Below are positions 1-53,937 of a stretch of DNA of 53,937 nucleotides, piece by piece; the stretch's first letter is position 1; the number at the start of each line of letters is the position of its first letter. The position numbers were made by a program, and so were the translations under genes. The notes beneath the pieces were generated by a model. It was not told where the DNA came from, made no database searches, and saw nothing but the letters and a program-made list of their open reading frames with translations. Origin of the DNA: a virus (Duplodnaviria > Caudoviricetes). The stretch covers positions 1-53,937 of the IMG/VR virus record IMGVR_UViG_3300030012_001811; one strand, given 5' to 3'.

Positions 1-119
1 GGTGTTTTGGATTGGTGGGATCAAGCAATGCAGTCAAGACTTAATGATCCGAAGACTGGTGCTTTTGTAATTATAATGCAGAGAGTTCATGAGAATGATC
101 TGACAGGACACATACTTGC
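1..119. repeat. Terminal direct repeat, left copy (circular overlap)
   Basis: 1-119 matches 53819-53937 except G51/A53869 and G93/A53911. Confidence 0.97.
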
Positions 120-942
120 GAATGAGTATGATGACTGGGATCACCTTTGCCTTCCTGCAAGATATGAGGTTGGTCATCCAACACATGCAAGATCCAGTCT
201 TAACTTTGCAGATCCAAGAACCAAAGAGGGAGATCTGCTTTGGCCAGAGAGGATTGACGAGAGAACATTATCAAAATTAGAGAGATCTCTTGGATCCTAT
301 GCTGCAGCAGGACAACTACAACAGCGACCAATGCCCAAAGGTGGTGGAATATTAAGAGCTGAGTGGTGGGTGCCATGGGAAAAAGATGAGCTACCAGACA
401 TAGAATATGTTATACAATCTTGGGACACAGCTTTCTCAACAAAAGAAAAATCATCATATTCTGCTAGAACAACTTGGGGAGTGTTCCGCAAAAATGGCGA
501 GATGAATGCCATAGTTTTGGACATGTGGTATGACAGAGTCACATATCCAGAGTTGAGAAAGATCGCACAAGAGGCATATGAGGACTATGAACCAGACGCT
601 GTTTTGATAGAAAAGAAAGCATCTGGCCAAAGTTTGTTGCAAGATTTACGCATGGCAGGTGTGCCTGTAATCCCTTATTCTCCTGATCGAGACAAGGAGG
701 CAAGAGCTCATGCAGCATCTGCTCTTTTGGAAGATGGAAGAATTTACTTTCCTTACGACAAAAAATGGAGTAAAAATTTAATAGACATTTGTGCAGCATT
801 TCCAGCAGGAGAAAATGACGACATAGTTGACACTTGTACTCAGGCATGGTTAAGACTGCGAAAAGGTTGGTTTGTTACTCACTCAGAAGATTATGAGGAG
901 GATGATGAACCAAAAAAGAGAAGGGTGACAATGTATGGCTGA
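1..942 (+). CDS. terL: Terminase large subunit, C-terminal part (continues from 53255 across the junction; about 501 aa in total)
   Basis: In frame with the ORF at 53255; IIMQRVHENDL motif, nuclease-domain QSWDTA, LIEKKASG and FPAGENDDIVD. Confidence 0.95.
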   Translation, partial: GVLDWWDQAMQSRLNDPKTGAFVIIMQRVHENDLTGHILANEYDDWDHLCLPARYEVGHPTHARSSLNFADPRTKEGDLLWPERIDERTLSKLERSLGSYAAAGQLQQRPMPKGGGILRAEWWVPWEKDELPDIEYVIQSWDTAFSTKEKSSYSARTTWGVFRKNGEMNAIVLDMWYDRVTYPELRKIAQEAYEDYEPDAVLIEKKASGQSLLQDLRMAGVPVIPYSPDRDKEARAHAASALLEDGRIYFPYDKKWSKNLIDICAAFPAGENDDIVDTCTQAWLRLRKGWFVTHSEDYEEDDEPKKRRVTMYG

Positions 943-3364
943 AGATCCAATCCCATTTGCTGAAGGTGCTCCACCAGACAATCTACAAGTAGAAGATTTT
1001 GGCGATGATGTTTTAATCGGAGATCCAATGCTTGATGTCGTTGAGGAGGAGCCAACAGAGTTCGATGCCAACTTAGCGATGGTGATAGACCAAAGTGATC
1101 TTGACAAGAAAGCATCGTCATTAGTATCTGACTACAACAGCGACAAAGAAGCAAGAAAAGATTGGGAAGAAAGATACAAAAAAGGTTTGGAGACTTTGGA
1201 TCCAGAGGGTGGTCTTGAGGAGAGCGATGAAGAGAGAGCAAGCAGAGGTCTGAGCACAGTTGTCCATCCTATGATATCAGAGGCAGCAACACAATTCAAC
1301 GCCAGAGCGATTGCAGAGCTTTACCCATCTGGTGGTCCAGTCAAGACTGTTATAATCGGTGAGCCAAATGACGAGACAGAAGAGCAAGCTCGCAGAGTAA
1401 AACAATTTATGAATTATCAAATACAAGAGCAGATGCCAGAGTACTTTCCAGACTTGGATCAGATGCTGTTCCAGTTGCCACTTGTTGGTCAAGCTTTTAA
1501 AAAGGTCTGGTGGGATGCGAACAAAGATAGGCAATGTTCCAAGTTCGTCAAAGCTGAAGACTTTGTTGTTGCACCAGAGAGCACAGATCTCTACACATCA
1601 CAAAGATACACCCATGTCATTAGAATGCCAAAGAATGATTATAATATGTATGTCGAGTCTGGTTGGTATCTGCCCATAGAATATTCAGGTGACGGATCTA
1701 GTTACATGGACGCTGTTAATGAAGATGTTGAGGGCATAAGCTCTGGGACACAAGATAACATTGTCACTCTTTTGGAGATGCACGTCTATGAAGCATTTGT
1801 TGGAATCGATGGTGTTGAGAATGAAGATGACGAGAACATGGTCAGACTCCCTTATGTTATAACCATAGATCAAGATTCTGAAAAGATAGTTTCTGTCAGA
1901 AGAAATTATTACGAGGGAGACGAGAAAAAGAAAAAGAGAGACTGGTTTGTTAGCTACAAGTTCCTTCCTGGAGTTGGATTCTATGGGTTTGGTTTATATC
2001 ACATGATCGGAGGACTTGGCAAAGCTGCAACAGGTTCATTAAGAGCTTTGCTTGATTCTGCTGCATTTGCGAATATGCAAGGTGGCTTTAAGTTAAAAGG
2101 CAGAGTAACAGGTGGCGAGATAGATGTTAATCCTGGAGAGTTTGTTGATCTGGATGCGACAGTTGACGATGTCAACAAGGCAGTGATGCCTTTGCCTTTC
2201 AAAGAACCATCAGGCACATTATTTAATTTGCTTGGTTTGATTGTACAGGCAGGACAGCGTTTTGCTAGCACAGCCGACTTAAATGTCGGAGACGTAAACC
2301 CAAATGCTCCCGTGGGGTCAACTGTCGCACTTATTGAGCAAGGATCAAAGTCTTTTTCAGCGATCCATAAAAGATTGCATTATTCTCAAGGGCAAGAGTT
2401 TAAAATGCTCGCTAGATTAAATGCAGAGTATCTACCAGAGTCTTTTAGTTTTGCAGTTGCTGGTGCAGCAGAAAATATTTATGCAGCAGATTTTAACGAG
2501 CGAATAGACATAATACCAGTCAGCGATCCTAATATCTTTAGCACTGCCCAGAGGATAGCACAAGCACAAGCCATACTTGAGATGGCAAGATCCGCACCTC
2601 AACTTCATGATCTTTATGAAGCATACAAAAGAATGTATGAGGCAATAAGAATACCAAATATCCCAGAAGTTTTAAAAGAGCCTGCTGAGGCAGCAAGACT
2701 TGATCCCATTGACGAGAATATGTCGATAATGTTCGGCAAGCCAATCAAAGCTTTCCCTGAACAAAACCACGATGCGCATATTGCAGTTCACACGCAGTTC
2801 TTATCAGATCCATCATTAGCAGGCAATCCTGCAGCAAGAGGACTACAGCCAGTGTTGATCGCACATATCGCAGAGCACATTGCCTTGTTATATCGTCAAC
2901 GCATGGAAGCAGGCATCGGAATGCCATTGCCAAACTTACCGAACATCAGAGATCCAAAGTTTAAGTTCGAGGATATTGATCCAGAAATGGATATGTTGAT
3001 TAGTCAGAGAGCTGCACAAGTTGTACAACAAGCTCCACAGATGGCACCAATACAAGGTCTGGCAGGAGCTAACCAAAGACAGAATCCTCTACAATATGCT
3101 CAACAGCTCGCACAACTTGAAGCACAGGCATTGCAACAAAGAACACAATCAGAGATTGCTGCTGATCAAGCCAGAGCAAAATCAGATATTCAGATAGATC
3201 AAGCCAAAGCACAACAGGATCTGCAAGTACAACAAGCCAAAGTCCAAGCAGAGCTACAGGCAAAAGTTTTAAAGCTTGAGGCAGACTTAGCACTTGAAAG
3301 AGAAAAAAATCAAGCTAAACTAAATATGGAGATGATGAAACGCAATGACCCAACGAATGACTGA
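935..3364 (+). CDS. Portal protein with Gln-rich C-terminal coiled coil
   Basis: 809 aa directly after terL; P22-like portal features (AFKKVWWD, FYGFGLYH, IDIIPVSDPNIFS) and a long Q/A helical tail. Confidence 0.88.
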   Translation: MAEDPIPFAEGAPPDNLQVEDFGDDVLIGDPMLDVVEEEPTEFDANLAMVIDQSDLDKKASSLVSDYNSDKEARKDWEERYKKGLETLDPEGGLEESDEERASRGLSTVVHPMISEAATQFNARAIAELYPSGGPVKTVIIGEPNDETEEQARRVKQFMNYQIQEQMPEYFPDLDQMLFQLPLVGQAFKKVWWDANKDRQCSKFVKAEDFVVAPESTDLYTSQRYTHVIRMPKNDYNMYVESGWYLPIEYSGDGSSYMDAVNEDVEGISSGTQDNIVTLLEMHVYEAFVGIDGVENEDDENMVRLPYVITIDQDSEKIVSVRRNYYEGDEKKKKRDWFVSYKFLPGVGFYGFGLYHMIGGLGKAATGSLRALLDSAAFANMQGGFKLKGRVTGGEIDVNPGEFVDLDATVDDVNKAVMPLPFKEPSGTLFNLLGLIVQAGQRFASTADLNVGDVNPNAPVGSTVALIEQGSKSFSAIHKRLHYSQGQEFKMLARLNAEYLPESFSFAVAGAAENIYAADFNERIDIIPVSDPNIFSTAQRIAQAQAILEMARSAPQLHDLYEAYKRMYEAIRIPNIPEVLKEPAEAARLDPIDENMSIMFGKPIKAFPEQNHDAHIAVHTQFLSDPSLAGNPAARGLQPVLIAHIAEHIALLYRQRMEAGIGMPLPNLPNIRDPKFKFEDIDPEMDMLISQRAAQVVQQAPQMAPIQGLAGANQRQNPLQYAQQLAQLEAQALQQRTQSEIAADQARAKSDIQIDQAKAQQDLQVQQAKVQAELQAKVLKLEADLALEREKNQAKLNMEMMKRNDPTND

Positions 3365-3920
3365 TATGATAGCTAATGTTATGCCGATGGCACCAGTTAA
3401 TCCTGGAGCATTTAGTGGTATAGGTTCTGGATCAATAACTCAAGCTGAGATGGATGCAATGATGAGGGCACAAATGCCCAGACCAGAGATGAGACCAACA
3501 GGTTCTGGATCAACAACCCAACAAGAAGTTGATGCTTATATGAGATCATTACTTACAAGACCAGAGATGAGACCAACTGGTTCTGGGTCAACAACTCAAG
3601 CAGAAATGGATGCTATGCAAAGAAACATGCCAGCGATTGATCTGACATCCCAAGAGAGCATGATGAATTATCTTATGGAAAAAGTCGAGCAGATCCGTGA
3701 GAGGACAGGTGCTCAAGGTCAAGAGGGTATGGGTGCTCTCGAGGCATTGTTAAAATCTTTGCCTAAGGGCAGACTTGATGGTGCGATGCCTCAGGGTTCA
3801 ATGCGTGATGGTCAGCGAACTTATTTTGAGAATCAAAGATTTGATAATATAGATCCTGGAATGGTCAGAAACGTCAATCCTGGAATGGATCAAGGTATGG
3901 TTAGGAGGATGCAAAAATAA
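3345..3920 (+). CDS. Met-rich hypothetical protein with 26-aa repeats
   Basis: Overlaps portal stop; repeats of RPEMRPTGSGSTTQxExDA. Confidence 0.75.
   Translation: MTQRMTDMIANVMPMAPVNPGAFSGIGSGSITQAEMDAMMRAQMPRPEMRPTGSGSTTQQEVDAYMRSLLTRPEMRPTGSGSTTQAEMDAMQRNMPAIDLTSQESMMNYLMEKVEQIRERTGAQGQEGMGALEALLKSLPKGRLDGAMPQGSMRDGQRTYFENQRFDNIDPGMVRNVNPGMDQGMVRRMQK
3423..3614 (+). repeat. Three imperfect 78-nt intragenic tandem repeats
   Basis: GGTTCTGG(A/G)TCAA(T/C)AAC...GATGC recurs at about 3423, 3501 and 3579. Confidence 0.85.
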
Positions 3921-4663
3921 TGTCAAGAAACCCTTTACTAGAAGCATACTTAGCAAGCACGAGACCTAGACAGCCAAACATGGCGATGACAGAAGTTGAT
4001 AGTCTTTTTAATCCTTACACATACACTAGCATGAATGATGCAACAAGAGTTGCAAGTCTCCCTAATGTGGAAAGTGATGCAGAGACATTTTCTTCAATGA
4101 CCACTCCTGAACTTCCAACTAGCTCATCTGGTTATCCTCTTTTGTTTAGGGAACAACCAGTGAAACAGGAAGCTGTGAATACACAACCTGTAGCAACTCA
4201 AACCCAAATGAGTCCATATGATCAGTTTCAAAGAAACATTAAAGAGAATGTTTTTAATCCAAGAACCAATGAGTTCGAACCAACAACTTATTTGCTTGAC
4301 AGGATAGCTCCAAACTATTCGCAAAGAATAACAAACTTTATGACAGGTGCAACGCCAGATATGTCGCAAGGTAAACTTGATGCCATTCAACAAAATGTCA
4401 GAGATGTTCAACAGAATGTTTTGGATACAACAGCAGCAATGCCTGTAGGATCTACTACTCAAGAAATATTTGATCAAGCACAACAAAATTTCACAGGCTT
4501 TGATACGCAAGGCAACTTTATTGGACCAACAGATCCTGGAACAGCAGCAATGCAGAGAGCAGGAAGACTGCCAGATCCAGAACCAGGATTTGCACAAGAT
4601 TTTTTCAGCAGTCTTTTCGGTGGAGGTGATGATGGCGACAGTAACAGCATTTTTAATTTTTAA
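3920..4663 (+). CDS. Hypothetical low-complexity (Q/T/P-rich) protein, possibly internal virion protein
   Basis: TAATG coupling on both sides; location in head module. Confidence 0.7.
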   Translation: MSRNPLLEAYLASTRPRQPNMAMTEVDSLFNPYTYTSMNDATRVASLPNVESDAETFSSMTTPELPTSSSGYPLLFREQPVKQEAVNTQPVATQTQMSPYDQFQRNIKENVFNPRTNEFEPTTYLLDRIAPNYSQRITNFMTGATPDMSQGKLDAIQQNVRDVQQNVLDTTAAMPVGSTTQEIFDQAQQNFTGFDTQGNFIGPTDPGTAAMQRAGRLPDPEPGFAQDFFSSLFGGGDDGDSNSIFNF

Positions 4664-4863
4664 TGGAGTTGGTCTTTGCCTTATATGTCTATATCGGCAG
4701 TGCAGTCAAACCACCAACAATATATTTTTACGACATCAACAGGTGCAGATACTTTGCAAGGAGAATGATGGGTCAACCCAGAGAGCCAACAGAAGGCAAA
4801 AAGAAGATTACAGCACTTTGTAAGATGGAGAAAGTTAAAACAGGAACCAAAATTTATTATTGA
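4663..4863 (+). CDS. Small hypothetical protein
   Basis: TAATG-coupled 66-aa ORF with hydrophobic N-terminus. Confidence 0.65.
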   Translation: MELVFALYVYIGSAVKPPTIYFYDINRCRYFARRMMGQPREPTEGKKKITALCKMEKVKTGTKIYY

Positions 4864-4874
4864 AGGAGATCTAA

Positions 4875-5159
4875 ATGGCAGAAGTAGAAATAGACAACAT
4901 GGAAAAGAATGCAGAACTGTTTATGGAGAAGATGGGTTTTGCGCATGACAGTGAAGGTTTAGAGCTTAGTGACGATCAACTTGTAAATTTTTTATTGCTT
5001 TGTCACCAAATGGAATATGGCATTGGTGAAGAGGAAGAAGAAATGAAAGAGGATGGTGACGAGATGAAAGTCAAGATTATGAAAGTTCATGCAGGTGATA
5101 TGTCAGACGTTATGAATCAAATGCTTGGACATGGTGGTCCAAAGATGATGGAGGATTAA
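4875..5159 (+). CDS. Acidic hypothetical protein
   Basis: AAGGAG RBS; 94 aa. Confidence 0.75.
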   Translation: MAEVEIDNMEKNAELFMEKMGFAHDSEGLELSDDQLVNFLLLCHQMEYGIGEEEEEMKEDGDEMKVKIMKVHAGDMSDVMNQMLGHGGPKMMED

Positions 5160-5573
5160 ATGCCTGCAGGATCTAGAGTAGTAAAAGGTGTGCTTGATCT
5201 TTTGAAAGATCAATATAATGGAAAAGCAACTCCTAATATGCAACGTCCAACTATGGATGAAACTCTTGAGGGCAAAGGAATGTCAACGAGAGAAAGTGTG
5301 ACTCCAGCAGTCTTTGATCCTATGTCCACTGCTGGTGAGGCAGTAGAAAATTTCGGAACAGGCAAAGAATCTATTATCTCAGACGATGATGTTGTTAAAA
5401 TGATAATAGCAGACCTCAAAGGAAATAGGCTTATAAGTGAGGGAGCAAGTGCCGATGAGATATTTGAGTATGCTGAAAGTATAGCAAGCTCTAAAAACGA
5501 ATCAATGAGCAAAGTAGGAAACATCTTGATGAGTCCAAAAGCTCAAATGGTTTACATGGATGATGATTTTTAA
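5160..5573 (+). CDS. Hypothetical protein with GSRVVKGVL N-terminal leader
   Basis: GGAGG RBS; leader resembles those of 7782 and 8513. Confidence 0.72.
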   Translation: MPAGSRVVKGVLDLLKDQYNGKATPNMQRPTMDETLEGKGMSTRESVTPAVFDPMSTAGEAVENFGTGKESIISDDDVVKMIIADLKGNRLISEGASADEIFEYAESIASSKNESMSKVGNILMSPKAQMVYMDDDF

Positions 5574-5585
5574 GGGAGCTGACTT

Positions 5586-5708
5586 ATGCCTTTCAGTAAA
5601 TATTCAAAGAAGCAAAAGAAACTCGCAGCAGTGGCACCACCTCGTAAAAAAATAACAGGTGCTGATTTTAAAAAACTCAAGAAGAAAAAAGGTAAAAAGA
5701 AAAAATGA
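5586..5708 (+). CDS. Lysine-rich micro-protein (40 aa)
   Basis: Own translation MPFSKYSKKQKKLAAVAPPRKKITGADFKKLKKKKGKKKK; GGGAG RBS; below the ORF-track cutoff. Confidence 0.7.
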   Translation: MPFSKYSKKQKKLAAVAPPRKKITGADFKKLKKKKGKKKK

Positions 5709-5860
5709 GTTTATATGAAAACATTCACGCCAAGAGAAAACGTGGCGAAAAGATGAGAAAGAAAGGTGCTAAAGGTGCACCAAAGATAGGAACATTTAAA
5801 AAAATTGCTGCAAAGCAAAAGAAGAAAAAAGGAAAAAAGAATGGCAAAAAAGTCAGTTGA
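5705..5860 (+). CDS. Lysine-rich micro-protein (51 aa)
   Basis: ATGA overlap; MSLYENIHAKRKRGEKMRKKGAKGAP... Confidence 0.7.
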   Translation: MSLYENIHAKRKRGEKMRKKGAKGAPKIGTFKKIAAKQKKKKGKKNGKKVS

Positions 5861-5996
5861 GGCACCAAAAGGTTTTCACTGGATGAAAGCTGGCAAAGGT
5901 TATAAGCTTATGAAGAATCCTCCAGGAGGATACAAACCACACAAAGGTGCAAGTCAAAAAGCAACATTTGAAATACAAAAAATACATAAAAAATAA
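5841..5996 (+). CDS. Basic micro-protein (51 aa)
   Basis: MAKKSVEAPKGFHWMK...; AGGA RBS; ATG 5841 preferred over TTG 5805. Confidence 0.72.
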   Translation: MAKKSVEAPKGFHWMKAGKGYKLMKNPPGGYKPHKGASQKATFEIQKIHKK

Positions 5997-6292
5997 TGGC
6001 TAAGAAAAAACCAGATCCAAAAAAGGGAACAGGTAAAAAGCCAAAAGGATCAGACAGGAGATTATACACCGATGAAAACCCCAAAGATACAGTCTCTATT
6101 AAATTTGCCACTGTGGCAGATGCCCAAGCAACTGCTCGTAAGGTTAAGCGGATCAATAAGCCTTACGCAAGGAAAATTCAAATCCTTACTGTCATGGAAC
6201 AGCGAGCCAAAGTCGCAGGCAAAAACAAGCAAGCCCAAATCGCAAAGAAAGCCAAAGAGCAAATCAGGGCAAAAGAAAAAGTAAAGAAGTAA
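5996..6292 (+). CDS. Basic hypothetical protein
   Basis: TAATG-coupled; PKKGTGKKPKGSDRRLYTDENPKDTV. Confidence 0.78.
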   Translation: MAKKKPDPKKGTGKKPKGSDRRLYTDENPKDTVSIKFATVADAQATARKVKRINKPYARKIQILTVMEQRAKVAGKNKQAQIAKKAKEQIRAKEKVKK

Positions 6293-6549
6293 TGGCAACA
6301 TACAAAGGCAGAAAAGTAACACTGAACAAACCTAGACGCATCCGCAAAGGTGAGACAAGCTTTGGCAAAAAGAAATCAGTTGTCTTTGTGATGGATGGCG
6401 ATAAAGTAAAAAGGGTAACATTTGGTGATCCTAACATGAGAATCAAAAAGAATCAAAAAGGTCGCAGGAGTAACTTTCGCTCGAGACACAACTGTGATAA
6501 TCCTGGACCAAAGACAAAAGCAAGATACTGGTCTTGCAAGGCTTGGTGA
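6292..6549 (+). CDS. Basic protein with FRSRHNC...ARYWSCKAW motif (possible Zn-binding)
   Basis: TAATG-coupled; motif type familiar from small aquatic-phage proteins. Confidence 0.8.
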   Translation: MATYKGRKVTLNKPRRIRKGETSFGKKKSVVFVMDGDKVKRVTFGDPNMRIKKNQKGRRSNFRSRHNCDNPGPKTKARYWSCKAW

Positions 6550-6550
6550 C

Positions 6551-6736
6551 ATGAGCAAAGCAGCAATTAAAAAAGTAGCACAAGCCGAGATCCGAGCAGC
6601 AAAAAGCTTTTTGGACAAAAGGAACTTGCAAAACATAAGTCCTAAGAAGTTTGCCATTGCAGCAAAAGAACTTGATAAAGGTTTCCAAGACACTCTAAAA
6701 GTATTAATAAAAGAACTTTCTGGAGGTCAAGTATGA
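6551..6736 (+). CDS. Basic hypothetical protein (61 aa)
   Basis: ATG 6551 follows the previous stop; ATGA overlap with the next gene. Confidence 0.7.
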   Translation: MSKAAIKKVAQAEIRAAKSFLDKRNLQNISPKKFAIAAKELDKGFQDTLKVLIKELSGGQV

Positions 6737-7782
6737 ATCACGACAAACCTATATTCTCTAAAAGTCAAGCTGGAGCAGAGATGTTTGCAGCACCAGATCC
6801 AACTATGAGAACTAGGACAAGAGACTTTATACAAAACTATCTAACAAATATTTTAGGGCAGAACACAGCAAGACAATATGCGGAGAACATAGCAGGAGCA
6901 GATCCAAATAATCCTATGCCAAGAAATCCTTTAGGCATCGGTGCTGCAGACTTTACACCTCTTGGTTTGTTGTTCGCAGGTCAAGAGATCAAAAGAGATT
7001 TTGATAAAGCATCAAGACCATTGGACTATGTTGCACCAACCATCGGTGGAGCTTTAAGTGTTGCTGAAGCTTTTCCATTAACAAAAGTTATGGTCAGAGG
7101 AGTTTCTAAACCAGTTGTTGGCTTTCTCTCAAACCTTAACAGAAAGTCTGTTGACAGCGAAGCAGATTTAAAAATCCCAGAAAAGCCAGAACCATTGATG
7201 ACATCTCCTGGACCAAAGACCACTAGGGATGATGAGACAAATGTTAAGCCACCAAAGAAAGGTGTATCGAGAAGGAATGTGTTAAAAGGGATTGCGGCAG
7301 CACCAGTCGCAGCAGGAGCATTAAGTGAGATCCCTGCAGGCAAACTTATAGAGGACATCGCACCAGTTGCTAAAAAAGCTATACCCAAGCTACCAACAGA
7401 TGTAACAAGTCTCTCATCATTTCAAAAAGCAATGGACATGTTAAACATGGAAGTTGGTATCGATGAAGCAGGCATGATGACTAAACAAGAGCTTAAAGAC
7501 ATTGGCATTGCTGATCCTGATAATATGATTGATGATGATTTTATCCAGATAGGTCGTGCGGTTGAGGAGCAATCCAGTTTCCCAATGTCTGAGCTAGAGA
7601 TCCTAGATATGGAAAGCACAAACATAAAGAGATATTTAGATGGAGAGATATCTTTGGATGAGGTTGACACAGGATCTGTCCCTGTCGCTGGACCAGTTTT
7701 AAGGCAACTAGAAACAGTTTACAAACTTGACAAAAAGCAGATAAGAGATTATTTGATAGAAAATGAAGTATTGGAGGACTGA
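6733..7782 (+). CDS. Hypothetical protein with internal twin-arginine (Tat)-like motif, paralogue 1
   Basis: GGAGG RBS; SRRNVLKGIAAAPVAAGALSEIP near residue 180. Confidence 0.8.
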   Translation: MNHDKPIFSKSQAGAEMFAAPDPTMRTRTRDFIQNYLTNILGQNTARQYAENIAGADPNNPMPRNPLGIGAADFTPLGLLFAGQEIKRDFDKASRPLDYVAPTIGGALSVAEAFPLTKVMVRGVSKPVVGFLSNLNRKSVDSEADLKIPEKPEPLMTSPGPKTTRDDETNVKPPKKGVSRRNVLKGIAAAPVAAGALSEIPAGKLIEDIAPVAKKAIPKLPTDVTSLSSFQKAMDMLNMEVGIDEAGMMTKQELKDIGIADPDNMIDDDFIQIGRAVEEQSSFPMSELEILDMESTNIKRYLDGEISLDEVDTGSVPVAGPVLRQLETVYKLDKKQIRDYLIENEVLED

Positions 7783-8513
7783 TGAGCATTGGCTCCAAAA
7801 TAGTTAAAGGAGTTCTTGGTAGGTTGACTGGCGACACTCCGACTCCTAAAAAGCAGGGAGCTTTGCCTGAAGATGATCAACCAAAAGCTGGTATGAGTAG
7901 AAGAGGGGTGCTAACAGGAATGGCTGCAACTCCATTAGTGGCAGGAGCATTGAGCGAGATCCCAGTGCAAAAAGCTGTTGACAAGTTTGAAGGTGGTTTT
8001 AAGACAGTCCTTGGTCAGCCTAAGTTCGAACCAATAATAAAGGGTGTTGGCGATTTCAAAAGCTTTGATGATGAGTTGAAACTCGGATCAGAAGTATATA
8101 CAATATTAACAGGGGAAAAAGTTACACCCAAAGAACTTCTTAAAAGAGATATGGCTGAATATTTATATTTTCAAGAAAGAGGAGAAAGTCCAACACTTTT
8201 GGATTTTGCTGTTGAGGGAACAGGCAGAGAGCCAATTTATAGAGTGTTGGAAGATCTATCAAAAGATGCTTTACAGGAAGATTTTGCTAAAATTGCTCCA
8301 GTAATGGAAAAATATCTTGGCAAAGCTGATGACTATCGGTATGGAAGCATGGAGGGTATTAACACCACTATTGATCTTTTTTATAAAGAGAATCCGAACT
8401 ATGCAGGGCAAAACACAGGAACTTTTGATGAAGACATTGTTAAATGGCTTAAATCAAAAGGAGTGCATAAAACAAAGTATTATAAAGATCTTGAAAAAGC
8501 AGGCGATCGATAA
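7782..8513 (+). CDS. Tat-like-motif paralogue 2
   Basis: MSIGSKIVKGVLGRL leader; MSRRGVLTGMAATPLVAGALSEIP. Confidence 0.8.
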   Translation: MSIGSKIVKGVLGRLTGDTPTPKKQGALPEDDQPKAGMSRRGVLTGMAATPLVAGALSEIPVQKAVDKFEGGFKTVLGQPKFEPIIKGVGDFKSFDDELKLGSEVYTILTGEKVTPKELLKRDMAEYLYFQERGESPTLLDFAVEGTGREPIYRVLEDLSKDALQEDFAKIAPVMEKYLGKADDYRYGSMEGINTTIDLFYKENPNYAGQNTGTFDEDIVKWLKSKGVHKTKYYKDLEKAGDR

Positions 8514-9091
8514 TGAGCATAGGCTCTAAAATAGTCAAAGGAGTTCTCGGAAGATTGGCTGGCGATACTCCGACTAAAGTTGTTTCTGATGAGGAGCCAA
8601 AAGCTAGAATGAGCAGGAGAGGAGTTCTTCAAGGACTTGCAGCAGCACCAGTGGCAGGAGCACTTGGGGAGATACCAGTCGGAAAAATAATAGATGACTT
8701 TGCACCAGTTTCTAAAAAAGTTGTTAAGACTATTCCAAAAAATGCATTTGATATACCTATATTCAGACAGACATTAAATAATGAAATAGCAAAGGAAATA
8801 TTGGCAGGCAAACATGGTAACGAATTAAAAGACATTGCTGAAGAAAATTTAGAAGATGCCATTGAAATGATAGACACAGATCAAGACTTTCAAGTTATGA
8901 GGGATGCTTATGATTGGTTTAGGAGTGGTAAAAAAGGTGATGCACCGAATGACTTCGCAAAGCTGATGGATGAGGAATATTCTAATACAGATCCAAATGA
9001 GGTAGCAAATGTTATAGGAGACTCAAATCAAGCAGGGTTAGAGAACTGGCAAGAAACACAAAAATTAAAAGAAAATTTAGATAATGACTAG
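8513..9091 (+). CDS. Tat-like-motif paralogue 3
   Basis: MSIGSKIVKGVLGRL leader; MSRRGVLQGLAAAPVAGALGEIP. Confidence 0.8.
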   Translation: MSIGSKIVKGVLGRLAGDTPTKVVSDEEPKARMSRRGVLQGLAAAPVAGALGEIPVGKIIDDFAPVSKKVVKTIPKNAFDIPIFRQTLNNEIAKEILAGKHGNELKDIAEENLEDAIEMIDTDQDFQVMRDAYDWFRSGKKGDAPNDFAKLMDEEYSNTDPNEVANVIGDSNQAGLENWQETQKLKENLDND

Positions 9092-9302
9092 AAAATTTAA
9101 AAAACAACCAAAAACCAAAAAAGGTGTCAATGTCAAGTATGTGCGTGGTGCAAAGAATCCAAAAGCACAAGAAGCAGAGATCAAAAGTACAGCGAAAAAA
9201 TATCGCGAGGGAACGCTGACCAAAGCAGAAATGGAACGCATAGCTAAAAGGAGATCCAAGAATGTCAAAAAAAGCTACAAAAAAGCCAGCAAAAAAAAGT
9301 AA
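9084..9302 (+). CDS. Lysine-rich small protein
   Basis: 72 aa, highly basic, overlaps neighbours. Confidence 0.72.
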   Translation: MTRKFKKQPKTKKGVNVKYVRGAKNPKAQEAEIKSTAKKYREGTLTKAEMERIAKRRSKNVKKSYKKASKKK

Positions 9303-9570
9303 GAAGAAGTCTGGTGGAGGTCTTGAGGCAGCAATAGCAAAGTACAGCAAGTCCTCTGGTTTCTCAAAAGAAAAATTAAGAAAAGTTGCAAAAAGAGGCA
9401 TGGGTGCATATTATTCTTCTGGATCCCGTCCTGGACAAACGCCAACATCATGGGCGATCGGTAGGGTAAGATCATTCGCCACTGGTAAAGGTGGAGCACG
9501 CAAAGCAGATTCAGACTTGCTTAAAGGCAAGAAAAAGAGTAAAACTAAAAAGACTAGTAAAAAGTCATGA
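9262..9570 (+). CDS. Basic protein with RGMGAYYSSGSRPG...WAIGRVRSF motif
   Basis: AAGGAG RBS; motif type familiar from viral DNA-associated proteins. Confidence 0.78.
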   Translation: MSKKATKKPAKKSKKKSGGGLEAAIAKYSKSSGFSKEKLRKVAKRGMGAYYSSGSRPGQTPTSWAIGRVRSFATGKGGARKADSDLLKGKKKSKTKKTSKKS

Positions 9571-9719
9571 ACCGAACACAGTTTTCATCACTAATATCTA
9601 AAGGAGGTAAAAAGATGGATCACGGAAAAAAGAAAATGGCAATGAAGGGCAAGAAAAAGAAAATGGCCAATGGTAAGAAAAAGACCAAAATGAAGAAAAA
9701 AGGTGCTTATGGCAAATAA
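9567..9719 (+). CDS. Lys/Met-rich micro-protein (50 aa)
   Basis: ATGA overlap; MNRTQFSSLISKGGKKMDHGKKKMAMKGKKKK...; possible internal start at 9615 after AAGGAGG. Confidence 0.62.
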   Translation: MNRTQFSSLISKGGKKMDHGKKKMAMKGKKKKMANGKKKTKMKKKGAYGK

Positions 9720-9855
9720 AGATGACAATGTTGTCGAAGTCCATGTAACTGGTGTTTCGATGACAGGAGATTCAGGACTGAAAAATGACAGTGAGAGATC
9801 TGCTGGAAAAGATCAAGGAACAGTTGAAAGCACAGAAGACAACAATAGCGAATAA
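9709..9855 (+). CDS. Small acidic hypothetical protein (48 aa)
   Basis: Own translation MANKDDNVVEVHVTGVSMTG...; AAGGTG RBS-like. Confidence 0.5.
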   Translation: MANKDDNVVEVHVTGVSMTGDSGLKNDSERSAGKDQGTVESTEDNNSE

Positions 9856-9982
9856 TATGATTGATGGTCGAATCAGTGACTTTGAATCGTATTGTAGAAG
9901 CGTCGGTGTTGGTGTTGGTTTAGACCAAGCCATAGAGATCATCGATGAAACATTTAAACAACTTGATAAGGAGGATGAATAG
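9785..9982 (+). CDS. Small helical protein preceding GroES
   Basis: 65 aa; composition and position typical of the gene upstream of phage groES. Confidence 0.75.
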   Translation: MTVRDLLEKIKEQLKAQKTTIANNMIDGRISDFESYCRSVGVGVGLDQAIEIIDETFKQLDKEDE

Positions 9983-9985
9983 AAC

Positions 9986-10384
9986 ATGTCACATCCGCAT
10001 GCAATAATAACTGATGAAGATTCAGACAAGACCATTGGTTCTCATCAGTTACCCAAGCCAGTAGGCTGGAAAGTTTTGGTTCAACCAAATCCGAGCAAAA
10101 CAAAAACAAAGGGTGGTATATTGTTACCATCTCAAAGTCAAGAAAATCAAGAGTACTTAACAGCTCACGGCAAGATATTAGCCACTGGCGAGTTGGCTTA
10201 CAGAGATCGTGACTCTGGCCAGAGTTGGAAAGGTCATTGGCCAAAGACTGGTGATAGGATCACATATGGTAAATATGCAGGTCAAAAATTATCTGTCAAT
10301 GGCGTAAAACTTTTATTGTTAAATGATGATGAGATAACATCTATATTGCCAGAGGGATCGGAGGTTGGAGCCTATGTTGAATAA
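9986..10384 (+). CDS. groES: Co-chaperonin GroES-like protein
   Basis: PVGWKVLV, KTKGGILLP, GKYAG, LLNDDEI motifs. Confidence 0.9.
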   Translation: MSHPHAIITDEDSDKTIGSHQLPKPVGWKVLVQPNPSKTKTKGGILLPSQSQENQEYLTAHGKILATGELAYRDRDSGQSWKGHWPKTGDRITYGKYAGQKLSVNGVKLLLLNDDEITSILPEGSEVGAYVE

Positions 10385-11288
10385 AGAACAAGAAAATCAT
10401 GAAAAAGCTATGGCAGATATCCAGGAAGAAATAAAGAACACTGGTGGTGAAGCCAATGATTTTGAGATTGAAGTAACTCAAGATGATGCTGTTGAAAGCA
10501 AAGTCGAGGAGAAAGAAGCAAAACCTGAAAAGAATGATGATCAAGAATATAGTCAAAGAGTTGAAAGAAGGATAAAAAAGCTTGTTGACCAAAGGAGAGA
10601 GGTTGAGTTACAAGCTAATGAACTTCAGGAGAAGAACAAACAACTCGAGCAAAGATTGGCTAGGCTTGAGGAGGGTTCTCAAAATCAAGCAGAGAATCAA
10701 TTTAATGAAAGATATGACCAAACTAAGAGAGCTTTGAAACAAGCTGTTGAGAATGGTGACACAGATGCGCAAGTAGCATTCCAAGAGCAGTTAGCAGATA
10801 TGCGTGCTGCAATGCGTATCGCTGAACTTCAAAAAGCTCAAGCAGCAAATCAAGCAGTGTCTCCAACAGTTGGTCGTGCAGAGCAGATGGCTCAAACTCC
10901 ACCAGCACCGAAAAAAGCTATGGATTGGTGGGAGAAGAATCGTTGGTTTAACTCCAATGGTTATGAGCGAGAGACTGCTGCAGCAAGAGCTATAGACGTT
11001 CAACTTGAGGTTGAGGGTTTTGACAAAGAAGATGACGAATATTATGATGAGTTAAATATTCGTTTACAAAAAGTATTTCCTGAGTTAAGATCAGGGAGTA
11101 GTGAACCTACTAAGCAAAGAGTAAAAAGCAGATCACCAGTCGCACCAACTGCAGGTGGCTCAACTTATAAGGGGAACAGGGTTCGCATGTCGCAGGACCA
11201 ACTAAGGATGGCTAGAGAGCTAGGCATCACTGATGAAAAAGGATTGAAGCAATATGCTTCTGAGATCCAAAAACAACAGAGAGGATGA
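10365..11288 (+). CDS. Putative capsid scaffolding protein
   Basis: Acidic coiled coil upstream of capsid genes; C-terminal ARELGI...YA helix. Confidence 0.65.
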   Translation: MEPMLNKEQENHEKAMADIQEEIKNTGGEANDFEIEVTQDDAVESKVEEKEAKPEKNDDQEYSQRVERRIKKLVDQRREVELQANELQEKNKQLEQRLARLEEGSQNQAENQFNERYDQTKRALKQAVENGDTDAQVAFQEQLADMRAAMRIAELQKAQAANQAVSPTVGRAEQMAQTPPAPKKAMDWWEKNRWFNSNGYERETAAARAIDVQLEVEGFDKEDDEYYDELNIRLQKVFPELRSGSSEPTKQRVKSRSPVAPTAGGSTYKGNRVRMSQDQLRMARELGITDEKGLKQYASEIQKQQRG

Positions 11289-11293
11289 GACCT

Positions 11294-11776
11294 ATGACAG
11301 AGAAACGAAATATACGTTCAAGCGAAACCAGAGAAGAGATCCGTGCAACCGAACAACGACCAGACACTGCATGGAAACCACCATCATTACTGGATGCTCC
11401 AGACGCAAGACCTGGAATGGTTCAGAGATGGATAGCTACCTCGATTCAGGGTAGAGAAACTCCAGACAATGTGTATAAACGTATGCGTGCTGGCTGGAGT
11501 CCTCGTAAAGCTGAGACTGTGAAAGATCAGAGATTCCCAACTATTAATCATGGACAGTGGGCAGGATCGATCGGAGTTGAGGGGATGATCTTATGTGAAA
11601 TGCCTGAAGACCAATTCAAACAAATGAAAAAGTATTATCAGGAAAGATCAGAAGGTCAGAACGAATCAATTCCAGGAGAACTAGAAACTGTAAGTCGGCA
11701 AGGAGGAATTCCAATCCAACAGGATAGGAAATCAAACGTAACACGTGGCAGAGATGTCTCTGTCATGAATGATTAA
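11294..11776 (+). CDS. Conserved head-module protein
   Basis: WKPPSLLDAPDARPGMVQRWI motif; GAGG RBS before 11294 (11285 also possible). Confidence 0.72.
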   Translation: MTEKRNIRSSETREEIRATEQRPDTAWKPPSLLDAPDARPGMVQRWIATSIQGRETPDNVYKRMRAGWSPRKAETVKDQRFPTINHGQWAGSIGVEGMILCEMPEDQFKQMKKYYQERSEGQNESIPGELETVSRQGGIPIQQDRKSNVTRGRDVSVMND

Positions 11777-11796
11777 TTTTTTGCTAGGAGGTAAAA

Positions 11797-12348
11797 ATGG
11801 CAAATGTAGATTCAGCCTTCGGGTTTGTACCAGTTCGCCATATGAGTGGTTATCCAGCTCGTGCAAATAAATATACCATTACTTCAGGTTTAGCTGAGAA
11901 CATCTTCACAGGTGATCTTGTTATCCTAACAGCAGATGGGGTTATAACACCACATACTGCAACTGAAACAAATAATATTGGTGTATTTGCAGGAGTTCAA
12001 TATACTGCTTCAGATGGCTCTTTTGTTTATAGTCAGCATTTCCCATCAGGGACAACTGCTACAAACATTGTTGCATATGTATATGACGATCCATACATTG
12101 TTTATAAAGTTCAGTCAGATGGCACAGTTGCCCAAACAAATATCGGTAATTGTGCCGATGTTGTCGCAGGTGCTGGTTCGACTGTAACAGGTCAATCAGG
12201 GTTCGAGCTAAACTCATCAATGGGAACAGGAACAGCAACTTGTAAAATTATAGGTCTGTTTGATTCTCCAGAGAATGCGTTTGGTGCGAATGCAGTCGTT
12301 GAGGTGCTTATAAATGAGCACATACTCAAAGACGCTGCAGGTATATAA
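11797..12348 (+). CDS. Capsid cement/decoration-like protein
   Basis: AGGAGG RBS; beta-rich; immediately upstream of the major capsid gene. Confidence 0.62.
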   Translation: MANVDSAFGFVPVRHMSGYPARANKYTITSGLAENIFTGDLVILTADGVITPHTATETNNIGVFAGVQYTASDGSFVYSQHFPSGTTATNIVAYVYDDPYIVYKVQSDGTVAQTNIGNCADVVAGAGSTVTGQSGFELNSSMGTGTATCKIIGLFDSPENAFGANAVVEVLINEHILKDAAGI

Positions 12349-12360
12349 GGAGTATAAGAA

Positions 12361-13269
12361 ATGGCTATGAATAGAGCACAATTTGCAAAAATGTTAGAGC
12401 CAGGACTGAATACTCTTTTCGGTCTTGAATATGACAGATATCCACCAGAGTGGGAAGCAGTCTTTGAAACAACCACCTCAAACAGAGCATTTGAAGAAGA
12501 CCTATTATTAGAAGGTTTCGGCAATGCTCCTGTAAAGAGTGAAGGTGCTTCAGTTTCTTTTGACTCAGCGTCACAGCAGTTCACTTCTAGATATCAGCAT
12601 GAAACAATCGCATTAGCTTTCAGCATAACAGAGGAAGCAGAGGAAGATGGTCTTTATGGATCCATCGCATCTCGATATACAAAGGCATTGGCCAGATCAA
12701 TGGCATCCACAAAAGAGATCAAGGGTGCTAATGTTCTAAATAATGCTTTCAGTGGATCTGGGGTGACAGGTGGTGATGGTAAAACACTTTGCGCAAGTGA
12801 CCATCCAACTCGTAATGGGAACCAGTCAAACATTCTTGCGACTGCTGCTGACTTATCAGAAACATCTCTCGAGCAGATGCTAATCCAAATTTCTGACATG
12901 AAAGATGACAGAGGTTTAAGGATCGCTGCAACAGGAACAATGCTTGTTATTCCAACAGCATACACCTTTGTTGCTGAGAGACTTCTTGAGTCACAGTTAA
13001 GAACAGGAACATCTGACAATGATTTGAATGCCATAAGACAGGGTGGTTATATCCCACAAGGCTATCACATCATGAGAAGATTGACTGACTCTGATGCGTT
13101 CTTTATTATGACTGACGTGCCTGATGGTTTAAAGCACTTTCAAAGATCACCTCTTAAAAAAGGTGTTGAGGGTGACTTCGATACAGGTAATGTTCGTTAT
13201 AAGGTTCGTGAAAGATACTCTTTTGGTTTTACCGACTGGAGAGGGATCTTCGGCACAGGTGGTGCCTAA
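12361..13269 (+). CDS. Major capsid protein (Mu gpT-like family)
   Basis: LEPGLNTLFGLEY N-terminus, DFDTGNVRYKVRERYSFGFTDWRG C-terminus; strong RBS; followed by hairpin. Confidence 0.9.
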   Translation: MAMNRAQFAKMLEPGLNTLFGLEYDRYPPEWEAVFETTTSNRAFEEDLLLEGFGNAPVKSEGASVSFDSASQQFTSRYQHETIALAFSITEEAEEDGLYGSIASRYTKALARSMASTKEIKGANVLNNAFSGSGVTGGDGKTLCASDHPTRNGNQSNILATAADLSETSLEQMLIQISDMKDDRGLRIAATGTMLVIPTAYTFVAERLLESQLRTGTSDNDLNAIRQGGYIPQGYHIMRRLTDSDAFFIMTDVPDGLKHFQRSPLKKGVEGDFDTGNVRYKVRERYSFGFTDWRGIFGTGGA

Positions 13270-13279
13270 TTTAAAAACT

Positions 13280-13304
13280 GGGGAGGGTGAAAACCCTCCT
13301 CTTT
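13280..13304 (+). terminator. Hairpin after the major capsid gene (weak intrinsic terminator or stabiliser)
   Basis: GGGGAGGGT-GAAA-ACCCTCCTC followed by a short TTT. Confidence 0.6.
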
Positions 13305-13306
13305 CA

Positions 13307-13345
13307 CCTTGACAGCGAAAGCTGACAATAGACACGACAAGGAGA
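13307..13345 (+). promoter_or_regulatory. Structured leader that could sequester the RBS of 13351
   Basis: CCTTG(13307-11) can pair with CAAGG(13338-42); inner CAGC-GAAA-GCTG hairpin. Confidence 0.45.
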
Positions 13346-13350
13346 AATAA

Positions 13351-13830
13351 ATGTCTAACTCTACTTTTTCAGGTCCAGTCAGATCTCAAGATGGATTTGA
13401 TTCGATCGTTAAAAATTCCAGTGGCGCAGTAACAAGCACAATGGCCATGGAAACATATGTGGCAACTATAACAGTTGCTAATGGTGACACAACAGGCAAA
13501 GAGTCTGCAATCGGAATGCCATCAAACTTTATCCCTATGGGTGTAACAGTTGCTGTAACAACAGCTGCAGCAAATGCTGTCAACCTTGTTGATATCGGGA
13601 CAGACGCAGACACTGATGGTTTTGTTGATGGTATCTCTGCTGCCGTAAACTCTACAGGGTTCAAAGGTTTCTTCCCTTGCAATGGAGTTTTAGGTATGTC
13701 TGGGGGATCCACAACAGCAGCAACCGAAACAGCAGATGAAGTTGAAGTTGTTGTCTCTGGAGATCCTGGAGGAGATACAGTGATTGTGTTAAAATTTTTC
13801 GGACTATCAAGCTCATCAGACGCATCTTAA
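13351..13830 (+). CDS. Virion structural protein (head fibre/decoration-like)
   Basis: MSNSTFSGPVRS N-terminus, typical after the capsid gene; T/G/A-rich. Confidence 0.7.
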   Translation: MSNSTFSGPVRSQDGFDSIVKNSSGAVTSTMAMETYVATITVANGDTTGKESAIGMPSNFIPMGVTVAVTTAAANAVNLVDIGTDADTDGFVDGISAAVNSTGFKGFFPCNGVLGMSGGSTTAATETADEVEVVVSGDPGGDTVIVLKFFGLSSSSDAS

Positions 13831-13843
13831 CTAGGAGATCATC

Positions 13844-14257
13844 ATGGCAGATATTACAACTACGACAACGATCTCTGACAATCCTAGAGAAGTTGTCATG
13901 TCTTTCCAATATCAATATGTTGATACAGGGAATGAGAGTGCGGTCTCTAAAATAGATGTGTCAAGTCTTGCTAAGAATGCTGCAGGAGAAACTTGCACAG
14001 GTGTAAGGATCATTGAGTGTTGGTGGATAATATCTGCTATGACTGTTCAAGTCTTAGCTGATGCAGACACAGATGTTATGATTATGCATCTTACTGAGGG
14101 TCAATCAGGTTATCAAGATTTCTCAAAATTTGGTGGATTATTAAAAAGTCAAAGCTTTGGTACAAATGGAACTGGGGACATAAAGTTTACGACCACTGGT
14201 GCTGGAGCTGCAGGAGACGCATATCAAATAATAATTAGAGCAGTTAAAGAGTATTAA
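13844..14257 (+). CDS. Virion structural protein
   Basis: AGGAG RBS; DFSKFGGL...GDIKFTT beta-sandwich-like. Confidence 0.7.
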   Translation: MADITTTTTISDNPREVVMSFQYQYVDTGNESAVSKIDVSSLAKNAAGETCTGVRIIECWWIISAMTVQVLADADTDVMIMHLTEGQSGYQDFSKFGGLLKSQSFGTNGTGDIKFTTTGAGAAGDAYQIIIRAVKEY

Positions 14258-14925
14258 TGGCAACATCGGGAACAGTAACATTCAGACCAGACGTTGAGGA
14301 AGTCATTGCTGAGGCTTTTGAGCGTGTAGGGATTGATGATCAAACTAGGACAGGTTATCATGCAAAAGCTGCACGCAGAAGTCTTAATTTATTGTTCAGT
14401 GAGTTTGCAAACAGAGGTATAAATTATTGGACTGTTCAAAATAATACTTTAAGCCTTACCTCTGGAACAACAACTTACACCCTCCCAGCAGGAACAATAG
14501 ATTTTATTGACGTTGTTATAAGAGAAAACAATGTTGATACAGCAATGACTAGGCTGAGTTTCGCTGAGTACAACCAACTGCCTAACAAAACATCTACTGG
14601 GAAACCTAGTCAATATCTTTTAGACAAACAATACACTCCACAGATCCGAGTGTATCAAGTTCCTGACTCAAATGACTATACTCTCAGTTATTGGTCAATG
14701 AATCAGATTGAAGATATAACTGCGAGCAATCAAGACACTGACATTCCTTACAGGTGGACAGATTGCATATGTGCAGGTTTAGCGAGTAAGCTCTCATTAA
14801 AATATCAACCAGACAAATTTAATCTCTTGAATCAAATATATGAGAGAGCTTTTGAATTTGCTGCTGCATCAGACAATGATGGTGTTTCAATGAGGATAAG
14901 ACCAACAGGTCTTAACTTGAGCTGA
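14257..14925 (+). CDS. Head-tail adaptor-like protein
   Basis: ARRSLNLLFSEFANRGINYW and YNQLPNKTSTGKPSQY; position in module. Confidence 0.65.
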   Translation: MATSGTVTFRPDVEEVIAEAFERVGIDDQTRTGYHAKAARRSLNLLFSEFANRGINYWTVQNNTLSLTSGTTTYTLPAGTIDFIDVVIRENNVDTAMTRLSFAEYNQLPNKTSTGKPSQYLLDKQYTPQIRVYQVPDSNDYTLSYWSMNQIEDITASNQDTDIPYRWTDCICAGLASKLSLKYQPDKFNLLNQIYERAFEFAAASDNDGVSMRIRPTGLNLS

Positions 14926-16253
14926 TGAGAAGTGGAAAATTTGCAAAAGGAAAAAGAGCCTATGCAATAAGTGACATTGGTGGTCACAGAGTTCCTTACA
15001 CAAAATTAAAAACACAATGGGATGGCTTAAGAGTTGATCCAGAAGAGTACAGCCCTAAACACCCACAATTGGATCCACCAAGACAAGTTGTTGATTCTGT
15101 CGCATTAAGAAACTCGAGATCTGACAATGCTCCAGAGAATATAGACTTTTTTGTTGGTTTTAATTACGATCCTTTTTTAGATAAATTAAATCGTCCTGGA
15201 GTTGGGATCTCTGGTAAAGGTCAAGCAGGTGTTGTAAGTTTCGATCTAAGCAGAGATGCAGAGCCAACTGGTGTCGGTGGCACAGGTGGAATAGGAACTG
15301 AGCTTGCTCTCGGAGCTGCAGTGGAAACAGGATTAGCAGGAACAGGTGGTCTAGCAACCTTTGGAGGAATATCAGCTTACACAGGTTACACAATAACAGT
15401 TGTGTCAACAGGCAGTGGAAATAAATATTTTGTCGATGGTGTTCAACAGCAACAGCTATATTTACAAGAAGGAAGTGTCTATAGGTTCGACCAATCTGAC
15501 TCAAGCAACTCTGGACATCCACTAAGGTTTTCAACAACAAGCAATGGCACTCATGGGAGTGGCACTGAGTATACGACTGGCGTAACAACTGCTGGCACTC
15601 CAGGAAGTTCAGGAGCATATACGCAGATTGTCGTCGCATCAGGAGCAGCAACTCTTTATTATTATTGCACGAATCATTCAGGGATGGGTGGAACAGCTTA
15701 CACCCCAGCAACAGGAACTATCTCTCTTGCCATAACAGTTTCTAATCCTGGAAGTGGTAACAAATATTATATCGATGGTGGTGGTCCAGCACCGACTATA
15801 AGTTTGACTGAGGGCAAAACATATAGGTTCGATCAGTCTGACAACACTAACTCTGGGCATCCATTAAGGTTTAGCACAACATCAAACGGAACACATGGTG
15901 GTGGTTCAGAATATACAACAGGAGTAACAACTGCTGGCACTCCAGGAAGTTCTGGTGCTTATACACAAATAGTAGTTGCCGAACACGCTCCAACTTTATA
16001 TTATTACTGCACAAACCACAGTGGCATGGGTGGACAGCTTAACACACCATCTGTTAGCTCTGAGGCAGTTATAGAAATAACAGAGACATTAACAGGTGTG
16101 GGTGGTTCTGGTGGCGTAGGAACTTCGGCAGTTAATGGTAATCCAAATGTCACAGGTGTAGGTGGTACTGGTGCAGTCGGTAATGAGACAGCACAAGCTG
16201 ATGACCCGACTTGGGGTAGTGGTGGCTGGAACGAAGGAGCATGGGGACAATAA
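14925..16253 (+). CDS. Virion protein with two tandem cupredoxin-like repeats
   Basis: Two copies of YRFDQSD..NSGHPLRFSTT...LYYYCTNHSGMGG; Gly/Thr-rich linkers. Confidence 0.75.
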   Translation: MRSGKFAKGKRAYAISDIGGHRVPYTKLKTQWDGLRVDPEEYSPKHPQLDPPRQVVDSVALRNSRSDNAPENIDFFVGFNYDPFLDKLNRPGVGISGKGQAGVVSFDLSRDAEPTGVGGTGGIGTELALGAAVETGLAGTGGLATFGGISAYTGYTITVVSTGSGNKYFVDGVQQQQLYLQEGSVYRFDQSDSSNSGHPLRFSTTSNGTHGSGTEYTTGVTTAGTPGSSGAYTQIVVASGAATLYYYCTNHSGMGGTAYTPATGTISLAITVSNPGSGNKYYIDGGGPAPTISLTEGKTYRFDQSDNTNSGHPLRFSTTSNGTHGGGSEYTTGVTTAGTPGSSGAYTQIVVAEHAPTLYYYCTNHSGMGGQLNTPSVSSEAVIEITETLTGVGGSGGVGTSAVNGNPNVTGVGGTGAVGNETAQADDPTWGSGGWNEGAWGQ

Positions 16254-16877
16254 ATGAATTATACAGAACTCAAAGCAAACATCCAGAACTTTGTAGAAGA
16301 TGACAGCACAGAGTTGACTAACTCTATTGACGCAATAATATCACAAGCTGAAGAAATGATATTTCAAAGACTTCCAAGTCTACCTTGTTTTAGACAATCA
16401 ACAACAGGAACATTATCAATCGGCACTGCAGATTATACTGTTGCTAATGCAAGAATGATCAGACAAGTTTCTATTACATCAAGCAATGTTGTAAGTTTTT
16501 TAGACCATAGGGTAGATTCTTATTTAAGAGATTATCATCCAAATGCTACCACAACAGGAACTCCAAGAATGTATTCAACAAAAAACGCAGGAACATCAGG
16601 GACAGTTATAACTCTTGCACCAACACCAAGTGCAACTTTGTCATATCAAGTTGATTTTGCTGCTCCAGAAACAGGTTTGTCTGATTCAAATGCAAATAGC
16701 TGGATAGGTAATAATGCAGAGAATGTTTTACTTAAAGCAGCACTTTATGAAACTTCTACTTTCCTTAAAGCCTCAGAAACAGTAAGCTTGTACAAAGGAC
16801 AATTTGATGAGGCAATACAATTATTTCAACAAGAAATGGGTCGCAACTACTCAGCAGAATATAATGGAGGTATTTAA
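16254..16877 (+). CDS. Tail/adaptor structural protein
   Basis: MNYTELKANIQNFVE...LAPTP...LLKAALYE pattern. Confidence 0.65.
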   Translation: MNYTELKANIQNFVEDDSTELTNSIDAIISQAEEMIFQRLPSLPCFRQSTTGTLSIGTADYTVANARMIRQVSITSSNVVSFLDHRVDSYLRDYHPNATTTGTPRMYSTKNAGTSGTVITLAPTPSATLSYQVDFAAPETGLSDSNANSWIGNNAENVLLKAALYETSTFLKASETVSLYKGQFDEAIQLFQQEMGRNYSAEYNGGI

Positions 16878-17321
16878 ATGGCTATAACACAAGCGATGTG
16901 CACATTGTTTAAAAAGGATCTGTTGCTTGGTGATCATCACCTTGACACAGATGATATAAGGATAGCACTGTACACAAGTTCAGCAAGTCTTGATGCAAGC
17001 ACTGATGCGTATACAACATCAAACGAAATAACTAATACATCAGGATCTGCTTATGTTGCTGCTGGTCAACAATTGACGAGTGTGACAGTAACAGAAAACA
17101 GCACAAGTGGTGTATTTGATGCAGCTGATCCAGAATGGACTTCAGCAACTTTCACTGCAAGAGGAGCTTTGATATATAATAAAACTCTATATGACAGTGA
17201 CAACAGTAGAGGTGCGATAGCAGTATTGGACTTCGGTGGTGACTTTACAGTTTCAGGAGGAACATTTAAAATAGTGTTCCCAGCAGCAACTGCAAGTAAT
17301 GCAATAGTGAGGATAGACTAA
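16878..17321 (+). CDS. Tail structural protein
   Basis: GGAGG RBS; IALYTSSASL, TARGALIYN, AVLDFGGD. Confidence 0.7.
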   Translation: MAITQAMCTLFKKDLLLGDHHLDTDDIRIALYTSSASLDASTDAYTTSNEITNTSGSAYVAAGQQLTSVTVTENSTSGVFDAADPEWTSATFTARGALIYNKTLYDSDNSRGAIAVLDFGGDFTVSGGTFKIVFPAATASNAIVRID

Positions 17322-18796
17322 TGACAAGCACATTTGTAAATGATCTCAGACTCAATGAGATGGGCACTGGTGATCAGTCAGGAACATGGGGTAACGTAAC
17401 AAACACAAACCTTGAGTTGATCGCTGAAGCTTTAGGTTTCGGGACTGAGGCAATAACAACAAATGCTGATACTCATACAACTACAATCGCTGATGGTGCG
17501 ACAGATCCAGGAAGAGCTATCTACATAAAATATACAGGAACTCTTGACTCTGCCTGCACAATAACAATAGCACCAAATACAATAAGTCGTTTGCATATAA
17601 TAGAAAATGCAACTTCTGGATCTCAAAATATAATAATAAGTCAGGGCAGTGGCTCAAGTGTGACGATAGGCAATGGTGCTGTTAAGGCAGTCTATTTAGA
17701 TGGTGCTGGTTCTGGAGCTGCAGTCAATGATGCCTTGGTTGATTTAGACTTAACAGGAACAACAACAGTTGCTGCTCTAACTGCAGGAACAGTAACTTCT
17801 TCTGGTGTTATAACAGGATCAACTCTTGAGGCAACAGGGGACACATCTGCTAGTGACAATTCTGCAATAGGTTACACTGCTGCCGAAGGAATTATAATAA
17901 CAGGACAAGGTTCGACAAATGATGTTACTATAAAGAATGATGCAGATACAGAAGTTTTAGGGATACCGACCGGAACAACCAATGTTAATATTGTTGGTGT
18001 TACGACCGCAGAAACTTTTGAACCTGATGGTGACACATCTGCAGGAGATGCTGCTGCAATAGGTTACACAGCAACAGAGGGTTTAATCCTTACAGGGCAA
18101 GGTAGCACTAATGACGTAACCATAAAGAATGATGCAGACACTGCCGTCATACAGATCCCAACTGGTGCAACAGGAGTCACCATGGCAGGAACTCTAGGAG
18201 TGACAGGCGCAGTTACAGCAAACGCTGGAGTTTTAGTTGACAATATAACTATAGATGGCACAGAGATTGATTTAAGCTCTGGTGATTTAACACTAGATGT
18301 GGCAGGAGACATTATTCTTGACGCTGATGGTGGTGATTTTAAATTTAAAGATGGTGGCACAGATGTTTTAAATATTGAAAACGATAGTGGCGATATAAAA
18401 ATCACAAGTCAAACAAATGATAAAGACTTGATTTTTAGAGGTGTTGATAATAGCTCTGCTATCACTGCACTTACACTTGATATGTCAGAAGCAGGAGCAG
18501 CAACATTTAACAATAACGTAACAGCGTTTTCTGACGTAAGACTGAAGTCTAATATAAATACGCTCGAGCATGGACTAGAAAAAATTAATAATCTCAGAGG
18601 TGTTACATATACTCGAGATGGCAGAGAGAACATTGGTGTGATAGCTCAAGAGATTGAAGAAGTCTTGCCTAATATCGTTTTGACTGCTGATGATGAGATG
18701 GGAACAAAGTCTGTTGATTATGGTAGGATAACAGCAGTTCTTATAGAAGCAGTCAAAGAACTTACAAAAAGAGTGGAAGAACTGGAGAATAAATAA
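17321..18796 (+). CDS. Tail fibre with C-terminal intramolecular chaperone (peptidase S74-like)
   Basis: FSDVRLKSNI autocleavage motif, GVIAQEIEEVLP, VDYGRITAVLIEAVKEL; duplicated GDTSA..AIGYTA.EG..TGQGSTNDVTIKNDADT segment. Confidence 0.85.
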   Translation: MTSTFVNDLRLNEMGTGDQSGTWGNVTNTNLELIAEALGFGTEAITTNADTHTTTIADGATDPGRAIYIKYTGTLDSACTITIAPNTISRLHIIENATSGSQNIIISQGSGSSVTIGNGAVKAVYLDGAGSGAAVNDALVDLDLTGTTTVAALTAGTVTSSGVITGSTLEATGDTSASDNSAIGYTAAEGIIITGQGSTNDVTIKNDADTEVLGIPTGTTNVNIVGVTTAETFEPDGDTSAGDAAAIGYTATEGLILTGQGSTNDVTIKNDADTAVIQIPTGATGVTMAGTLGVTGAVTANAGVLVDNITIDGTEIDLSSGDLTLDVAGDIILDADGGDFKFKDGGTDVLNIENDSGDIKITSQTNDKDLIFRGVDNSSAITALTLDMSEAGAATFNNNVTAFSDVRLKSNINTLEHGLEKINNLRGVTYTRDGRENIGVIAQEIEEVLPNIVLTADDEMGTKSVDYGRITAVLIEAVKELTKRVEELENK

Positions 18797-19977
18797 TGGC
18801 ACTACCTACCTCTGGATCGTTAAGTCTTGATCAAATGCATGTTGAGGCAGGAGGTAACACTGGTACAACCTGTTCTATAAATGACGCTGACATCAGATCT
18901 ATGATTGATAAAGCTGATGGTGCACAAAGTTCGTTCAATGAATTTTATGGTGCATCAAGCTCAACTTATGTTGCAGCATCTGGTGGCACTACAACAACAT
19001 CTGGTAATTACAAATATCACTATTTTAATTCATCTGGAACTCTCACTTTTTCTAGTATTGGATCTGGTGGACCAAGTAATGTGGTTGATTACATTATTAT
19101 TGCTGGAGGTGGTAGTGGTGGCAAAGGCTATTGGAACTACAGCACACAATACATAATGTTTTCTGGTGGAGGTGGAGGTGCTGGTGGCTATAAAACTGGT
19201 ACATTTAATGCTGTTGCTCAAAGTTATACTATTACAGTCGGTGGAGGTGGTTCCAGCGTTAGTGCTGGTGCTTATACAAATATGACAAATGATGGTTCGG
19301 ACTCTTCTATATCTGGCGTTCATACATCATCTGGAGGAGGTGGTGGTGGCTATCTTCACTATTATTATTCAAACACATCTTACACACAACTTGGTGGTCA
19401 GGTAAAAGGCAGAAGTGGTGGCTCTGGTGGTGGAAATATGCTTATGTATTTTGGTAGTAACATAACTGAAGATGGTGTTTTAACTACTAATGCAAATATG
19501 AGTGTAGGAGGTTCTGGGGTTTCTGGTGAAGGAAATGCTGGTTCTCAAGGAGTAAGGACAGGTGGTTATAATGCTGGTCATGCTGGTTCTGGTGGTGGTA
19601 AAGGTGGTGTGCCTCCCTCAGCAACAGGTAACATGTATGCTCCTGACAGTTATTCTCAAACAACTTATAAACAAGATGGTGGTCCAGGATCCAATACTGG
19701 GGATGCAAACTACAACAGTGCTCAAAGAGGTGGAGGTGGAGGTGGTTCTATCTGGGCATGGTATGCTAACCAAAGCACTAGCTCTTATTCTGAAGGTGGT
19801 GCTGGAGGTGGTGGTCGTGGTGCAAAAAGTCGTAATGGACAAGGTGGTGGCAACTACACTAGTGCACAAAGTGGAACTGCAAATACTGGAGGAGGTGGTG
19901 GTGGAGGCATATACCAAAATGCTTCTGGTGCTGGTGGATCTGGAATTGTAATGATTAGATATCAATATCAAGGATAA
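18796..19977 (+). CDS. Glycine-rich receptor-binding adhesin (T-even gp38-like architecture)
   Basis: Poly-Gly runs alternating with aromatic-rich loops; GAGGSGIVMIRY C-terminus. Confidence 0.72.
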   Translation: MALPTSGSLSLDQMHVEAGGNTGTTCSINDADIRSMIDKADGAQSSFNEFYGASSSTYVAASGGTTTTSGNYKYHYFNSSGTLTFSSIGSGGPSNVVDYIIIAGGGSGGKGYWNYSTQYIMFSGGGGGAGGYKTGTFNAVAQSYTITVGGGGSSVSAGAYTNMTNDGSDSSISGVHTSSGGGGGGYLHYYYSNTSYTQLGGQVKGRSGGSGGGNMLMYFGSNITEDGVLTTNANMSVGGSGVSGEGNAGSQGVRTGGYNAGHAGSGGGKGGVPPSATGNMYAPDSYSQTTYKQDGGPGSNTGDANYNSAQRGGGGGGSIWAWYANQSTSSYSEGGAGGGGRGAKSRNGQGGGNYTSAQSGTANTGGGGGGGIYQNASGAGGSGIVMIRYQYQG

Positions 19978-19982
19978 ATATT

Positions 19983-20429
19983 ATGGGACATTGGGCTGAG
20001 ATCGATGAAAATAATATTGTTAAAAGAGTTATTGTGATAAAAGAAGCTGAACTCGATACTGGTGCTTGGGGTGATAAATCTAAATGGATTAAGACCAGCT
20101 ATAACACCTCTGAAGGAAAGCATTATGTTCCAAAAGAACATCAAGATTGGTCAGAGGAAAGTCCTGATCAAAGCAAAGCATTGCGTTTCAGATTTGCTGG
20201 TATAGGTATGATGTATGATGCAGAGAATGATGTATTCAGAGAACCACAACCAGCTCCAAGTTGGACTCTTAATAAAACAACAATGAGACATGACCCACCA
20301 TTGCCTGAGCCTGACATAACAGAAGAGGACAGAGATGGTGGTTACATATATGTGTGGAATGAAGATCTTTATCAAAGTGATAATACAAAAGGTTGGGAAC
20401 GCAAACCATCACCAACTCGTGAGGAATAA
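19983..20429 (+). CDS. Fibre-associated/assembly protein
   Basis: WAEIDENNIVKRVIV, TSYN, RFRFAGIGMMYD motifs, typical downstream of Gly-rich fibres. Confidence 0.6.
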   Translation: MGHWAEIDENNIVKRVIVIKEAELDTGAWGDKSKWIKTSYNTSEGKHYVPKEHQDWSEESPDQSKALRFRFAGIGMMYDAENDVFREPQPAPSWTLNKTTMRHDPPLPEPDITEEDRDGGYIYVWNEDLYQSDNTKGWERKPSPTREE

Positions 20430-21121
20430 TGATATTCAGCAACTTCAAAACATCTAGTGTCAAATATATAATTAATGAGTTTGATTGTCCTAAAGGCATT
20501 GTTCCTAATATAGAAAAATATTCTAATATTATACATCACACTAAGTGCCCAGCAGTAGCAATGGTTCATAGCAGATTATATTATGCAAACTCTTTTTTAG
20601 ACATTGATATTAATTTCGGTATGAAAGATGGTGAGCCACACTATAATTATACTTTTACTGAGGAACACCCCACAAGCCAGTTTATGCATGATCTAATTAA
20701 GAGTGTGATCCGTGTTCAAGCACTGCCTAATTCTAACTCTACTTTGCATTTACAAATTAATTCACCATACTCTTTTGTCACAGATACAAAAGATATAGAG
20801 CTTGTGTCTCTGCCAACTAACATAGAAACAGAAAACTGTGTTTATGTTCCTGGAGGGTTAAAACCTTACTACTGGATAAGAAACCTCAATGCTGCTTTTC
20901 TGCTAACTGATATGACAAAAATGGGTAAAGTTAAGTTGCGCATTGATAAACCGATGTGTTTATTTTATTTTAATAAGCCAGTTGACTTAAAACTCACAGA
21001 GCAAACTGAGAAAATTAAATCATACATCGCTGAAACTGCTGGTATTGTAAACTATCGCAGTAAAATAGAAAAGTATTACACAAATGTTATAAACAGAAGA
21101 CCAAGGAAACTATTGTCATGA
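20429..21121 (+). CDS. Hypothetical protein (AT-rich, probably accessory)
   Basis: 230 aa, coupled at both ends; TKCPAV motif. Confidence 0.7.
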   Translation: MIFSNFKTSSVKYIINEFDCPKGIVPNIEKYSNIIHHTKCPAVAMVHSRLYYANSFLDIDINFGMKDGEPHYNYTFTEEHPTSQFMHDLIKSVIRVQALPNSNSTLHLQINSPYSFVTDTKDIELVSLPTNIETENCVYVPGGLKPYYWIRNLNAAFLLTDMTKMGKVKLRIDKPMCLFYFNKPVDLKLTEQTEKIKSYIAETAGIVNYRSKIEKYYTNVINRRPRKLLS

Positions 21122-21456
21122 GTCAAAAAGTATTGGAGAAAGGATCTCCTCTAGCAGAAAAGCTTGATGCTAATGGTGATGGCATAATAACAGATAAAGA
21201 GCTTATGATGAAAGAAAGAATGGTTCGTTTAGAGAATCAAGATAAAAAAGAAGATCAACAAAGATACATGGTTTGGTTTTCAGCTCTTGCAGTTACAGCG
21301 TACATAATAGTTCTTATGACACCTATTGTTCCTCTTGAGAGACTTGATCATTTATCAAGTATCGGGAGCACATGGGTCATATCTAATATGGGAATAATCG
21401 GTGCATTTATAGCAAGTAATGCTTTTGTTAAGAAGAATGGAAATGGAGAGAAATGA
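21118..21456 (+). CDS. EF-hand plus two-TM membrane protein (holin/antiholin candidate)
   Basis: DANGDGIITDKE loop; two hydrophobic segments; upstream of holin. Confidence 0.7.
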   Translation: MSQKVLEKGSPLAEKLDANGDGIITDKELMMKERMVRLENQDKKEDQQRYMVWFSALAVTAYIIVLMTPIVPLERLDHLSSIGSTWVISNMGIIGAFIASNAFVKKNGNGEK

Positions 21457-21854
21457 GCATATTACAAACTTTGGTAGGACCAGTTGCAGGTATACTCGAT
21501 AAATTTATTGAAGACAAAGATCAAAAGGCTAAGTTGGCACATGAGATTGCGACTATGGCAGAAAAGCATGCTCATGAGTCTGCGATGGCGCAAGTGGATG
21601 TCAACAAGTCGGAAGCACAACATAGGTCAATATTTGTTGCAGGGTGGCGTCCTTTTATCGGTTGGATCTGTGGCATTGCTCTGGCTTATCATTTCGTGGT
21701 ATCCCCAATCATATTATTCGTTGCTGGATGGGCAGGTGCAGAGTTGCCAGAACTCCCAGCCTTTGATATGGACTCCTTGATGACTGTGTTGTTAGGGATG
21801 TTAGGTTTAGGTGGTTTAAGAACATATGAGAAAACGAAAGGTCTAGCAAAATGA
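21453..21854 (+). CDS. Holin, 3TM gene-transfer-release type
   Basis: SIFVAGWRPFIGWICG and LLGMLGLGGLRTYEK signatures. Confidence 0.85.
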   Translation: MSILQTLVGPVAGILDKFIEDKDQKAKLAHEIATMAEKHAHESAMAQVDVNKSEAQHRSIFVAGWRPFIGWICGIALAYHFVVSPIILFVAGWAGAELPELPAFDMDSLMTVLLGMLGLGGLRTYEKTKGLAK

Positions 21855-22360
21855 AAGAAAATTTTGATAAATCTCTAAAAATGATATTGCATCATGAAGG
21901 TGGCTATGTTAATCACCCCAGAGATCCTGGAGGAGAGACAAACCTTGGTGTCACAAAAAGAGTTTATAAAGAGTATGGTGGCTTAAAAGATATGAAAGAT
22001 TTGACTGTTGACGATGTTGCTCCTATATATGAAAATAATTATTGGAGAAGAGCAAAGTGTGATCACCTCCCATCTGGTTTGGATCTAGCTGTTTTTGATT
22101 GGTCTGTTAACAGTGGTGTTGGTAGAGCTGTTAAAAAGCTACAAACAATGATAGGAACAGAAGCAGATGGTGGCATTGGTCCAAACACTCTTAAAACATT
22201 AGAGGAATATATAGAACATCATGGTCTGGATAAAACTTTGAGAAATTATAAATCAGTTAGGCAAAAGTTTTATGAGTCCTTGTCAACATTTGATACATTT
22301 GGCAAAGGTTGGACAAAAAGAAATGACATGACATTACAGGTGTGCTTGGAGATGATTTAA
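21851..22360 (+). CDS. Endolysin, glycoside hydrolase family 108 with PG-binding domain
   Basis: HEGGYVNHPRDPGGETNLGVT, FDWSVNSG, FGKGWTKR. Confidence 0.92.
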   Translation: MKENFDKSLKMILHHEGGYVNHPRDPGGETNLGVTKRVYKEYGGLKDMKDLTVDDVAPIYENNYWRRAKCDHLPSGLDLAVFDWSVNSGVGRAVKKLQTMIGTEADGGIGPNTLKTLEEYIEHHGLDKTLRNYKSVRQKFYESLSTFDTFGKGWTKRNDMTLQVCLEMI

Positions 22361-24267
22361 TGCCTTTACAGTTGTTAAAATATAATCCTGGAATTGTAAA
22401 AGACATAACAGAATATGCTGCTGGAAAGAATGGACCATTTTATGTTGATGGCGATCTTGTAAGGTTTAAAAATGGTTATCCGCAAAAGTTTGGTGGTTGG
22501 CAAAAAGATGTTTTGACAGAGCTTGATGCTGCTGGTGCAACTACAACAACACCAACATCTCTTCAAGGAGTTCCAAGGAAAGTTGTGAACTGGAGAGCTG
22601 TCGCAGATGGTGAAGACAGACTTGCAGTCGGGACACATACACATCTTTATATAGTTAAAAATAACAGCGTTTATGATATAACTCCTTTGAGGAAGACTTC
22701 AACAAATCTTTCAAATCCTCTTGCAACAACTAATGGTAGTGCAACAATAACAATAACAGATAACAGTCATGGTGCTCAGGTCGGTGATTATGTTGTTATA
22801 GAGGAGGCAACAGCGACAGGTGGCATAACTGCTGACACACTTAACAGGAAAGCTGGGTATGAGGTTGAGACAGTCACAACAAATACATTTACAATAACTG
22901 CTCCATCAAATGCTAGTTCAACAGTTTCTTCTGGTGGTGGCACTGCACTTGATATAAAATATCTGATTGGCATTGATGCAGGTTTAGGAAAGCAAAGTTC
23001 TGACCCAGCACTGGGTTGGGGTGTAGGTGGTTGGGGTGAGGGAACTTGGAACACTCCTAGGAGTCAAGCTGGATCTGATGTAAGATTCGATAACTCCTCT
23101 TGGACTCTTAATCTTTGGGGTGAGGATCTTATTGCTGGCGTAAGGAATGGTGCAATATATTATTATGATACATCTGCAGGTGAATCAAATAGAGCTGTTC
23201 TTTTGTCAGGAATCAGTGGTGCTAACAGTGTCCCTAGCATTGCAAGAGTAACAGCTATATCTTTTCCTGACAGACATTTTATTGCTGCTGGCTGTCAAGA
23301 GTTCGGTGGCTCTGGTAATGTTGATGAGATGTTAATTCGTTTTTCTGATCAAGAAGACTTCGCAAACTTCAGACCAACTGCCACAAACACCGCAGGTGAT
23401 CAAAGATTACAGCTTGGAACAAAAATAATATCCATGATAAGTGCTAGAGAAGAGATGATCATATCGACTGACGAAGCAATTTATGGCATGACTTTTGTTG
23501 GTCCACCCTTCACTTTCCAGTTTAGATTGCTAGCAACTGATGCAGGTGCTGGTGGCTTAAACACTATGGTTCAAGTCGATGGTGATGTTTATTGGATGGG
23601 CAAGAGACAGTTTTACTTTTATGATGGTGTTGTTAAAGAACTTCCTTGCCCAGTACAACATTTTGTTTTTGATAGAATGCAAAGGAACTTTATTGACAAA
23701 GTTACTGCTGGTCATAACAAGAAATTTAAAGAGGTCATATGGTTCTATGTATCAGATCAAAACTCTGCAGGAGTCACAAACCCTGAGAATGATTCTTATG
23801 TCATTTATAACTATGGGGAAAACAACTGGTCAATAGGAACTCTTGACAGGTCAAGTTGGAATGATGCATTTGGATTCAGGCAAGTTCCCTTTGCGTTTGA
23901 TGCTAATGGCTTTCTTTATGATCATGAAACTGGAACATCTGATGATGGATCTGCTATGAACTGTCACATCGAAACTGCTCCAAGAGAAATAAGTCAAGAT
24001 GGGAATGAAATGTATATGATTGACAGGATAATCCCTGACACAACAATGACTTCTGATACAACACTGGCTGTCTCTTTGAATACAAGAAAGCACCCTCAGG
24101 GAACAGAAACAACAAAAGGTGCTTTTAACATAACATCGTCAACTGATAAGATAAGTGTTAGAGCAAAAGGCAGACAAGTGAGCATGAAGTTCTCAAGCTC
24201 TGGAACAACAGATGATTGGACTCTCGGTGATTTCAGAGTTAATGTAAGAAAGGATGGATTGAGATGA
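22360..24267 (+). CDS. Tail hub/packaged-DNA stabilisation protein (P22 gp10-like)
   Basis: About 635 aa, beta-rich; IRFSDQED, TNTAGDQRL, LPCPVQHFVF; ATG 22360 coupled to endolysin stop. Confidence 0.7.
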   Translation: MPLQLLKYNPGIVKDITEYAAGKNGPFYVDGDLVRFKNGYPQKFGGWQKDVLTELDAAGATTTTPTSLQGVPRKVVNWRAVADGEDRLAVGTHTHLYIVKNNSVYDITPLRKTSTNLSNPLATTNGSATITITDNSHGAQVGDYVVIEEATATGGITADTLNRKAGYEVETVTTNTFTITAPSNASSTVSSGGGTALDIKYLIGIDAGLGKQSSDPALGWGVGGWGEGTWNTPRSQAGSDVRFDNSSWTLNLWGEDLIAGVRNGAIYYYDTSAGESNRAVLLSGISGANSVPSIARVTAISFPDRHFIAAGCQEFGGSGNVDEMLIRFSDQEDFANFRPTATNTAGDQRLQLGTKIISMISAREEMIISTDEAIYGMTFVGPPFTFQFRLLATDAGAGGLNTMVQVDGDVYWMGKRQFYFYDGVVKELPCPVQHFVFDRMQRNFIDKVTAGHNKKFKEVIWFYVSDQNSAGVTNPENDSYVIYNYGENNWSIGTLDRSSWNDAFGFRQVPFAFDANGFLYDHETGTSDDGSAMNCHIETAPREISQDGNEMYMIDRIIPDTTMTSDTTLAVSLNTRKHPQGTETTKGAFNITSSTDKISVRAKGRQVSMKFSSSGTTDDWTLGDFRVNVRKDGLR

Positions 24268-24443
24268 GTGCACCAACAGTCAATGTAAGATTGCCATCAC
24301 CACCACCACAATACAATCAAGGTCAAATGACAAGGTTGACTAACACACTAGAAATTATACAACAAAACAATGTTTTTGCTCAAACGACAGGACAAGAAAA
24401 ATCTGTTGAGATAGCAGAACAAACAACTTGGTTTCTCGGTTAA
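24264..24443 (+). CDS. Small hypothetical protein (59 aa)
   Basis: Own translation MSAPTVNVRLPSPPPQYNQGQM...WFLG; coupled both sides. Confidence 0.7.
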   Translation: MSAPTVNVRLPSPPPQYNQGQMTRLTNTLEIIQQNNVFAQTTGQEKSVEIAEQTTWFLG

Positions 24444-24772
24444 TGGCTAATAATTTTAAAAATGCTAAAAAAGATCTAACATCAACAGATGTTACAACCC
24501 TTTACACTGCACCTGTTGCAACAACTGCTGTATTTAAGTCAATACTTGTATCAGAAGACTCAGGCAATGCAGACACAATAACAGTGACATTAACTGATGC
24601 AGAATCAAGTCCAGCAACATTCAGTTTATTTAAAACAAAAGCTATAAGTGCAAACGCAACTGTTGAATTATTAACAGCACCGATAGTTGTGCAAGAAAGC
24701 GAAATATTAAAAGTTCAAGCAGCAACAGCAGACAGACTACATGTCATTGCCAGTTTTTTAGAGATTAGTTGA
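24443..24772 (+). CDS. Small beta-sandwich virion protein
   Basis: MANNFKNAK...TTLYTAP...LHVIASFLEIS; ATG 24443 (TAATG). Confidence 0.72.
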   Translation: MANNFKNAKKDLTSTDVTTLYTAPVATTAVFKSILVSEDSGNADTITVTLTDAESSPATFSLFKTKAISANATVELLTAPIVVQESEILKVQAATADRLHVIASFLEIS

Positions 24773-24797
24773 TTATTTGTTGGATAGAGAGTAAGGT
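24769..24797 (+). promoter_or_regulatory. Possible sigma70-like promoter for the internal-protein genes
   Basis: TTGATT-17 nt-TAAGGT upstream of AAGGAG RBS. Confidence 0.35.
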
Positions 24798-24814
24798 CAA
24801 ATAAAGGAGTTAAC

Positions 24815-26110
24815 ATGCCATCACATACAATAGCACCAACAGGAGCTTTGACAGGCTTAACAGATACACAACCAAAACCTCTTGTGACCTATGGTGTCTT
24901 TCAACAACAAGCACAAACTCCAGCTAATCTTGAAAATTTACAAAATGTTTATGGCACAGCAGCAATGCCCTCTTTCCAGTTTGTTAAGATGATACAAACA
25001 GGAGAAAGAACTTACGATCCAAACGACACAGTGCAAAGGGATCTTTTAGAAGAGTATAAAAAAATAACTGACGAAAAAGGAACTCCTCCAGGAATGCCTG
25101 AGGCAGAGGAAGTTTTAACTGGAGTTGTCAGTGAGGTTGGTCAGGCAGTCGGTAGACAGGCAGGCAGAGCATTGGTTGATCCTTATCTTGAGGGATCTGC
25201 TGGATCCAAGATATTAGAGGGTGCAGCATCGACTTTCAGTGCTTTGCCCTCACAACAAGTTCAATCATCTATATCCAAGGGTCTTAAATTACAACTCGCT
25301 CAAAACGAGTTCTTTCAGCCAGAGCTTGCAAATGCTGCTGTTGCAAAAGCAACTGGAAACTTAGATGCATTTAATAAACTTTCTGATGCTGCAAAAGTTA
25401 ATGCAGAAGGACTTATATCTTATGACGCAAGCAAACTCCCTGCTGGAGTATCACTACAAGATGGTGTGCTTTCTGGTGTTGGTGGCAATATATCAGCAAG
25501 TGCAATAACACAGGGAACTCAAGCACCAAGTTACTTTCAATCAGTTGGAAGAAGGTTATATGGCACAGAACAAGCTGCACAGAACTGGGCATCTGCTGCA
25601 GGTGGTGGTGTTGTGAACTTTGGTGTTCAGTTATTGATGGGTGAGGATCCAGCCAAAGCTGCAAAGTCTGCTGGTGCATCAGCGATAGGAACAGCCATAG
25701 GTAATGCGTTACTTCCTGGAATCGGTGGAGTTGTGGGAGGAGTTCTTGGTGGCGTGGTTGGTGGTAGAGTAATATGCAATGAATTAATGAAACAAGGTTT
25801 AATGACCAGAGAACAAGTTCTTCTTGATTATAGGTTCACGAGAGATTATCTTACTACTAAGCATGTTAATGGTTATCATTGTTGGGCAGTTTGGATGGTT
25901 AAGCAAATGCGCAAAGGAAGATTCACAAAGTTCTGGAAACATGTTGCTGGTCATAGAGCAAATGAGATAGCTTACATATATGGCAAAAGAGAAAAGCCTG
26001 ATTATCTTGGAAAAGTATACAGGAAGATCTTAGAACCAACTTGTTGGGTCATAGGTAATTTTAAAAAGTCAACAGATTGGTCTGTGCTATATAAACAAAA
26101 GGAGATATAA
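24815..26110 (+). CDS. Putative internal virion protein with glycine zipper and Cys-initiated C-terminal domain
   Basis: GGVVGGVLGGVVGG followed by RVICNEL...GYHCWA. Confidence 0.7.
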   Translation: MPSHTIAPTGALTGLTDTQPKPLVTYGVFQQQAQTPANLENLQNVYGTAAMPSFQFVKMIQTGERTYDPNDTVQRDLLEEYKKITDEKGTPPGMPEAEEVLTGVVSEVGQAVGRQAGRALVDPYLEGSAGSKILEGAASTFSALPSQQVQSSISKGLKLQLAQNEFFQPELANAAVAKATGNLDAFNKLSDAAKVNAEGLISYDASKLPAGVSLQDGVLSGVGGNISASAITQGTQAPSYFQSVGRRLYGTEQAAQNWASAAGGGVVNFGVQLLMGEDPAKAAKSAGASAIGTAIGNALLPGIGGVVGGVLGGVVGGRVICNELMKQGLMTREQVLLDYRFTRDYLTTKHVNGYHCWAVWMVKQMRKGRFTKFWKHVAGHRANEIAYIYGKREKPDYLGKVYRKILEPTCWVIGNFKKSTDWSVLYKQKEI

Positions 26111-26458
26111 ATGGCAGATGATATGATGAAGATGAATGCGATGGGAGAAAGACCTCCTATGCCAGACATGAAGGGTGCGAATATGAGGGAAGAAGGACCA
26201 CTCGATTCAATGCCTGAGAAAGCTAAAGAAAATCTTATGATGCCATCTGAGGAGATCGGTGCTGTTTTAATGGCTAGATTAGTTAACATGAGTCCTCAAG
26301 AGTTACAAATGTTAGATAGTGCAATCAGCCCTGACGTTGCAAAAGTATTAATGAAGTTGTTGCCAGAGCTTAGAGAGTTAATATCTCAAATAGAAAAGAT
26401 GGGTGGTGGTGGCCAACAAATGGCACAAAGACAGATGGGTGCACTCGGAAATATGTGA
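26111..26458 (+). CDS. Met-rich hypothetical protein
   Basis: AAGGAG RBS; 115 aa. Confidence 0.72.
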   Translation: MADDMMKMNAMGERPPMPDMKGANMREEGPLDSMPEKAKENLMMPSEEIGAVLMARLVNMSPQELQMLDSAISPDVAKVLMKLLPELRELISQIEKMGGGGQQMAQRQMGALGNM

Positions 26459-26901
26459 TGAAGATAAGAAGAGCTGGAATATTAGATATATCTGCAATAG
26501 CAGCACTCTTGTTAGAGATGCACAATGGAACAGATATTCCAACATCTAAAATTAATTCTGAAAAAATGATAAGTAAAATATCAGAAGCAATACACAAAGG
26601 AGTTTGTTTTATATCTCTTAATGATAAAAATGTTATAGAGGGTTCAATAGGTGGTTTGGTTGCTAGTGACTGGTGGTCTGAAGAAAAGCATCTTGGTGAT
26701 CTTTGGTTTTATGTCACCCCAGAAGCAAGGAAAAGCAATGCAGCATTTGAGCTTGTTAGAGAGTTTAAAAAGGTAGGACAGAAAGTCAATATACCAGTGA
26801 GATTAGGTCATGTGTTTTCTAAAGACCTTGAACGTAAAGACAAATTTTTTCAAAGACTTGGTTTGCAAAAAGCAGGTTCAGTATTTTTGGAGGTGGCTTA
26901 A
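26455..26901 (+). CDS. GNAT-family acetyltransferase
   Basis: IRRA...DI, WFYVTPEARKS motif A, FFQRLG motif B. Confidence 0.82.
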   Translation: MMKIRRAGILDISAIAALLLEMHNGTDIPTSKINSEKMISKISEAIHKGVCFISLNDKNVIEGSIGGLVASDWWSEEKHLGDLWFYVTPEARKSNAAFELVREFKKVGQKVNIPVRLGHVFSKDLERKDKFFQRLGLQKAGSVFLEVA

Positions 26902-28067
26902 TGGGTGGTTTATGCACAACAACAACAGAAGAATTACCAACATCTGATTTAACAGTTACGGGAACAGGCATACCCTCTTATGTTGCTGAAGGAGGGAAAA
27001 GACTTTTTGAACAAGCATCAGAACTTGCTAGTGGAGAGGTTCCACAGTTCACTGGTCCAAGAATAGCAACCTATGATGGAAGCAAGTTTACACCAGAAGA
27101 ACAACAAGCGATTGATCTTTTGTCAAAAAATGCAGACATTTATCAACCTTATTTAGATCAAGCTTTTGGTGCAACTTTAGGACTAGGACTAGGGTTTGAT
27201 AGCGCAGGAAGAGATGAGCTTGTTGGAACGTCTCCAGAACTTGGTACTTATACAGGTGCAACAAGAGATGAACTTATAGGTCAGCGTCCTGACCTAGATA
27301 CATTCACACTGGACACAGCACAACCTTTTTTAGATATATTTCAAACTGCAACAGATCCAGCTGTAAGAGATATAGAGAGGCAGATCTCTGAGCAACAGAT
27401 AGCTGCAAGGGCAAAAGCTGCAAGAGGTGGTGGTGGTTTTGGATCTCGACTGGGAATAATGGAGGGAACTCTCGGAGCTGAAGGAGCACAAGCCATTGGT
27501 GATGTAAGAGCACAAGCTGCAAGAGAGGGTTTAGGGTTTGCAGCAGGTAGGCTAGATGCAGATAGAGCACAAGCAGAAAGAGATCGTGCTGCAAGATTCT
27601 CAGCAGAAGGAGTGATGAGAGGTCAGTTTGAGTCTGATAGAGATGCTATACAAGCAAGAGCAGAAAGAGACAGAGCTGCAAGGTTTGGTGCGGAGTCTGC
27701 AGCAAGGTCAGCATATGAGACAGAAGAAGCTGCAAGAGTCAGAAGAGCAGATCAACTTCAAAGCTTTGCACCCCTAGTTCAAGGTTTGCAGGAGCAAGCA
27801 GCAAGTGGTTTGTTAAGTGCAGGAGAAGCAAGAAGACAACTTGATCAAATGGCTTTGGATCTGGCTTTTGCTGATTTCATGGACCAAAGAGAGATGCCTT
27901 TTCAAAGATTAAATTTTGCTATAGGTGCACTGAGAGGTATACCATTTGAAACAACAACAACTGCTCTTCGAAGAGGTTCGCAGTTCGTGCAATCACCATC
28001 TGTTTATGGTCAAACATTAGGTGGTCTTGGATCTCTAGCAAGTGCATATTATTTAAGTAAAGGATAA
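26901..28067 (+). CDS. Putative DNA ejection/pilot protein
   Basis: Ala/Gln/Arg helical; GGFGSR; hydrophobic Gly-rich C-terminus; follows the GNAT gene. Confidence 0.62.
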   Translation: MGGLCTTTTEELPTSDLTVTGTGIPSYVAEGGKRLFEQASELASGEVPQFTGPRIATYDGSKFTPEEQQAIDLLSKNADIYQPYLDQAFGATLGLGLGFDSAGRDELVGTSPELGTYTGATRDELIGQRPDLDTFTLDTAQPFLDIFQTATDPAVRDIERQISEQQIAARAKAARGGGGFGSRLGIMEGTLGAEGAQAIGDVRAQAAREGLGFAAGRLDADRAQAERDRAARFSAEGVMRGQFESDRDAIQARAERDRAARFGAESAARSAYETEEAARVRRADQLQSFAPLVQGLQEQAASGLLSAGEARRQLDQMALDLAFADFMDQREMPFQRLNFAIGALRGIPFETTTTALRRGSQFVQSPSVYGQTLGGLGSLASAYYLSKG

Positions 28068-28069
28068 AA

Positions 28070-29824
28070 ATGCCAAGTCACAATAATAAAACTTTCGGTG
28101 CTTCTGGTACACCTTTATCAAACCTGCCAAGTGCAGCACTGACAGCACTGGGTGGGAGAGCAAATGTGGATGCTGCAACTCAGATAGCCAGAGAGTTAAT
28201 TCCTCAACAGCAACCTATTGATCCAGCGTTATTATCATTGATGTTCTTTTCTAATCTTGCTGCAGAGTCATCAAAACCAGGAGCCACTGCACTGGGTGCT
28301 GCTGGCACAGCATTACAATCGCCAACACAATACATGATACAAAGAAGAGAAGAACAAAGGAAAGCTGAAGCAGCATTACCACAGACAGCGTTAAGCATAG
28401 CACAGATGTTAAAGCCACCAACCATAGCAGGCAAAGGCAGAGGTGAGAACTTTAAAAAGGTGGGTGTTGTCAGAGATAAAAATAACAAGATAAAATACAC
28501 AGCAGAGGGCATACCAGTTTATAAATACAGGGTTGAGGACAATGCTGGTTTCTTAATAAGAATGGAAGAACTACCAGACTTAGATGCTTCTGGTGCAGTG
28601 GCAGGGGTAGAATTTTATAATACTGCAGGTGACATGAGGAGATTTATTCCTGGAACTCAAGAATATGAAAGAGCAATGTCTGGAGAGGGTGAATATAACT
28701 TGCCTAAAAAGCCAGACAAGTTTACAGCCAGAACAGTTTACAAAGATGGCGAAGAGATGAAAGTCTACAGTCAAGAGGCATATAATCGAGCAGTCAGCCC
28801 AGAGGGTGGTTGGTCAGATGTAAAAGATACAACAAAAGATCTAGCACCGAACAGGATAGAGGGTGAGAGAGCTATTTTTCTTTCTGAGGAAGACGCAAAG
28901 AAAAAACTTGCAGACTTGGGTGTTAAACCAGAGGATGTTGAATATAATACTTTGTTAGAACAGATAACAACAGACGATCCAGACAGACTTGGTAAGCCTG
29001 TTATACTTGGTCAGCAATATGTCAGCTTTTATACAGATCGTGCTGGAGAGGATGGCACATTGCCAACTATATTAAAAACACCACAAGGATCTCCAGTTCC
29101 TTTAGAAGTTGCAGCACTGCAAAAAGATTTACAGGAAATAAACAAAACTATAAATCAATTAAGAAATACTGAGCAAGAATTGTTGCCAAGCCTTGATACT
29201 GCTATGGCAATATTGTTAAATGATCCAAATGCGACTGGCATTTTAAAAGATAAATTTTTAGATGTTAGTAGATTTTTTCAAGAAGTTCTACAGTTAGATC
29301 CAGGAACATCAAGTGAGACAGTATTATTACAAGCATTGTCAAACAGGCTTGCTCCGAAGATGCGTGCTCCAGGATCTGGATCTACTTCTGATATAGAGTT
29401 TGAGGCATACAAGCAAGCTATACTTTCTTTAAAAAATACAGCACTTGCAAACTACATTGCTGTTTACAGTTTATCAAGGCAAACAAGAAACAATACTGAC
29501 AATATAGCTTTTATAAAAGATCTTAAGCAACAGTTTATATCTGAGGAAGAAATAAACAAGAGAGTTAGAGAGCGAGACAAAGGCATATATGAAAAATGGA
29601 CTGATTTTAATCCAGAGGATCCTAAGTTCAACACAGGTAATGATGATGTTGACAGTGAGAATTTCAGAGTAGAAAGAGACAAGTGGTTCGCAACTCTCCC
29701 AGTTGGTGCTGTTATATTGAACAGACTCCCAACAGATCCAAGAAAAAAACTTTTCCCTAATACAAAAGGAACATTTATAGTTAAAGGTTGGAAAGGGAGT
29801 AATAAACAAGAGGGTTCAAACTAA
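28070..29824 (+). CDS. Putative internal virion/ejection protein
   Basis: 584 aa; PGSGSTSDIEFEAY motif of ejection-type proteins. Confidence 0.6.
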   Translation: MPSHNNKTFGASGTPLSNLPSAALTALGGRANVDAATQIARELIPQQQPIDPALLSLMFFSNLAAESSKPGATALGAAGTALQSPTQYMIQRREEQRKAEAALPQTALSIAQMLKPPTIAGKGRGENFKKVGVVRDKNNKIKYTAEGIPVYKYRVEDNAGFLIRMEELPDLDASGAVAGVEFYNTAGDMRRFIPGTQEYERAMSGEGEYNLPKKPDKFTARTVYKDGEEMKVYSQEAYNRAVSPEGGWSDVKDTTKDLAPNRIEGERAIFLSEEDAKKKLADLGVKPEDVEYNTLLEQITTDDPDRLGKPVILGQQYVSFYTDRAGEDGTLPTILKTPQGSPVPLEVAALQKDLQEINKTINQLRNTEQELLPSLDTAMAILLNDPNATGILKDKFLDVSRFFQEVLQLDPGTSSETVLLQALSNRLAPKMRAPGSGSTSDIEFEAYKQAILSLKNTALANYIAVYSLSRQTRNNTDNIAFIKDLKQQFISEEEINKRVRERDKGIYEKWTDFNPEDPKFNTGNDDVDSENFRVERDKWFATLPVGAVILNRLPTDPRKKLFPNTKGTFIVKGWKGSNKQEGSN

Positions 29825-32097
29825 TGGGCATAAATTTTAATAAAGTCCAACAGCAAGATGATGGTGTTGATTATAATTTTACCTCTGATGTTGAAGAACA
29901 AGGAACAATTAATGAGGAACAAGAGAAAAGTCTTTTTAAATCAATAGCTAGTCTGCCCAAAGCTATCGTTCAATCTGTCACAGGTGAGGGAGCTGAGATA
30001 GAGTTTCCAGAAGTCGGTGAGATTGCTAACATGGGTGGCGATGCTCCAGGATTTGTTGAAGGGTTTTTGCCAAATCTTCAAGTGCTACTGGCAAGGGATG
30101 ATTTTGGAAAGGCAGAAATACTAGACAGAGCTTATAAAGATGATGAGAGATGGGGTGGAGCTTTCGTAGATAAATTTAATAATCCTATGATTGTTTGGAA
30201 TGAAAAGCCATATTATGTTAACAAACCAGGAGCAACAGGAACAGACTTTGGAACATTCGTTGGGGAGACTATTAAGTTCCTTCCTGCAACAAAATTTGTA
30301 AATAAAGCTAAAACATTGCTGGGAACAATAGCTAGAGGAGTGGGTGCTTATAGTGCAACTGAGAGTGCAAGCTTAGCTGGTGAGGCAATGATGACACCAG
30401 AAACAACTAGAGCAAAAGAAAGAACATTTTTTGGTGACACTGTAAGAGATGTTGGCACCTCCACAGCACTTGGGGTTGGCGTTGATGTTGCTGCACCACC
30501 GATCGTTAAACAGTTAGCAAAACCAGTTATCAAAGCTGGAGAAAAAACTGGTGTCAAGCTCCCAAGATTTATTATGTCAAAAAAGCCACCCAAACTACAA
30601 GAATCTCAGTTTGAATTGACTGTTGGTCAAAGAATGGCGGAACCACCAAGATCGATGTATCAACCTAAGATAACAGATCAGTTAGAGCAAGAATCAGTTA
30701 TAAGAAATGCTCCAGGAGCAGGTGGATCTGGAACAGAGGTCTTGCAAGGTTTTGACGAAAGACAACTTGATCAGATACGCAATGAGGCACAAAGGTTACA
30801 AACTGAGATAGGATCTGGTCAAACAGCAACAGATCTGACTTTGAGACCAGGAGAGGGCAAAGACCCAACAGGTGCAGCAAGTGAAGAGATACAATCGGTG
30901 CTCACGAAGAAAGCTGATGAGTTAAAAACAGAGGCAGGGCAAGCATATGTTGATGCACGCAACCCTGTCGACATGCCAAGGATGACTGTTGGTGGAATTA
31001 AGAATGCTGTCGTTAATGCATTAGAAAAAATTAAGAACCCACAAACAGGTTTGGGCATAACAAATGCAGAGATTTCTGCCATGCCTTTATTAAAAAGAGA
31101 ACTTGATTTTTTACAAAAACTTTTAAAAACAAGCAAAAATCCTAGATTCAAAGACCAATCTCTAAATGTTTTGCATGGTTATCAAAAGAAGATAAACAGG
31201 ACTGTTAGGAGTGCGGAGCAAGGATCTCCTGAACAACTAGCATTGTCACAAATAAAAACTGCTCTTGATGATGCTATATTCAAAGGCATTGATGAGGGTT
31301 TTATATATGGTGACCCTGATGCCTTGGTCGCATTAAAAAAAGCAACAACCCTTTACAAAGATTATATGGGTCTGACTGGCAAGGGCAAGGGAGGAACTCT
31401 CGCACAAAGATCTGCAAACAAAATATTACAAAAATTAACAGATCAAGACTACACACCAAGACAAGTGGCGAATATACTTTTTGGTCATGCGAAGTTTGCA
31501 CCTAATCAAGCTCTCCCTTTGGTAATAGATAAATTAAAGAAAATTTTGCCAGAAGAGGAATCTGCTCAAGTTCTAGCTTTGTTAAAAGATGGTATAATAG
31601 AAAAAGCTTTCTCTGGATCTGGGAAGTCTGGTGTTACAAGAACAAACATTGTGCAAAATTATGATGATGTGTTTGTTAAACAAAAAGCTATAATCAACAA
31701 ACTTTTTAATGAAGATGAGTTAAAAAGAATAGCAAAGTTCAGAAAAAATGTGATGCCAACCCTCTGGGCAGATATAAAAATAAATCCCTCTGGATCATCA
31801 TACTTGCTCCTGTCAGCAATGACAAGAGGCAGACTTTTAAGCTCTTTACAGTTTGTCCCCATAGTTGGAGAACAAGTTGTTGGTGGGATAGAAAGTATGG
31901 CTAGAAGGAATCAAGCATATAATATGATAAAGCAATATGTTGATAGAACTGGTGCACCATTATTCTCTGGAGCAGTACAAGGAGCATTGAGACCAACAGT
32001 TGTTGAAACTATTGCTGATAGTGAGTCTCCAGCCCTTAACAGTATCATAGAGGGATTAAATCAAGAGGAAAGAGAGAGACTCCTCGAGGCACAGTAA
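29824..32097 (+). CDS. Large DNA transfer/ejection protein
   Basis: 757 aa, helical, last large gene of the structural operon; YYVNKPG..TDF and NPSGS motifs. Confidence 0.62.
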   Translation: MGINFNKVQQQDDGVDYNFTSDVEEQGTINEEQEKSLFKSIASLPKAIVQSVTGEGAEIEFPEVGEIANMGGDAPGFVEGFLPNLQVLLARDDFGKAEILDRAYKDDERWGGAFVDKFNNPMIVWNEKPYYVNKPGATGTDFGTFVGETIKFLPATKFVNKAKTLLGTIARGVGAYSATESASLAGEAMMTPETTRAKERTFFGDTVRDVGTSTALGVGVDVAAPPIVKQLAKPVIKAGEKTGVKLPRFIMSKKPPKLQESQFELTVGQRMAEPPRSMYQPKITDQLEQESVIRNAPGAGGSGTEVLQGFDERQLDQIRNEAQRLQTEIGSGQTATDLTLRPGEGKDPTGAASEEIQSVLTKKADELKTEAGQAYVDARNPVDMPRMTVGGIKNAVVNALEKIKNPQTGLGITNAEISAMPLLKRELDFLQKLLKTSKNPRFKDQSLNVLHGYQKKINRTVRSAEQGSPEQLALSQIKTALDDAIFKGIDEGFIYGDPDALVALKKATTLYKDYMGLTGKGKGGTLAQRSANKILQKLTDQDYTPRQVANILFGHAKFAPNQALPLVIDKLKKILPEEESAQVLALLKDGIIEKAFSGSGKSGVTRTNIVQNYDDVFVKQKAIINKLFNEDELKRIAKFRKNVMPTLWADIKINPSGSSYLLLSAMTRGRLLSSLQFVPIVGEQVVGGIESMARRNQAYNMIKQYVDRTGAPLFSGAVQGALRPTVVETIADSESPALNSIIEGLNQEERERLLEAQ

Positions 32098-32654
32098 TGG
32101 TCGATCCAGTAACAGCACTAGCAACTGCTAGTTCCGCATTCAGCTTAATTAAAAGAGGTTTCCAAGCAGGAAGAGACATAGAGTCAATGGCAAGTGACTT
32201 GGGCAGATGGATGGGTGCCATGTCTGATCTTGACCAAGCTGAGAAAGATGCAAAGAATCCTCCAATATTTAAAAAGCTTTTTGCAGGCAAATCAGTAGAG
32301 CAAGAAGCAATAGAAGTCTTTGCTGCAAAGAAAAAAGCAACTGAGCAAAGAGATGAGTTACGAACATGGATCCAGTTCACTCATGGCCAGAGTGCTTGGG
32401 ATGAGCTTTTGAGAACTGAGGCAAACATAAGGAAAACAAGACAAGAGACAATTTATAAACAAGCACAACTGAGAAGAAAGTTCTTGGAGTATTGCACATA
32501 TGCTTTTGTTGCTCTGTTAATCCTTGGATTTATATTCTTTTTGCTTTATTTGTACAGAGCAAACAGGCTTAATGCTACGCCACTAGAACATTACACAATT
32601 CATCCCAATCATCTTTTGTCATATTTCCAGCTTTTTTATAAGACAATAGTTTAA
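32097..32654 (+). CDS. Hypothetical membrane-anchored coiled-coil protein
   Basis: MVDPVTALATA N-terminus; TM YAFVALLILGFIFFLLYLY; 3' end overlaps the convergent nuclease gene. Confidence 0.72.
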   Translation: MVDPVTALATASSAFSLIKRGFQAGRDIESMASDLGRWMGAMSDLDQAEKDAKNPPIFKKLFAGKSVEQEAIEVFAAKKKATEQRDELRTWIQFTHGQSAWDELLRTEANIRKTRQETIYKQAQLRRKFLEYCTYAFVALLILGFIFFLLYLYRANRLNATPLEHYTIHPNHLLSYFQLFYKTIV

Positions 32655-32985
32655 AAAAATCAGTCCTGCTTGGTCTGTCAAAAATTTTCTTTGCATCTCT
32701 GCCATGTATCAATGCTGTGAAATCTCTACCTATCCTTAACATTATCCAGCATTGCCCTTTGTTTTCATCATACTCTTTTAACCAAAGACATTGATTTAAT
32801 TTAAGACCTGTTGCGACACGTGTCTTTGGCCATTTATCAATATACTTTAATTCTATCCAACCACTGGATCCATCTTTTATGTAATGAACGTCTGGCATCC
32901 CCTTCATAACTCTGTTCTCAACACGATACATTTTAAGTTTTTTCAAAGATGTTCTCAATAATACCCAAAAATTTTTCTCACTCAT
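32575..32985 (-). CDS. PD-(D/E)XK nuclease (VRR-NUC/Holliday junction resolvase-like)
   Basis: RVEN..KGMPDV...WIELK...Q..W; AAGGAG RBS before ATG 32985. Confidence 0.8.
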   Translation of the reverse strand: MSEKNFWVLLRTSLKKLKMYRVENRVMKGMPDVHYIKDGSSGWIELKYIDKWPKTRVATGLKLNQCLWLKEYDENKGQCWIMLRIGRDFTALIHGRDAKKIFDRPSRTDFFKLLSYKKAGNMTKDDWDELCNVLVA

Positions 32986-33109
32986 AAATGCCACTCCTTA
33001 TAATTTTCTCAATATGCTCTATCATTTTATTAATGTGCTGGACTATGTTCTTGTTATCGCACCCTGCACGGATCTCATACAATCTGTTTAAAAGCTCTGA
33101 CTTGGTCAT
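32978..33109 (-). CDS. Small hypothetical protein (43 aa)
   Basis: Own translation MTKSELLNRLYEIRAGCDNK...; fills the gap between coupled genes. Confidence 0.5.
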   Translation of the reverse strand: MTKSELLNRLYEIRAGCDNKNIVQHINKMIEHIEKIIRSGIYE

Positions 33110-33110
33110 A

Positions 33111-33275
33111 TCATATTGTATAACCCTTTGCTCTTAATTCATTAACATATTTTTCTAGATCTCTTCTAGCAGTAGACAAAGACTCTGTCTGATTTGTTCC
33201 TTGATATCTGTCCACAGCTTTCCTTAATTTTTCTAGATGCTCTCTTTCGAATGGTTCCAACTGCTCATTGCCCAT
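33111..33275 (-). CDS. Small hypothetical protein (54 aa)
   Basis: Own translation MGNEQLEPFEREHLEKLRKAVD...; GAGGAGG RBS. Confidence 0.6.
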   Translation of the reverse strand: MGNEQLEPFEREHLEKLRKAVDRYQGTNQTESLSTARRDLEKYVNELRAKGYTI

Positions 33276-34968
33276 CTTCATCCTCCTCTAAAAATAATGA
33301 CATTGGATCTTTTGTCACAACATCAGCAAGACTTTTCTTTTTTCTTAATGCTTTTATTATCTTGCTGTCTATTGTCTTTGGTGTCTCTATATCAATATAG
33401 GTGACATTGTTTGTTGTTCCTATTCTGTGACATCTGTCTTCTGATTGCAGTCTTGTCTCAAGATCAAAACTATTAGAATAATAAACTGCATAATTTGCTG
33501 CAGTGAGTGTTAAGCCTATGCCACCAGACTGTGGTTGACCAATGAAATATTTTATGTTTGGATTTTCTTGAAACTGTGTCACAGCTTGTTCCCTAGCGTC
33601 ATTTGATACATCTCCATAGTAAACCACTGCTAAATCACCTAATGCCCTCTGTATGGCTCTTATATCGGCTTTAAAACGTGCCCATATGATTACTTTTGCA
33701 TCAATATCGCTAAGTATCTCTAAAAGTGCCTCAAGTCTGGGATTCTTGTCATCTATTGGTTTAACAATCTCATCATTAGGAAACCAACCACAAACGATCT
33801 GTTGTAACCTTAAAAGTCTTGTTATTGCTTCTGGTGCTGTTATCTTGACATTGTCTAGTTCGCTAACAAAGTCTTTTTTCATTTGCTCATATAATTTTTT
33901 CTGCTTGGAAGAAAGTTCAACAGGATATCTTTGATAAATCTTTGGAGGGAGATCCAAACAATCTTTTTTAAGAACTCTGAATGAATGACCCTCTATGTTC
34001 CGAGTCAACTCATCAATATTTGTATAAGAAACTATCTGTCTGTTCTCAAAGCCACCCATTATGCAATATCTAGCTCTGAATGAATAAAAACTATCATAGC
34101 CTAGTATCTGTGGATCCAAGAATCTAAACTGACTGTATGCGTCCTCTGGTCCTTTTGTTATCGGAGTTCCTGTCAATATCCTTTTGTACTTTGCGTTCTT
34201 GCCAAACTTTGTTATGGCTTTGGTTCTTTTGGCTGATGGTCTTTTGATCCTTGAACTTTCATCAACAACCAACATAACATTGTTAGCTAAAAGTATCCTA
34301 TGCATTATTGTGACAGCGAGACCACTAACAAAACACTCAACATTAAAAGTAAATATCTTTAATTTTTCTTTGACTGCCATAACAGATTCAAAAGACTCTT
34401 TGTCTCTTTTTGTCATGCCAGAGTAATAATAGGCTGATTCATAGTGGCACCACTCTGGTAAATGTTGTGGTATCTCTTTGTTGACCCAGTTCCTGTGCAC
34501 ACCATTGGGAGCTATAACAACAAGAGCTGTTATCTCATCTTTGCCATACAAGTATGCAGCATTGTCTATTATAACTTTAGTCTTGCCAGTGCCTTGCTCC
34601 ATTAACAAAGCAAAAGACTTTTTGTCTCTTGATAAATAGAAAGCTCTCCTCTGATGCTCAAAAGGTTTTGTTCTGAAGTCGAAGTCATCATTGCTTGGCA
34701 AGTTTTCTGTTTTGGCTTTTAAGTTCTTCTCAAGCTCTTTTAAATTATTTATATACTTATCAAGCATTGGCATGGCTGACTCATCCCACTCAGCATCAGG
34801 GAAAAATTTTCTAAGCTTATCTATGTTTGCACCAGTGGGATCAAAAAGCAGATCTCTTCCGACCCACTTTGTGAATCCTGGAAGAGAAGATAGTTTCTCG
34901 AAAGTGTCCCCATCAAGCTTTGACTTGATGAGGCAATACTTTCCGAAGTCTGCTTTTGTTATAAGCAT
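33265..34968 (-). CDS. SNF2-family helicase
   Basis: EQGTGKT (motif I), VDESS (II), LTGTP (III), QSEDRCHRIG (VI). Confidence 0.93.
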   Translation of the reverse strand: MLITKADFGKYCLIKSKLDGDTFEKLSSLPGFTKWVGRDLLFDPTGANIDKLRKFFPDAEWDESAMPMLDKYINNLKELEKNLKAKTENLPSNDDFDFRTKPFEHQRRAFYLSRDKKSFALLMEQGTGKTKVIIDNAAYLYGKDEITALVVIAPNGVHRNWVNKEIPQHLPEWCHYESAYYYSGMTKRDKESFESVMAVKEKLKIFTFNVECFVSGLAVTIMHRILLANNVMLVVDESSRIKRPSAKRTKAITKFGKNAKYKRILTGTPITKGPEDAYSQFRFLDPQILGYDSFYSFRARYCIMGGFENRQIVSYTNIDELTRNIEGHSFRVLKKDCLDLPPKIYQRYPVELSSKQKKLYEQMKKDFVSELDNVKITAPEAITRLLRLQQIVCGWFPNDEIVKPIDDKNPRLEALLEILSDIDAKVIIWARFKADIRAIQRALGDLAVVYYGDVSNDAREQAVTQFQENPNIKYFIGQPQSGGIGLTLTAANYAVYYSNSFDLETRLQSEDRCHRIGTTNNVTYIDIETPKTIDSKIIKALRKKKSLADVVTKDPMSLFLEEDEDGQ

Positions 34969-35606
34969 CAGATCAATCCTAGCTTGTCTGCACAGATTGG
35001 ACCAATACCTCTGTCAATGCTTTCCTTGACAGTCAACTCTCTGGCACACACTGCACAGTTGCCAGTTCTTCTGCCATAAGCAACAGCAGACTCCATAGGA
35101 TCTTTGCAGATCTCTTGGATCTCGGCAACAGTATCTTTTGAGACACTGCCCACTGGTAGGTAGTAGCCACCAGTAACTTTACCAATGTACTCACCTAACT
35201 GCTTGATGTAAAGAGAACCAGCATTCCTGGAATGTGGTGCAGGCTTAGAGAAAACAAAGTCACCAACTCTAATCTTCGGTGTCTTCATTGCTGGGTCAGC
35301 TTTATCAAGGACAGCCAATATCTTGCTAACGTCAAGAGAGAACATGTTTGACTTCCTGTCAGCTTTGTTCTTTTCAATCTTTGCTAGCATAGCAGATGCA
35401 GCAAATAACTGCTTGTCAGAAAGAGATCCTTTCCTAGCGACTTGCTCAACCAAAGACTTGGCAAAAGAGTTCCAGCTCATAATCTCTTTGAGAGCAAAGA
35501 CAATCTTTTTGTTGTCCTCATCGTCACAAAACTTAGCAATATTAGTGATCGCTACTCCCTCACCAACTAAAACTTTGTATTCTTCATGTCTATTTTCTCT
35601 AATCAT
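34968..35606 (-). CDS. Early protein with C-terminal DUF6011-like Zn finger
   Basis: YGRRTGNCAVCARELT..ESIDRGIGPICA; start at ATG 35606 after GAGAAAGGAA. Confidence 0.75.
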   Translation of the reverse strand: MIRENRHEEYKVLVGEGVAITNIAKFCDDEDNKKIVFALKEIMSWNSFAKSLVEQVARKGSLSDKQLFAASAMLAKIEKNKADRKSNMFSLDVSKILAVLDKADPAMKTPKIRVGDFVFSKPAPHSRNAGSLYIKQLGEYIGKVTGGYYLPVGSVSKDTVAEIQEICKDPMESAVAYGRRTGNCAVCARELTVKESIDRGIGPICADKLGLI

Positions 35607-35610
35607 TTTA

Positions 35611-35713
35611 TTTCCTTTCTCAGTTAATACTCTAGTATCTCTCGTCTCTGGGCAAAAGGCAACAAAAAAATTTGAAGAAAGCAATTTTCTTTTCCTTTAA
35701 AAACAATGACTTA
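35611..35713 (-). promoter_or_regulatory. Early promoter cassette 1 (IHF-like site, TTGCCT-17-GATACT, RBS)
   Basis: Near-identical to 36887-36990; AAACAATGACTTA at 35701-35713. Confidence 0.8.
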
Positions 35714-35747
35714 TGAATGACTATGAAAAAACTTGTTTTTCTGGCCA

Positions 35748-36170
35748 TTAATTGTTGTTCCATTTATAGAAAATATGATCGTTAATTCTGACTGTTTTCT
35801 GAAGATGTTTTCTCCAAGATGGTTTTACATAATAGGCATGGTAGTGTGTTGCACCATCTGTGGTATCATAGAGCTTGCCCTGTAAAACAAGTCTGGCATA
35901 CTCCTCTGCCACGACATATGCTTCTGGATTATGGATCTCCTCTGGCTTACCATCACACCAAAAGCTGAATTGACATTTGTGTTTGATTGGTCGGTCTTTA
36001 TCCCAAGAATAATAATGCCCTTGTTTAACAACGTCACACACGCTGTCTGGGTATCTGCTGTCAGCAACCCTGTGCATTATAACTTGAGCCACTGCCACCT
36101 GTCCGACCATAGGCTCGCCACGAGCTTCAAAGTAGATCGCTGTGGCGAGACATGCGAGTGCAGTTATCAT
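35748..36170 (-). CDS. SleB-like cell wall hydrolase (Hydrolase_2)
   Basis: CLATAIYFEARGEP, CQFSFWCDGK, GATHYHA, HIFY. Confidence 0.9.
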   Translation of the reverse strand: MITALACLATAIYFEARGEPMVGQVAVAQVIMHRVADSRYPDSVCDVVKQGHYYSWDKDRPIKHKCQFSFWCDGKPEEIHNPEAYVVAEEYARLVLQGKLYDTTDGATHYHAYYVKPSWRKHLQKTVRINDHIFYKWNNN

Positions 36171-36439
36171 GCCACATCCTTTTTGCTGTAACCCATAAGT
36201 CTGAGTTGAACGGATGTTGACTCGTTAGTGTTGGCTTGGATGAACTGTCTGGAAAGCTTTGCTCTGACTGCTTTCATATCTAGAGTTTTTCTTGTGACCT
36301 CTGATACAACAACATAATGCAATTGTCCCTCGTAAACACCTGCTCCTCTGCTTTTAAGGTGATCAACAATTTTTGCTTCCTCTTCCTTGAGCTTTTGGAT
36401 CTCTGCTCTTAATGATGCTAATTTATCTATAATACTCAT
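36167..36439 (-). CDS. Small coiled-coil hypothetical protein
   Basis: GAGAAAGGAA RBS; 90 aa; directly downstream of the hammerhead. Confidence 0.75.
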   Translation of the reverse strand: MSIIDKLASLRAEIQKLKEEEAKIVDHLKSRGAGVYEGQLHYVVVSEVTRKTLDMKAVRAKLSRQFIQANTNESTSVQLRLMGYSKKDVA

Positions 36440-36458
36440 TTATTTTCCTTTCTCAATT

Positions 36459-36517
36459 TTGCTATCGCAGACCCAAAGGTTTCGGGGAGGGAGCAACCCT
36501 CCCCATCATCAGTGCGA
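36459..36517 (-). ncRNA. Hammerhead ribozyme, type I, with loop II/3'-tail pseudoknot
   Basis: Minus strand: UCGCA-CUGAUGA-U-GGGGAGGG-UUGCU-CCCUCCCC-GAAA-CC-UUUG-GG-UC^UGCGA-U-AGCAA. Confidence 0.9.
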
Positions 36518-36519
36518 AG

Positions 36520-36882
36520 TTATGCAGGATCGAACACAACACAGTTCGAGAAGTCACCAAGAACTCTAGCTTTGTACTTGTCGCCATCAATCATCACAAT
36601 CTCACCATCAACAACTGGTTCATTCTCTCTTATTCTTTTCTTCTCATCTCTGTCAGCTTGAGTGTATACAGATTTGATCATGATACTATCAGCCATCCCC
36701 CAATAGATGCCATCATCTTCTTTTTCATAACCTTGCATAAGGCAAACAGTTTTAACACTAAGATCAAAGGTTATCATCTCACCATCACCACTCATGCCTG
36801 ATCTGATGTCCTTTGGCTTAACTCTTACACCAAAAGTGTTGTCTTGATCTCCGTATCCAGTATGTTTAATTAATGTTTTCAT
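36520..36882 (-). CDS. Early hypothetical protein
   Basis: Directly after promoter cassette 2 with GAGAAAGGAA RBS. Confidence 0.78.
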   Translation of the reverse strand: MKTLIKHTGYGDQDNTFGVRVKPKDIRSGMSGDGEMITFDLSVKTVCLMQGYEKEDDGIYWGMADSIMIKSVYTQADRDEKKRIRENEPVVDGEIVMIDGDKYKARVLGDFSNCVVFDPA

Positions 36883-36886
36883 TTAC

Positions 36887-36990
36887 TTTCCTTTCTCAGT
36901 TAATACCTTAGTATCTCTCGTATTGAGACAAAAGGCAACAAAAAAATTCAAAAGAAAGTGATTTTCTTTTCCTTTAATATCAATGACTTA
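36887..36990 (-). promoter_or_regulatory. Early promoter cassette 2 (IHF site, TTGCCT-17-GATACT, RBS)
   Basis: TATCAATGACTTA at 36978-36990 matches WATCAANNNNTTR. Confidence 0.8.
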
Positions 36991-39801
36991 CGAGAGCTTA
37001 CGCCATTTTTCAACATAAATCTTTCTGAACCCTTGTTTTAAATATCCTTTTATTAAATACCAATCACCTATTTTTCCATCCTCAACTATTGGTTTGCCAA
37101 GCTTGTTATATTTAAATCTGTCAACTGTTGATATGATTGGACCAGTGTCATCCTCAAATGTCATATTCAACCAGAGATTATTGCTGTCAACCTTTCTCCC
37201 TCCTCTTTTGGCTAGGTTCACTGCCTCATTCATGTCTCTCAAGTTCTTCTCTTTGAGCTTGCCGAAAAACACATATGTTCCAGGATTGTCTGCTTCTAAG
37301 TCTTGGATCTCTATTATTGGTGTTTTAATGTTGTGTGCCAGTGGATCTGCTTTTATATGCCCAAACCTCCTCTCACACTCGAATATATCATCGTATGGTG
37401 TTTCTCCATTGTCTAAAAGCTTTTCCTGTCTGGGTGTTAGTGGTTGCTTCAATTCACGTCTGTTTATAATGTCTTCAGCCATTTTTGGACCAACACCTTT
37501 TATCCCTATCAAGCCACCGATGAGTTCACCATTTTGAACTGACCAATTCATGCCAGACCTATATTTATCATATGACTTGTATCCCAAACCCTCTTTTGAT
37601 ACTTCTCTCAAAAGCCTTACACCTTGATCATCATCCTTAACATTCCTGAGACATGCTGCAGCAAACTCCAATGGAAACCTACTCTTGAGCACACAACACC
37701 AGTAGCTGACCAACCCATAGGCAATAGCATGACTTCTGTTAAATGCCCACGATCCCATTGTGTTAATATTTTTCCATATGGTCTGTGCTTGATCTTCATC
37801 AATACCATTTTCAATGGCACCAACTTTAAACTTCTGCCAGTAGCCATCAAAGAACTCCTCACCAAGAGATTTACTCATGGCTTTGCGCAACTGAGACACA
37901 TCCTCCCAACTGAGCTTGCCAACATCCCTAGCAATGTTCATAACTTGCTCCTGATAAACAACAACACCATAAGTAACTTTTGTTATGTCCTCAGTCATTG
38001 GGTGTAAATATTCCACTGGTTTTTCACCGATCTTCCTCTTGATATATTGAGTTGTACCACCAGAGTTCAATGGTCCAGGACGAGCCAAAGCAGTTATTGA
38101 TGCAATGTCTTCAAAATTATGAACTTTCATCTGCCTAGTCAAAGACTGCAGTGCGTAACCCTCAAACTGGAATATGCCTGCATACTTTTCATCATTCAAC
38201 AGCTCAAAAGCTTTTTCATCATCCAATGGGTGCTTTAATAATTTTTCTCTGCTCCATCCTATCTGATCAAGAACATCTTGCAAAACTGACAATGTTCTCA
38301 AACCCAAAGCATCAATTTTTAATAAGTTCAGATCCTCAGCATCTTTTTTGTCTATCTGTGCTGCACCTGTTTGACCAGAAACAGAACAGTAAAGACTGAC
38401 TGGATCCTCTGTTATTATAATCCCTGCTGCATGAACACCATTGTGTCTGGCATGGTTCTCCATATCTGCAGCAACTCTCATTTGCGGATACTTTTCTAAG
38501 ATCTGCTTTCCAATGTCAAGATCGTTGAATGTGTCAAGTATGCAAAATGCTGCACGGGAATCACCACCACTCCTCTCAATGATAGCACCTTTTAAGTCAT
38601 TGACCTCCCATGCTGGTATTCCAAGTTCTTTCGCAACTTCTGATATAGTTGATTTTGCTTTGTATCTTGACACTGTTCCTAGATGGGCAACTTTTTCTGC
38701 ACCATACTTTTGCCTGATGTATTCAAAGACCATCTCTCTGCGATCATCTTGAAAGTCGATATCTATGTCTGGCAGATCTGCCCTAGTAATATCAATAAAT
38801 CTTTCGAACAGTAAGTCATGCTCTATCGGATCAATGTCTGTTATGCCAATCAGATAGCAAACCAATGACCCAGCACTGGATCCACGAGCTGGACCAACAA
38901 GCATATGTTCCTTGGCATAGTTTATCATGTCTGCTATAACATAAAAATAATCCTCAAAATCTTTATCAGCTATCAGTTTTAACTCCCTGTCCAACCTTGC
39001 TTTGTAAACAGGATCGCTAAGATCTATCTCTCTTGGCTTTGCTCCCTCGACACACATTTGTCTCAAAGTCTTATCAGAATGAAATGATATCATTTGAGCA
39101 GTTGGCAAATCAACATTACAATCCAAAGCTATTTTATATGTCATGTCTATTGCTTCTTGTGGTGCCCATGGCAAAGCATCTTTCCATTCCCACTCATTAA
39201 GTATATGCATTGGCGCAGTTCTATCTTGTCTGTTCCTGCCAACTAACACCTCATATGCTTTTTTGTCTTCTGGCTTTGGATAATAATTATCAGAGGTGGC
39301 AACAAAATTAAATCCTTTCTCTTCAGCCCATTTAAAATTATTTTTAGTTGTCATGGGATTGATCTCGAAATACATATCATCTTTTTTGGCCAAAGGAAGC
39401 AATCCTAGTATTGGATGCGTTCCTGTCAATATTATTATGTTTTTGCTGATATCAAAAAGGTGCTCATAGCTTAATCTTGGATGATAATAAAAATGATCTT
39501 TGTCTGTGCTTTTTGTCACTAGTTGATAAAGCTCTCTCAAGCCATCATTGTTTTTGGCTATGAATGTCATCTCATTTGTTGGTTGTTTGGATCTCTCTGT
39601 TGCATCCTCAACTATTGGTATCTCAACTCCAAACAAAGGTTTCTTTCCTGCTTTCTTACAAGCCTTGCTGAAAGCAACATGACCCCATGTTCCAGAGTCA
39701 GATATGCCCATGACATCACCTTCTGTTGTCTCAACAACTTTATGGATTGGTCCGAAAGCTTTTCGGAAAGAATATTCTGATCTCAAACGAACATTTATCA
39801 T
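36988..39801 (-). CDS. dnaE: DNA polymerase III alpha subunit (family C)
   Basis: GPARGSSAGSLVCY, PDIDIDF, GVHAAG, KIDALGL, GIFQFE, LARPGP, FNRSHAIAY. Confidence 0.96.
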   Translation of the reverse strand: MINVRLRSEYSFRKAFGPIHKVVETTEGDVMGISDSGTWGHVAFSKACKKAGKKPLFGVEIPIVEDATERSKQPTNEMTFIAKNNDGLRELYQLVTKSTDKDHFYYHPRLSYEHLFDISKNIIILTGTHPILGLLPLAKKDDMYFEINPMTTKNNFKWAEEKGFNFVATSDNYYPKPEDKKAYEVLVGRNRQDRTAPMHILNEWEWKDALPWAPQEAIDMTYKIALDCNVDLPTAQMISFHSDKTLRQMCVEGAKPREIDLSDPVYKARLDRELKLIADKDFEDYFYVIADMINYAKEHMLVGPARGSSAGSLVCYLIGITDIDPIEHDLLFERFIDITRADLPDIDIDFQDDRREMVFEYIRQKYGAEKVAHLGTVSRYKAKSTISEVAKELGIPAWEVNDLKGAIIERSGGDSRAAFCILDTFNDLDIGKQILEKYPQMRVAADMENHARHNGVHAAGIIITEDPVSLYCSVSGQTGAAQIDKKDAEDLNLLKIDALGLRTLSVLQDVLDQIGWSREKLLKHPLDDEKAFELLNDEKYAGIFQFEGYALQSLTRQMKVHNFEDIASITALARPGPLNSGGTTQYIKRKIGEKPVEYLHPMTEDITKVTYGVVVYQEQVMNIARDVGKLSWEDVSQLRKAMSKSLGEEFFDGYWQKFKVGAIENGIDEDQAQTIWKNINTMGSWAFNRSHAIAYGLVSYWCCVLKSRFPLEFAAACLRNVKDDDQGVRLLREVSKEGLGYKSYDKYRSGMNWSVQNGELIGGLIGIKGVGPKMAEDIINRRELKQPLTPRQEKLLDNGETPYDDIFECERRFGHIKADPLAHNIKTPIIEIQDLEADNPGTYVFFGKLKEKNLRDMNEAVNLAKRGGRKVDSNNLWLNMTFEDDTGPIISTVDRFKYNKLGKPIVEDGKIGDWYLIKGYLKQGFRKIYVEKWRKLS

Positions 39802-39869
39802 GATATATAATTAGATAAAATTATAACCACTATTGCTCCGATGATGGATCCAATTAATGCTGGTGTCAT
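39798..39869 (-). CDS. 23-aa single-TM micro-peptide
   Basis: MTPALIGSIIGAIVVIILSNYIS; AAAGGAG RBS; stop overlaps dnaE ATG. Confidence 0.5.
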   Translation of the reverse strand: MTPALIGSIIGAIVVIILSNYIS

Positions 39870-39871
39870 TT

Positions 39872-40453
39872 CTATGCTCCTTTCATAGTTTCAAAAAAGT
39901 TATACCACCCTGTGATGATAGTTTTTGTGCCAATATTATTTATCACACCTCTGTGAGTATGTGTCCAACCAACTGGCCAAATGACAGTTAGTCCTTTAAC
40001 ACATGGCGTTGACAATTTCTGATAATAAAATTCTGTCCCAGCATTATCCAAAGTATTTAAGTATGTCATGAACGCTAAATGCCTTGAGCAATCTGCTAAA
40101 CCCATGTTTTCACAATGCCATCCATAAAAACCCTCTCCAGGTTTATAACGCTGTATGTTTATTCCCTCAACAATTTTATAAGGGGAGATGCGATCACTAT
40201 AAGAAAATTTTTCTTTATAGCTATCTAAACACTCTTGTAGATAAAAAAGATATCTATCAAGCTTATAAAACTCTTTTGGGAAAACAGTTTTCTCTGTGCT
40301 TTTTTTGATTTCTTCATTAACACCTCCTCCAGCCATGCCTTTTGCGTGAGTGTCTTTTTCTGAGTCATAAAGTTGCATTATATCATCACAGACATTCTCT
40401 GGCATATACCAACCACCAATAAAGGTGCTCTCATCAATTTTATGTTCATCCAT
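39872..40453 (-). CDS. 2OG-Fe(II) oxygenase
   Basis: WHCE (HxE), YLN..GTEF, THTHRG, K.IITGW. Confidence 0.88.
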   Translation of the reverse strand: MDEHKIDESTFIGGWYMPENVCDDIMQLYDSEKDTHAKGMAGGGVNEEIKKSTEKTVFPKEFYKLDRYLFYLQECLDSYKEKFSYSDRISPYKIVEGINIQRYKPGEGFYGWHCENMGLADCSRHLAFMTYLNTLDNAGTEFYYQKLSTPCVKGLTVIWPVGWTHTHRGVINNIGTKTIITGWYNFFETMKGA

Positions 40454-40986
40454 TAAAGGTGTCCTTCTTTTTTATACCATTTCAGAATCTCTACTGTTGC
40501 CTCAACATCTGCCAGAGATCTGTGAGCTGATTTATGCTCTTTGCCAGTGACCTCAAAGTAGATCTCTCCAAGCTTTCTGAACTTCCCCCAGACTGATTTG
40601 CCTAGTTCCATTGTGCACACGTGCTCACATGGCCAAGGGAACTTGGTTATTTTATCCGATCTCTCAAGCTCAAACTTTAGTATCTGTCTGTCGAAAGTTA
40701 AATTGTGGGCTGATAAGTGGCTCTCGCCAAGAAAAAAATCACATAAACCTTTGAAATGAGCTATGAATGGTTTTTCTGTTTTAAGCATCTCATCTGTTAT
40801 TCCTGTGATCTTTGTTATCTTTGGATCCAAGTCATGTCCAGGATTGCACATGAACTCAAGTCTGTCAACCTCTTTGAAATCATCATCAACCTTGATAGCA
40901 CCAAACTCTATTATTTTGGGCTGAATGTTTAAGTCAGATCCCTCTGCTTTAGGAAGTCCAGTTGTCTCCAAATCAAACACTATCAT
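40453..40986 (-). CDS. DEDDh 3'-5' exonuclease (DnaQ/epsilon-like)
   Basis: VFDLETTG, AHNLTFD, AHRSLADVEAT. Confidence 0.9.
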   Translation of the reverse strand: MIVFDLETTGLPKAEGSDLNIQPKIIEFGAIKVDDDFKEVDRLEFMCNPGHDLDPKITKITGITDEMLKTEKPFIAHFKGLCDFFLGESHLSAHNLTFDRQILKFELERSDKITKFPWPCEHVCTMELGKSVWGKFRKLGEIYFEVTGKEHKSAHRSLADVEATVEILKWYKKEGHL

Positions 40987-41449
40987 CTTTGTTAATCCTA
41001 ACAATAAATTTAAGATCCACTCCTAGTATATGTTGTGTATCAAAAATCACATAGTTATAAGATCTCTTTCCTGCTATCACTGGATTCGTATGAGAGTCTG
41101 TGAAAACCTCTTGAGCCACCTCAATAAACCTTTCCTTGAAAAACTCCTTCCATTTAATCAGCTCTGCGTTGGTGCAGTGCATCCCCAGATGACTAACAAC
41201 ATTCCTGTCACCTCTTTCATCTATCCAGTTTCTACCTGATGTATAGTTCAAGACCTCAAACTCTTTGCCAGATATCAAATCATAATTAAAAGATAAGTCT
41301 GCCTCATTTGTTCCTTCGTTTGAAAAAACATTGCCAGTGGCAACAACATGATCTTCAGTCCACTCAACTGCACCCATCTCAGAAAGAAGTTTCTTTGCAG
41401 CAATAGGATTCTCTGGGCAGATAGCTATTTGTTCGATTGTGAATTTCAT
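40973..41449 (-). CDS. VOC/glyoxalase-like protein
   Basis: EQIAI...FEVL...SHLGMH pattern of paired beta-alpha-beta-beta-beta modules. Confidence 0.55.
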   Translation of the reverse strand: MKFTIEQIAICPENPIAAKKLLSEMGAVEWTEDHVVATGNVFSNEGTNEADLSFNYDLISGKEFEVLNYTSGRNWIDERGDRNVVSHLGMHCTNAELIKWKEFFKERFIEVAQEVFTDSHTNPVIAGKRSYNYVIFDTQHILGVDLKFIVRINKDDSV

Positions 41450-41450
41450 T

Positions 41451-42143
41451 TTATGCTCCATATGGTAATATGCACCCAGTCAAATATTTGTGGTGCTCTT
41501 TTGATTGAAGTAGGAAAGCAATAAACTCAGCCAATCTTTCTGGTGGAGTTTCTTCCCCTGCTAACAGCCCATTGAGTTGATACTCTTGAGCATATTCTTT
41601 TGTCCAGCCACGAGTTTTAACGACCTGTTCATCTATTGAGTCACTCATGCCAGTGCCAGACAGTTTGTTAGGTGCTATGCCGAAAACTGTTATGCCATGC
41701 TTTTTTGTAAGCTCACGAGCCAACTGCAAAGTCATTATGTGTGCAGCACCTTTTGATGCATTGTAAGCCAACGAGCAAGTCATAGGCATATGTGCAGCAT
41801 TGCTGACGACATTGACAACAGTTCCTTTCGATTTTATTAATGATGGCAAACAAGCTTTTGTCATAAGATATATGCCCTTGGCATTCGTGTCCATGACCTT
41901 GTCCCACATATCCTCCTCAAAATTTTCAAGCCAATCTATCAAATTAACACCAGCATTATTTATTAAGATATCAATATCAAAAGGTGTGATATCCAAAACC
42001 TCTTTCAATGCTTTTGCCTCTCTGACATCGTTGCCATCTTCTATATTGAAACCATGAACACTATGCCCTTGTTCCTCAAGCTTATCAAACATTGCCTTGC
42101 CTAGACCACTGCTGGATCCAGTTATTAAAATATTACTCATCAT
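41451..42143 (-). CDS. Short-chain dehydrogenase/reductase
   Basis: TGSSSGLG, NNAG, S...YNASK catalytic triad. Confidence 0.92.
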   Translation of the reverse strand: MMSNILITGSSSGLGKAMFDKLEEQGHSVHGFNIEDGNDVREAKALKEVLDITPFDIDILINNAGVNLIDWLENFEEDMWDKVMDTNAKGIYLMTKACLPSLIKSKGTVVNVVSNAAHMPMTCSLAYNASKGAAHIMTLQLARELTKKHGITVFGIAPNKLSGTGMSDSIDEQVVKTRGWTKEYAQEYQLNGLLAGEETPPERLAEFIAFLLQSKEHHKYLTGCILPYGA

Positions 42144-42441
42144 CTTCTCCCTTAATTAATGACTCGACCATTGCAGCATAAACTGCAGCATCATGAATGG
42201 AGTCCTTGTGTTTTAAGTCGCTGTTTGCAAACCTTGTTATTTTAACAATCATCAGCTCAAACAAATGCCAAATGTTAAAATCATCATTGCTCCTCAGTTC
42301 AACTCCCTTTGGGAACAAAGCTACCATAACCTCACCAACATTTTTATAATTGTCTCCATAAACTCTGTTCCTCTCTCTGAATGTGTTGGCCATCTCCTCG
42401 AGGATCTGAGCTGCATCTTTATTCTTCTTTTTTATAGACAT
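42133..42441 (-). CDS. DUF6378-like nucleotide-modification-associated helical protein
   Basis: ERNRVYGDNY...VKITRF...DSIHDAAVYAAM. Confidence 0.62.
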   Translation of the reverse strand: MSIKKKNKDAAQILEEMANTFRERNRVYGDNYKNVGEVMVALFPKGVELRSNDDFNIWHLFELMIVKITRFANSDLKHKDSIHDAAVYAAMVESLIKGEDDE

Positions 42442-42610
42442 GATGTTGTTTCCCTTCCTCGTATGCTTCTTCAACCTTTGTATCATAATCATTTGCTTTG
42501 TCAAGCAGTTCCCTTAACTCATGCATTTGAACAGAGCTTATGTCGAAGATCCTAGCGACCTTTTTATCATCAAGCTCTAAGTCATTGCCAACTATTCTAA
42601 TCCTTTCCAT
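42419..42610 (-). CDS. Small hypothetical protein
   Basis: MERIRIVGNDLELDDKKVARI...; TGATG coupling. Confidence 0.6.
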   Translation of the reverse strand: MERIRIVGNDLELDDKKVARIFDISSVQMHELRELLDKANDYDTKVEEAYEEGKQHHVYKKEE

Positions 42611-43044
42611 CAGAACTCTCCTGCAGCAACTTGGAGACAGGTCAACCCTTCTTTCCTCCACATATCAACGACTACCTTACGATCTTCTAGAACAAACCAA
42701 ACATTTTCTTTCTCAATGTTTTGCTCGAGCATATTTTTCTTGCAGTCGTCATCATGAGACATATCTCCAGTTTTCCTCATTAACAATCTGTCAAATGGAA
42801 TGTCGTTAAGTCTTAACCACTCAGCAGTGTCTTGATGGTGCCACTCATCTCTGGCAGTCATTACAACTATCTCTGTTTCATCATCATGAAGTCTTCTTAA
42901 TATGTTGCAAACATTTTCTATTGGCTTGTCGTCTTTGCCTCTTGAATTAAAAGCATCATAATCTTTTTGGATCCAAAATTTAACACGATGTTGATAATCA
43001 GACAATGTGCCATCGAGATCTGCTATGATTATTCTTTTCTTCAT
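42610..43044 (-). CDS. HAD-family phosphatase (T4 PNK 3'-phosphatase-like)
   Basis: DLDGT, TAR, K, EDR motifs. Confidence 0.88.
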   Translation of the reverse strand: MKKRIIIADLDGTLSDYQHRVKFWIQKDYDAFNSRGKDDKPIENVCNILRRLHDDETEIVVMTARDEWHHQDTAEWLRLNDIPFDRLLMRKTGDMSHDDDCKKNMLEQNIEKENVWFVLEDRKVVVDMWRKEGLTCLQVAAGEF

Positions 43045-43054
43045 AATTTTCTCC

Positions 43055-43615
43055 CTAATTAAATTTCGGTCCATTTATAAAATATGCCAGACTGATCCTA
43101 TCACCATCTGTTACAGGTGTAACCTCATGCCAGAGGTGAGACTTGAAAAGGACAACACTTCCTGGTGTTCTAAATTTTTCTGCTGGCTGTTTATTAATAA
43201 TTAATTCACCTCCAGTGTAAGTTCCCTCAGACAAATTAATTAACATTGTCATCTTGGTGTCAAAAATAATACTGCGAGAAGAATCAGTGTGTGCACCATA
43301 ATGACCTTTGATTTTTGAAGAGTAAACATTTTGCAGTGTAACATCATATATGTTAGGAGGGAATGTAACATAACCAAATTCACAATGACAAGTTCTAATA
43401 ACTTTTTGCACTAAATTTTTAATAGCTGTTGTGTGGTCTCCAAGATAGATCCTCTTTGGTTTTATGTTCTTTTTGAGACTACCATCTGGATTTTGCGCAC
43501 CATCACTTGAATCCTCAATATCAAAATATTTTTCATTGATCTGTTTGTTTGCTGATTTTATTTCTTCTGTCGTCAGTTGTGGTTCATCCCAAACCCAAAA
43601 ATCATAAAAACTCAT
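43055..43615 (-). CDS. 2OG-Fe(II) oxygenase (PKHD/prolyl-hydroxylase-like)
   Basis: HTD, YTGGEL, WHEVTPVTDGDRISL. Confidence 0.88.
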   Translation of the reverse strand: MSFYDFWVWDEPQLTTEEIKSANKQINEKYFDIEDSSDGAQNPDGSLKKNIKPKRIYLGDHTTAIKNLVQKVIRTCHCEFGYVTFPPNIYDVTLQNVYSSKIKGHYGAHTDSSRSIIFDTKMTMLINLSEGTYTGGELIINKQPAEKFRTPGSVVLFKSHLWHEVTPVTDGDRISLAYFINGPKFN

Positions 43616-43878
43616 TTCACACTCCCTAATAATTTTTTCTGAATATTTTTCAAAAGATTTTTCATTTTATTATTCTTCTTATCAACCTCATCCATAGCAA
43701 TCTTCAGATCCTTAAATAATTTTCTGTGCTTGAATGGTTTGACTTTGTAAATGACATATCTAACTTTTGACTCATGCATGCCAACGATCTCACCTATCTG
43801 CCTCATAGTTTTGCCCTCAGATCTCAAGTCATGTATCTTGATTGCGAGATCCTCGCTATATAATTTTTTCCTGCCCAT
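43612..43878 (-). CDS. Helix-turn-helix DNA-binding protein
   Basis: GKTMRQIGEIVGMHESKVRYVI. Confidence 0.7.
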   Translation of the reverse strand: MGRKKLYSEDLAIKIHDLRSEGKTMRQIGEIVGMHESKVRYVIYKVKPFKHRKLFKDLKIAMDEVDKKNNKMKNLLKNIQKKLLGSVK

Positions 43879-43886
43879 TGCCTAAC

Positions 43887-44534
43887 CTATTTATTTAAAG
43901 CTTTATACATAGATGGTGCAGCCCACTCTGTAGGAGTTAAAAATGGTTCTGCCCATGGGTGCTCTTTCACTACCTCATCAACCATAAGCTTAAACACCTC
44001 TTGATATTCACCTTGTGCTCTCGGTGATAAACGAGACTTTGCCATCTCACTCAAAGTTCGCAGATTGAACTTTGCGACAATGTTGGTGTGAATGTTTGTT
44101 GGCAATATCCCTCTAGCATCTTCTGCAGGGATATCCAGAGACCTCAATGCTTGATATTGATCATTTATAACTTTCATGGCAGTGTTATAGATCAACCTTG
44201 CATCTTCATTGTCTGATATTCTTGGTGGCGTATAATATCCAAAACCTTGCATGTCAACTGTTCTCTGAGATTGTTGAGCGTATGAACCTTGACGTGTCCT
44301 AACAAACTGATGGGTGAACCCTCTTGTCACATCCCTGATATCAAAGGTGTAGTCAATGAACTCCCAAGAGGATCTTATGGTCTGTAGCATGTAGTCAAGT
44401 TCTGCCTGCTTCTTTTCATCATCCCATTGAGAGACTTTTTCATAAGCATCCTCATCATTCATCAACCTTGTGTTTTTTGTAAACAGCAATAAGTTCACTG
44501 CATCTGACGTCGCATTAATTAATTTCACTTTCAT
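43887..44534 (-). CDS. thyX: ThyX-like flavin-dependent thymidylate synthase homologue (divergent motif)
   Basis: HQFVRTRQGSYAQQSQR (canonical RHRX7S, here RTR), EDARGILP, NLRTL, RAQGEY. Confidence 0.85.
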   Translation of the reverse strand: MKVKLINATSDAVNLLLFTKNTRLMNDEDAYEKVSQWDDEKKQAELDYMLQTIRSSWEFIDYTFDIRDVTRGFTHQFVRTRQGSYAQQSQRTVDMQGFGYYTPPRISDNEDARLIYNTAMKVINDQYQALRSLDIPAEDARGILPTNIHTNIVAKFNLRTLSEMAKSRLSPRAQGEYQEVFKLMVDEVVKEHPWAEPFLTPTEWAAPSMYKALNK

Positions 44535-45466
44535 GCTTTCATTCCTTTCTGATTATGCATAAGTCTTGTGTAGCCACTGCTACCTCTGATAAACCTCTCA
44601 ATGTGTTGACAATCTTCAACAACATCATCGAGAAGCAACTGTCGCCAAGTCGCAAAACGACCTAGTGAATATATACCATACTTGGTTGTCATTTCAAATA
44701 TGAATTGTTTCCTCAGATCCTCATCGATGGGTCTGATCTTTCCATACAGTTGATTTGATTGCTCCATGTGATGGATCTTGTAAGCTCGGATGCCGAAGTC
44801 CTCTTTGAGCACCTCCATTAAATGTGGTCCAGGAATTGACTCTGGTTTGCGAACGAACTCTGATATTATTATATTGCCTATAATGGAAACTCTATAAAAT
44901 GGTAACTTTGGATCTGGGTAATAAATAGTTTGATAAACATTACACTCTGGATCCAAGATAGTTCCCTTTTGCGTCCATATCTGTTGATGAGGAAACTCTG
45001 GTATATCTTGCCAACCTATTATCTTCATCAGTGTGGGCATTGGTATAGTAGATATGATTGGCTGTTCAGTTCTCTCTATGACACTCTTGCTCAAGCTCAT
45101 ACCATATCTCATCTTGCAATTGCTTGCCATCATTTTTATAAGTTCCCATGGAGCTATAAACCTGTCTGATGGATCCAAATTATTTATGGATCTGCTGAGT
45201 ATAGCTCCTGTGACTTTTTGAGAATATAAATTACTTAGTCGAAGGTTTGGAGTTGTGTGAATTTTGTCATGGTATTTTATGGCTTTGTGCACACGAACTT
45301 TTTTGAATGGTATGGCACAAGCTGTCCCAACTTTGTCAGTTCTAAATCTTAACAATGCTCCATGATTGTTCGGGAGATCTTTTTGTGCCTCGTGGACTTC
45401 AACGTCAAACCCACGAAGCATATTCCCTGCTAACAAACCTGCTAAGCCTGCACCATAAATAATCAT
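44531..45466 (-). CDS. FAD-dependent oxidoreductase (UDP-galactopyranose mutase/amine oxidase-like fold)
   Basis: IYGAGLAGLLAG dinucleotide-binding motif, ISTIPM, SLGRFATWR. Confidence 0.75.
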   Translation of the reverse strand: MIIYGAGLAGLLAGNMLRGFDVEVHEAQKDLPNNHGALLRFRTDKVGTACAIPFKKVRVHKAIKYHDKIHTTPNLRLSNLYSQKVTGAILSRSINNLDPSDRFIAPWELIKMMASNCKMRYGMSLSKSVIERTEQPIISTIPMPTLMKIIGWQDIPEFPHQQIWTQKGTILDPECNVYQTIYYPDPKLPFYRVSIIGNIIISEFVRKPESIPGPHLMEVLKEDFGIRAYKIHHMEQSNQLYGKIRPIDEDLRKQFIFEMTTKYGIYSLGRFATWRQLLLDDVVEDCQHIERFIRGSSGYTRLMHNQKGMKA

Positions 45467-46047
45467 ACCAATTCAACCCTTCCTTTTTTAAGATCGTGAG
45501 CAACATCTTCTCTCACTCCAGCTTTTAAGATGTCGAACTCTTTTGACTTCTCGATCAACAGCTCATAATTGATCCCACCTTTGTTAGCCATGATGATCTC
45601 AAAAATGTGCCAAGCACGAGTGCCAGTCTTTCTAGGATTTTCCTTGACAACAGCTTTTACCACCTTGTCATAAAAAGCACCTCTCCCTCTGGAGACCTTT
45701 GCATCATCCTTGATGATCTTGGCAACAGTGGGTGCATTCTTTTTTGCGAAGTCGCTGATCTTGGATCCATTCCAACGAGTTGATGCCACTGGCACATCCA
45801 TGCCATTTATAAGATTAAATAATCTGACACCACCTTTTGCTTTGTCAGAAAACCTGCTGACAGGCTTTTTGGAGTACTTGTTATATATCTCTGCTAGCTT
45901 TGCAGTGGATACATTAACATTGTTGTAGATCTCGAGTGCACTAGAAAAATGGAGAGATCCATTTTGCATAACCTCAGCAACATCTCTGCTAACGTAGGCT
46001 TTCACTTCAAGAGTTTTTAAGTCGATTGAATAACATTTGTCTAACAT
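45463..46047 (-). CDS. Early hypothetical protein
   Basis: ATG 46047 after GAGAAAGGAA; C-terminal ENPRKTGTRAW segment. Confidence 0.72.
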   Translation of the reverse strand: MLDKCYSIDLKTLEVKAYVSRDVAEVMQNGSLHFSSALEIYNNVNVSTAKLAEIYNKYSKKPVSRFSDKAKGGVRLFNLINGMDVPVASTRWNGSKISDFAKKNAPTVAKIIKDDAKVSRGRGAFYDKVVKAVVKENPRKTGTRAWHIFEIIMANKGGINYELLIEKSKEFDILKAGVREDVAHDLKKGRVELV

Positions 46048-46051
46048 GATT

Positions 46052-46140
46052 TTTTCCTTTCTCAGTATCAATAGAGATTAGTATGTCTTATTTTTTGCAA
46101 AAAGAAAAGGATTTTCTTTCCCTTTAAAATCAAACACTTA
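46052..46140 (-). promoter_or_regulatory. Early promoter cassette 3 (IHF site, TTTTCT-17-CATACT, RBS)
   Basis: AATCAAACACTTA at 46128-46140; ACTGAGAAAGGAA shared with the other cassettes. Confidence 0.7.
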
Positions 46141-46143
46141 ACA

Positions 46144-47607
46144 TCATAATGCATAATAACGCAATCCTCTGGGTCTCATAATATACAAATTTTCTTTTGC
46201 TCTGGTGACAGCAACATACCAAACTCTGTTCTCTTCATCGGTGTGAGAGTTCTCCCAACTTAATCTCCCCATGTCAGTCGCCAATGCAACATTGTCTGCC
46301 TCACCACCTTTACTCTGATGGATCGTTGATATAACTATCCTAGGCTTGTCGCTGAATTTTTCTCCATTGCGCAAACAGGATCTCAGATACTCTCTTTCAT
46401 CTGGTGCTATGCCTCTCAACATTCTCATCCAATCGTAGTTCCTTGCCTCTTCTGGCAAACCGAAGTCACTTAAATTATAAACATCTTTGTTTTTTAATTT
46501 TATATTGGATCCAAAAAACTGAATCATATTTTTTGCTTCGAACAAAGTTATGCCTTTGCCCTTCCTGACTTTCTCCCATGAGGTGATGGCACGAGTTTCA
46601 TCTGACTCAAGAGAGTGCTGACCATTGTAGAGATATCCATAACCTTGTTGACGAGCAACTTTCTGAAAACGATTTAAAAGATATTTTGACCGACTCATAC
46701 ACAACCATGTTTTCTGGTCAGAAAAATCTATCTGCTGTTCATCAGCCAAATGCTCAACCATGCCGACCTCTGTTTTTGGACTCCATGGTTTCATATATCT
46801 TTTCTTAATCCTCTTGACAATGTCAGATGCGATGTTGTGAACAGATCTTGGTATCCTATAACTTTGTGGCAAGATATGCCTGTCACCTTTTAAGCTTAAA
46901 AATTTATTCACATCAGCTCCAGCCCAACCAAAGATAGCTTGGTCATCATCACCTGCAATGTAAACCTCTTGTGCCTCAGATGATAAACTGATGGCCATCT
47001 TGTATTGCAAAGAACTCAGATCCTGTGCCTCATCAAATATACAAATGTCCACTGGCAGAGGTGAATTGTATCTCTCCAACATGTCTGTGAAATCCAAAAG
47101 ACCATTTTCTTTTTTGTAAACTCTCAATGCAGAGTCGTATTGCTTAACTGCATGCAAAGTCAAATCATCAACATTGGAATAATTATATTGTTGCTCAACA
47201 GATCTTATGCCAACCCTAGCGAGTGACTCAATCCGTGAGCACTTGTCTCCAAGTCCATAGCCAGTATGGATCCCGAGATCCTCGTCATAGATTCCTTTGA
47301 ACTCAACTCCCAGAGCTTTGCCTAAACTCCTGTAATGCGTATTTGTCATCACCTCATCTCTCTGCAAGCCTAACTGTTTGAAAGCAAGAGAGTGCAAAGT
47401 TCTAAAATATGGAAACCTACTCTCATCAAAACCGAACTGCACCATTGCTCTTTCTTGTGCTTCATATGCAGCTTTCCTAGTGAAAGCAAGATATGCTATT
47501 TTTTCAGGAGCCACTCCCCTCTTCAGACTGCTCTCCACTATCTTCAGCAGAGTTGTTGTCTTTCCTGTTCCTGGTGGTCCCAGTATTATCTGGACAAACC
47601 TTTTCAT
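46144..47607 (-). CDS. UvrD/Rep-like SF1 helicase
   Basis: GPPGTGKT, DEAQD, GDDDQAIF, STIHQSKGGE, YVAVTRAK. Confidence 0.93.
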   Translation of the reverse strand: MKRFVQIILGPPGTGKTTTLLKIVESSLKRGVAPEKIAYLAFTRKAAYEAQERAMVQFGFDESRFPYFRTLHSLAFKQLGLQRDEVMTNTHYRSLGKALGVEFKGIYDEDLGIHTGYGLGDKCSRIESLARVGIRSVEQQYNYSNVDDLTLHAVKQYDSALRVYKKENGLLDFTDMLERYNSPLPVDICIFDEAQDLSSLQYKMAISLSSEAQEVYIAGDDDQAIFGWAGADVNKFLSLKGDRHILPQSYRIPRSVHNIASDIVKRIKKRYMKPWSPKTEVGMVEHLADEQQIDFSDQKTWLCMSRSKYLLNRFQKVARQQGYGYLYNGQHSLESDETRAITSWEKVRKGKGITLFEAKNMIQFFGSNIKLKNKDVYNLSDFGLPEEARNYDWMRMLRGIAPDEREYLRSCLRNGEKFSDKPRIVISTIHQSKGGEADNVALATDMGRLSWENSHTDEENRVWYVAVTRAKENLYIMRPRGLRYYAL

Positions 47608-47667
47608 CTTTTTCCTTTCTCAACTTCCACAAGATCCATTCATAATATCTTTCTGGTTCTTTATCCA

Positions 47668-49197
47668 TTAAAACTCATCTGTTACTGTTGATGGTATATC
47701 AAGTTCTTCATCATCATAAAACTCTGGTGCTGGCACAGACCAAACCTTCACAGGCTTTGATTTTATTCTGAATGCTTTTCTGTCACCACCTAAGTTCCTC
47801 AACCAAGACCATATCTGATGTTGACTTGGATACCTAAATCTTCTCGAGTCAAGATATATAAATAAATCCTCTGACCTAAAATAAACTTTGCCATCATCTG
47901 AATCATGCCATGGCTTGGCATTCATTATTTCATCTTTGTGTCTGGCTTGAACTTTACCAGTCAAAAATGAATCTAATACTTTTTCAAATTGACCTTGTGG
48001 TGATGCATCATCTGGATCCACGACAACTTCAACAGAACTCAACAACTCATTTATCCTTTGTTCCCACTTGGGTGCTGGCATAGTGCTAGGACATTTGTTA
48101 AGCTTTTCAACGCAAAGTTTTTGCAACTGCCTTTGATCTAGTAGTTGAGGTGTTGTGACCTCAATCCTTTCTCCTTGGATCTCGATGTACCATCTGACTG
48201 ACGATCTGTTTTCTGTTTCATATTTTGTTATGGCATCAATGTTTATTGTTGCACCACCTCCCACACCACCAATCCCAAAAGACCTTTTCATGCATTTTGA
48301 TTTTTCACAATAGTTGCATATGGGTGCTTGTTTGCAAGTGTAAGCATAATCTTTTTTGCTAACTCCCTTGATTAAAGTATTGACTTCACTGGATGGCAAA
48401 GGTGTTGCGACATGCTCATAATTAAACTTCATAAGATCCTCTTGCCAGTCGTCTGGATTCTTCTTGCGATAGTAAACACCGACATTAAACAAAGAAATGT
48501 TTCTTCCTCCCTCTGGGAAACCCATTGTCATGATATGTTGCAAGCATGGTGGACCATCATCAAAATGACTAACAAGCTCTGGTTTGTAACTATCAAGCTC
48601 CTCAAACGTGGTTGTTTTCTTTTCAGCAACTTTTATAAAATTTTTAAGATCTAATTTTTTGCCATTGTGGATTGCATATCGTTCTGTATCGTCACCATTC
48701 CAGTAACAAAGATTTATCCAGTTGCCTCTGTCTCTCTCATTGGCTCTACTTATTTGTTTCGGGAATATCTCTGCACCACCATAACCTAGTGTGGCTGCAA
48801 ACTCATTAAGCTTTGCCACCATATCAATGGCAGGTATAGCAGGATCACAAAATAGATACAAGTGAGCACCACCAGACTTAGACCTGCAAAGTACCAATGG
48901 TGTCTTATTGATTTTCTTCTCGAGTTGTTCAAGCGATTCATTCAACTTTACCTCCCCTCTTATGTCAACGTCAATAACTCCAAAATTGCAAGAGTTGTTT
49001 TCACGCAACATTATTATCCCTAATATATATTCACCACCATCAAGGTGTTCTTTAAAATGCTCCTCAGTTGCTGGCTCTGCTACTGTGACTGCTCTCCCAG
49101 ACATCTTGCCATCTGCTTCTTTTTTCTGAACTCTGTATTGACCATGAGCCAACTCATAGCCTTTGAAAAGTTTCATAAACTTTTTTATTGGATCCAT
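47668..49197 (-). CDS. Primase (AEP/prim-pol type with PriCT-like domain)
   Basis: IDVD, SKSGGAHLY, EIFPKQ, GPPC...GGRNISLF. Confidence 0.82.
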   Translation of the reverse strand: MDPIKKFMKLFKGYELAHGQYRVQKKEADGKMSGRAVTVAEPATEEHFKEHLDGGEYILGIIMLRENNSCNFGVIDVDIRGEVKLNESLEQLEKKINKTPLVLCRSKSGGAHLYLFCDPAIPAIDMVAKLNEFAATLGYGGAEIFPKQISRANERDRGNWINLCYWNGDDTERYAIHNGKKLDLKNFIKVAEKKTTTFEELDSYKPELVSHFDDGPPCLQHIMTMGFPEGGRNISLFNVGVYYRKKNPDDWQEDLMKFNYEHVATPLPSSEVNTLIKGVSKKDYAYTCKQAPICNYCEKSKCMKRSFGIGGVGGGATINIDAITKYETENRSSVRWYIEIQGERIEVTTPQLLDQRQLQKLCVEKLNKCPSTMPAPKWEQRINELLSSVEVVVDPDDASPQGQFEKVLDSFLTGKVQARHKDEIMNAKPWHDSDDGKVYFRSEDLFIYLDSRRFRYPSQHQIWSWLRNLGGDRKAFRIKSKPVKVWSVPAPEFYDDEELDIPSTVTDEF

Positions 49198-49216
49198 TAT
49201 TATTCCTTTCTGAGTC

Positions 49217-49251
49217 GTCAGGGAGGAGTTGAAGGATCTCCTCCCCTAGAC
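49217..49251 (-). other. Intergenic stem-loop upstream of primase
   Basis: Minus strand GGGAGGAG-ATCCTTCAA-CTCCTCCC, no U-tract. Confidence 0.55.
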
Positions 49252-49281
49252 AATGCAATGTTAACAAGCAGTATTGGCAGA

Positions 49282-50067
49282 CTACATTACATCATCATCT
49301 TGTGACTCAGGAGAAACCTTAACATCTCCTTGTGCAACTTGTGCTTTAAAATTTCTAGCAGCAAGATAAATTTCTTCACCTTGTGGGTGGTTTTGAATTA
49401 TGCCACCAGACTTTGCGTCATGGTTCATTTTAAATGACCAACCAAACCATGAACCTTGATCATTCTTTTCTGGCACAGTTGTTAGCTGATATGATGTGAA
49501 AAACATTGCTGGGTTAATAACTTGCCCATCTGCTTCAATCATAAGCCTGTTCATCATAGTGTTCCATGTGCGAGCTTTTTTAAATTGTGACTTGCTCATA
49601 GACAGAACTGCTGGAGTGTATCCATCATCATCAATTAAGAAAACAAAGTATTCACCAGTGATAACAATCTCATTGCCCTCATCAGTAAAATATTCACCCT
49701 TGTCTCCTCTGGAACATTTCTCCAAAACCTTTTCATCAGATCCATGATCTGCTACCAAGCCACCACGATCCTTTTTCCATTCAATGTGCGCACGTCTGTA
49801 GCTGATTGGCACGACCTCAATGCCTTTCTCTCCATTGATTGCTTTGTTCGCAACATTGTCCAAGATCATTCCTGGCTCTGCTCCTGCGACATATGCACCA
49901 TTGGCTTTGTTAACTTGGTCAGACATTTGTTGAAGAATAGATAATCTGGGAATCATCATATCTTCTTGCGACATCTTCTCCTGTCCAGCACCTGCGTCCT
50001 GCAGCAACATTGCTGAATTAATATTTGAAACATTTGTTTCTTTTTTCTTAGTTACATTGTTTGCCAT
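49282..50067 (-). CDS. Putative ssDNA-binding/annealing protein
   Basis: IPRLSILQQMS, EKNDQGSWFGW, acidic C-terminal tail; in replication module. Confidence 0.62.
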   Translation of the reverse strand: MANNVTKKKETNVSNINSAMLLQDAGAGQEKMSQEDMMIPRLSILQQMSDQVNKANGAYVAGAEPGMILDNVANKAINGEKGIEVVPISYRRAHIEWKKDRGGLVADHGSDEKVLEKCSRGDKGEYFTDEGNEIVITGEYFVFLIDDDGYTPAVLSMSKSQFKKARTWNTMMNRLMIEADGQVINPAMFFTSYQLTTVPEKNDQGSWFGWSFKMNHDAKSGGIIQNHPQGEEIYLAARNFKAQVAQGDVKVSPESQDDDVM

Positions 50068-50068
50068 T

Positions 50069-50662
50069 TTATTTTCTCCTTATGCTGGCTTTGCGTCCTG
50101 TGTAAACACGGAACATTTCAAGTGGAACATCTTTGCCTTCACCCAGTCTCTCTTGTAAGTATTTATTAAGAGTCGCAGGGTGGACACCGACTGCACGTTT
50201 GAAGTAAAGCTTCTCATCACGTAGTCTTTGAGTGAACTCATTGCACACGTCATCTTCATCTTTACCAAATTGAACCTCAACATTGCTTTTGATCATTGAT
50301 GCACCTCCATTTTTGCGCAACCAATCAAAGCATTGCTGTTGGAGCATTTGAAGACTAACTCTGCTTTGTTCATCCTTGGCACGATCTATTGCACCTTGAG
50401 ATGGCACAGATCCCGAGATGATTTCTTTCACCTCAACTTTGGATCCATTTTTTAAAGTAAAGTCTTTCAAATTCAGTTCTTGCATTAAGTCAGGCAAGTT
50501 CTGTTCTGCCAACATTCTGAGATCCTGCTTTTTTGACTTCAACAACTCTTCAAGATCTGAGATCTCATTTTCAAGATCAAACATCCTTTGAGCCATATCA
50601 GTAACTGCACCAAGTTCATTGGATGCTGGTGCCACATCCTCAAGCAGATCAATATCACTCAT
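50069..50662 (-). CDS. Conserved replication-module protein
   Basis: Coiled coil plus FDWLRKNG...IK and VHPATL motif. Confidence 0.7.
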   Translation of the reverse strand: MSDIDLLEDVAPASNELGAVTDMAQRMFDLENEISDLEELLKSKKQDLRMLAEQNLPDLMQELNLKDFTLKNGSKVEVKEIISGSVPSQGAIDRAKDEQSRVSLQMLQQQCFDWLRKNGGASMIKSNVEVQFGKDEDDVCNEFTQRLRDEKLYFKRAVGVHPATLNKYLQERLGEGKDVPLEMFRVYTGRKASIRRK

Positions 50663-51033
50663 GCTGATATGTTTTCCTTTCTTAGTTCGAGAGCTACAGG
50701 CATATAATAACCTTTACGACGATCCCTTTCACCCTCATCAATGTTTCGCTCCCAACGGAGCACTCTAACAGTGGATGCCTTCTCACTAGCAATCATGCAA
50801 GCAATCATGACAGCGATTGGGTCTCCACCTCCTGGCCAGAGAAGATAATCCTCTGACGAGAAGTCCTTCATGATCCGACGTGCTTTTTGCACACTTGGTC
50901 CTGGAAGAAACTGTGGCTTATCATTTGCCTCAAATATTATTTCCAGAGATCCATATCGTGATGCATCAGTTAAGTCTGGCACCCATCCAAACTTATTCTT
51001 CACTGGTCGGTTCACAACATAAACTTTTGACAT
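50659..51033 (-). CDS. Hypothetical protein
   Basis: GAGAAAGGGAA RBS; DYLLWPGGGDP. Confidence 0.75.
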   Translation of the reverse strand: MSKVYVVNRPVKNKFGWVPDLTDASRYGSLEIIFEANDKPQFLPGPSVQKARRIMKDFSSEDYLLWPGGGDPIAVMIACMIASEKASTVRVLRWERNIDEGERDRRKGYYMPVALELRKENISA

Positions 51034-51252
51034 TTAATTCCCTTTCTCAAAATTATAATGTAGCGTGTTCTCATTAAGCTCACTGGGTTTATTTATTTTT
51101 GTTTTCACTGCTTTGACCTCTTTGTCATAAACCTCTTTTGTTCTGAACTTGTAGCCACACGACTCACATGATCTTATTCTGAATGACTGCCCATACTTGC
51201 GATGAGTTCCTTGAACTCTTGTATACATATAATTACATTTGACGCAATGCAT
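51034..51252 (-). CDS. Zn-ribbon protein (NrdR N-terminal-like)
   Basis: MHCVKC...TRV...RIRSCESCGYKFRTKE. Confidence 0.72.
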   Translation of the reverse strand: MHCVKCNYMYTRVQGTHRKYGQSFRIRSCESCGYKFRTKEVYDKEVKAVKTKINKPSELNENTLHYNFEKGN

Positions 51253-51270
51253 AGGTTGACTCCTTTCTAA

Positions 51271-51358
51271 TGGTGTGGCACAGGCTTCTCAAGGTTACGT
51301 CACTAATCACCTGCACTGCGACAGAGAACAGTCCTGAACTATGTTCACTTAGTGCCAC
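51271..51358 (-). ncRNA. tRNA-like element (7-bp acceptor-like stem plus ACCA; non-canonical arms)
   Basis: GUGGCAC...GUGCCAC-A-CCA; starts 7 nt after a -10 box. Confidence 0.5.
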
Positions 51359-51364
51359 AAAAAT

Positions 51365-51393
51365 ACTATGCCTTATAAAAATAAAAAAGACAT
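51365..51393 (-). promoter_or_regulatory. Leftward early promoter ATGTCT-17-CATAGT
   Basis: Same geometry as the other early promoters; heads the leftward replication operon. Confidence 0.55.
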
Positions 51394-51609
51394 CATCTTT
51401 TTTTCAAAGAAGTGTGTTGTGTGGCAACTTTTTTTAATAAAGAAATATTTTGACAAAAAAATAAATGTTTTTAATATTCTCAGAAGTTTGGGAACGATGG
51501 GAACGATATGTCCTAAGTATTTGATAATAAAATAAAAAAGAGTCGTAACCAGTCTCAAAATCAAAGGGAACGTAACCCAGACACTGGGATCTTTATTAAA
51601 AAAAGTTGT
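51394..51609. other. AT-rich divergent intergenic region with short repeats; candidate replication origin
   Basis: GGGAACG x3 (51490, 51499, 51566), CGTAACC x2, IHF-like TAAGTATTTGATA at 51514-51526; strand switch. Confidence 0.45.
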
Positions 51610-51713
51610 TAAGTGTTTGATTTATAAGGATTCTTTTTTGTTGCTTTTTGGAACAAAGCAGAGTATACTATATATGTAGGTTGAATTATTGACCTGCACT
51701 TACTGAGAAAGGA
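51610..51713 (+). promoter_or_regulatory. Rightward early promoter cassette (IHF site, TTGCTT-17-TATACT, RBS)
   Basis: TAAGTGTTTGATT 51610-22; -35 at 51641-46; -10 at 51664-69; ACTGAGAAAGGAA. Confidence 0.8.
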
Positions 51714-51720
51714 AATGACT

Positions 51721-51996
51721 ATGAAAATACGTTGGAAAAAAATTAAGACCCCTCTGCCAAAGGGAAGACCACTCGGCAAGAAGTGGAAGAGAGCAACTCT
51801 CTTCAGCATGAGATACTGCCCAGACGCATTGGGTGGCGACAATAGAAACATCTGGGCAATCATTGGCCACAAGAATGTTTACTGCTCAACCTGTCAGCAG
51901 TGCAAGGCAGGAGGCAATCGCAAAGCAACTATCTCCAGACAGGTCTGGGACAAGCTTGTTGCAACAACTAATAATAAAGTGGAGGTCTTATCATGA
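51721..51996 (+). CDS. Basic early protein with CxxCxxC
   Basis: Strong RBS; CSTCQQC. Confidence 0.7.
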   Translation: MKIRWKKIKTPLPKGRPLGKKWKRATLFSMRYCPDALGGDNRNIWAIIGHKNVYCSTCQQCKAGGNRKATISRQVWDKLVATTNNKVEVLS

Positions 51997-52490
51997 CTAA
52001 GCATACACCCCAACGCAGAGCCATCACCGACTGGATGGGCAACCAGAGAAAAACATGGTGTGGTCCATATGCGATCGCAACAGTTTGCGGAACTGATTAT
52101 GAGCCAGCCTATCAAATGGCCAAAGCTGTGCGTCGCAAAAGACATGCCAAGGGCATAACCCGATTGGACCTTGAGGACTCATGCTATGCATTGAATGTCA
52201 GAGGCAAGTGGCGTGAGCTTGAGAAGAGAACTAAGCTATCTAAGTTCTTGAAGTCTGGTACACTGGAGCCAAACAAAGTTTATGTTGTCAATGTGACAAA
52301 GCACTTCTTGATTGTTGACACGAGAGACTTCACAACTATTGATAATCAGAACCCAGAGTGGGTTGCTGTGGAGTCAACACCTCATAGCACAAAGCTTGTC
52401 AGTCATTACTTTGAAGTTTTCAATCCTAAGTTCGATGCCAAGAACGAAGACACTTGGTTGATTGAACCACTAGCTGCAGGAGTCAAGTAA
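51993..52490 (+). CDS. Putative papain-like (C39-type) Cys-His-Asp fold protein
   Basis: WCGPYAIA, KHFLIVD, IDNQ; GGAGG RBS. Confidence 0.5.
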   Translation: MTKHTPQRRAITDWMGNQRKTWCGPYAIATVCGTDYEPAYQMAKAVRRKRHAKGITRLDLEDSCYALNVRGKWRELEKRTKLSKFLKSGTLEPNKVYVVNVTKHFLIVDTRDFTTIDNQNPEWVAVESTPHSTKLVSHYFEVFNPKFDAKNEDTWLIEPLAAGVK

Positions 52491-52672
52491 TGAAGAGAGC
52501 CATAGAAATATTATTGGGAGGGACATTGTCCCTCTCTGTAGCTTTCATCCTCGTTTTCATTTTTGTTAATATGATCTTGGGATGTGAGAGTTGGGACAAG
52601 GATCTCTGGACAGAGAATAACTCTTGTGTTACTGTTGGCATGTTGCTTGACTTTCAATCAGCTCAAGATTAA
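52490..52672 (+). CDS. Small membrane protein
   Basis: N-terminal TM followed by GCESW...NSC. Confidence 0.65.
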   Translation: MKRAIEILLGGTLSLSVAFILVFIFVNMILGCESWDKDLWTENNSCVTVGMLLDFQSAQD

Positions 52673-52703
52673 CATTTATGCAATCATACTTTCCTCCAAA
52701 CCT

Positions 52704-52734
52704 AGCCCAGTTTATTCTGGGCTTTCTTTTTTTT
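52704..52734 (+). terminator. Rho-independent terminator
   Basis: AGCCCAG-TTTATT-CTGGGCT followed by TTCTTTTTTTT. Confidence 0.85.
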
Positions 52735-52806
52735 AAAAATTAATTATAATCGGTTACAGTTAGTTCAAACTGCTTGCCACAGAAACAAAGGTTTAAGGAA
52801 TTAAAT

Positions 52807-53370
52807 ATGCCAGAAGAGATAAAGAAAAGAGGACGACCGAAAAAGAACACTGGTGAAAAAACAATTGTAAAGAGACCAGTGAAAGATGGACCACCTGTTC
52901 AGCCAGAAAAATGGGATGGTCGTTTTAAGTCTGTTGAACCTATGAAGAATCAAAAGAGAGCTAGACAGACTGCTTACAAATGGAATCATCACGCCACAAT
53001 TAATTGGATCATGGGTCAAGCAGATCCTGTTGGATTCCTTGCTGCAGTTATGCAAGGCAAAGAGATGTTTCCTGTTTACTCAAAAGACTCTGAAGGTCTT
53101 GCAACCAAAGCAGGAAATATTGCTGCAGATCCAGAGTTAAGAGTTATGGCTGCAAAAACTCTGTTGGGCAAATGTGTCCCAGATTTGAAAGCAGTAGAAG
53201 TGAAAGCACAAATAGAAGAGAGAAAGGTTCTGGATATTTCCAGATTAAGTGATAATGACCTCAACACAATTGAACGAGTTCTTGAACACGCTGTCATTGA
53301 CGGAGATCCGAGCAGAGAAGATGAAGAGATCCCTCAAGGAGTTCACCAAGAGCTCTTGGCAAACGATTGA
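52807..53370 (+). CDS. Putative terminase small subunit
   Basis: Directly upstream of and overlapping terL; LRVMAAKTLLGKCVPDLKAVE and DISRLSDNDL motifs; AAGGA RBS. Confidence 0.68.
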   Translation: MPEEIKKRGRPKKNTGEKTIVKRPVKDGPPVQPEKWDGRFKSVEPMKNQKRARQTAYKWNHHATINWIMGQADPVGFLAAVMQGKEMFPVYSKDSEGLATKAGNIAADPELRVMAAKTLLGKCVPDLKAVEVKAQIEERKVLDISRLSDNDLNTIERVLEHAVIDGDPSREDEEIPQGVHQELLAND

Positions 53371-53937
53371 ACCAGGACGAGAGTTCTACGACAACTGGCA
53401 CATAGACGCAATCAGTGAGCACTTGCAAGCTGTTGTTGAAGGTGACATAAAAAGATTAATAATAAATATTCCTCCAAGGCATATGAAATCTATCTCTGTT
53501 GCTGTTGCTCTGCCTGCATGGACTTGGACTATCCAGCCACAAAAAAGATTTCTGTTTGCCTCTTATGCTCTGTCATTATCTGTCAGAGACTCTGTTAAAT
53601 GCAGGAGACTGATAGACAGCCAATGGTATAAACAACACTTTGGCCAGAGCTTTGAGTTAACAACAGACCAAAATCAAAAGCAAAGATTTGAGAACAGCAG
53701 GACAGGATACAGGATTGCTACCTCTGTTGATGGTGCATTGACTGGTGAAGGTGGCGACATAATTGTTATTGACGATCCTCACAATGTTCGGGAGGCAGAA
53801 AGCTCAACAGTTCGTCAAGGTGTTTTGGATTGGTGGGATCAAGCAATGCAGTCAAGACTTAATGATCCAAAGACTGGTGCTTTTGTAATTATAATGCAGA
53901 GAGTTCATGAAAATGATCTGACAGGACACATACTTGC
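53255..53937 (+). CDS. terL: Terminase large subunit, N-terminal ATPase part (runs across the junction)
   Basis: Own translation ...RLIINIPPRHMKS...TGEGGDIIVIDDPHN...; in frame with position 1; absent from the ORF track because it has no stop within the window. Confidence 0.93.
   Translation, partial: MTSTQLNEFLNTLSLTEIRAEKMKRSLKEFTKSSWQTIEPGREFYDNWHIDAISEHLQAVVEGDIKRLIINIPPRHMKSISVAVALPAWTWTIQPQKRFLFASYALSLSVRDSVKCRRLIDSQWYKQHFGQSFELTTDQNQKQRFENSRTGYRIATSVDGALTGEGGDIIVIDDPHNVREAESSTVRQGVLDWWDQAMQSRLNDPKTGAFVIIMQRVHENDLTGHIL
53819..53937. repeat. Terminal direct repeat, right copy
   Basis: Matches 1-119 with two synonymous differences. Confidence 0.97.

Follow-up and report, generated by a model that had tools for sequence, protein, structure and literature searches.

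Hammerhead ribozymes are found flanking genes of phages and prophages, and the text of Perreault et al. 2011 (PMC3088659) proposes that they process long transcripts there. According to the same text, pseudoknots occur in all three hammerhead types, in about 40% of the representatives, and are needed for fast cleavage. Insertions in the core are also on record. The plus-strand hammerhead of the chrysanthemum chlorotic mottle viroid carries one additional nucleotide, A10, between A9 and G10.1 (De la Pena and Flores 2001, related in PMC3705267), and in the account given there an exchange of A10 for U made trans-cleavage 3-4 fold faster, whereas C or G were harmful. A further relative, RAGATH-1 or the PK hammerhead (RF03152), is described in PMC11300833 as having stem II reduced to a loop that is pseudoknotted with an extra stem-loop joined to helix I. 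As to what genomic hammerheads do for their owners, a 2019 review (PMC6765202) states that more work is needed.

The window analysed here takes in the entire IMG/VR record of an uncultured marine phage, 53,937 bases with an estimated completeness of 99%. An 80-nt spacer between genes for a 120-aa and a 90-aa protein holds a complete type I hammerhead, on the minus strand at 36517-36459. It resembles the phage hammerheads of Perreault et al. 2011, as described in the text of that paper, in its core, its three-stem junction and a Watson-Crick pseudoknot between the stem I and stem II sides, and like them it lies between phage genes, with flanking genes that are not constant and a proposed role in cutting transcripts (PMC3088659). 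Unlike the elements described in the text of that paper, it is one of a subfamily in which A9 is followed by an extra U. The one-nucleotide insertion of the viroid hammerhead is at the same place in the core, to judge from PMC3705267, and the inserted U fits this literature, in which insertion at that position is tolerated. The viroid ribozyme differs in being of type III, in serving rolling-circle replication and in having loop-loop contacts instead of a pseudoknot. With RAGATH-1, as presented in PMC11300833, the window element shares the hammerhead core and the engagement of the stem II side in a pseudoknot. Unlike RAGATH-1, however, it has a full 8-bp hairpin as stem II, of which only the 5-nt loop pairs, with a single-stranded 3' tail; its architecture is not that of RF03152, and 221 nt around the element gave no RF03152 match at E up to 10. 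By its core and junction it is of the same class as the Rfam clan CL00010 (Hammerhead_1, Hammerhead_3, Hammerhead_II, HH9 and HH10), although no model of the clan reports it at E up to 10. The window element is a genuine hammerhead and a new representative of the phage class that has been known since 2011.

Anatomy and gene neighbourhood

Read on the minus strand, the element has the order UCGCA CUGAUGA U GGGGAGGG UUGCU CCCUCCCC GAA ACC UUUG GGU C UGCGA U AGCAA. Stem I consists of five pairs between its 5' strand UCGCA (36517-36513) and its 3' strand UGCGA (36469-36465), the latter placed by sequence, fold and covariation. The core CUGAUGA, positions C3 U4 G5 A6 U7 G8 A9 (36512-36506), occupies columns that are invariant in 26 members of the family, and is followed by the extra U (36505), read from the sequence between A9 and G10.1. 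Stem II, recognised by sequence and fold, pairs GGGGAGGG with CCCUCCCC over 8 bp (36504-36497 with 36491-36484) and encloses loop II, UUGCU (36496-36492). The second part of the core, GAA (G12 A13 A14, 36483-36481), is likewise invariant in the family. It leads into stem III, in which A15.1-C-C pairs with G-G-U16.1 over 3 bp around a UUUG loop (36480-36478 with 36473-36471), again by sequence and fold. From the hammerhead consensus the cleavage site is predicted behind the triplet GUC, after C17 (36470) and before U1.1 (36469). A single linker U (36464) then separates stem I from the 3' tail AGCAA (36463-36459), which is the exact complement of loop II and its partner in the pseudoknot. All consensus positions of the hammerhead are present, including the pairs G10.1-C11.1 and A15.1-U16.1; the triplet conforms to the N-U-H rule, in which H is not G, and the topology is that of type I, with stem I open and stems II and III closed by loops.

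The right-hand part of the window has its genes on the minus strand, and the neighbours of the ribozyme are replication genes. A DnaE-type polymerase (36988-39801, minus strand) lies upstream of the 120-aa gene (36520-36882, minus strand), which belongs to no Pfam or PHROG family and whose TAA stop codon (36522-36520) ends 2 nt before stem I. On the other side, the ribosome-binding site GAGAAAGGAAA of the downstream cistron (36444-36454, minus strand), a motif that recurs before other genes of the window, is outside the ribozyme and unpaired in the predicted 3' product. The 90-aa protein, also without a family, is encoded at 36167-36439 on the minus strand with its start codon 30 nt after the predicted cut, and is followed on the same strand by a SleB-type cell-wall hydrolase of 140 aa (35748-36170; PF07486, E = 4.8e-27; phrog_938 endolysin, E = 4.1e-24). 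Next in order come a DUF6011 protein and a SNF2 helicase gene. An earlier note on this DNA, made from the letters alone, had placed the ribozyme between the stop of the 120-aa gene and the ribosome-binding site of the 90-aa gene, with a SleB hydrolase further downstream, and both the placement and the downstream genes are right; the coordinates that it gave for the parts of the ribozyme are all correct to the base when read on the minus strand.

Some further features of the neighbourhood can be mentioned. The SleB-type hydrolase, endolysin-like by PHROGs, is located among replication genes, and its start codon shares bases with the stop of the 90-aa gene (ATGA), a sign that the two may be translationally coupled. 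The GC skew changes sign near 30-35 kb, which fits two divergent or convergent gene blocks (1-30000 versus 33000-53937), and the ribozyme is placed in the minus-strand block with the replication genes.

An intergenic module of about 110 nt is repeated on the minus strand at 36883-36995, 35607-35720 and approximately 46040-46150 (D1, 125 nt, 73% identity). It contains an A+T-rich hairpin with a T-run, a conserved box (TTGTTGCCTTTTG ... GATACTAA) and a ribosome-binding site CTGAGAAAGGAAA, and it may represent a terminator plus a promoter. The copies at 36883-36995 and 35607-35720 bracket the three-gene unit that holds the ribozyme. By this arrangement the modules are likely to be transcript boundaries, with the copy at 36883-36995 as the likely start of the three-gene unit.

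Folding, family and covariation

Folded as a stretch of 68 nt, the element gives exactly the three-way junction as its minimum free energy structure (-24.6 kcal/mol, z = -2.7, with 3 of 200 shuffles equally stable). Our own type I descriptor, which asks for the core, 0 or 1 inserted base and three stems, found a single site when both strands of the window were scanned. Dinucleotide-preserving shuffles of the window, 300 in number, gave 142 loose matches, only one of which was as good as the real site, that is with at least 5 bp in stem I, at least 6 in stem II and at least 3 in stem III. In 596 billion bases of reference prokaryote genomes, a pattern of sequence only (the core and U-G, followed by C-GAAACC and by GGUC) occurred 98 times, never with 4 bp or more in both stem I and stem II, so that the pairing does not simply follow from the letters of the motif. 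These two controls make a chance motif unlikely, and we rejected it. An intrinsic terminator was rejected as well, the hairpin having no T-run behind it and the terminator scan being empty at the site. In a context of 211 nt, the minimum free energy fold retains stem II while the sequences of stems I and III pair elsewhere; this fold has a frequency of 0.0002, and stem II is the one part kept throughout a diffuse ensemble. We gave the result no weight as evidence, since pseudoknots, ribosomes and co-transcriptional folding are all outside what the program models.

Relatives were collected from viral contigs with two patterns. The first fixed only the core, C-GAAACC and GGUC, and placed no demand on stem I or on the interior of stem II; it matched at least 120 viral loci, and among the matches listed 61 had a full type I hammerhead. 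The second fixed the core, loop II, GAAA, UC and the tail, and left every stem free. It gave 22 matches in 20 viral loci, and all 22 had stem II with 8 of 8 pairs and stem I with 5 of 5. The nearest relative, L001, with an upstream protein of 90% identity, has this element as well, altered in stem II by two compensatory changes.

For the analysis of covariation we aligned 26 distinct members of regular geometry (alignment A2). Left out were three members with different loop lengths (L150, L160 and L185), three that differ from retained rows in the flanks only (L169, L170 and L229a) and six canonical-core members that MAFFT misaligned. Standard pairs make up 99.1% of the 546 cells, and 37-51% after a shift of the partners by 1-3 columns, although for stems I-III such percentages are partly circular, the rows having been picked by a descriptor that demands stems. 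Both sides have changed in 16 of the 21 pairs, and the observed covariation score was reached by none of 500 shuffles, a control that overstates the significance in that many rows are close kin. The fairer evidence is in the counts that were blind to the pairing: stems I and II complete in 22 of 22 matches, and the loop II-tail helices in 27 of 53 hammerheads that are treated below. Distributed over the helices, the changes on both sides concern five of five pairs in stem I, seven of eight in stem II, three of five in the pseudoknot and one of three in stem III, which is the least tested, its ACC/GGU having been fixed in the first search pattern. The pairs G10.1-C11.1 and A15.1-U16.1 are invariant across the 26 members.

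The pseudoknot was assessed in 53 distinct hammerheads, among the matches listed, at loci that the first pattern had picked out regardless of loop II and tail. In 27 of them loop II can form a helix of four or more Watson-Crick pairs with the 12 nt that follow stem I, compared with a mean of 9.3 and a maximum of 17 in 1000 permutations of loops and tails. Among the matches listed, 15 of the 16 members with an extra nucleotide have such a helix. Loop II and tail switch together through six sequence types, including UUGCU/AGCAA, UAGUU/AACUA, UGAUU/AAUCA, UGGUU/AACCA and UGGCU/AGCCA, and coordinated changes of this kind are the pattern of a functional tertiary contact. The pseudoknot between loop II and the 3' tail, proposed in the earlier note, thus finds support in compensatory switching within the family, and the type I identity claimed there is borne out by the relatives, with their invariant core and their compensatory changes in stems I, II and III.

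Of the 53 distinct hammerheads among the matches listed, 16 have a base inserted after A9, which is U in 15 and A in one. In alignment A2 the extra position is U in 24 of the 26 members, A in one and absent in one. The hammerhead of a plant satellite RNA has a U at the same inserted position.

A covariance model built from the family (R1) found one copy in the whole window with filters off, at 89.9 bits; there is no second copy by this model, the next best score being 10.1 bits. On other contigs, several family members come in pairs that flank one or a few small genes. L153 has two copies 447 nt apart, L155 and L156 lie about 1.1 kb apart on one contig, and L229 has two copies 1.3 kb apart, which is the clustered arrangement described in 2011. 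On the L219 contig, a sibling ribozyme without the extra U and with the triplet GUA (L219:2436-2502) is found about 0.9 kb from an extra-U copy, and two core forms thus coexist in one phage.

The Rfam library and the known distribution

The check that the earlier note had named, an Infernal search with the Rfam hammerhead models, turned out negative. Rfam 15 gave no hammerhead match in the whole window at gathering score, and none in 221 nt around the element at E up to 10. A permissive search of 19 family loci shows how the library treats its siblings: none of the 10 other extra-U members was matched, and six canonical-core siblings reached 20.6-29.5 bits on HH9, for which the gathering score is 52. 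A natural sibling without the extra U scored 23.7 bits on RAGATH-1 (gathering score 56.3), the extra-U copy in the same locus giving nothing. Since extra-U siblings are missed and canonical siblings score low, the silence of Rfam reflects the library and not the element, and after these sibling controls we rejected the miss as evidence against the ribozyme. The extra-U pseudoknotted type I subfamily lies outside the current Rfam library, and routine annotation of marine phage genomes will miss it.

Searched with the two patterns, and against 185,579 reference prokaryote genomes, the extra-U subfamily was found only in uncultured viral contigs. The UUGCU/AGCAA pattern had no match in the reference prokaryote genomes, and the looser pattern of sequence only had none with both stems, so that these genomes point to no bacterial host or prophage. 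The region 35700-37000, compared as DNA with 50,697 phage records, was without a match, and a protein search with the DnaE-type polymerase returned only distant isolates, with at most 44.5% identity.

Sequencing runs containing this locus number 20 as listed, and nearly all are DNA; four of them (X19-X22) were examined as assembled contigs, which are few in X19 and X20 and do not cover the locus in X21 and X22. A contig from X20, a run that is only guessed to be RNA, bridges the cut site (36094-36506), and one from X19 covers 36328-36478, reaching only 9 letters past the site, but contigs cannot show RNA ends. A contig from X20, which is a seawater run, departs from the window at 36518, just upstream of the ribozyme, and continues as in L001. 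A variant with the longer upstream gene end hence occurs in another sample.

Predicted self-cleavage and its possible uses

We regard it as highly probable that the element, a type I hammerhead with an extra U, an 8-bp stem II and a 5-bp pseudoknot, cleaves itself within a message of three genes. That message, with the 120-aa protein, the 90-aa protein and the SleB-type hydrolase, would be transcribed with the ribozyme inside, the pseudoknot would hold stem I alongside stem II, and self-cleavage would take place after C17 (36470). In hammerhead chemistry the 2'-OH of C17 attacks the next phosphate. The upstream message would thereby be left with a 2',3'-cyclic phosphate end directly behind the hairpins of stems II and III, and the downstream message with a 5'-OH and an unstructured leader of 30 nt that carries the ribosome-binding site, after which each half could have its own decay and its own translation. 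A 5'-OH at 30 nt from the start codon, which the earlier note had suggested, is what this chemistry would give, provided that the element cuts. In the fold of the predicted 3' product the leader is essentially unstructured and the ribosome-binding site is free. The site is unpaired also in the fold of the uncut RNA, so that the cut probably acts via separate decay of the two halves and not by unmasking translation. Judged from its sequence and those of its relatives, the ribozyme probably splits a shared message in two. Intercistronic mRNA processing is the most likely role, a reading that matches the proposal made for gene-flanking hammerheads of phages and prophages in the text of PMC3088659.

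The main use of the cut could instead be a protected 3' end for the upstream gene, and not the freeing of the downstream gene. The upstream RNA would end one base behind stems II and III and resist 3' exonucleases as the RNA from a terminator does, with transcription continuing past it. It is in keeping with this that homologues of the 120-aa gene in the more distant relatives L002 and L003 (61-63% identity) have a plain G+C-rich hairpin (GGGGGCTTCGGCCCCC, GGGGGTTAATAGCCCCC) in place of the ribozyme (L002:1089-1130 and L003:1033-1075), and that cutting is not needed to expose the downstream ribosome-binding site, which is unpaired either way. Of 20 distinct copies of the ribozyme, four (the window, L001/L220, L213 and L224) are preceded by a member of the 120-aa family, and the genes that come after the ribozyme are different ones in L213 and L224. 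In L214, however, the 120-aa family is found downstream of the ribozyme instead, and the proteins flanking the 20 distinct copies fall into 26 clusters. A protected end is also compatible with intercistronic processing, because one cut makes both ends. As the main use of the ribozyme we consider it possible, though rather improbable.

Another possibility is that cleavage is gated by translation. When a ribosome terminates, it protects roughly a dozen bases on the 3' side of the stop codon. At this locus it would cover stem I and the core and delay folding and cutting, and we think this unlikely; that the ratio of joined to split message would in this way be tied to the ribosome traffic on the upstream gene is equally doubtful. 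The spacing is suggestive. An upstream open reading frame of 48-205 codons stops 1-2 nt short of stem I in the window and in 21 of the 22 close copies; the start codon that follows (of a frame of at least 35 codons) is 25-41 nt past the predicted cut in the copies, compared with 30 nt in the window. In the wider family, the stop of a frame of at least 50 codons falls within -3 to +6 nt of stem I in 23 of 46 members, but the other half has no close stop, with the stop further from stem I in 12 and no such frame within reach in 11. Compact phage genomes, moreover, give tight spacing without any regulation.

The element could also be a portable intergenic cassette, spread by recombination among marine phages and of little use to its carrier, a passenger, selfish or neutral, whose cutting of RNA would be incidental. 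Its distribution is patchy in the way that this would demand. It is present in the window and in L001 and missing from L004 and L005, where the 90-aa and hydrolase genes are the same (83-85% identity), the upstream gene is another one and the spacer is without a hammerhead, and none of five near-complete related genomes that share the hydrolase gene carries it when searched with R1. Near-identical copies stand between unrelated gene pairs, as the 26 clusters around 20 copies indicate, and R1 found one or two copies in each of five carrier contigs. Against a passenger speak the loci that we read, with no repeats, target duplications or mobility genes beside the element, and also the strict core and the compensatory pairs, which argue for selection on cleavage activity. 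We find a mere passenger quite improbable. By the gene content of L004, L005 and the five near-complete genomes, the ribozyme is dispensable for the downstream genes, which is a point against intercistronic processing. The spacer of L004 (885-940), like that of L005, contains a small hairpin, TGAGCA ... TGCTCA.

That only the G+C-rich hairpin of stem II is functional, in RNA stability or pausing, with a fortuitous hammerhead core, is extremely unlikely in spite of the bare hairpins of L002 and L003, the location of both compensatory changes between the window and L001 in stem II and the retention of stem II alone in the 211-nt fold, since the core is invariant in 26 members while stems I, II and the pseudoknot covary, stem I is fully paired in all 22 blind matches, the complementarity of loop II and tail changes in step through six sequence types, and the hairpin has no T-run and no call in the terminator scan.

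There is also an artificial counterpart to an arrangement of this kind. In RiboJ-type insulators, which are synthetic parts derived from a plant satellite RNA, a hammerhead just upstream of the ribosome-binding site trims away upstream RNA and leaves a defined leader with a 5'-OH. Unlike these parts, the window element is natural, belongs to a phage and stands between cistrons. One could imagine that the unit of stop codon, ribozyme, leader with ribosome-binding site and start codon is a portable natural insulator of marine phages, with translation-gated cutting and a hairpin-protected upstream 3' end, but we would not expect this to be the case. If it were, the ratio of split to joined message would report the ribosome traffic on the upstream gene, and the protected upstream 3' end would take the place of the plain hairpin of the relatives.

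Returning to intercistronic processing, the window offers a very regular example, with a single ribozyme in a three-gene unit that is apparently bracketed by repeated modules. The value of the locus is also in the regular layout from stop codon over ribozyme and ribosome-binding site to start codon, and in the annotation gap; beyond these it is an ordinary member of the class described in 2011. The close relatives that do without the ribozyme in the same spacer make a natural comparison of this gene unit with and without it.

Follow-up and report, generated by a model that had tools for sequence, protein, structure and literature searches.

C5 of uracil carries a polyhydroxyalkyl or a glycosylated hydroxymethyl group in 5-(4',5'-dihydroxypentyl)uracil of the Bacillus phage SP-15 and in base J of kinetoplastids. 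Base J is made on DNA by JBP/TET dioxygenases and a glucosyltransferase, and we know of no gene assignment for the SP-15 base. In the 5-hmdU pathways of the phages M6, ViI, PaMx11 and SP10, a one-carbon unit is initially transferred to C5 of dUMP by a ThyA-type dUMP hydroxymethylase, and the enzyme set further comprises a P-loop 5-hmdU DNA kinase and aGPT-Pplase amino-acid transferases (available text of Lee et al., Nucleic Acids Res 2021, PMC8989533). These thymidine-directed pathways are phage-encoded near replication genes, yield amino-acid-derived side chains and shield the DNA from nucleases.

In the DNA of the Pseudomonas phages F8 and 14-1 (Pbunavirus), approximately one quarter of the thymidines, in a TG context, are replaced by derivatives with masses of 362 and 390 Da, which have been interpreted as derived from a sugar alcohol and a cyclised pentose (Yee et al. 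2025, bioRxiv 10.1101/2025.03.31.646159 = PMC12191111). The available text of this preprint links no genes to the derivatives and cites Pbunavirus as an example that searches by gene homology could overlook. The SP-15 base and base J are conceptual analogues of these two nucleosides.

Organization and conservation of the gene run

The window, i.e. the whole analyzed stretch of 53,937 nt (IMGVR_UViG_3300030012_001811), is a complete, circularly permuted genome (~54 kb) of a marine phage. A first, sequence-only reading had described a packed run of ten genes beside dnaE. This was confirmed, as all ten genes are located on the minus strand, mostly overlap, adjoin dnaE and were identified mostly via family or fold matches (Table 1). 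According to the gene coordinates, the junctions comprise overlaps of 4, 4, 4, 20, 11, 11, 32 and 1 nt and gaps of 8, 105 and 70 nt, with 4 nt shared by the flavoprotein and ThyX-like genes. The DUF6378-like gene probably starts at 42441 and not at 42504; the atlas record begins at residue 22.

Table 1 Features of the gene run and adjoining genes in the window.
Feature	Coordinates	Strand	Basis
g202, 202-aa protein without family; loosely associated	45463..46071	-	immediately upstream of the flavoprotein gene, with overlap
FAD-binding flavoprotein (phrog_4828), UGM / protoporphyrinogen-oxidase / amine-oxidase fold; core gene	44531..45466	-	phrog_4828 5e-68, fold
ThyX-like flavoenzyme, non-His (RTR..S.RT) subfamily; core gene	43887..44534	-	PF02511 1e-38, TIGR02170
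Small HTH protein, variable slot; outside conserved core	43612..43878	-	weak HTH matches
2OG-Fe(II) oxygenase a (PKHD/PiuC-like), gene-sized extra in variable slot	43055..43615	-	PF13640 7e-11
HAD phosphatase, polynucleotide-kinase phosphatase type (HAD_PNKP); core gene	42610..43074	-	PF25109 5e-30
DUF6378-like small protein; core gene	42133..42441 (probable start; ORF listed from 42504)	-	phrog_4889 C-terminal part 1e-30
Classical SDR; accessory pair with VOC	41451..42143	-	PF00106 2.5e-34
VOC-fold (glyoxalase / methylmalonyl-CoA-epimerase-like) protein; accessory pair with SDR	40973..41461	-	fold only
DnaQ-like DEDDh 3'-5' exonuclease, proofreading partner of DnaE	40453..41004	-	PF00929 1e-26, phrog_192
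2OG-Fe(II) oxygenase b, located between DnaQ and DnaE as a gene-sized extra	39872..40453	-	PF13640 9e-8, phrog_61 2e-33
DnaE-type DNA polymerase III alpha subunit	36988..39801	-	PF07733 5e-70, PF17657, PHP

From 270 relatives, 80 loci were kept, 51 of which span the whole region. The sequence-only reading had suggested testing for co-occurrence in synteny, and this was observed for part of the run. The order flavoprotein, ThyX-like enzyme, HAD phosphatase, DUF6378, DnaQ and DnaE was the same in all 51 spanning viral loci, and therefore the arrangement exceeds what would be expected by chance. SDR and VOC were present in only 14 of these loci, always as a pair and never singly. Co-occurrence failed for the two 2OG oxygenases (each 0/51) and the HTH gene (2/51). 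A homologue of g202 was found in 37 of the 51 loci; this protein matched no Pfam, PHROG or NCBIfam family and showed no similarity to the gene at the same position in Vibrio phage VA-RY-3.

Searches with the window proteins (tblastn) extended the comparison to named phages. Pbunavirus possesses the flavoprotein, ThyX, DUF6378, DnaQ and DnaE as well as a weak HAD match, in the order seen in the window. Wifcevirus WFC and Xanthomonas phage Carpasina contain the flavoprotein, ThyX, DUF6378, DnaQ, DnaE and also SDR and VOC, with HAD not detectable by the same search. In Vibrio VA-RY-3 and Cronobacter Ss1, whose DnaE proteins are 44% identical to that of the window, only the flavoprotein, ThyX, DnaQ and DnaE were found.

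A non-His subfamily of ThyX

The ThyX-like protein passes the curated equivalog cutoff of TIGR02170 (98.3 bits vs 87.9). In the alignment to ThyX of T. maritima and M. tuberculosis, with which it shares the fold family by HMM, the canonical RHR..S.RY reads RTRQGSYAQQSQRT, so that the earlier motif reading (RTRQGSYAQQS and SQRT) was correct. The positions of T. maritima H53, H59, H79 and Y91 are occupied by I, F, T and T, whereas the nucleotide-binding arginines and the motif serine are retained (R78, R80, S88, R90, R147 and R174 in T. maritima numbering).

The same reading had called this ThyX degenerate, a description that does not hold. RTR-x7-S-x-RT occurred in 117 of 120 database homologues and in 78 of the 80 loci, and RHR in none of them. 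Among the best 150 cluster representatives, 99 had a readable motif (73 RTR, 7 RNR, 8 RSR and 9 RHR), with the first RHR at rank 84 and the canonical RHR..RY only from rank 137. A quickly built tree placed 82 non-His sequences together with two long-branch RHR rows in one group (SH-aLRT 95), which contains the window ThyX and every sampled ThyX from flavoprotein-bearing phages. Judged from motif and tree, the window ThyX is a member of a large, strictly conserved non-His subfamily distinct from canonical ThyX. Unlike canonical ThyX, the window type was always accompanied by a flavoprotein gene in the examined relatives (51 spanning loci). The ThyX proteins of Pbunavirus, Wifcevirus and Carpasina have a cysteine-rich C-terminal extension, which is absent from the window protein.

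The flavoprotein and the remaining cassette proteins

The flavoprotein, found in 362 phage records, carries an N-terminal GxGxxG and matched no Pfam family even at E ≤ 10. The best structural matches of its model (pLDDT 83.7) were UDP-galactopyranose mutases (UGM; VIA Z 19.2–19.4, rmsd 3.6–3.8, 297/311 residues aligned). Protoporphyrinogen oxidase scored practically the same (Z 18.6, less than 1 Z unit lower), and renalase-size NAD(P)H-using flavoproteins were also among the fold matches. This structure comparison bears out the previous guess of a flavin mutase or oxidase at the level of the fold: the modeled fold class, UGM- or protoporphyrinogen-oxidase-like, can be regarded as established, and the chemistry is putative. 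In UGM, N5 of the reduced flavin acts as nucleophile on the sugar. However, the window protein shares only 11–14% sequence identity with UGM, has no Pfam GLF match and comprises 311 aa compared to 360–510 aa in UGM, so that a large portion of the substrate-binding part is missing.

The HAD phosphatase has an intact DLDGT motif and matched Pnkp1 (7e-14) and T4 PNK (1e-7) in the PDB; its solved PNKP-type relatives act on nucleic-acid ends. The DUF6378-like protein scored below the PF19905 cutoff (23.6 vs 27.1 bits), and in Pbunavirus it is fused to HAD. The SDR carries TGxxxGxG and YxxxK, and its PDB matches are FabG-like. The VOC protein matched no sequence family in Pfam and PHROG searches, and the top Foldseek match of its model (pLDDT 94.7) was 3gm5, a methylmalonyl-CoA epimerase-like chain (E 1e-7). 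It occurred in 55 phage records, none of them from Pseudomonas phages. For 51 of these records, flavoprotein matches also occur among phages with the same host name; the other four are Microbacterium phages, a name that gives ThyX matches only.

A candidate cassette for hypermodified thymidine

The UGM-fold flavoprotein, the non-His ThyX-like enzyme, the PNKP-type HAD phosphatase and DUF6378 form the core of the run. Based on the comparative data, we give about even chances to this core, with the optional SDR and VOC, being a cassette for a C5-substituted, sugar- or polyol-bearing thymidine in phage DNA as in F8 and 14-1, for which it is the best candidate. The sequence-only reading had predicted a sugar- or polyol-derived side chain on a C5-substituted pyrimidine. 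This matches the measurement in the available preprint text, and Pbunavirus carries the same core; the sugar-alcohol and pentose chemistry would fit a sugar-handling cassette. The link between cassette and Pbunavirus modification is guilt by association and our own inference, because the preprint text assigns no genes, and a full-text literature search found no paper connecting the two. The modification was measured in Pbunavirus DNA, whereas the window phage is known here from its genes. Furthermore, Pbunavirus differs from the window by the absence of SDR and VOC, the HAD-DUF6378 fusion and the extended ThyX.

Like the M6, ViI, PaMx11 and SP10 pathways, the candidate cassette is phage-encoded near replication genes and would act on thymidine, starting with one-carbon transfer to C5 of dUMP, and its product would likewise shield the DNA from nucleases. 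Profile searches of the window detected no ThyA-type hydroxymethylase, 5-HMUDK kinase, aGPT-Pplase or glycosyltransferase, in agreement with the earlier statement that the known hypermodification genes are missing. The cassette thus differs from those pathways in its enzymes and in the predicted side chain, which would be sugar-like and not amino-acid derived, and from base J synthesis in the lack of a glycosyltransferase and the poor conservation of the 2OG genes.

In the proposed scheme, the ThyX-like enzyme, with its dUMP-binding arginines kept, would attach a carbon unit to C5 of a uracil nucleotide in a flavin-dependent reaction. We assume functional roles for H53, H79 and Y91 of ThyX and propose that, since the canonical His and Tyr residues are missing, the exocyclic-methylene intermediate would not simply be reduced to a methyl group. 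It could instead be captured by water or a sugar hydroxyl, or the carbon unit itself might be sugar-derived. ThyX intermediates take up water upon acid quench, which yields hydroxymethyl-dUMP (available text of PMC4913046). The flavoprotein may recycle flavin or handle the sugar, and the HAD phosphatase may dephosphorylate a nucleotide or a side chain derived from a sugar phosphate. SDR and VOC would reduce and isomerize the side chain in those lineages that have both, including the window phage. A sequence-context step on DNA by a further protein is probably also needed. TG specificity requires a DNA-reading enzyme, and such activity is known for none of the cassette proteins. The TG context in Pbunavirus argues against a purely nucleotide-level route with incorporation by DnaE. 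This hypothetical route also fits badly with the window, in which the searches found no nucleotide kinase for phosphorylating a bulky dUMP derivative up to the triphosphate.

Alternative explanations

A serious rival, although on the unlikely side when taken as a whole, is an ordinary nucleotide-supply module. Here the ThyX-like protein would function as thymidylate synthase despite its variant active site. The flavoprotein would reduce flavin for it at the expense of NAD(P)H or be an oxidoreductase without connection to it, and HAD and DUF6378 would serve to clean the dNTP pool or restore its balance; SDR and VOC would be auxiliary metabolic genes, and the proximity to DnaE would reflect only shared replication-phase timing. 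The family and equivalog matches, the retained dUMP-binding arginines, the thymidylate synthase label of relatives in public records and the renalase-size flavoproteins among the fold matches are consistent with this explanation, and the window-type ThyX, as the sole thymidylate-synthase-type gene found in the window, may simply make dTMP. However, at four positions the window protein lacks the His or Tyr of the two solved reference ThyX, and these substitutions are fixed throughout a large subfamily. To our knowledge, canonical ThyX needs no partner reductase, and the VOC records come almost exclusively from host groups with flavoprotein-bearing phages. A supply function would also leave the hypermodified thymidine of Pbunavirus and the restriction resistance of Wifcevirus unexplained, no other genes being known for either.

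An improbable alternative is post-replicative action on T or U in DNA, with the ThyX-like enzyme or the flavoprotein oxidizing or alkylating T in TG and a sugar being attached there. The ThyX-like enzyme is pictured in this case with smaller residues at the H79 and Y91 positions. The PNKP type of the HAD domain and the lack of a nucleotide kinase among the genes found in the window would agree with such a route, as would the TG context and the modified quarter of T in Pbunavirus and the completion on DNA of the known thymidine hypermodifications (available texts of the preprint and of PMC8989533). Yet Pfam and NCBIfam profile searches detected no DNA-binding domain in the cassette proteins, and the window ThyX lacks the cysteine-rich extension of its Pbunavirus, Wifcevirus and Carpasina counterparts. 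We also know of no ThyX-family enzyme that acts on polymers.

Very improbable, and largely refuted by the relatives lacking these genes, is a full ten-gene pathway with both 2OG oxygenases and the HTH protein as integral members that, for example, hydroxylate the side chain or thymine. In its favor, the three genes lie inside the operon and overlap neighbors, and Tet_JBP is matched weakly by oxygenase a (E 7e-4, 19.3 bits vs a cutoff of 34.9). However, the three genes are absent or rare in the spanning loci, and in comparison with loci of 90–96% nucleotide identity each oxygenase is a cleanly delimited, gene-sized extra. Among solved structures, oxygenase a is closest to a PKHD/PiuC-type hydroxylase (best PDB match 7e-5), its Tet-like match being non-significant (E 0.09), and the variable slot is mostly occupied by a T4 endonuclease V-like gene in relatives. 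Specifically, segment 43067–43611 (oxygenase a) is missing in locus L013 (95.7% nucleotide identity), and segment 39884–40458 (oxygenase b) in locus L014. The two oxygenases are unrelated in sequence (E 0.057), and the HTH matches are weak and all below the curated cutoffs where the library has them (Pfam, NCBIfam). Contrary to the sequence-only reading, these three genes fall outside the system and may be later insertions with separate roles.

Restriction-site counts and comparison of F8 with 14-1

Restriction-site counts gave no significant contrast in the window alone (p = 0.10), and under a zero-order model this contrast is confounded by strong CpG depletion. Pooling 866 kb of relatives gave a result that is suggestive only: palindromes of six bases with TG/CA were not avoided (O/E 1.01, n = 16), whereas those without TG/CA were (O/E 0.90, n = 27, p = 0.012, an optimistic value for mutually related loci). 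CpG-containing palindromes had an O/E of 0.70 (n = 21). The 12 most avoided palindromes all lacked TG/CA (chance probability 0.021, pooled over the mutually related loci).

The phages F8 and 14-1 differ in their modification, and most of their compared genes are ~90–100% identical, a comparison that is suggestive only. The most divergent gene is ORF70 (57%), which has no family and is an example of the many other unassigned genes of these phages. Likewise as a suggestive observation, ORF57 (HAD and DUF6378) is 79% identical between the two phages, and the small ORFs beside ThyX (ORF58, 60 and 61) are 78–82% identical.

Organization of the cassette

The window represents a complete phage genome of ~54 kb that is circularly permuted, as indicated by the large terminase gene being split over its two ends. 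Structural genes are located on the plus strand up to ~32.6 kb, and the replication genes are encoded on the minus strand. No tRNA was found in the window, and a megablast search of phage records with the cassette region yielded no nucleotide-level match. The gene set upstream of dnaE that an earlier sequence-only reading had listed is present as described, on the minus strand and with the coordinates confirmed, and its gene junctions are mostly overlaps of 1-32 nt. We regard this cassette, with a core of flavoprotein, ThyX-like enzyme, HAD phosphatase and DUF6378-like protein and an accessory SDR and VOC pair, as a candidate for phage thymidine hypermodification with an undescribed enzyme logic.

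Table. Features of the phage genome (cassette region in order of transcription) and of compared viral loci
Feature	Sequence	Coordinates (strand)	Family or remark
Large terminase gene (split)	window	1-942 and 53249-53935 (+)	
Cpn10/GroES co-chaperonin homologue	window	9986-10384 (+)	PF00166, 4e-14
Cell-wall hydrolase	window	21851-22360 (+)	
Cell-wall hydrolase	window	35748-36170 (-)	
Primase	window	47668-51033 (-)	primase region; AEP domain of TOTE conflict-system type in the primase
Cassette including DnaE	window	~36988-45466 (-)	
g202	window	45463-46071 (-)	202 aa; no family
Flavoprotein	window	(-)	311 aa; phrog_4828
ThyX-like enzyme	window	(-)	PF02511, 1e-38
Small HTH protein	window	(-)	
2OG oxygenase a	window	43055-43615 (-)	extra segment 43067-43611 (43045-43657 relative to the second locus)
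HAD phosphatase	window	(-)	PNKP-type
DUF6378-like protein	window	(-)	
SDR	window	(-)	
VOC-fold protein	window	(-)	162 aa
DnaQ-type exonuclease	window	(-)	
2OG oxygenase b	window	39872-40453 (-)	extra segment 39884-40458
Small ORF	window	39800-39868 (-)	22 codons; hydrophobic peptide
DnaE	window	(-)	
Pyr_excise gene in ThyX-HAD slot	L015	2552-3037	
Pyr_excise gene in ThyX-HAD slot	L047	6650-7174	
Blocks of phage 14-1 divergent from phage F8 (L007)	L093 (14-1)	9940-12546 and 17997-19301	

A conserved ThyX-like subfamily without the motif histidine

The ThyX-like protein scored 133.3 bits against PF02511 (cutoff 24.8) and 98.3 bits against the TIGR02170 equivalog, above the cutoff of 87.9. Alignment to the ThyX proteins of T. 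maritima and M. tuberculosis showed that the motif had been read exactly from sequence alone, with RHR..S.RY being replaced by RTRQGSYAQQSQRT. The canonical RHRX7S and xRY motif is thus absent from the window protein (His to Thr and Tyr to Thr), with R, R, S and R kept. In place of T. maritima H53, H59, H79 and Y91 the window protein has I, F, T and T, respectively, and R78, R80, S88, R90, R147 and R174 are all retained. His53 of T. maritima (position 69 in M. tuberculosis), which we take to be the residue stacking on the folate pterin, has no counterpart in the corresponding stretch TIRSSWEF, near which the alignment has a one-residue gap. The canonical phage and PDB ThyX proteins in the alignment carry His at both H53 and H59, except for STSV1 (Y at H53).

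The altered motif is a fixed property of the relatives. RTR-x7-S-x-RT is shared by 117 of the 120 close homologues taken from the database and by 78 of the 80 viral loci; the exceptions in these two sets were RNR, one RTR..RP and one unreadable motif, and RHR did not occur. A scan of 1.84 billion cluster representatives with the ThyX-like protein gave 3419 matches at E ≤ 1e-3, including 105 at E ≤ 1e-30. Among the best 150 representatives the motif was readable in 99 (73 RTR, 7 RNR, 8 RSR, 1 RYR, 1 RAR and 9 RHR), the first RHR appearing at rank 84 and the canonical RHR..RY only from rank 137 onward. A quick maximum-likelihood tree was calculated from 97 rows, comprising the window protein, 12 phage ThyX and the 84 of these 150 representatives that had at least 190 aa and a readable motif (66 were dropped). 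It united 82 non-His rows (one canonical Bacillus phage row in the tree was wrongly scored as non-His by the motif pattern) with two long-branch RHR rows in a group (SH-aLRT 95) that includes the window protein and every ThyX from flavoprotein-bearing phages, and it placed the canonical rows in a separate group (SH-aLRT 96). The ThyX-like proteins of the actinophages Suzy and Troll4 also lack the His, yet branch with the canonical set. Hence the term “degenerate ThyX” used in the sequence-only reading has to be replaced by that of a conserved non-His subfamily, given the fixed motif and its own group in the tree.

A ThyX review (PMC4913046) describes that ThyX methylene-transfer intermediates react with water to hydroxymethyl-dUMP upon acid quench, so that a variant releasing or diverting the intermediate is chemically plausible. 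A cysteine-rich C-terminal extension (C-x4-G-x-C ... C) was observed on the ThyX-like proteins of Pbunavirus, Wifcevirus, Carpasina and two actinophages, and is absent from the 215-aa window protein and from the Vibrio, Cronobacter and Rhizobium phage proteins.

Predicted folds and families of the partner proteins

The flavoprotein was modelled from a 43-sequence alignment (pLDDT 83.7). Its best matches were UDP-galactopyranose mutases (UGM) by three structural routes: Foldseek (E ~6e-11), VIA (Z 19.4, rmsd 3.6, 297 residues aligned) and a search of 48,161 chains that did not rely on Foldseek (Z 19.2). Protoporphyrinogen oxidases (PPO) followed at 18.6, less than one Z unit below, and then amino-acid and amine oxidases at 15-16.7. 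Compared with solved UGMs the protein is 50-200 residues shorter. At the level of fold class, the model identifies it as an FAD enzyme of the UGM/PPO/amine-oxidase superfamily. Its sequence matched no Pfam family at E ≤ 10 (including GLF) and no NCBIfam family, and a search of PDB sequences returned nothing significant (best E 0.34).

The VOC protein is predicted with a paired beta-alpha-beta-beta-beta fold (pLDDT 94.7). Foldseek ranked the methylmalonyl-CoA-epimerase-like structure 3gm5 first (E 1e-7), ahead of methylmalonyl-CoA epimerases, glyoxalase I and HPPD; no sequence family was assigned at threshold. A Pfam scan at E ≤ 10 likewise gave nothing usable for the flavoprotein, g202 (the gene preceding it) and VOC. 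For both the flavoprotein (mutase or oxidase) and the VOC protein, the guesses made from sequence alone therefore agree with the predicted folds.

The HAD protein is a PNKP-type phosphatase by profile (PF25109, 105 bits, cutoff 27.6) whose translation contains the nucleophile motif DxDxT as DLDGT, and its PDB matches are the phosphatase domains of Pnkp1 and T4 PNK. A search of PDB sequences with the DUF6378-like protein gave nothing credible, and its assignment as a MazG-like pyrophosphatase could not be confirmed.

Conservation of the cassette among phages

In the phage collection, the ThyX query matched 577 records and the flavoprotein 362. Flavoprotein matches were confined to host-name groups that also had ThyX matches (flavoprotein and ThyX, respectively: Pseudomonas 292 and 292, Escherichia 27 and 27, Serratia 9 and 9, Rhizobium 8 and 10), whereas phages of Gordonia, Mycobacterium, Microbacterium, Bacillus, Streptomyces and Clostridium had ThyX matches only. 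Based on annotated regions and tblastn, Pbunavirus encodes the flavoprotein, ThyX, a fused HAD+DUF6378 protein, DnaQ and DnaE, with the cassette order preserved (tblastn against USP_1; ORF65, ORF59, ORF57, ORF56 and ORF55 of 14-1). Wifcevirus WFC and Xanthomonas phage Carpasina have the flavoprotein, ThyX, a longer ORF ending in DUF6378, SDR, VOC, DnaQ and DnaE, and Vibrio VA-RY-3 and Cronobacter Ss1 have the flavoprotein, ThyX, two unrelated ORFs, DnaQ and DnaE. Phages carrying the core include some in which DNA modification has been measured or is suspected.

A scan of viral contigs recovered 270 relatives, from which 80 loci were kept, 51 of them spanning the flavoprotein to DnaE. ThyX, HAD, DUF6378 and DnaQ occurred in identical order in all 51 spanning loci. 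SDR was present in 14, with VOC in the same 14, and a g202 homologue in 37. Of the 55 phage records in which VOC was detected, 27 are named for Escherichia, 9 for Serratia, 6 for Xanthomonas, 4 for Microbacterium, 3 for Pantoea and the rest for other hosts, with none for Pseudomonas. In contrast, the HTH gene was found in only two of the spanning loci and either 2OG oxygenase in none. Both oxygenase genes are clean, gene-sized extra segments relative to two loci that share 95.7% and 90% nucleotide identity with the window. The two oxygenases show no sequence relationship to each other; oxygenase a resembles PKHD/PiuC hydroxylases and reached 19.3 bits on PF12851 (TET/JBP), below the cutoff of 34.9, with a Tet-like PDB match at E 0.09. 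Synteny therefore holds for the core with DnaQ and DnaE and in part for SDR and VOC, and does not extend to the oxygenases and HTH, which the sequence-only reading had listed in the same gene run.

The position between ThyX and HAD, which holds oxygenase a in the window, is variable. In most relatives it is occupied by a small ORF together with a protein of 160-200 aa whose domain resembles T4 endonuclease V (Pyr_excise). Of 15 representatives, 14 showed this domain at E ≤ 0.01, and 7 of the 15 exceeded the Pfam cutoff. The slot was compared in the two loci of the Table and in 13 others. The conserved DNA glycosylase fold in this slot could serve UV repair or a DNA-level step.

Proposed link to Pbunavirus DNA modification

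According to a recent preprint (Yee et al., bioRxiv 10.1101/2025.03.31.646159), virion DNA of phage F8 resists five enzymes with TG in the recognition site and is cut by five without, and the DNA of F8 and 14-1 has previously unseen nucleosides, of 362 and 390 Da, that stand in for about one quarter of the thymidines. The preprint names Pbunavirus as a case that identification through homologues of known modification genes “could miss”, and it assigns no genes to the modification. Our full-text search of openly available papers and preprints found no published link between the cassette genes and the Pbunavirus base; the sole paper found with both Pbunavirus and ThyX describes a genome and gives the gene as an annotation only. 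Pbunavirus is among the phages most used in personalised P. aeruginosa therapy (PMC11990801), and the sugar-type modified thymine in its DNA is a recent discovery.

The modifications of F8 and 14-1 differ from each other, and identity between the two phages is ~90-100% for most of the genes compared. Outliers were ORF57 (HAD+DUF6378; 79%), ORF58, ORF60 and ORF61 beside ThyX (78-82%), ORF62 (89%) and ORF70 (57%, no Pfam family). Judging from these identities, the block around ORF57 or ORF70 could set the difference in modification.

The window differs from the 5-hmdU-derived system of M6, ViI and PaMx11 with its ThyA-type hydroxymethylase, kinase and transferase set. No ThyA-type dUMP hydroxymethylase, 5-hmdU DNA kinase or aGPT-Pplase was detected in the 12 cluster and 45-46 other window ORFs, many of which have no family, so that a very divergent member of the 5-hmdU pathway could escape detection. 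Similarly, no DNA glycosyltransferase family as in base J-type systems was found in any scanned window ORF.

Six-base palindromes were counted with Markov correction in 866 kb of pooled relatives. The observed/expected ratio was 1.01 for palindromes containing TG/CA (n = 16), 0.90 for those without TG/CA and without CpG (n = 27; p = 0.012) and 0.70 for those without TG/CA but with CpG (n = 21), and the 12 most avoided palindromes all lacked TG/CA (hypergeometric 0.021). This contrast is suggestive only, because the loci share kinship. In the window alone, the Markov-corrected contrast was not significant (p = 0.10), and the zero-order contrast (TG class median 1.15 versus 0.20, p = 0.0002) is confounded by CpG depletion. 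With a CpG rho of 0.35, compared to 0.70 in the pooled relatives, this very strong depletion is extreme even within the clade of the window. TG and CA are in excess (1.33 and 1.36), there is a single CGCG and a single CCGG, and the 17 six-base palindromes missing from the window all lack TG/CA.

Possible functions of the cassette

In our best reading, to which we give about an even chance, the core cassette would produce a C5-substituted thymidine bearing a sugar or polyol, with the side chain being tailored by SDR and VOC in lineages like that of the window. Here we infer each of the catalytic steps, and several points count against this hypermodification reading. The cassette is tied to the Pbunavirus base indirectly, by association; the TG-context specificity requires a DNA-reading enzyme, for which we have no candidate; the window ORFs gave no match to a nucleotide kinase or transferase; and the ThyX-like enzyme passes the curated ThyX cutoff and may simply make dTMP. 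The main alternative is an ordinary thymidylate and nucleotide-pool module, to which we assign a smaller but appreciable likelihood; it has to be weighed against the fixed active-site changes. A post-replicative version of the modification idea appears unlikely. The interpretation given in the sequence-only reading is supported in part, by the core synteny and the UGM/PPO and VOC folds, and its full ten-gene form is very improbable in view of the distribution of the oxygenases and HTH.

The boldest reading, which we consider a long shot, is that the non-His ThyX-like enzyme uses an aldose or aldose-phosphate instead of methylene-tetrahydrofolate and yields a C-C-linked 5-(polyhydroxyalkyl)-deoxyuridine. 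The aldose or aldose-phosphate, loaded by the UGM-fold partner, would condense with the reduced flavin N5 as in UGM, dUMP C5 would attack the iminium, and the adduct would be reduced by flavin hydride. HAD would then strip the terminal phosphate of the product, and SDR and VOC would tailor the chain in the window phage. The sums dU 228 + pentose 150 + 2H - H2O (362) and dU 228 + hexose 180 - H2O (390) both fit the reported nucleosides. If true, such chemistry would define a new class of flavin-dependent C-glycosyl/alkyl transfer to a nucleobase.

If the cassette makes the Pbunavirus base, it would constitute a ThyX-family and UGM-fold pathway, unlike the ThyA/kinase/transferase logic of every described thymidine hypermodification, and would explain the restriction resistance of Wifcevirus. 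The pathway would also be widespread, as the flavoprotein has 2883 relatives in the protein database, 362 in phage records and 270 in viral contigs, many with Tara Oceans source labels and thus probably marine. The presence or absence of SDR and VOC predicts lineage-specific side chains, which makes the idea directly testable in cultured phages. Among these, Wifcevirus Bas98-101, Xanthomonas phage Carpasina and Serratia phage MyoSmar have the SDR and VOC pair, and Pbunavirus F8 and 14-1 and Vibrio VA-RY-3 lack it.

Other features of the genome

The small ORF between oxygenase b and DnaE has a stop codon that overlaps the DnaE start (ATGA). The co-chaperonin homologue is encoded within the structural gene region. 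Cell-wall hydrolases are encoded by two genes that lie apart: the late-region endolysin adjoins a holin, and a Hydrolase_2 (SleB-type) gene is located in the replication operon. Three genes downstream of the primase match the gp32, gp33 and gp34 families of cyanophage Pam3, of which the gp33 and gp34 families also match ORF52 and ORF51 of 14-1.
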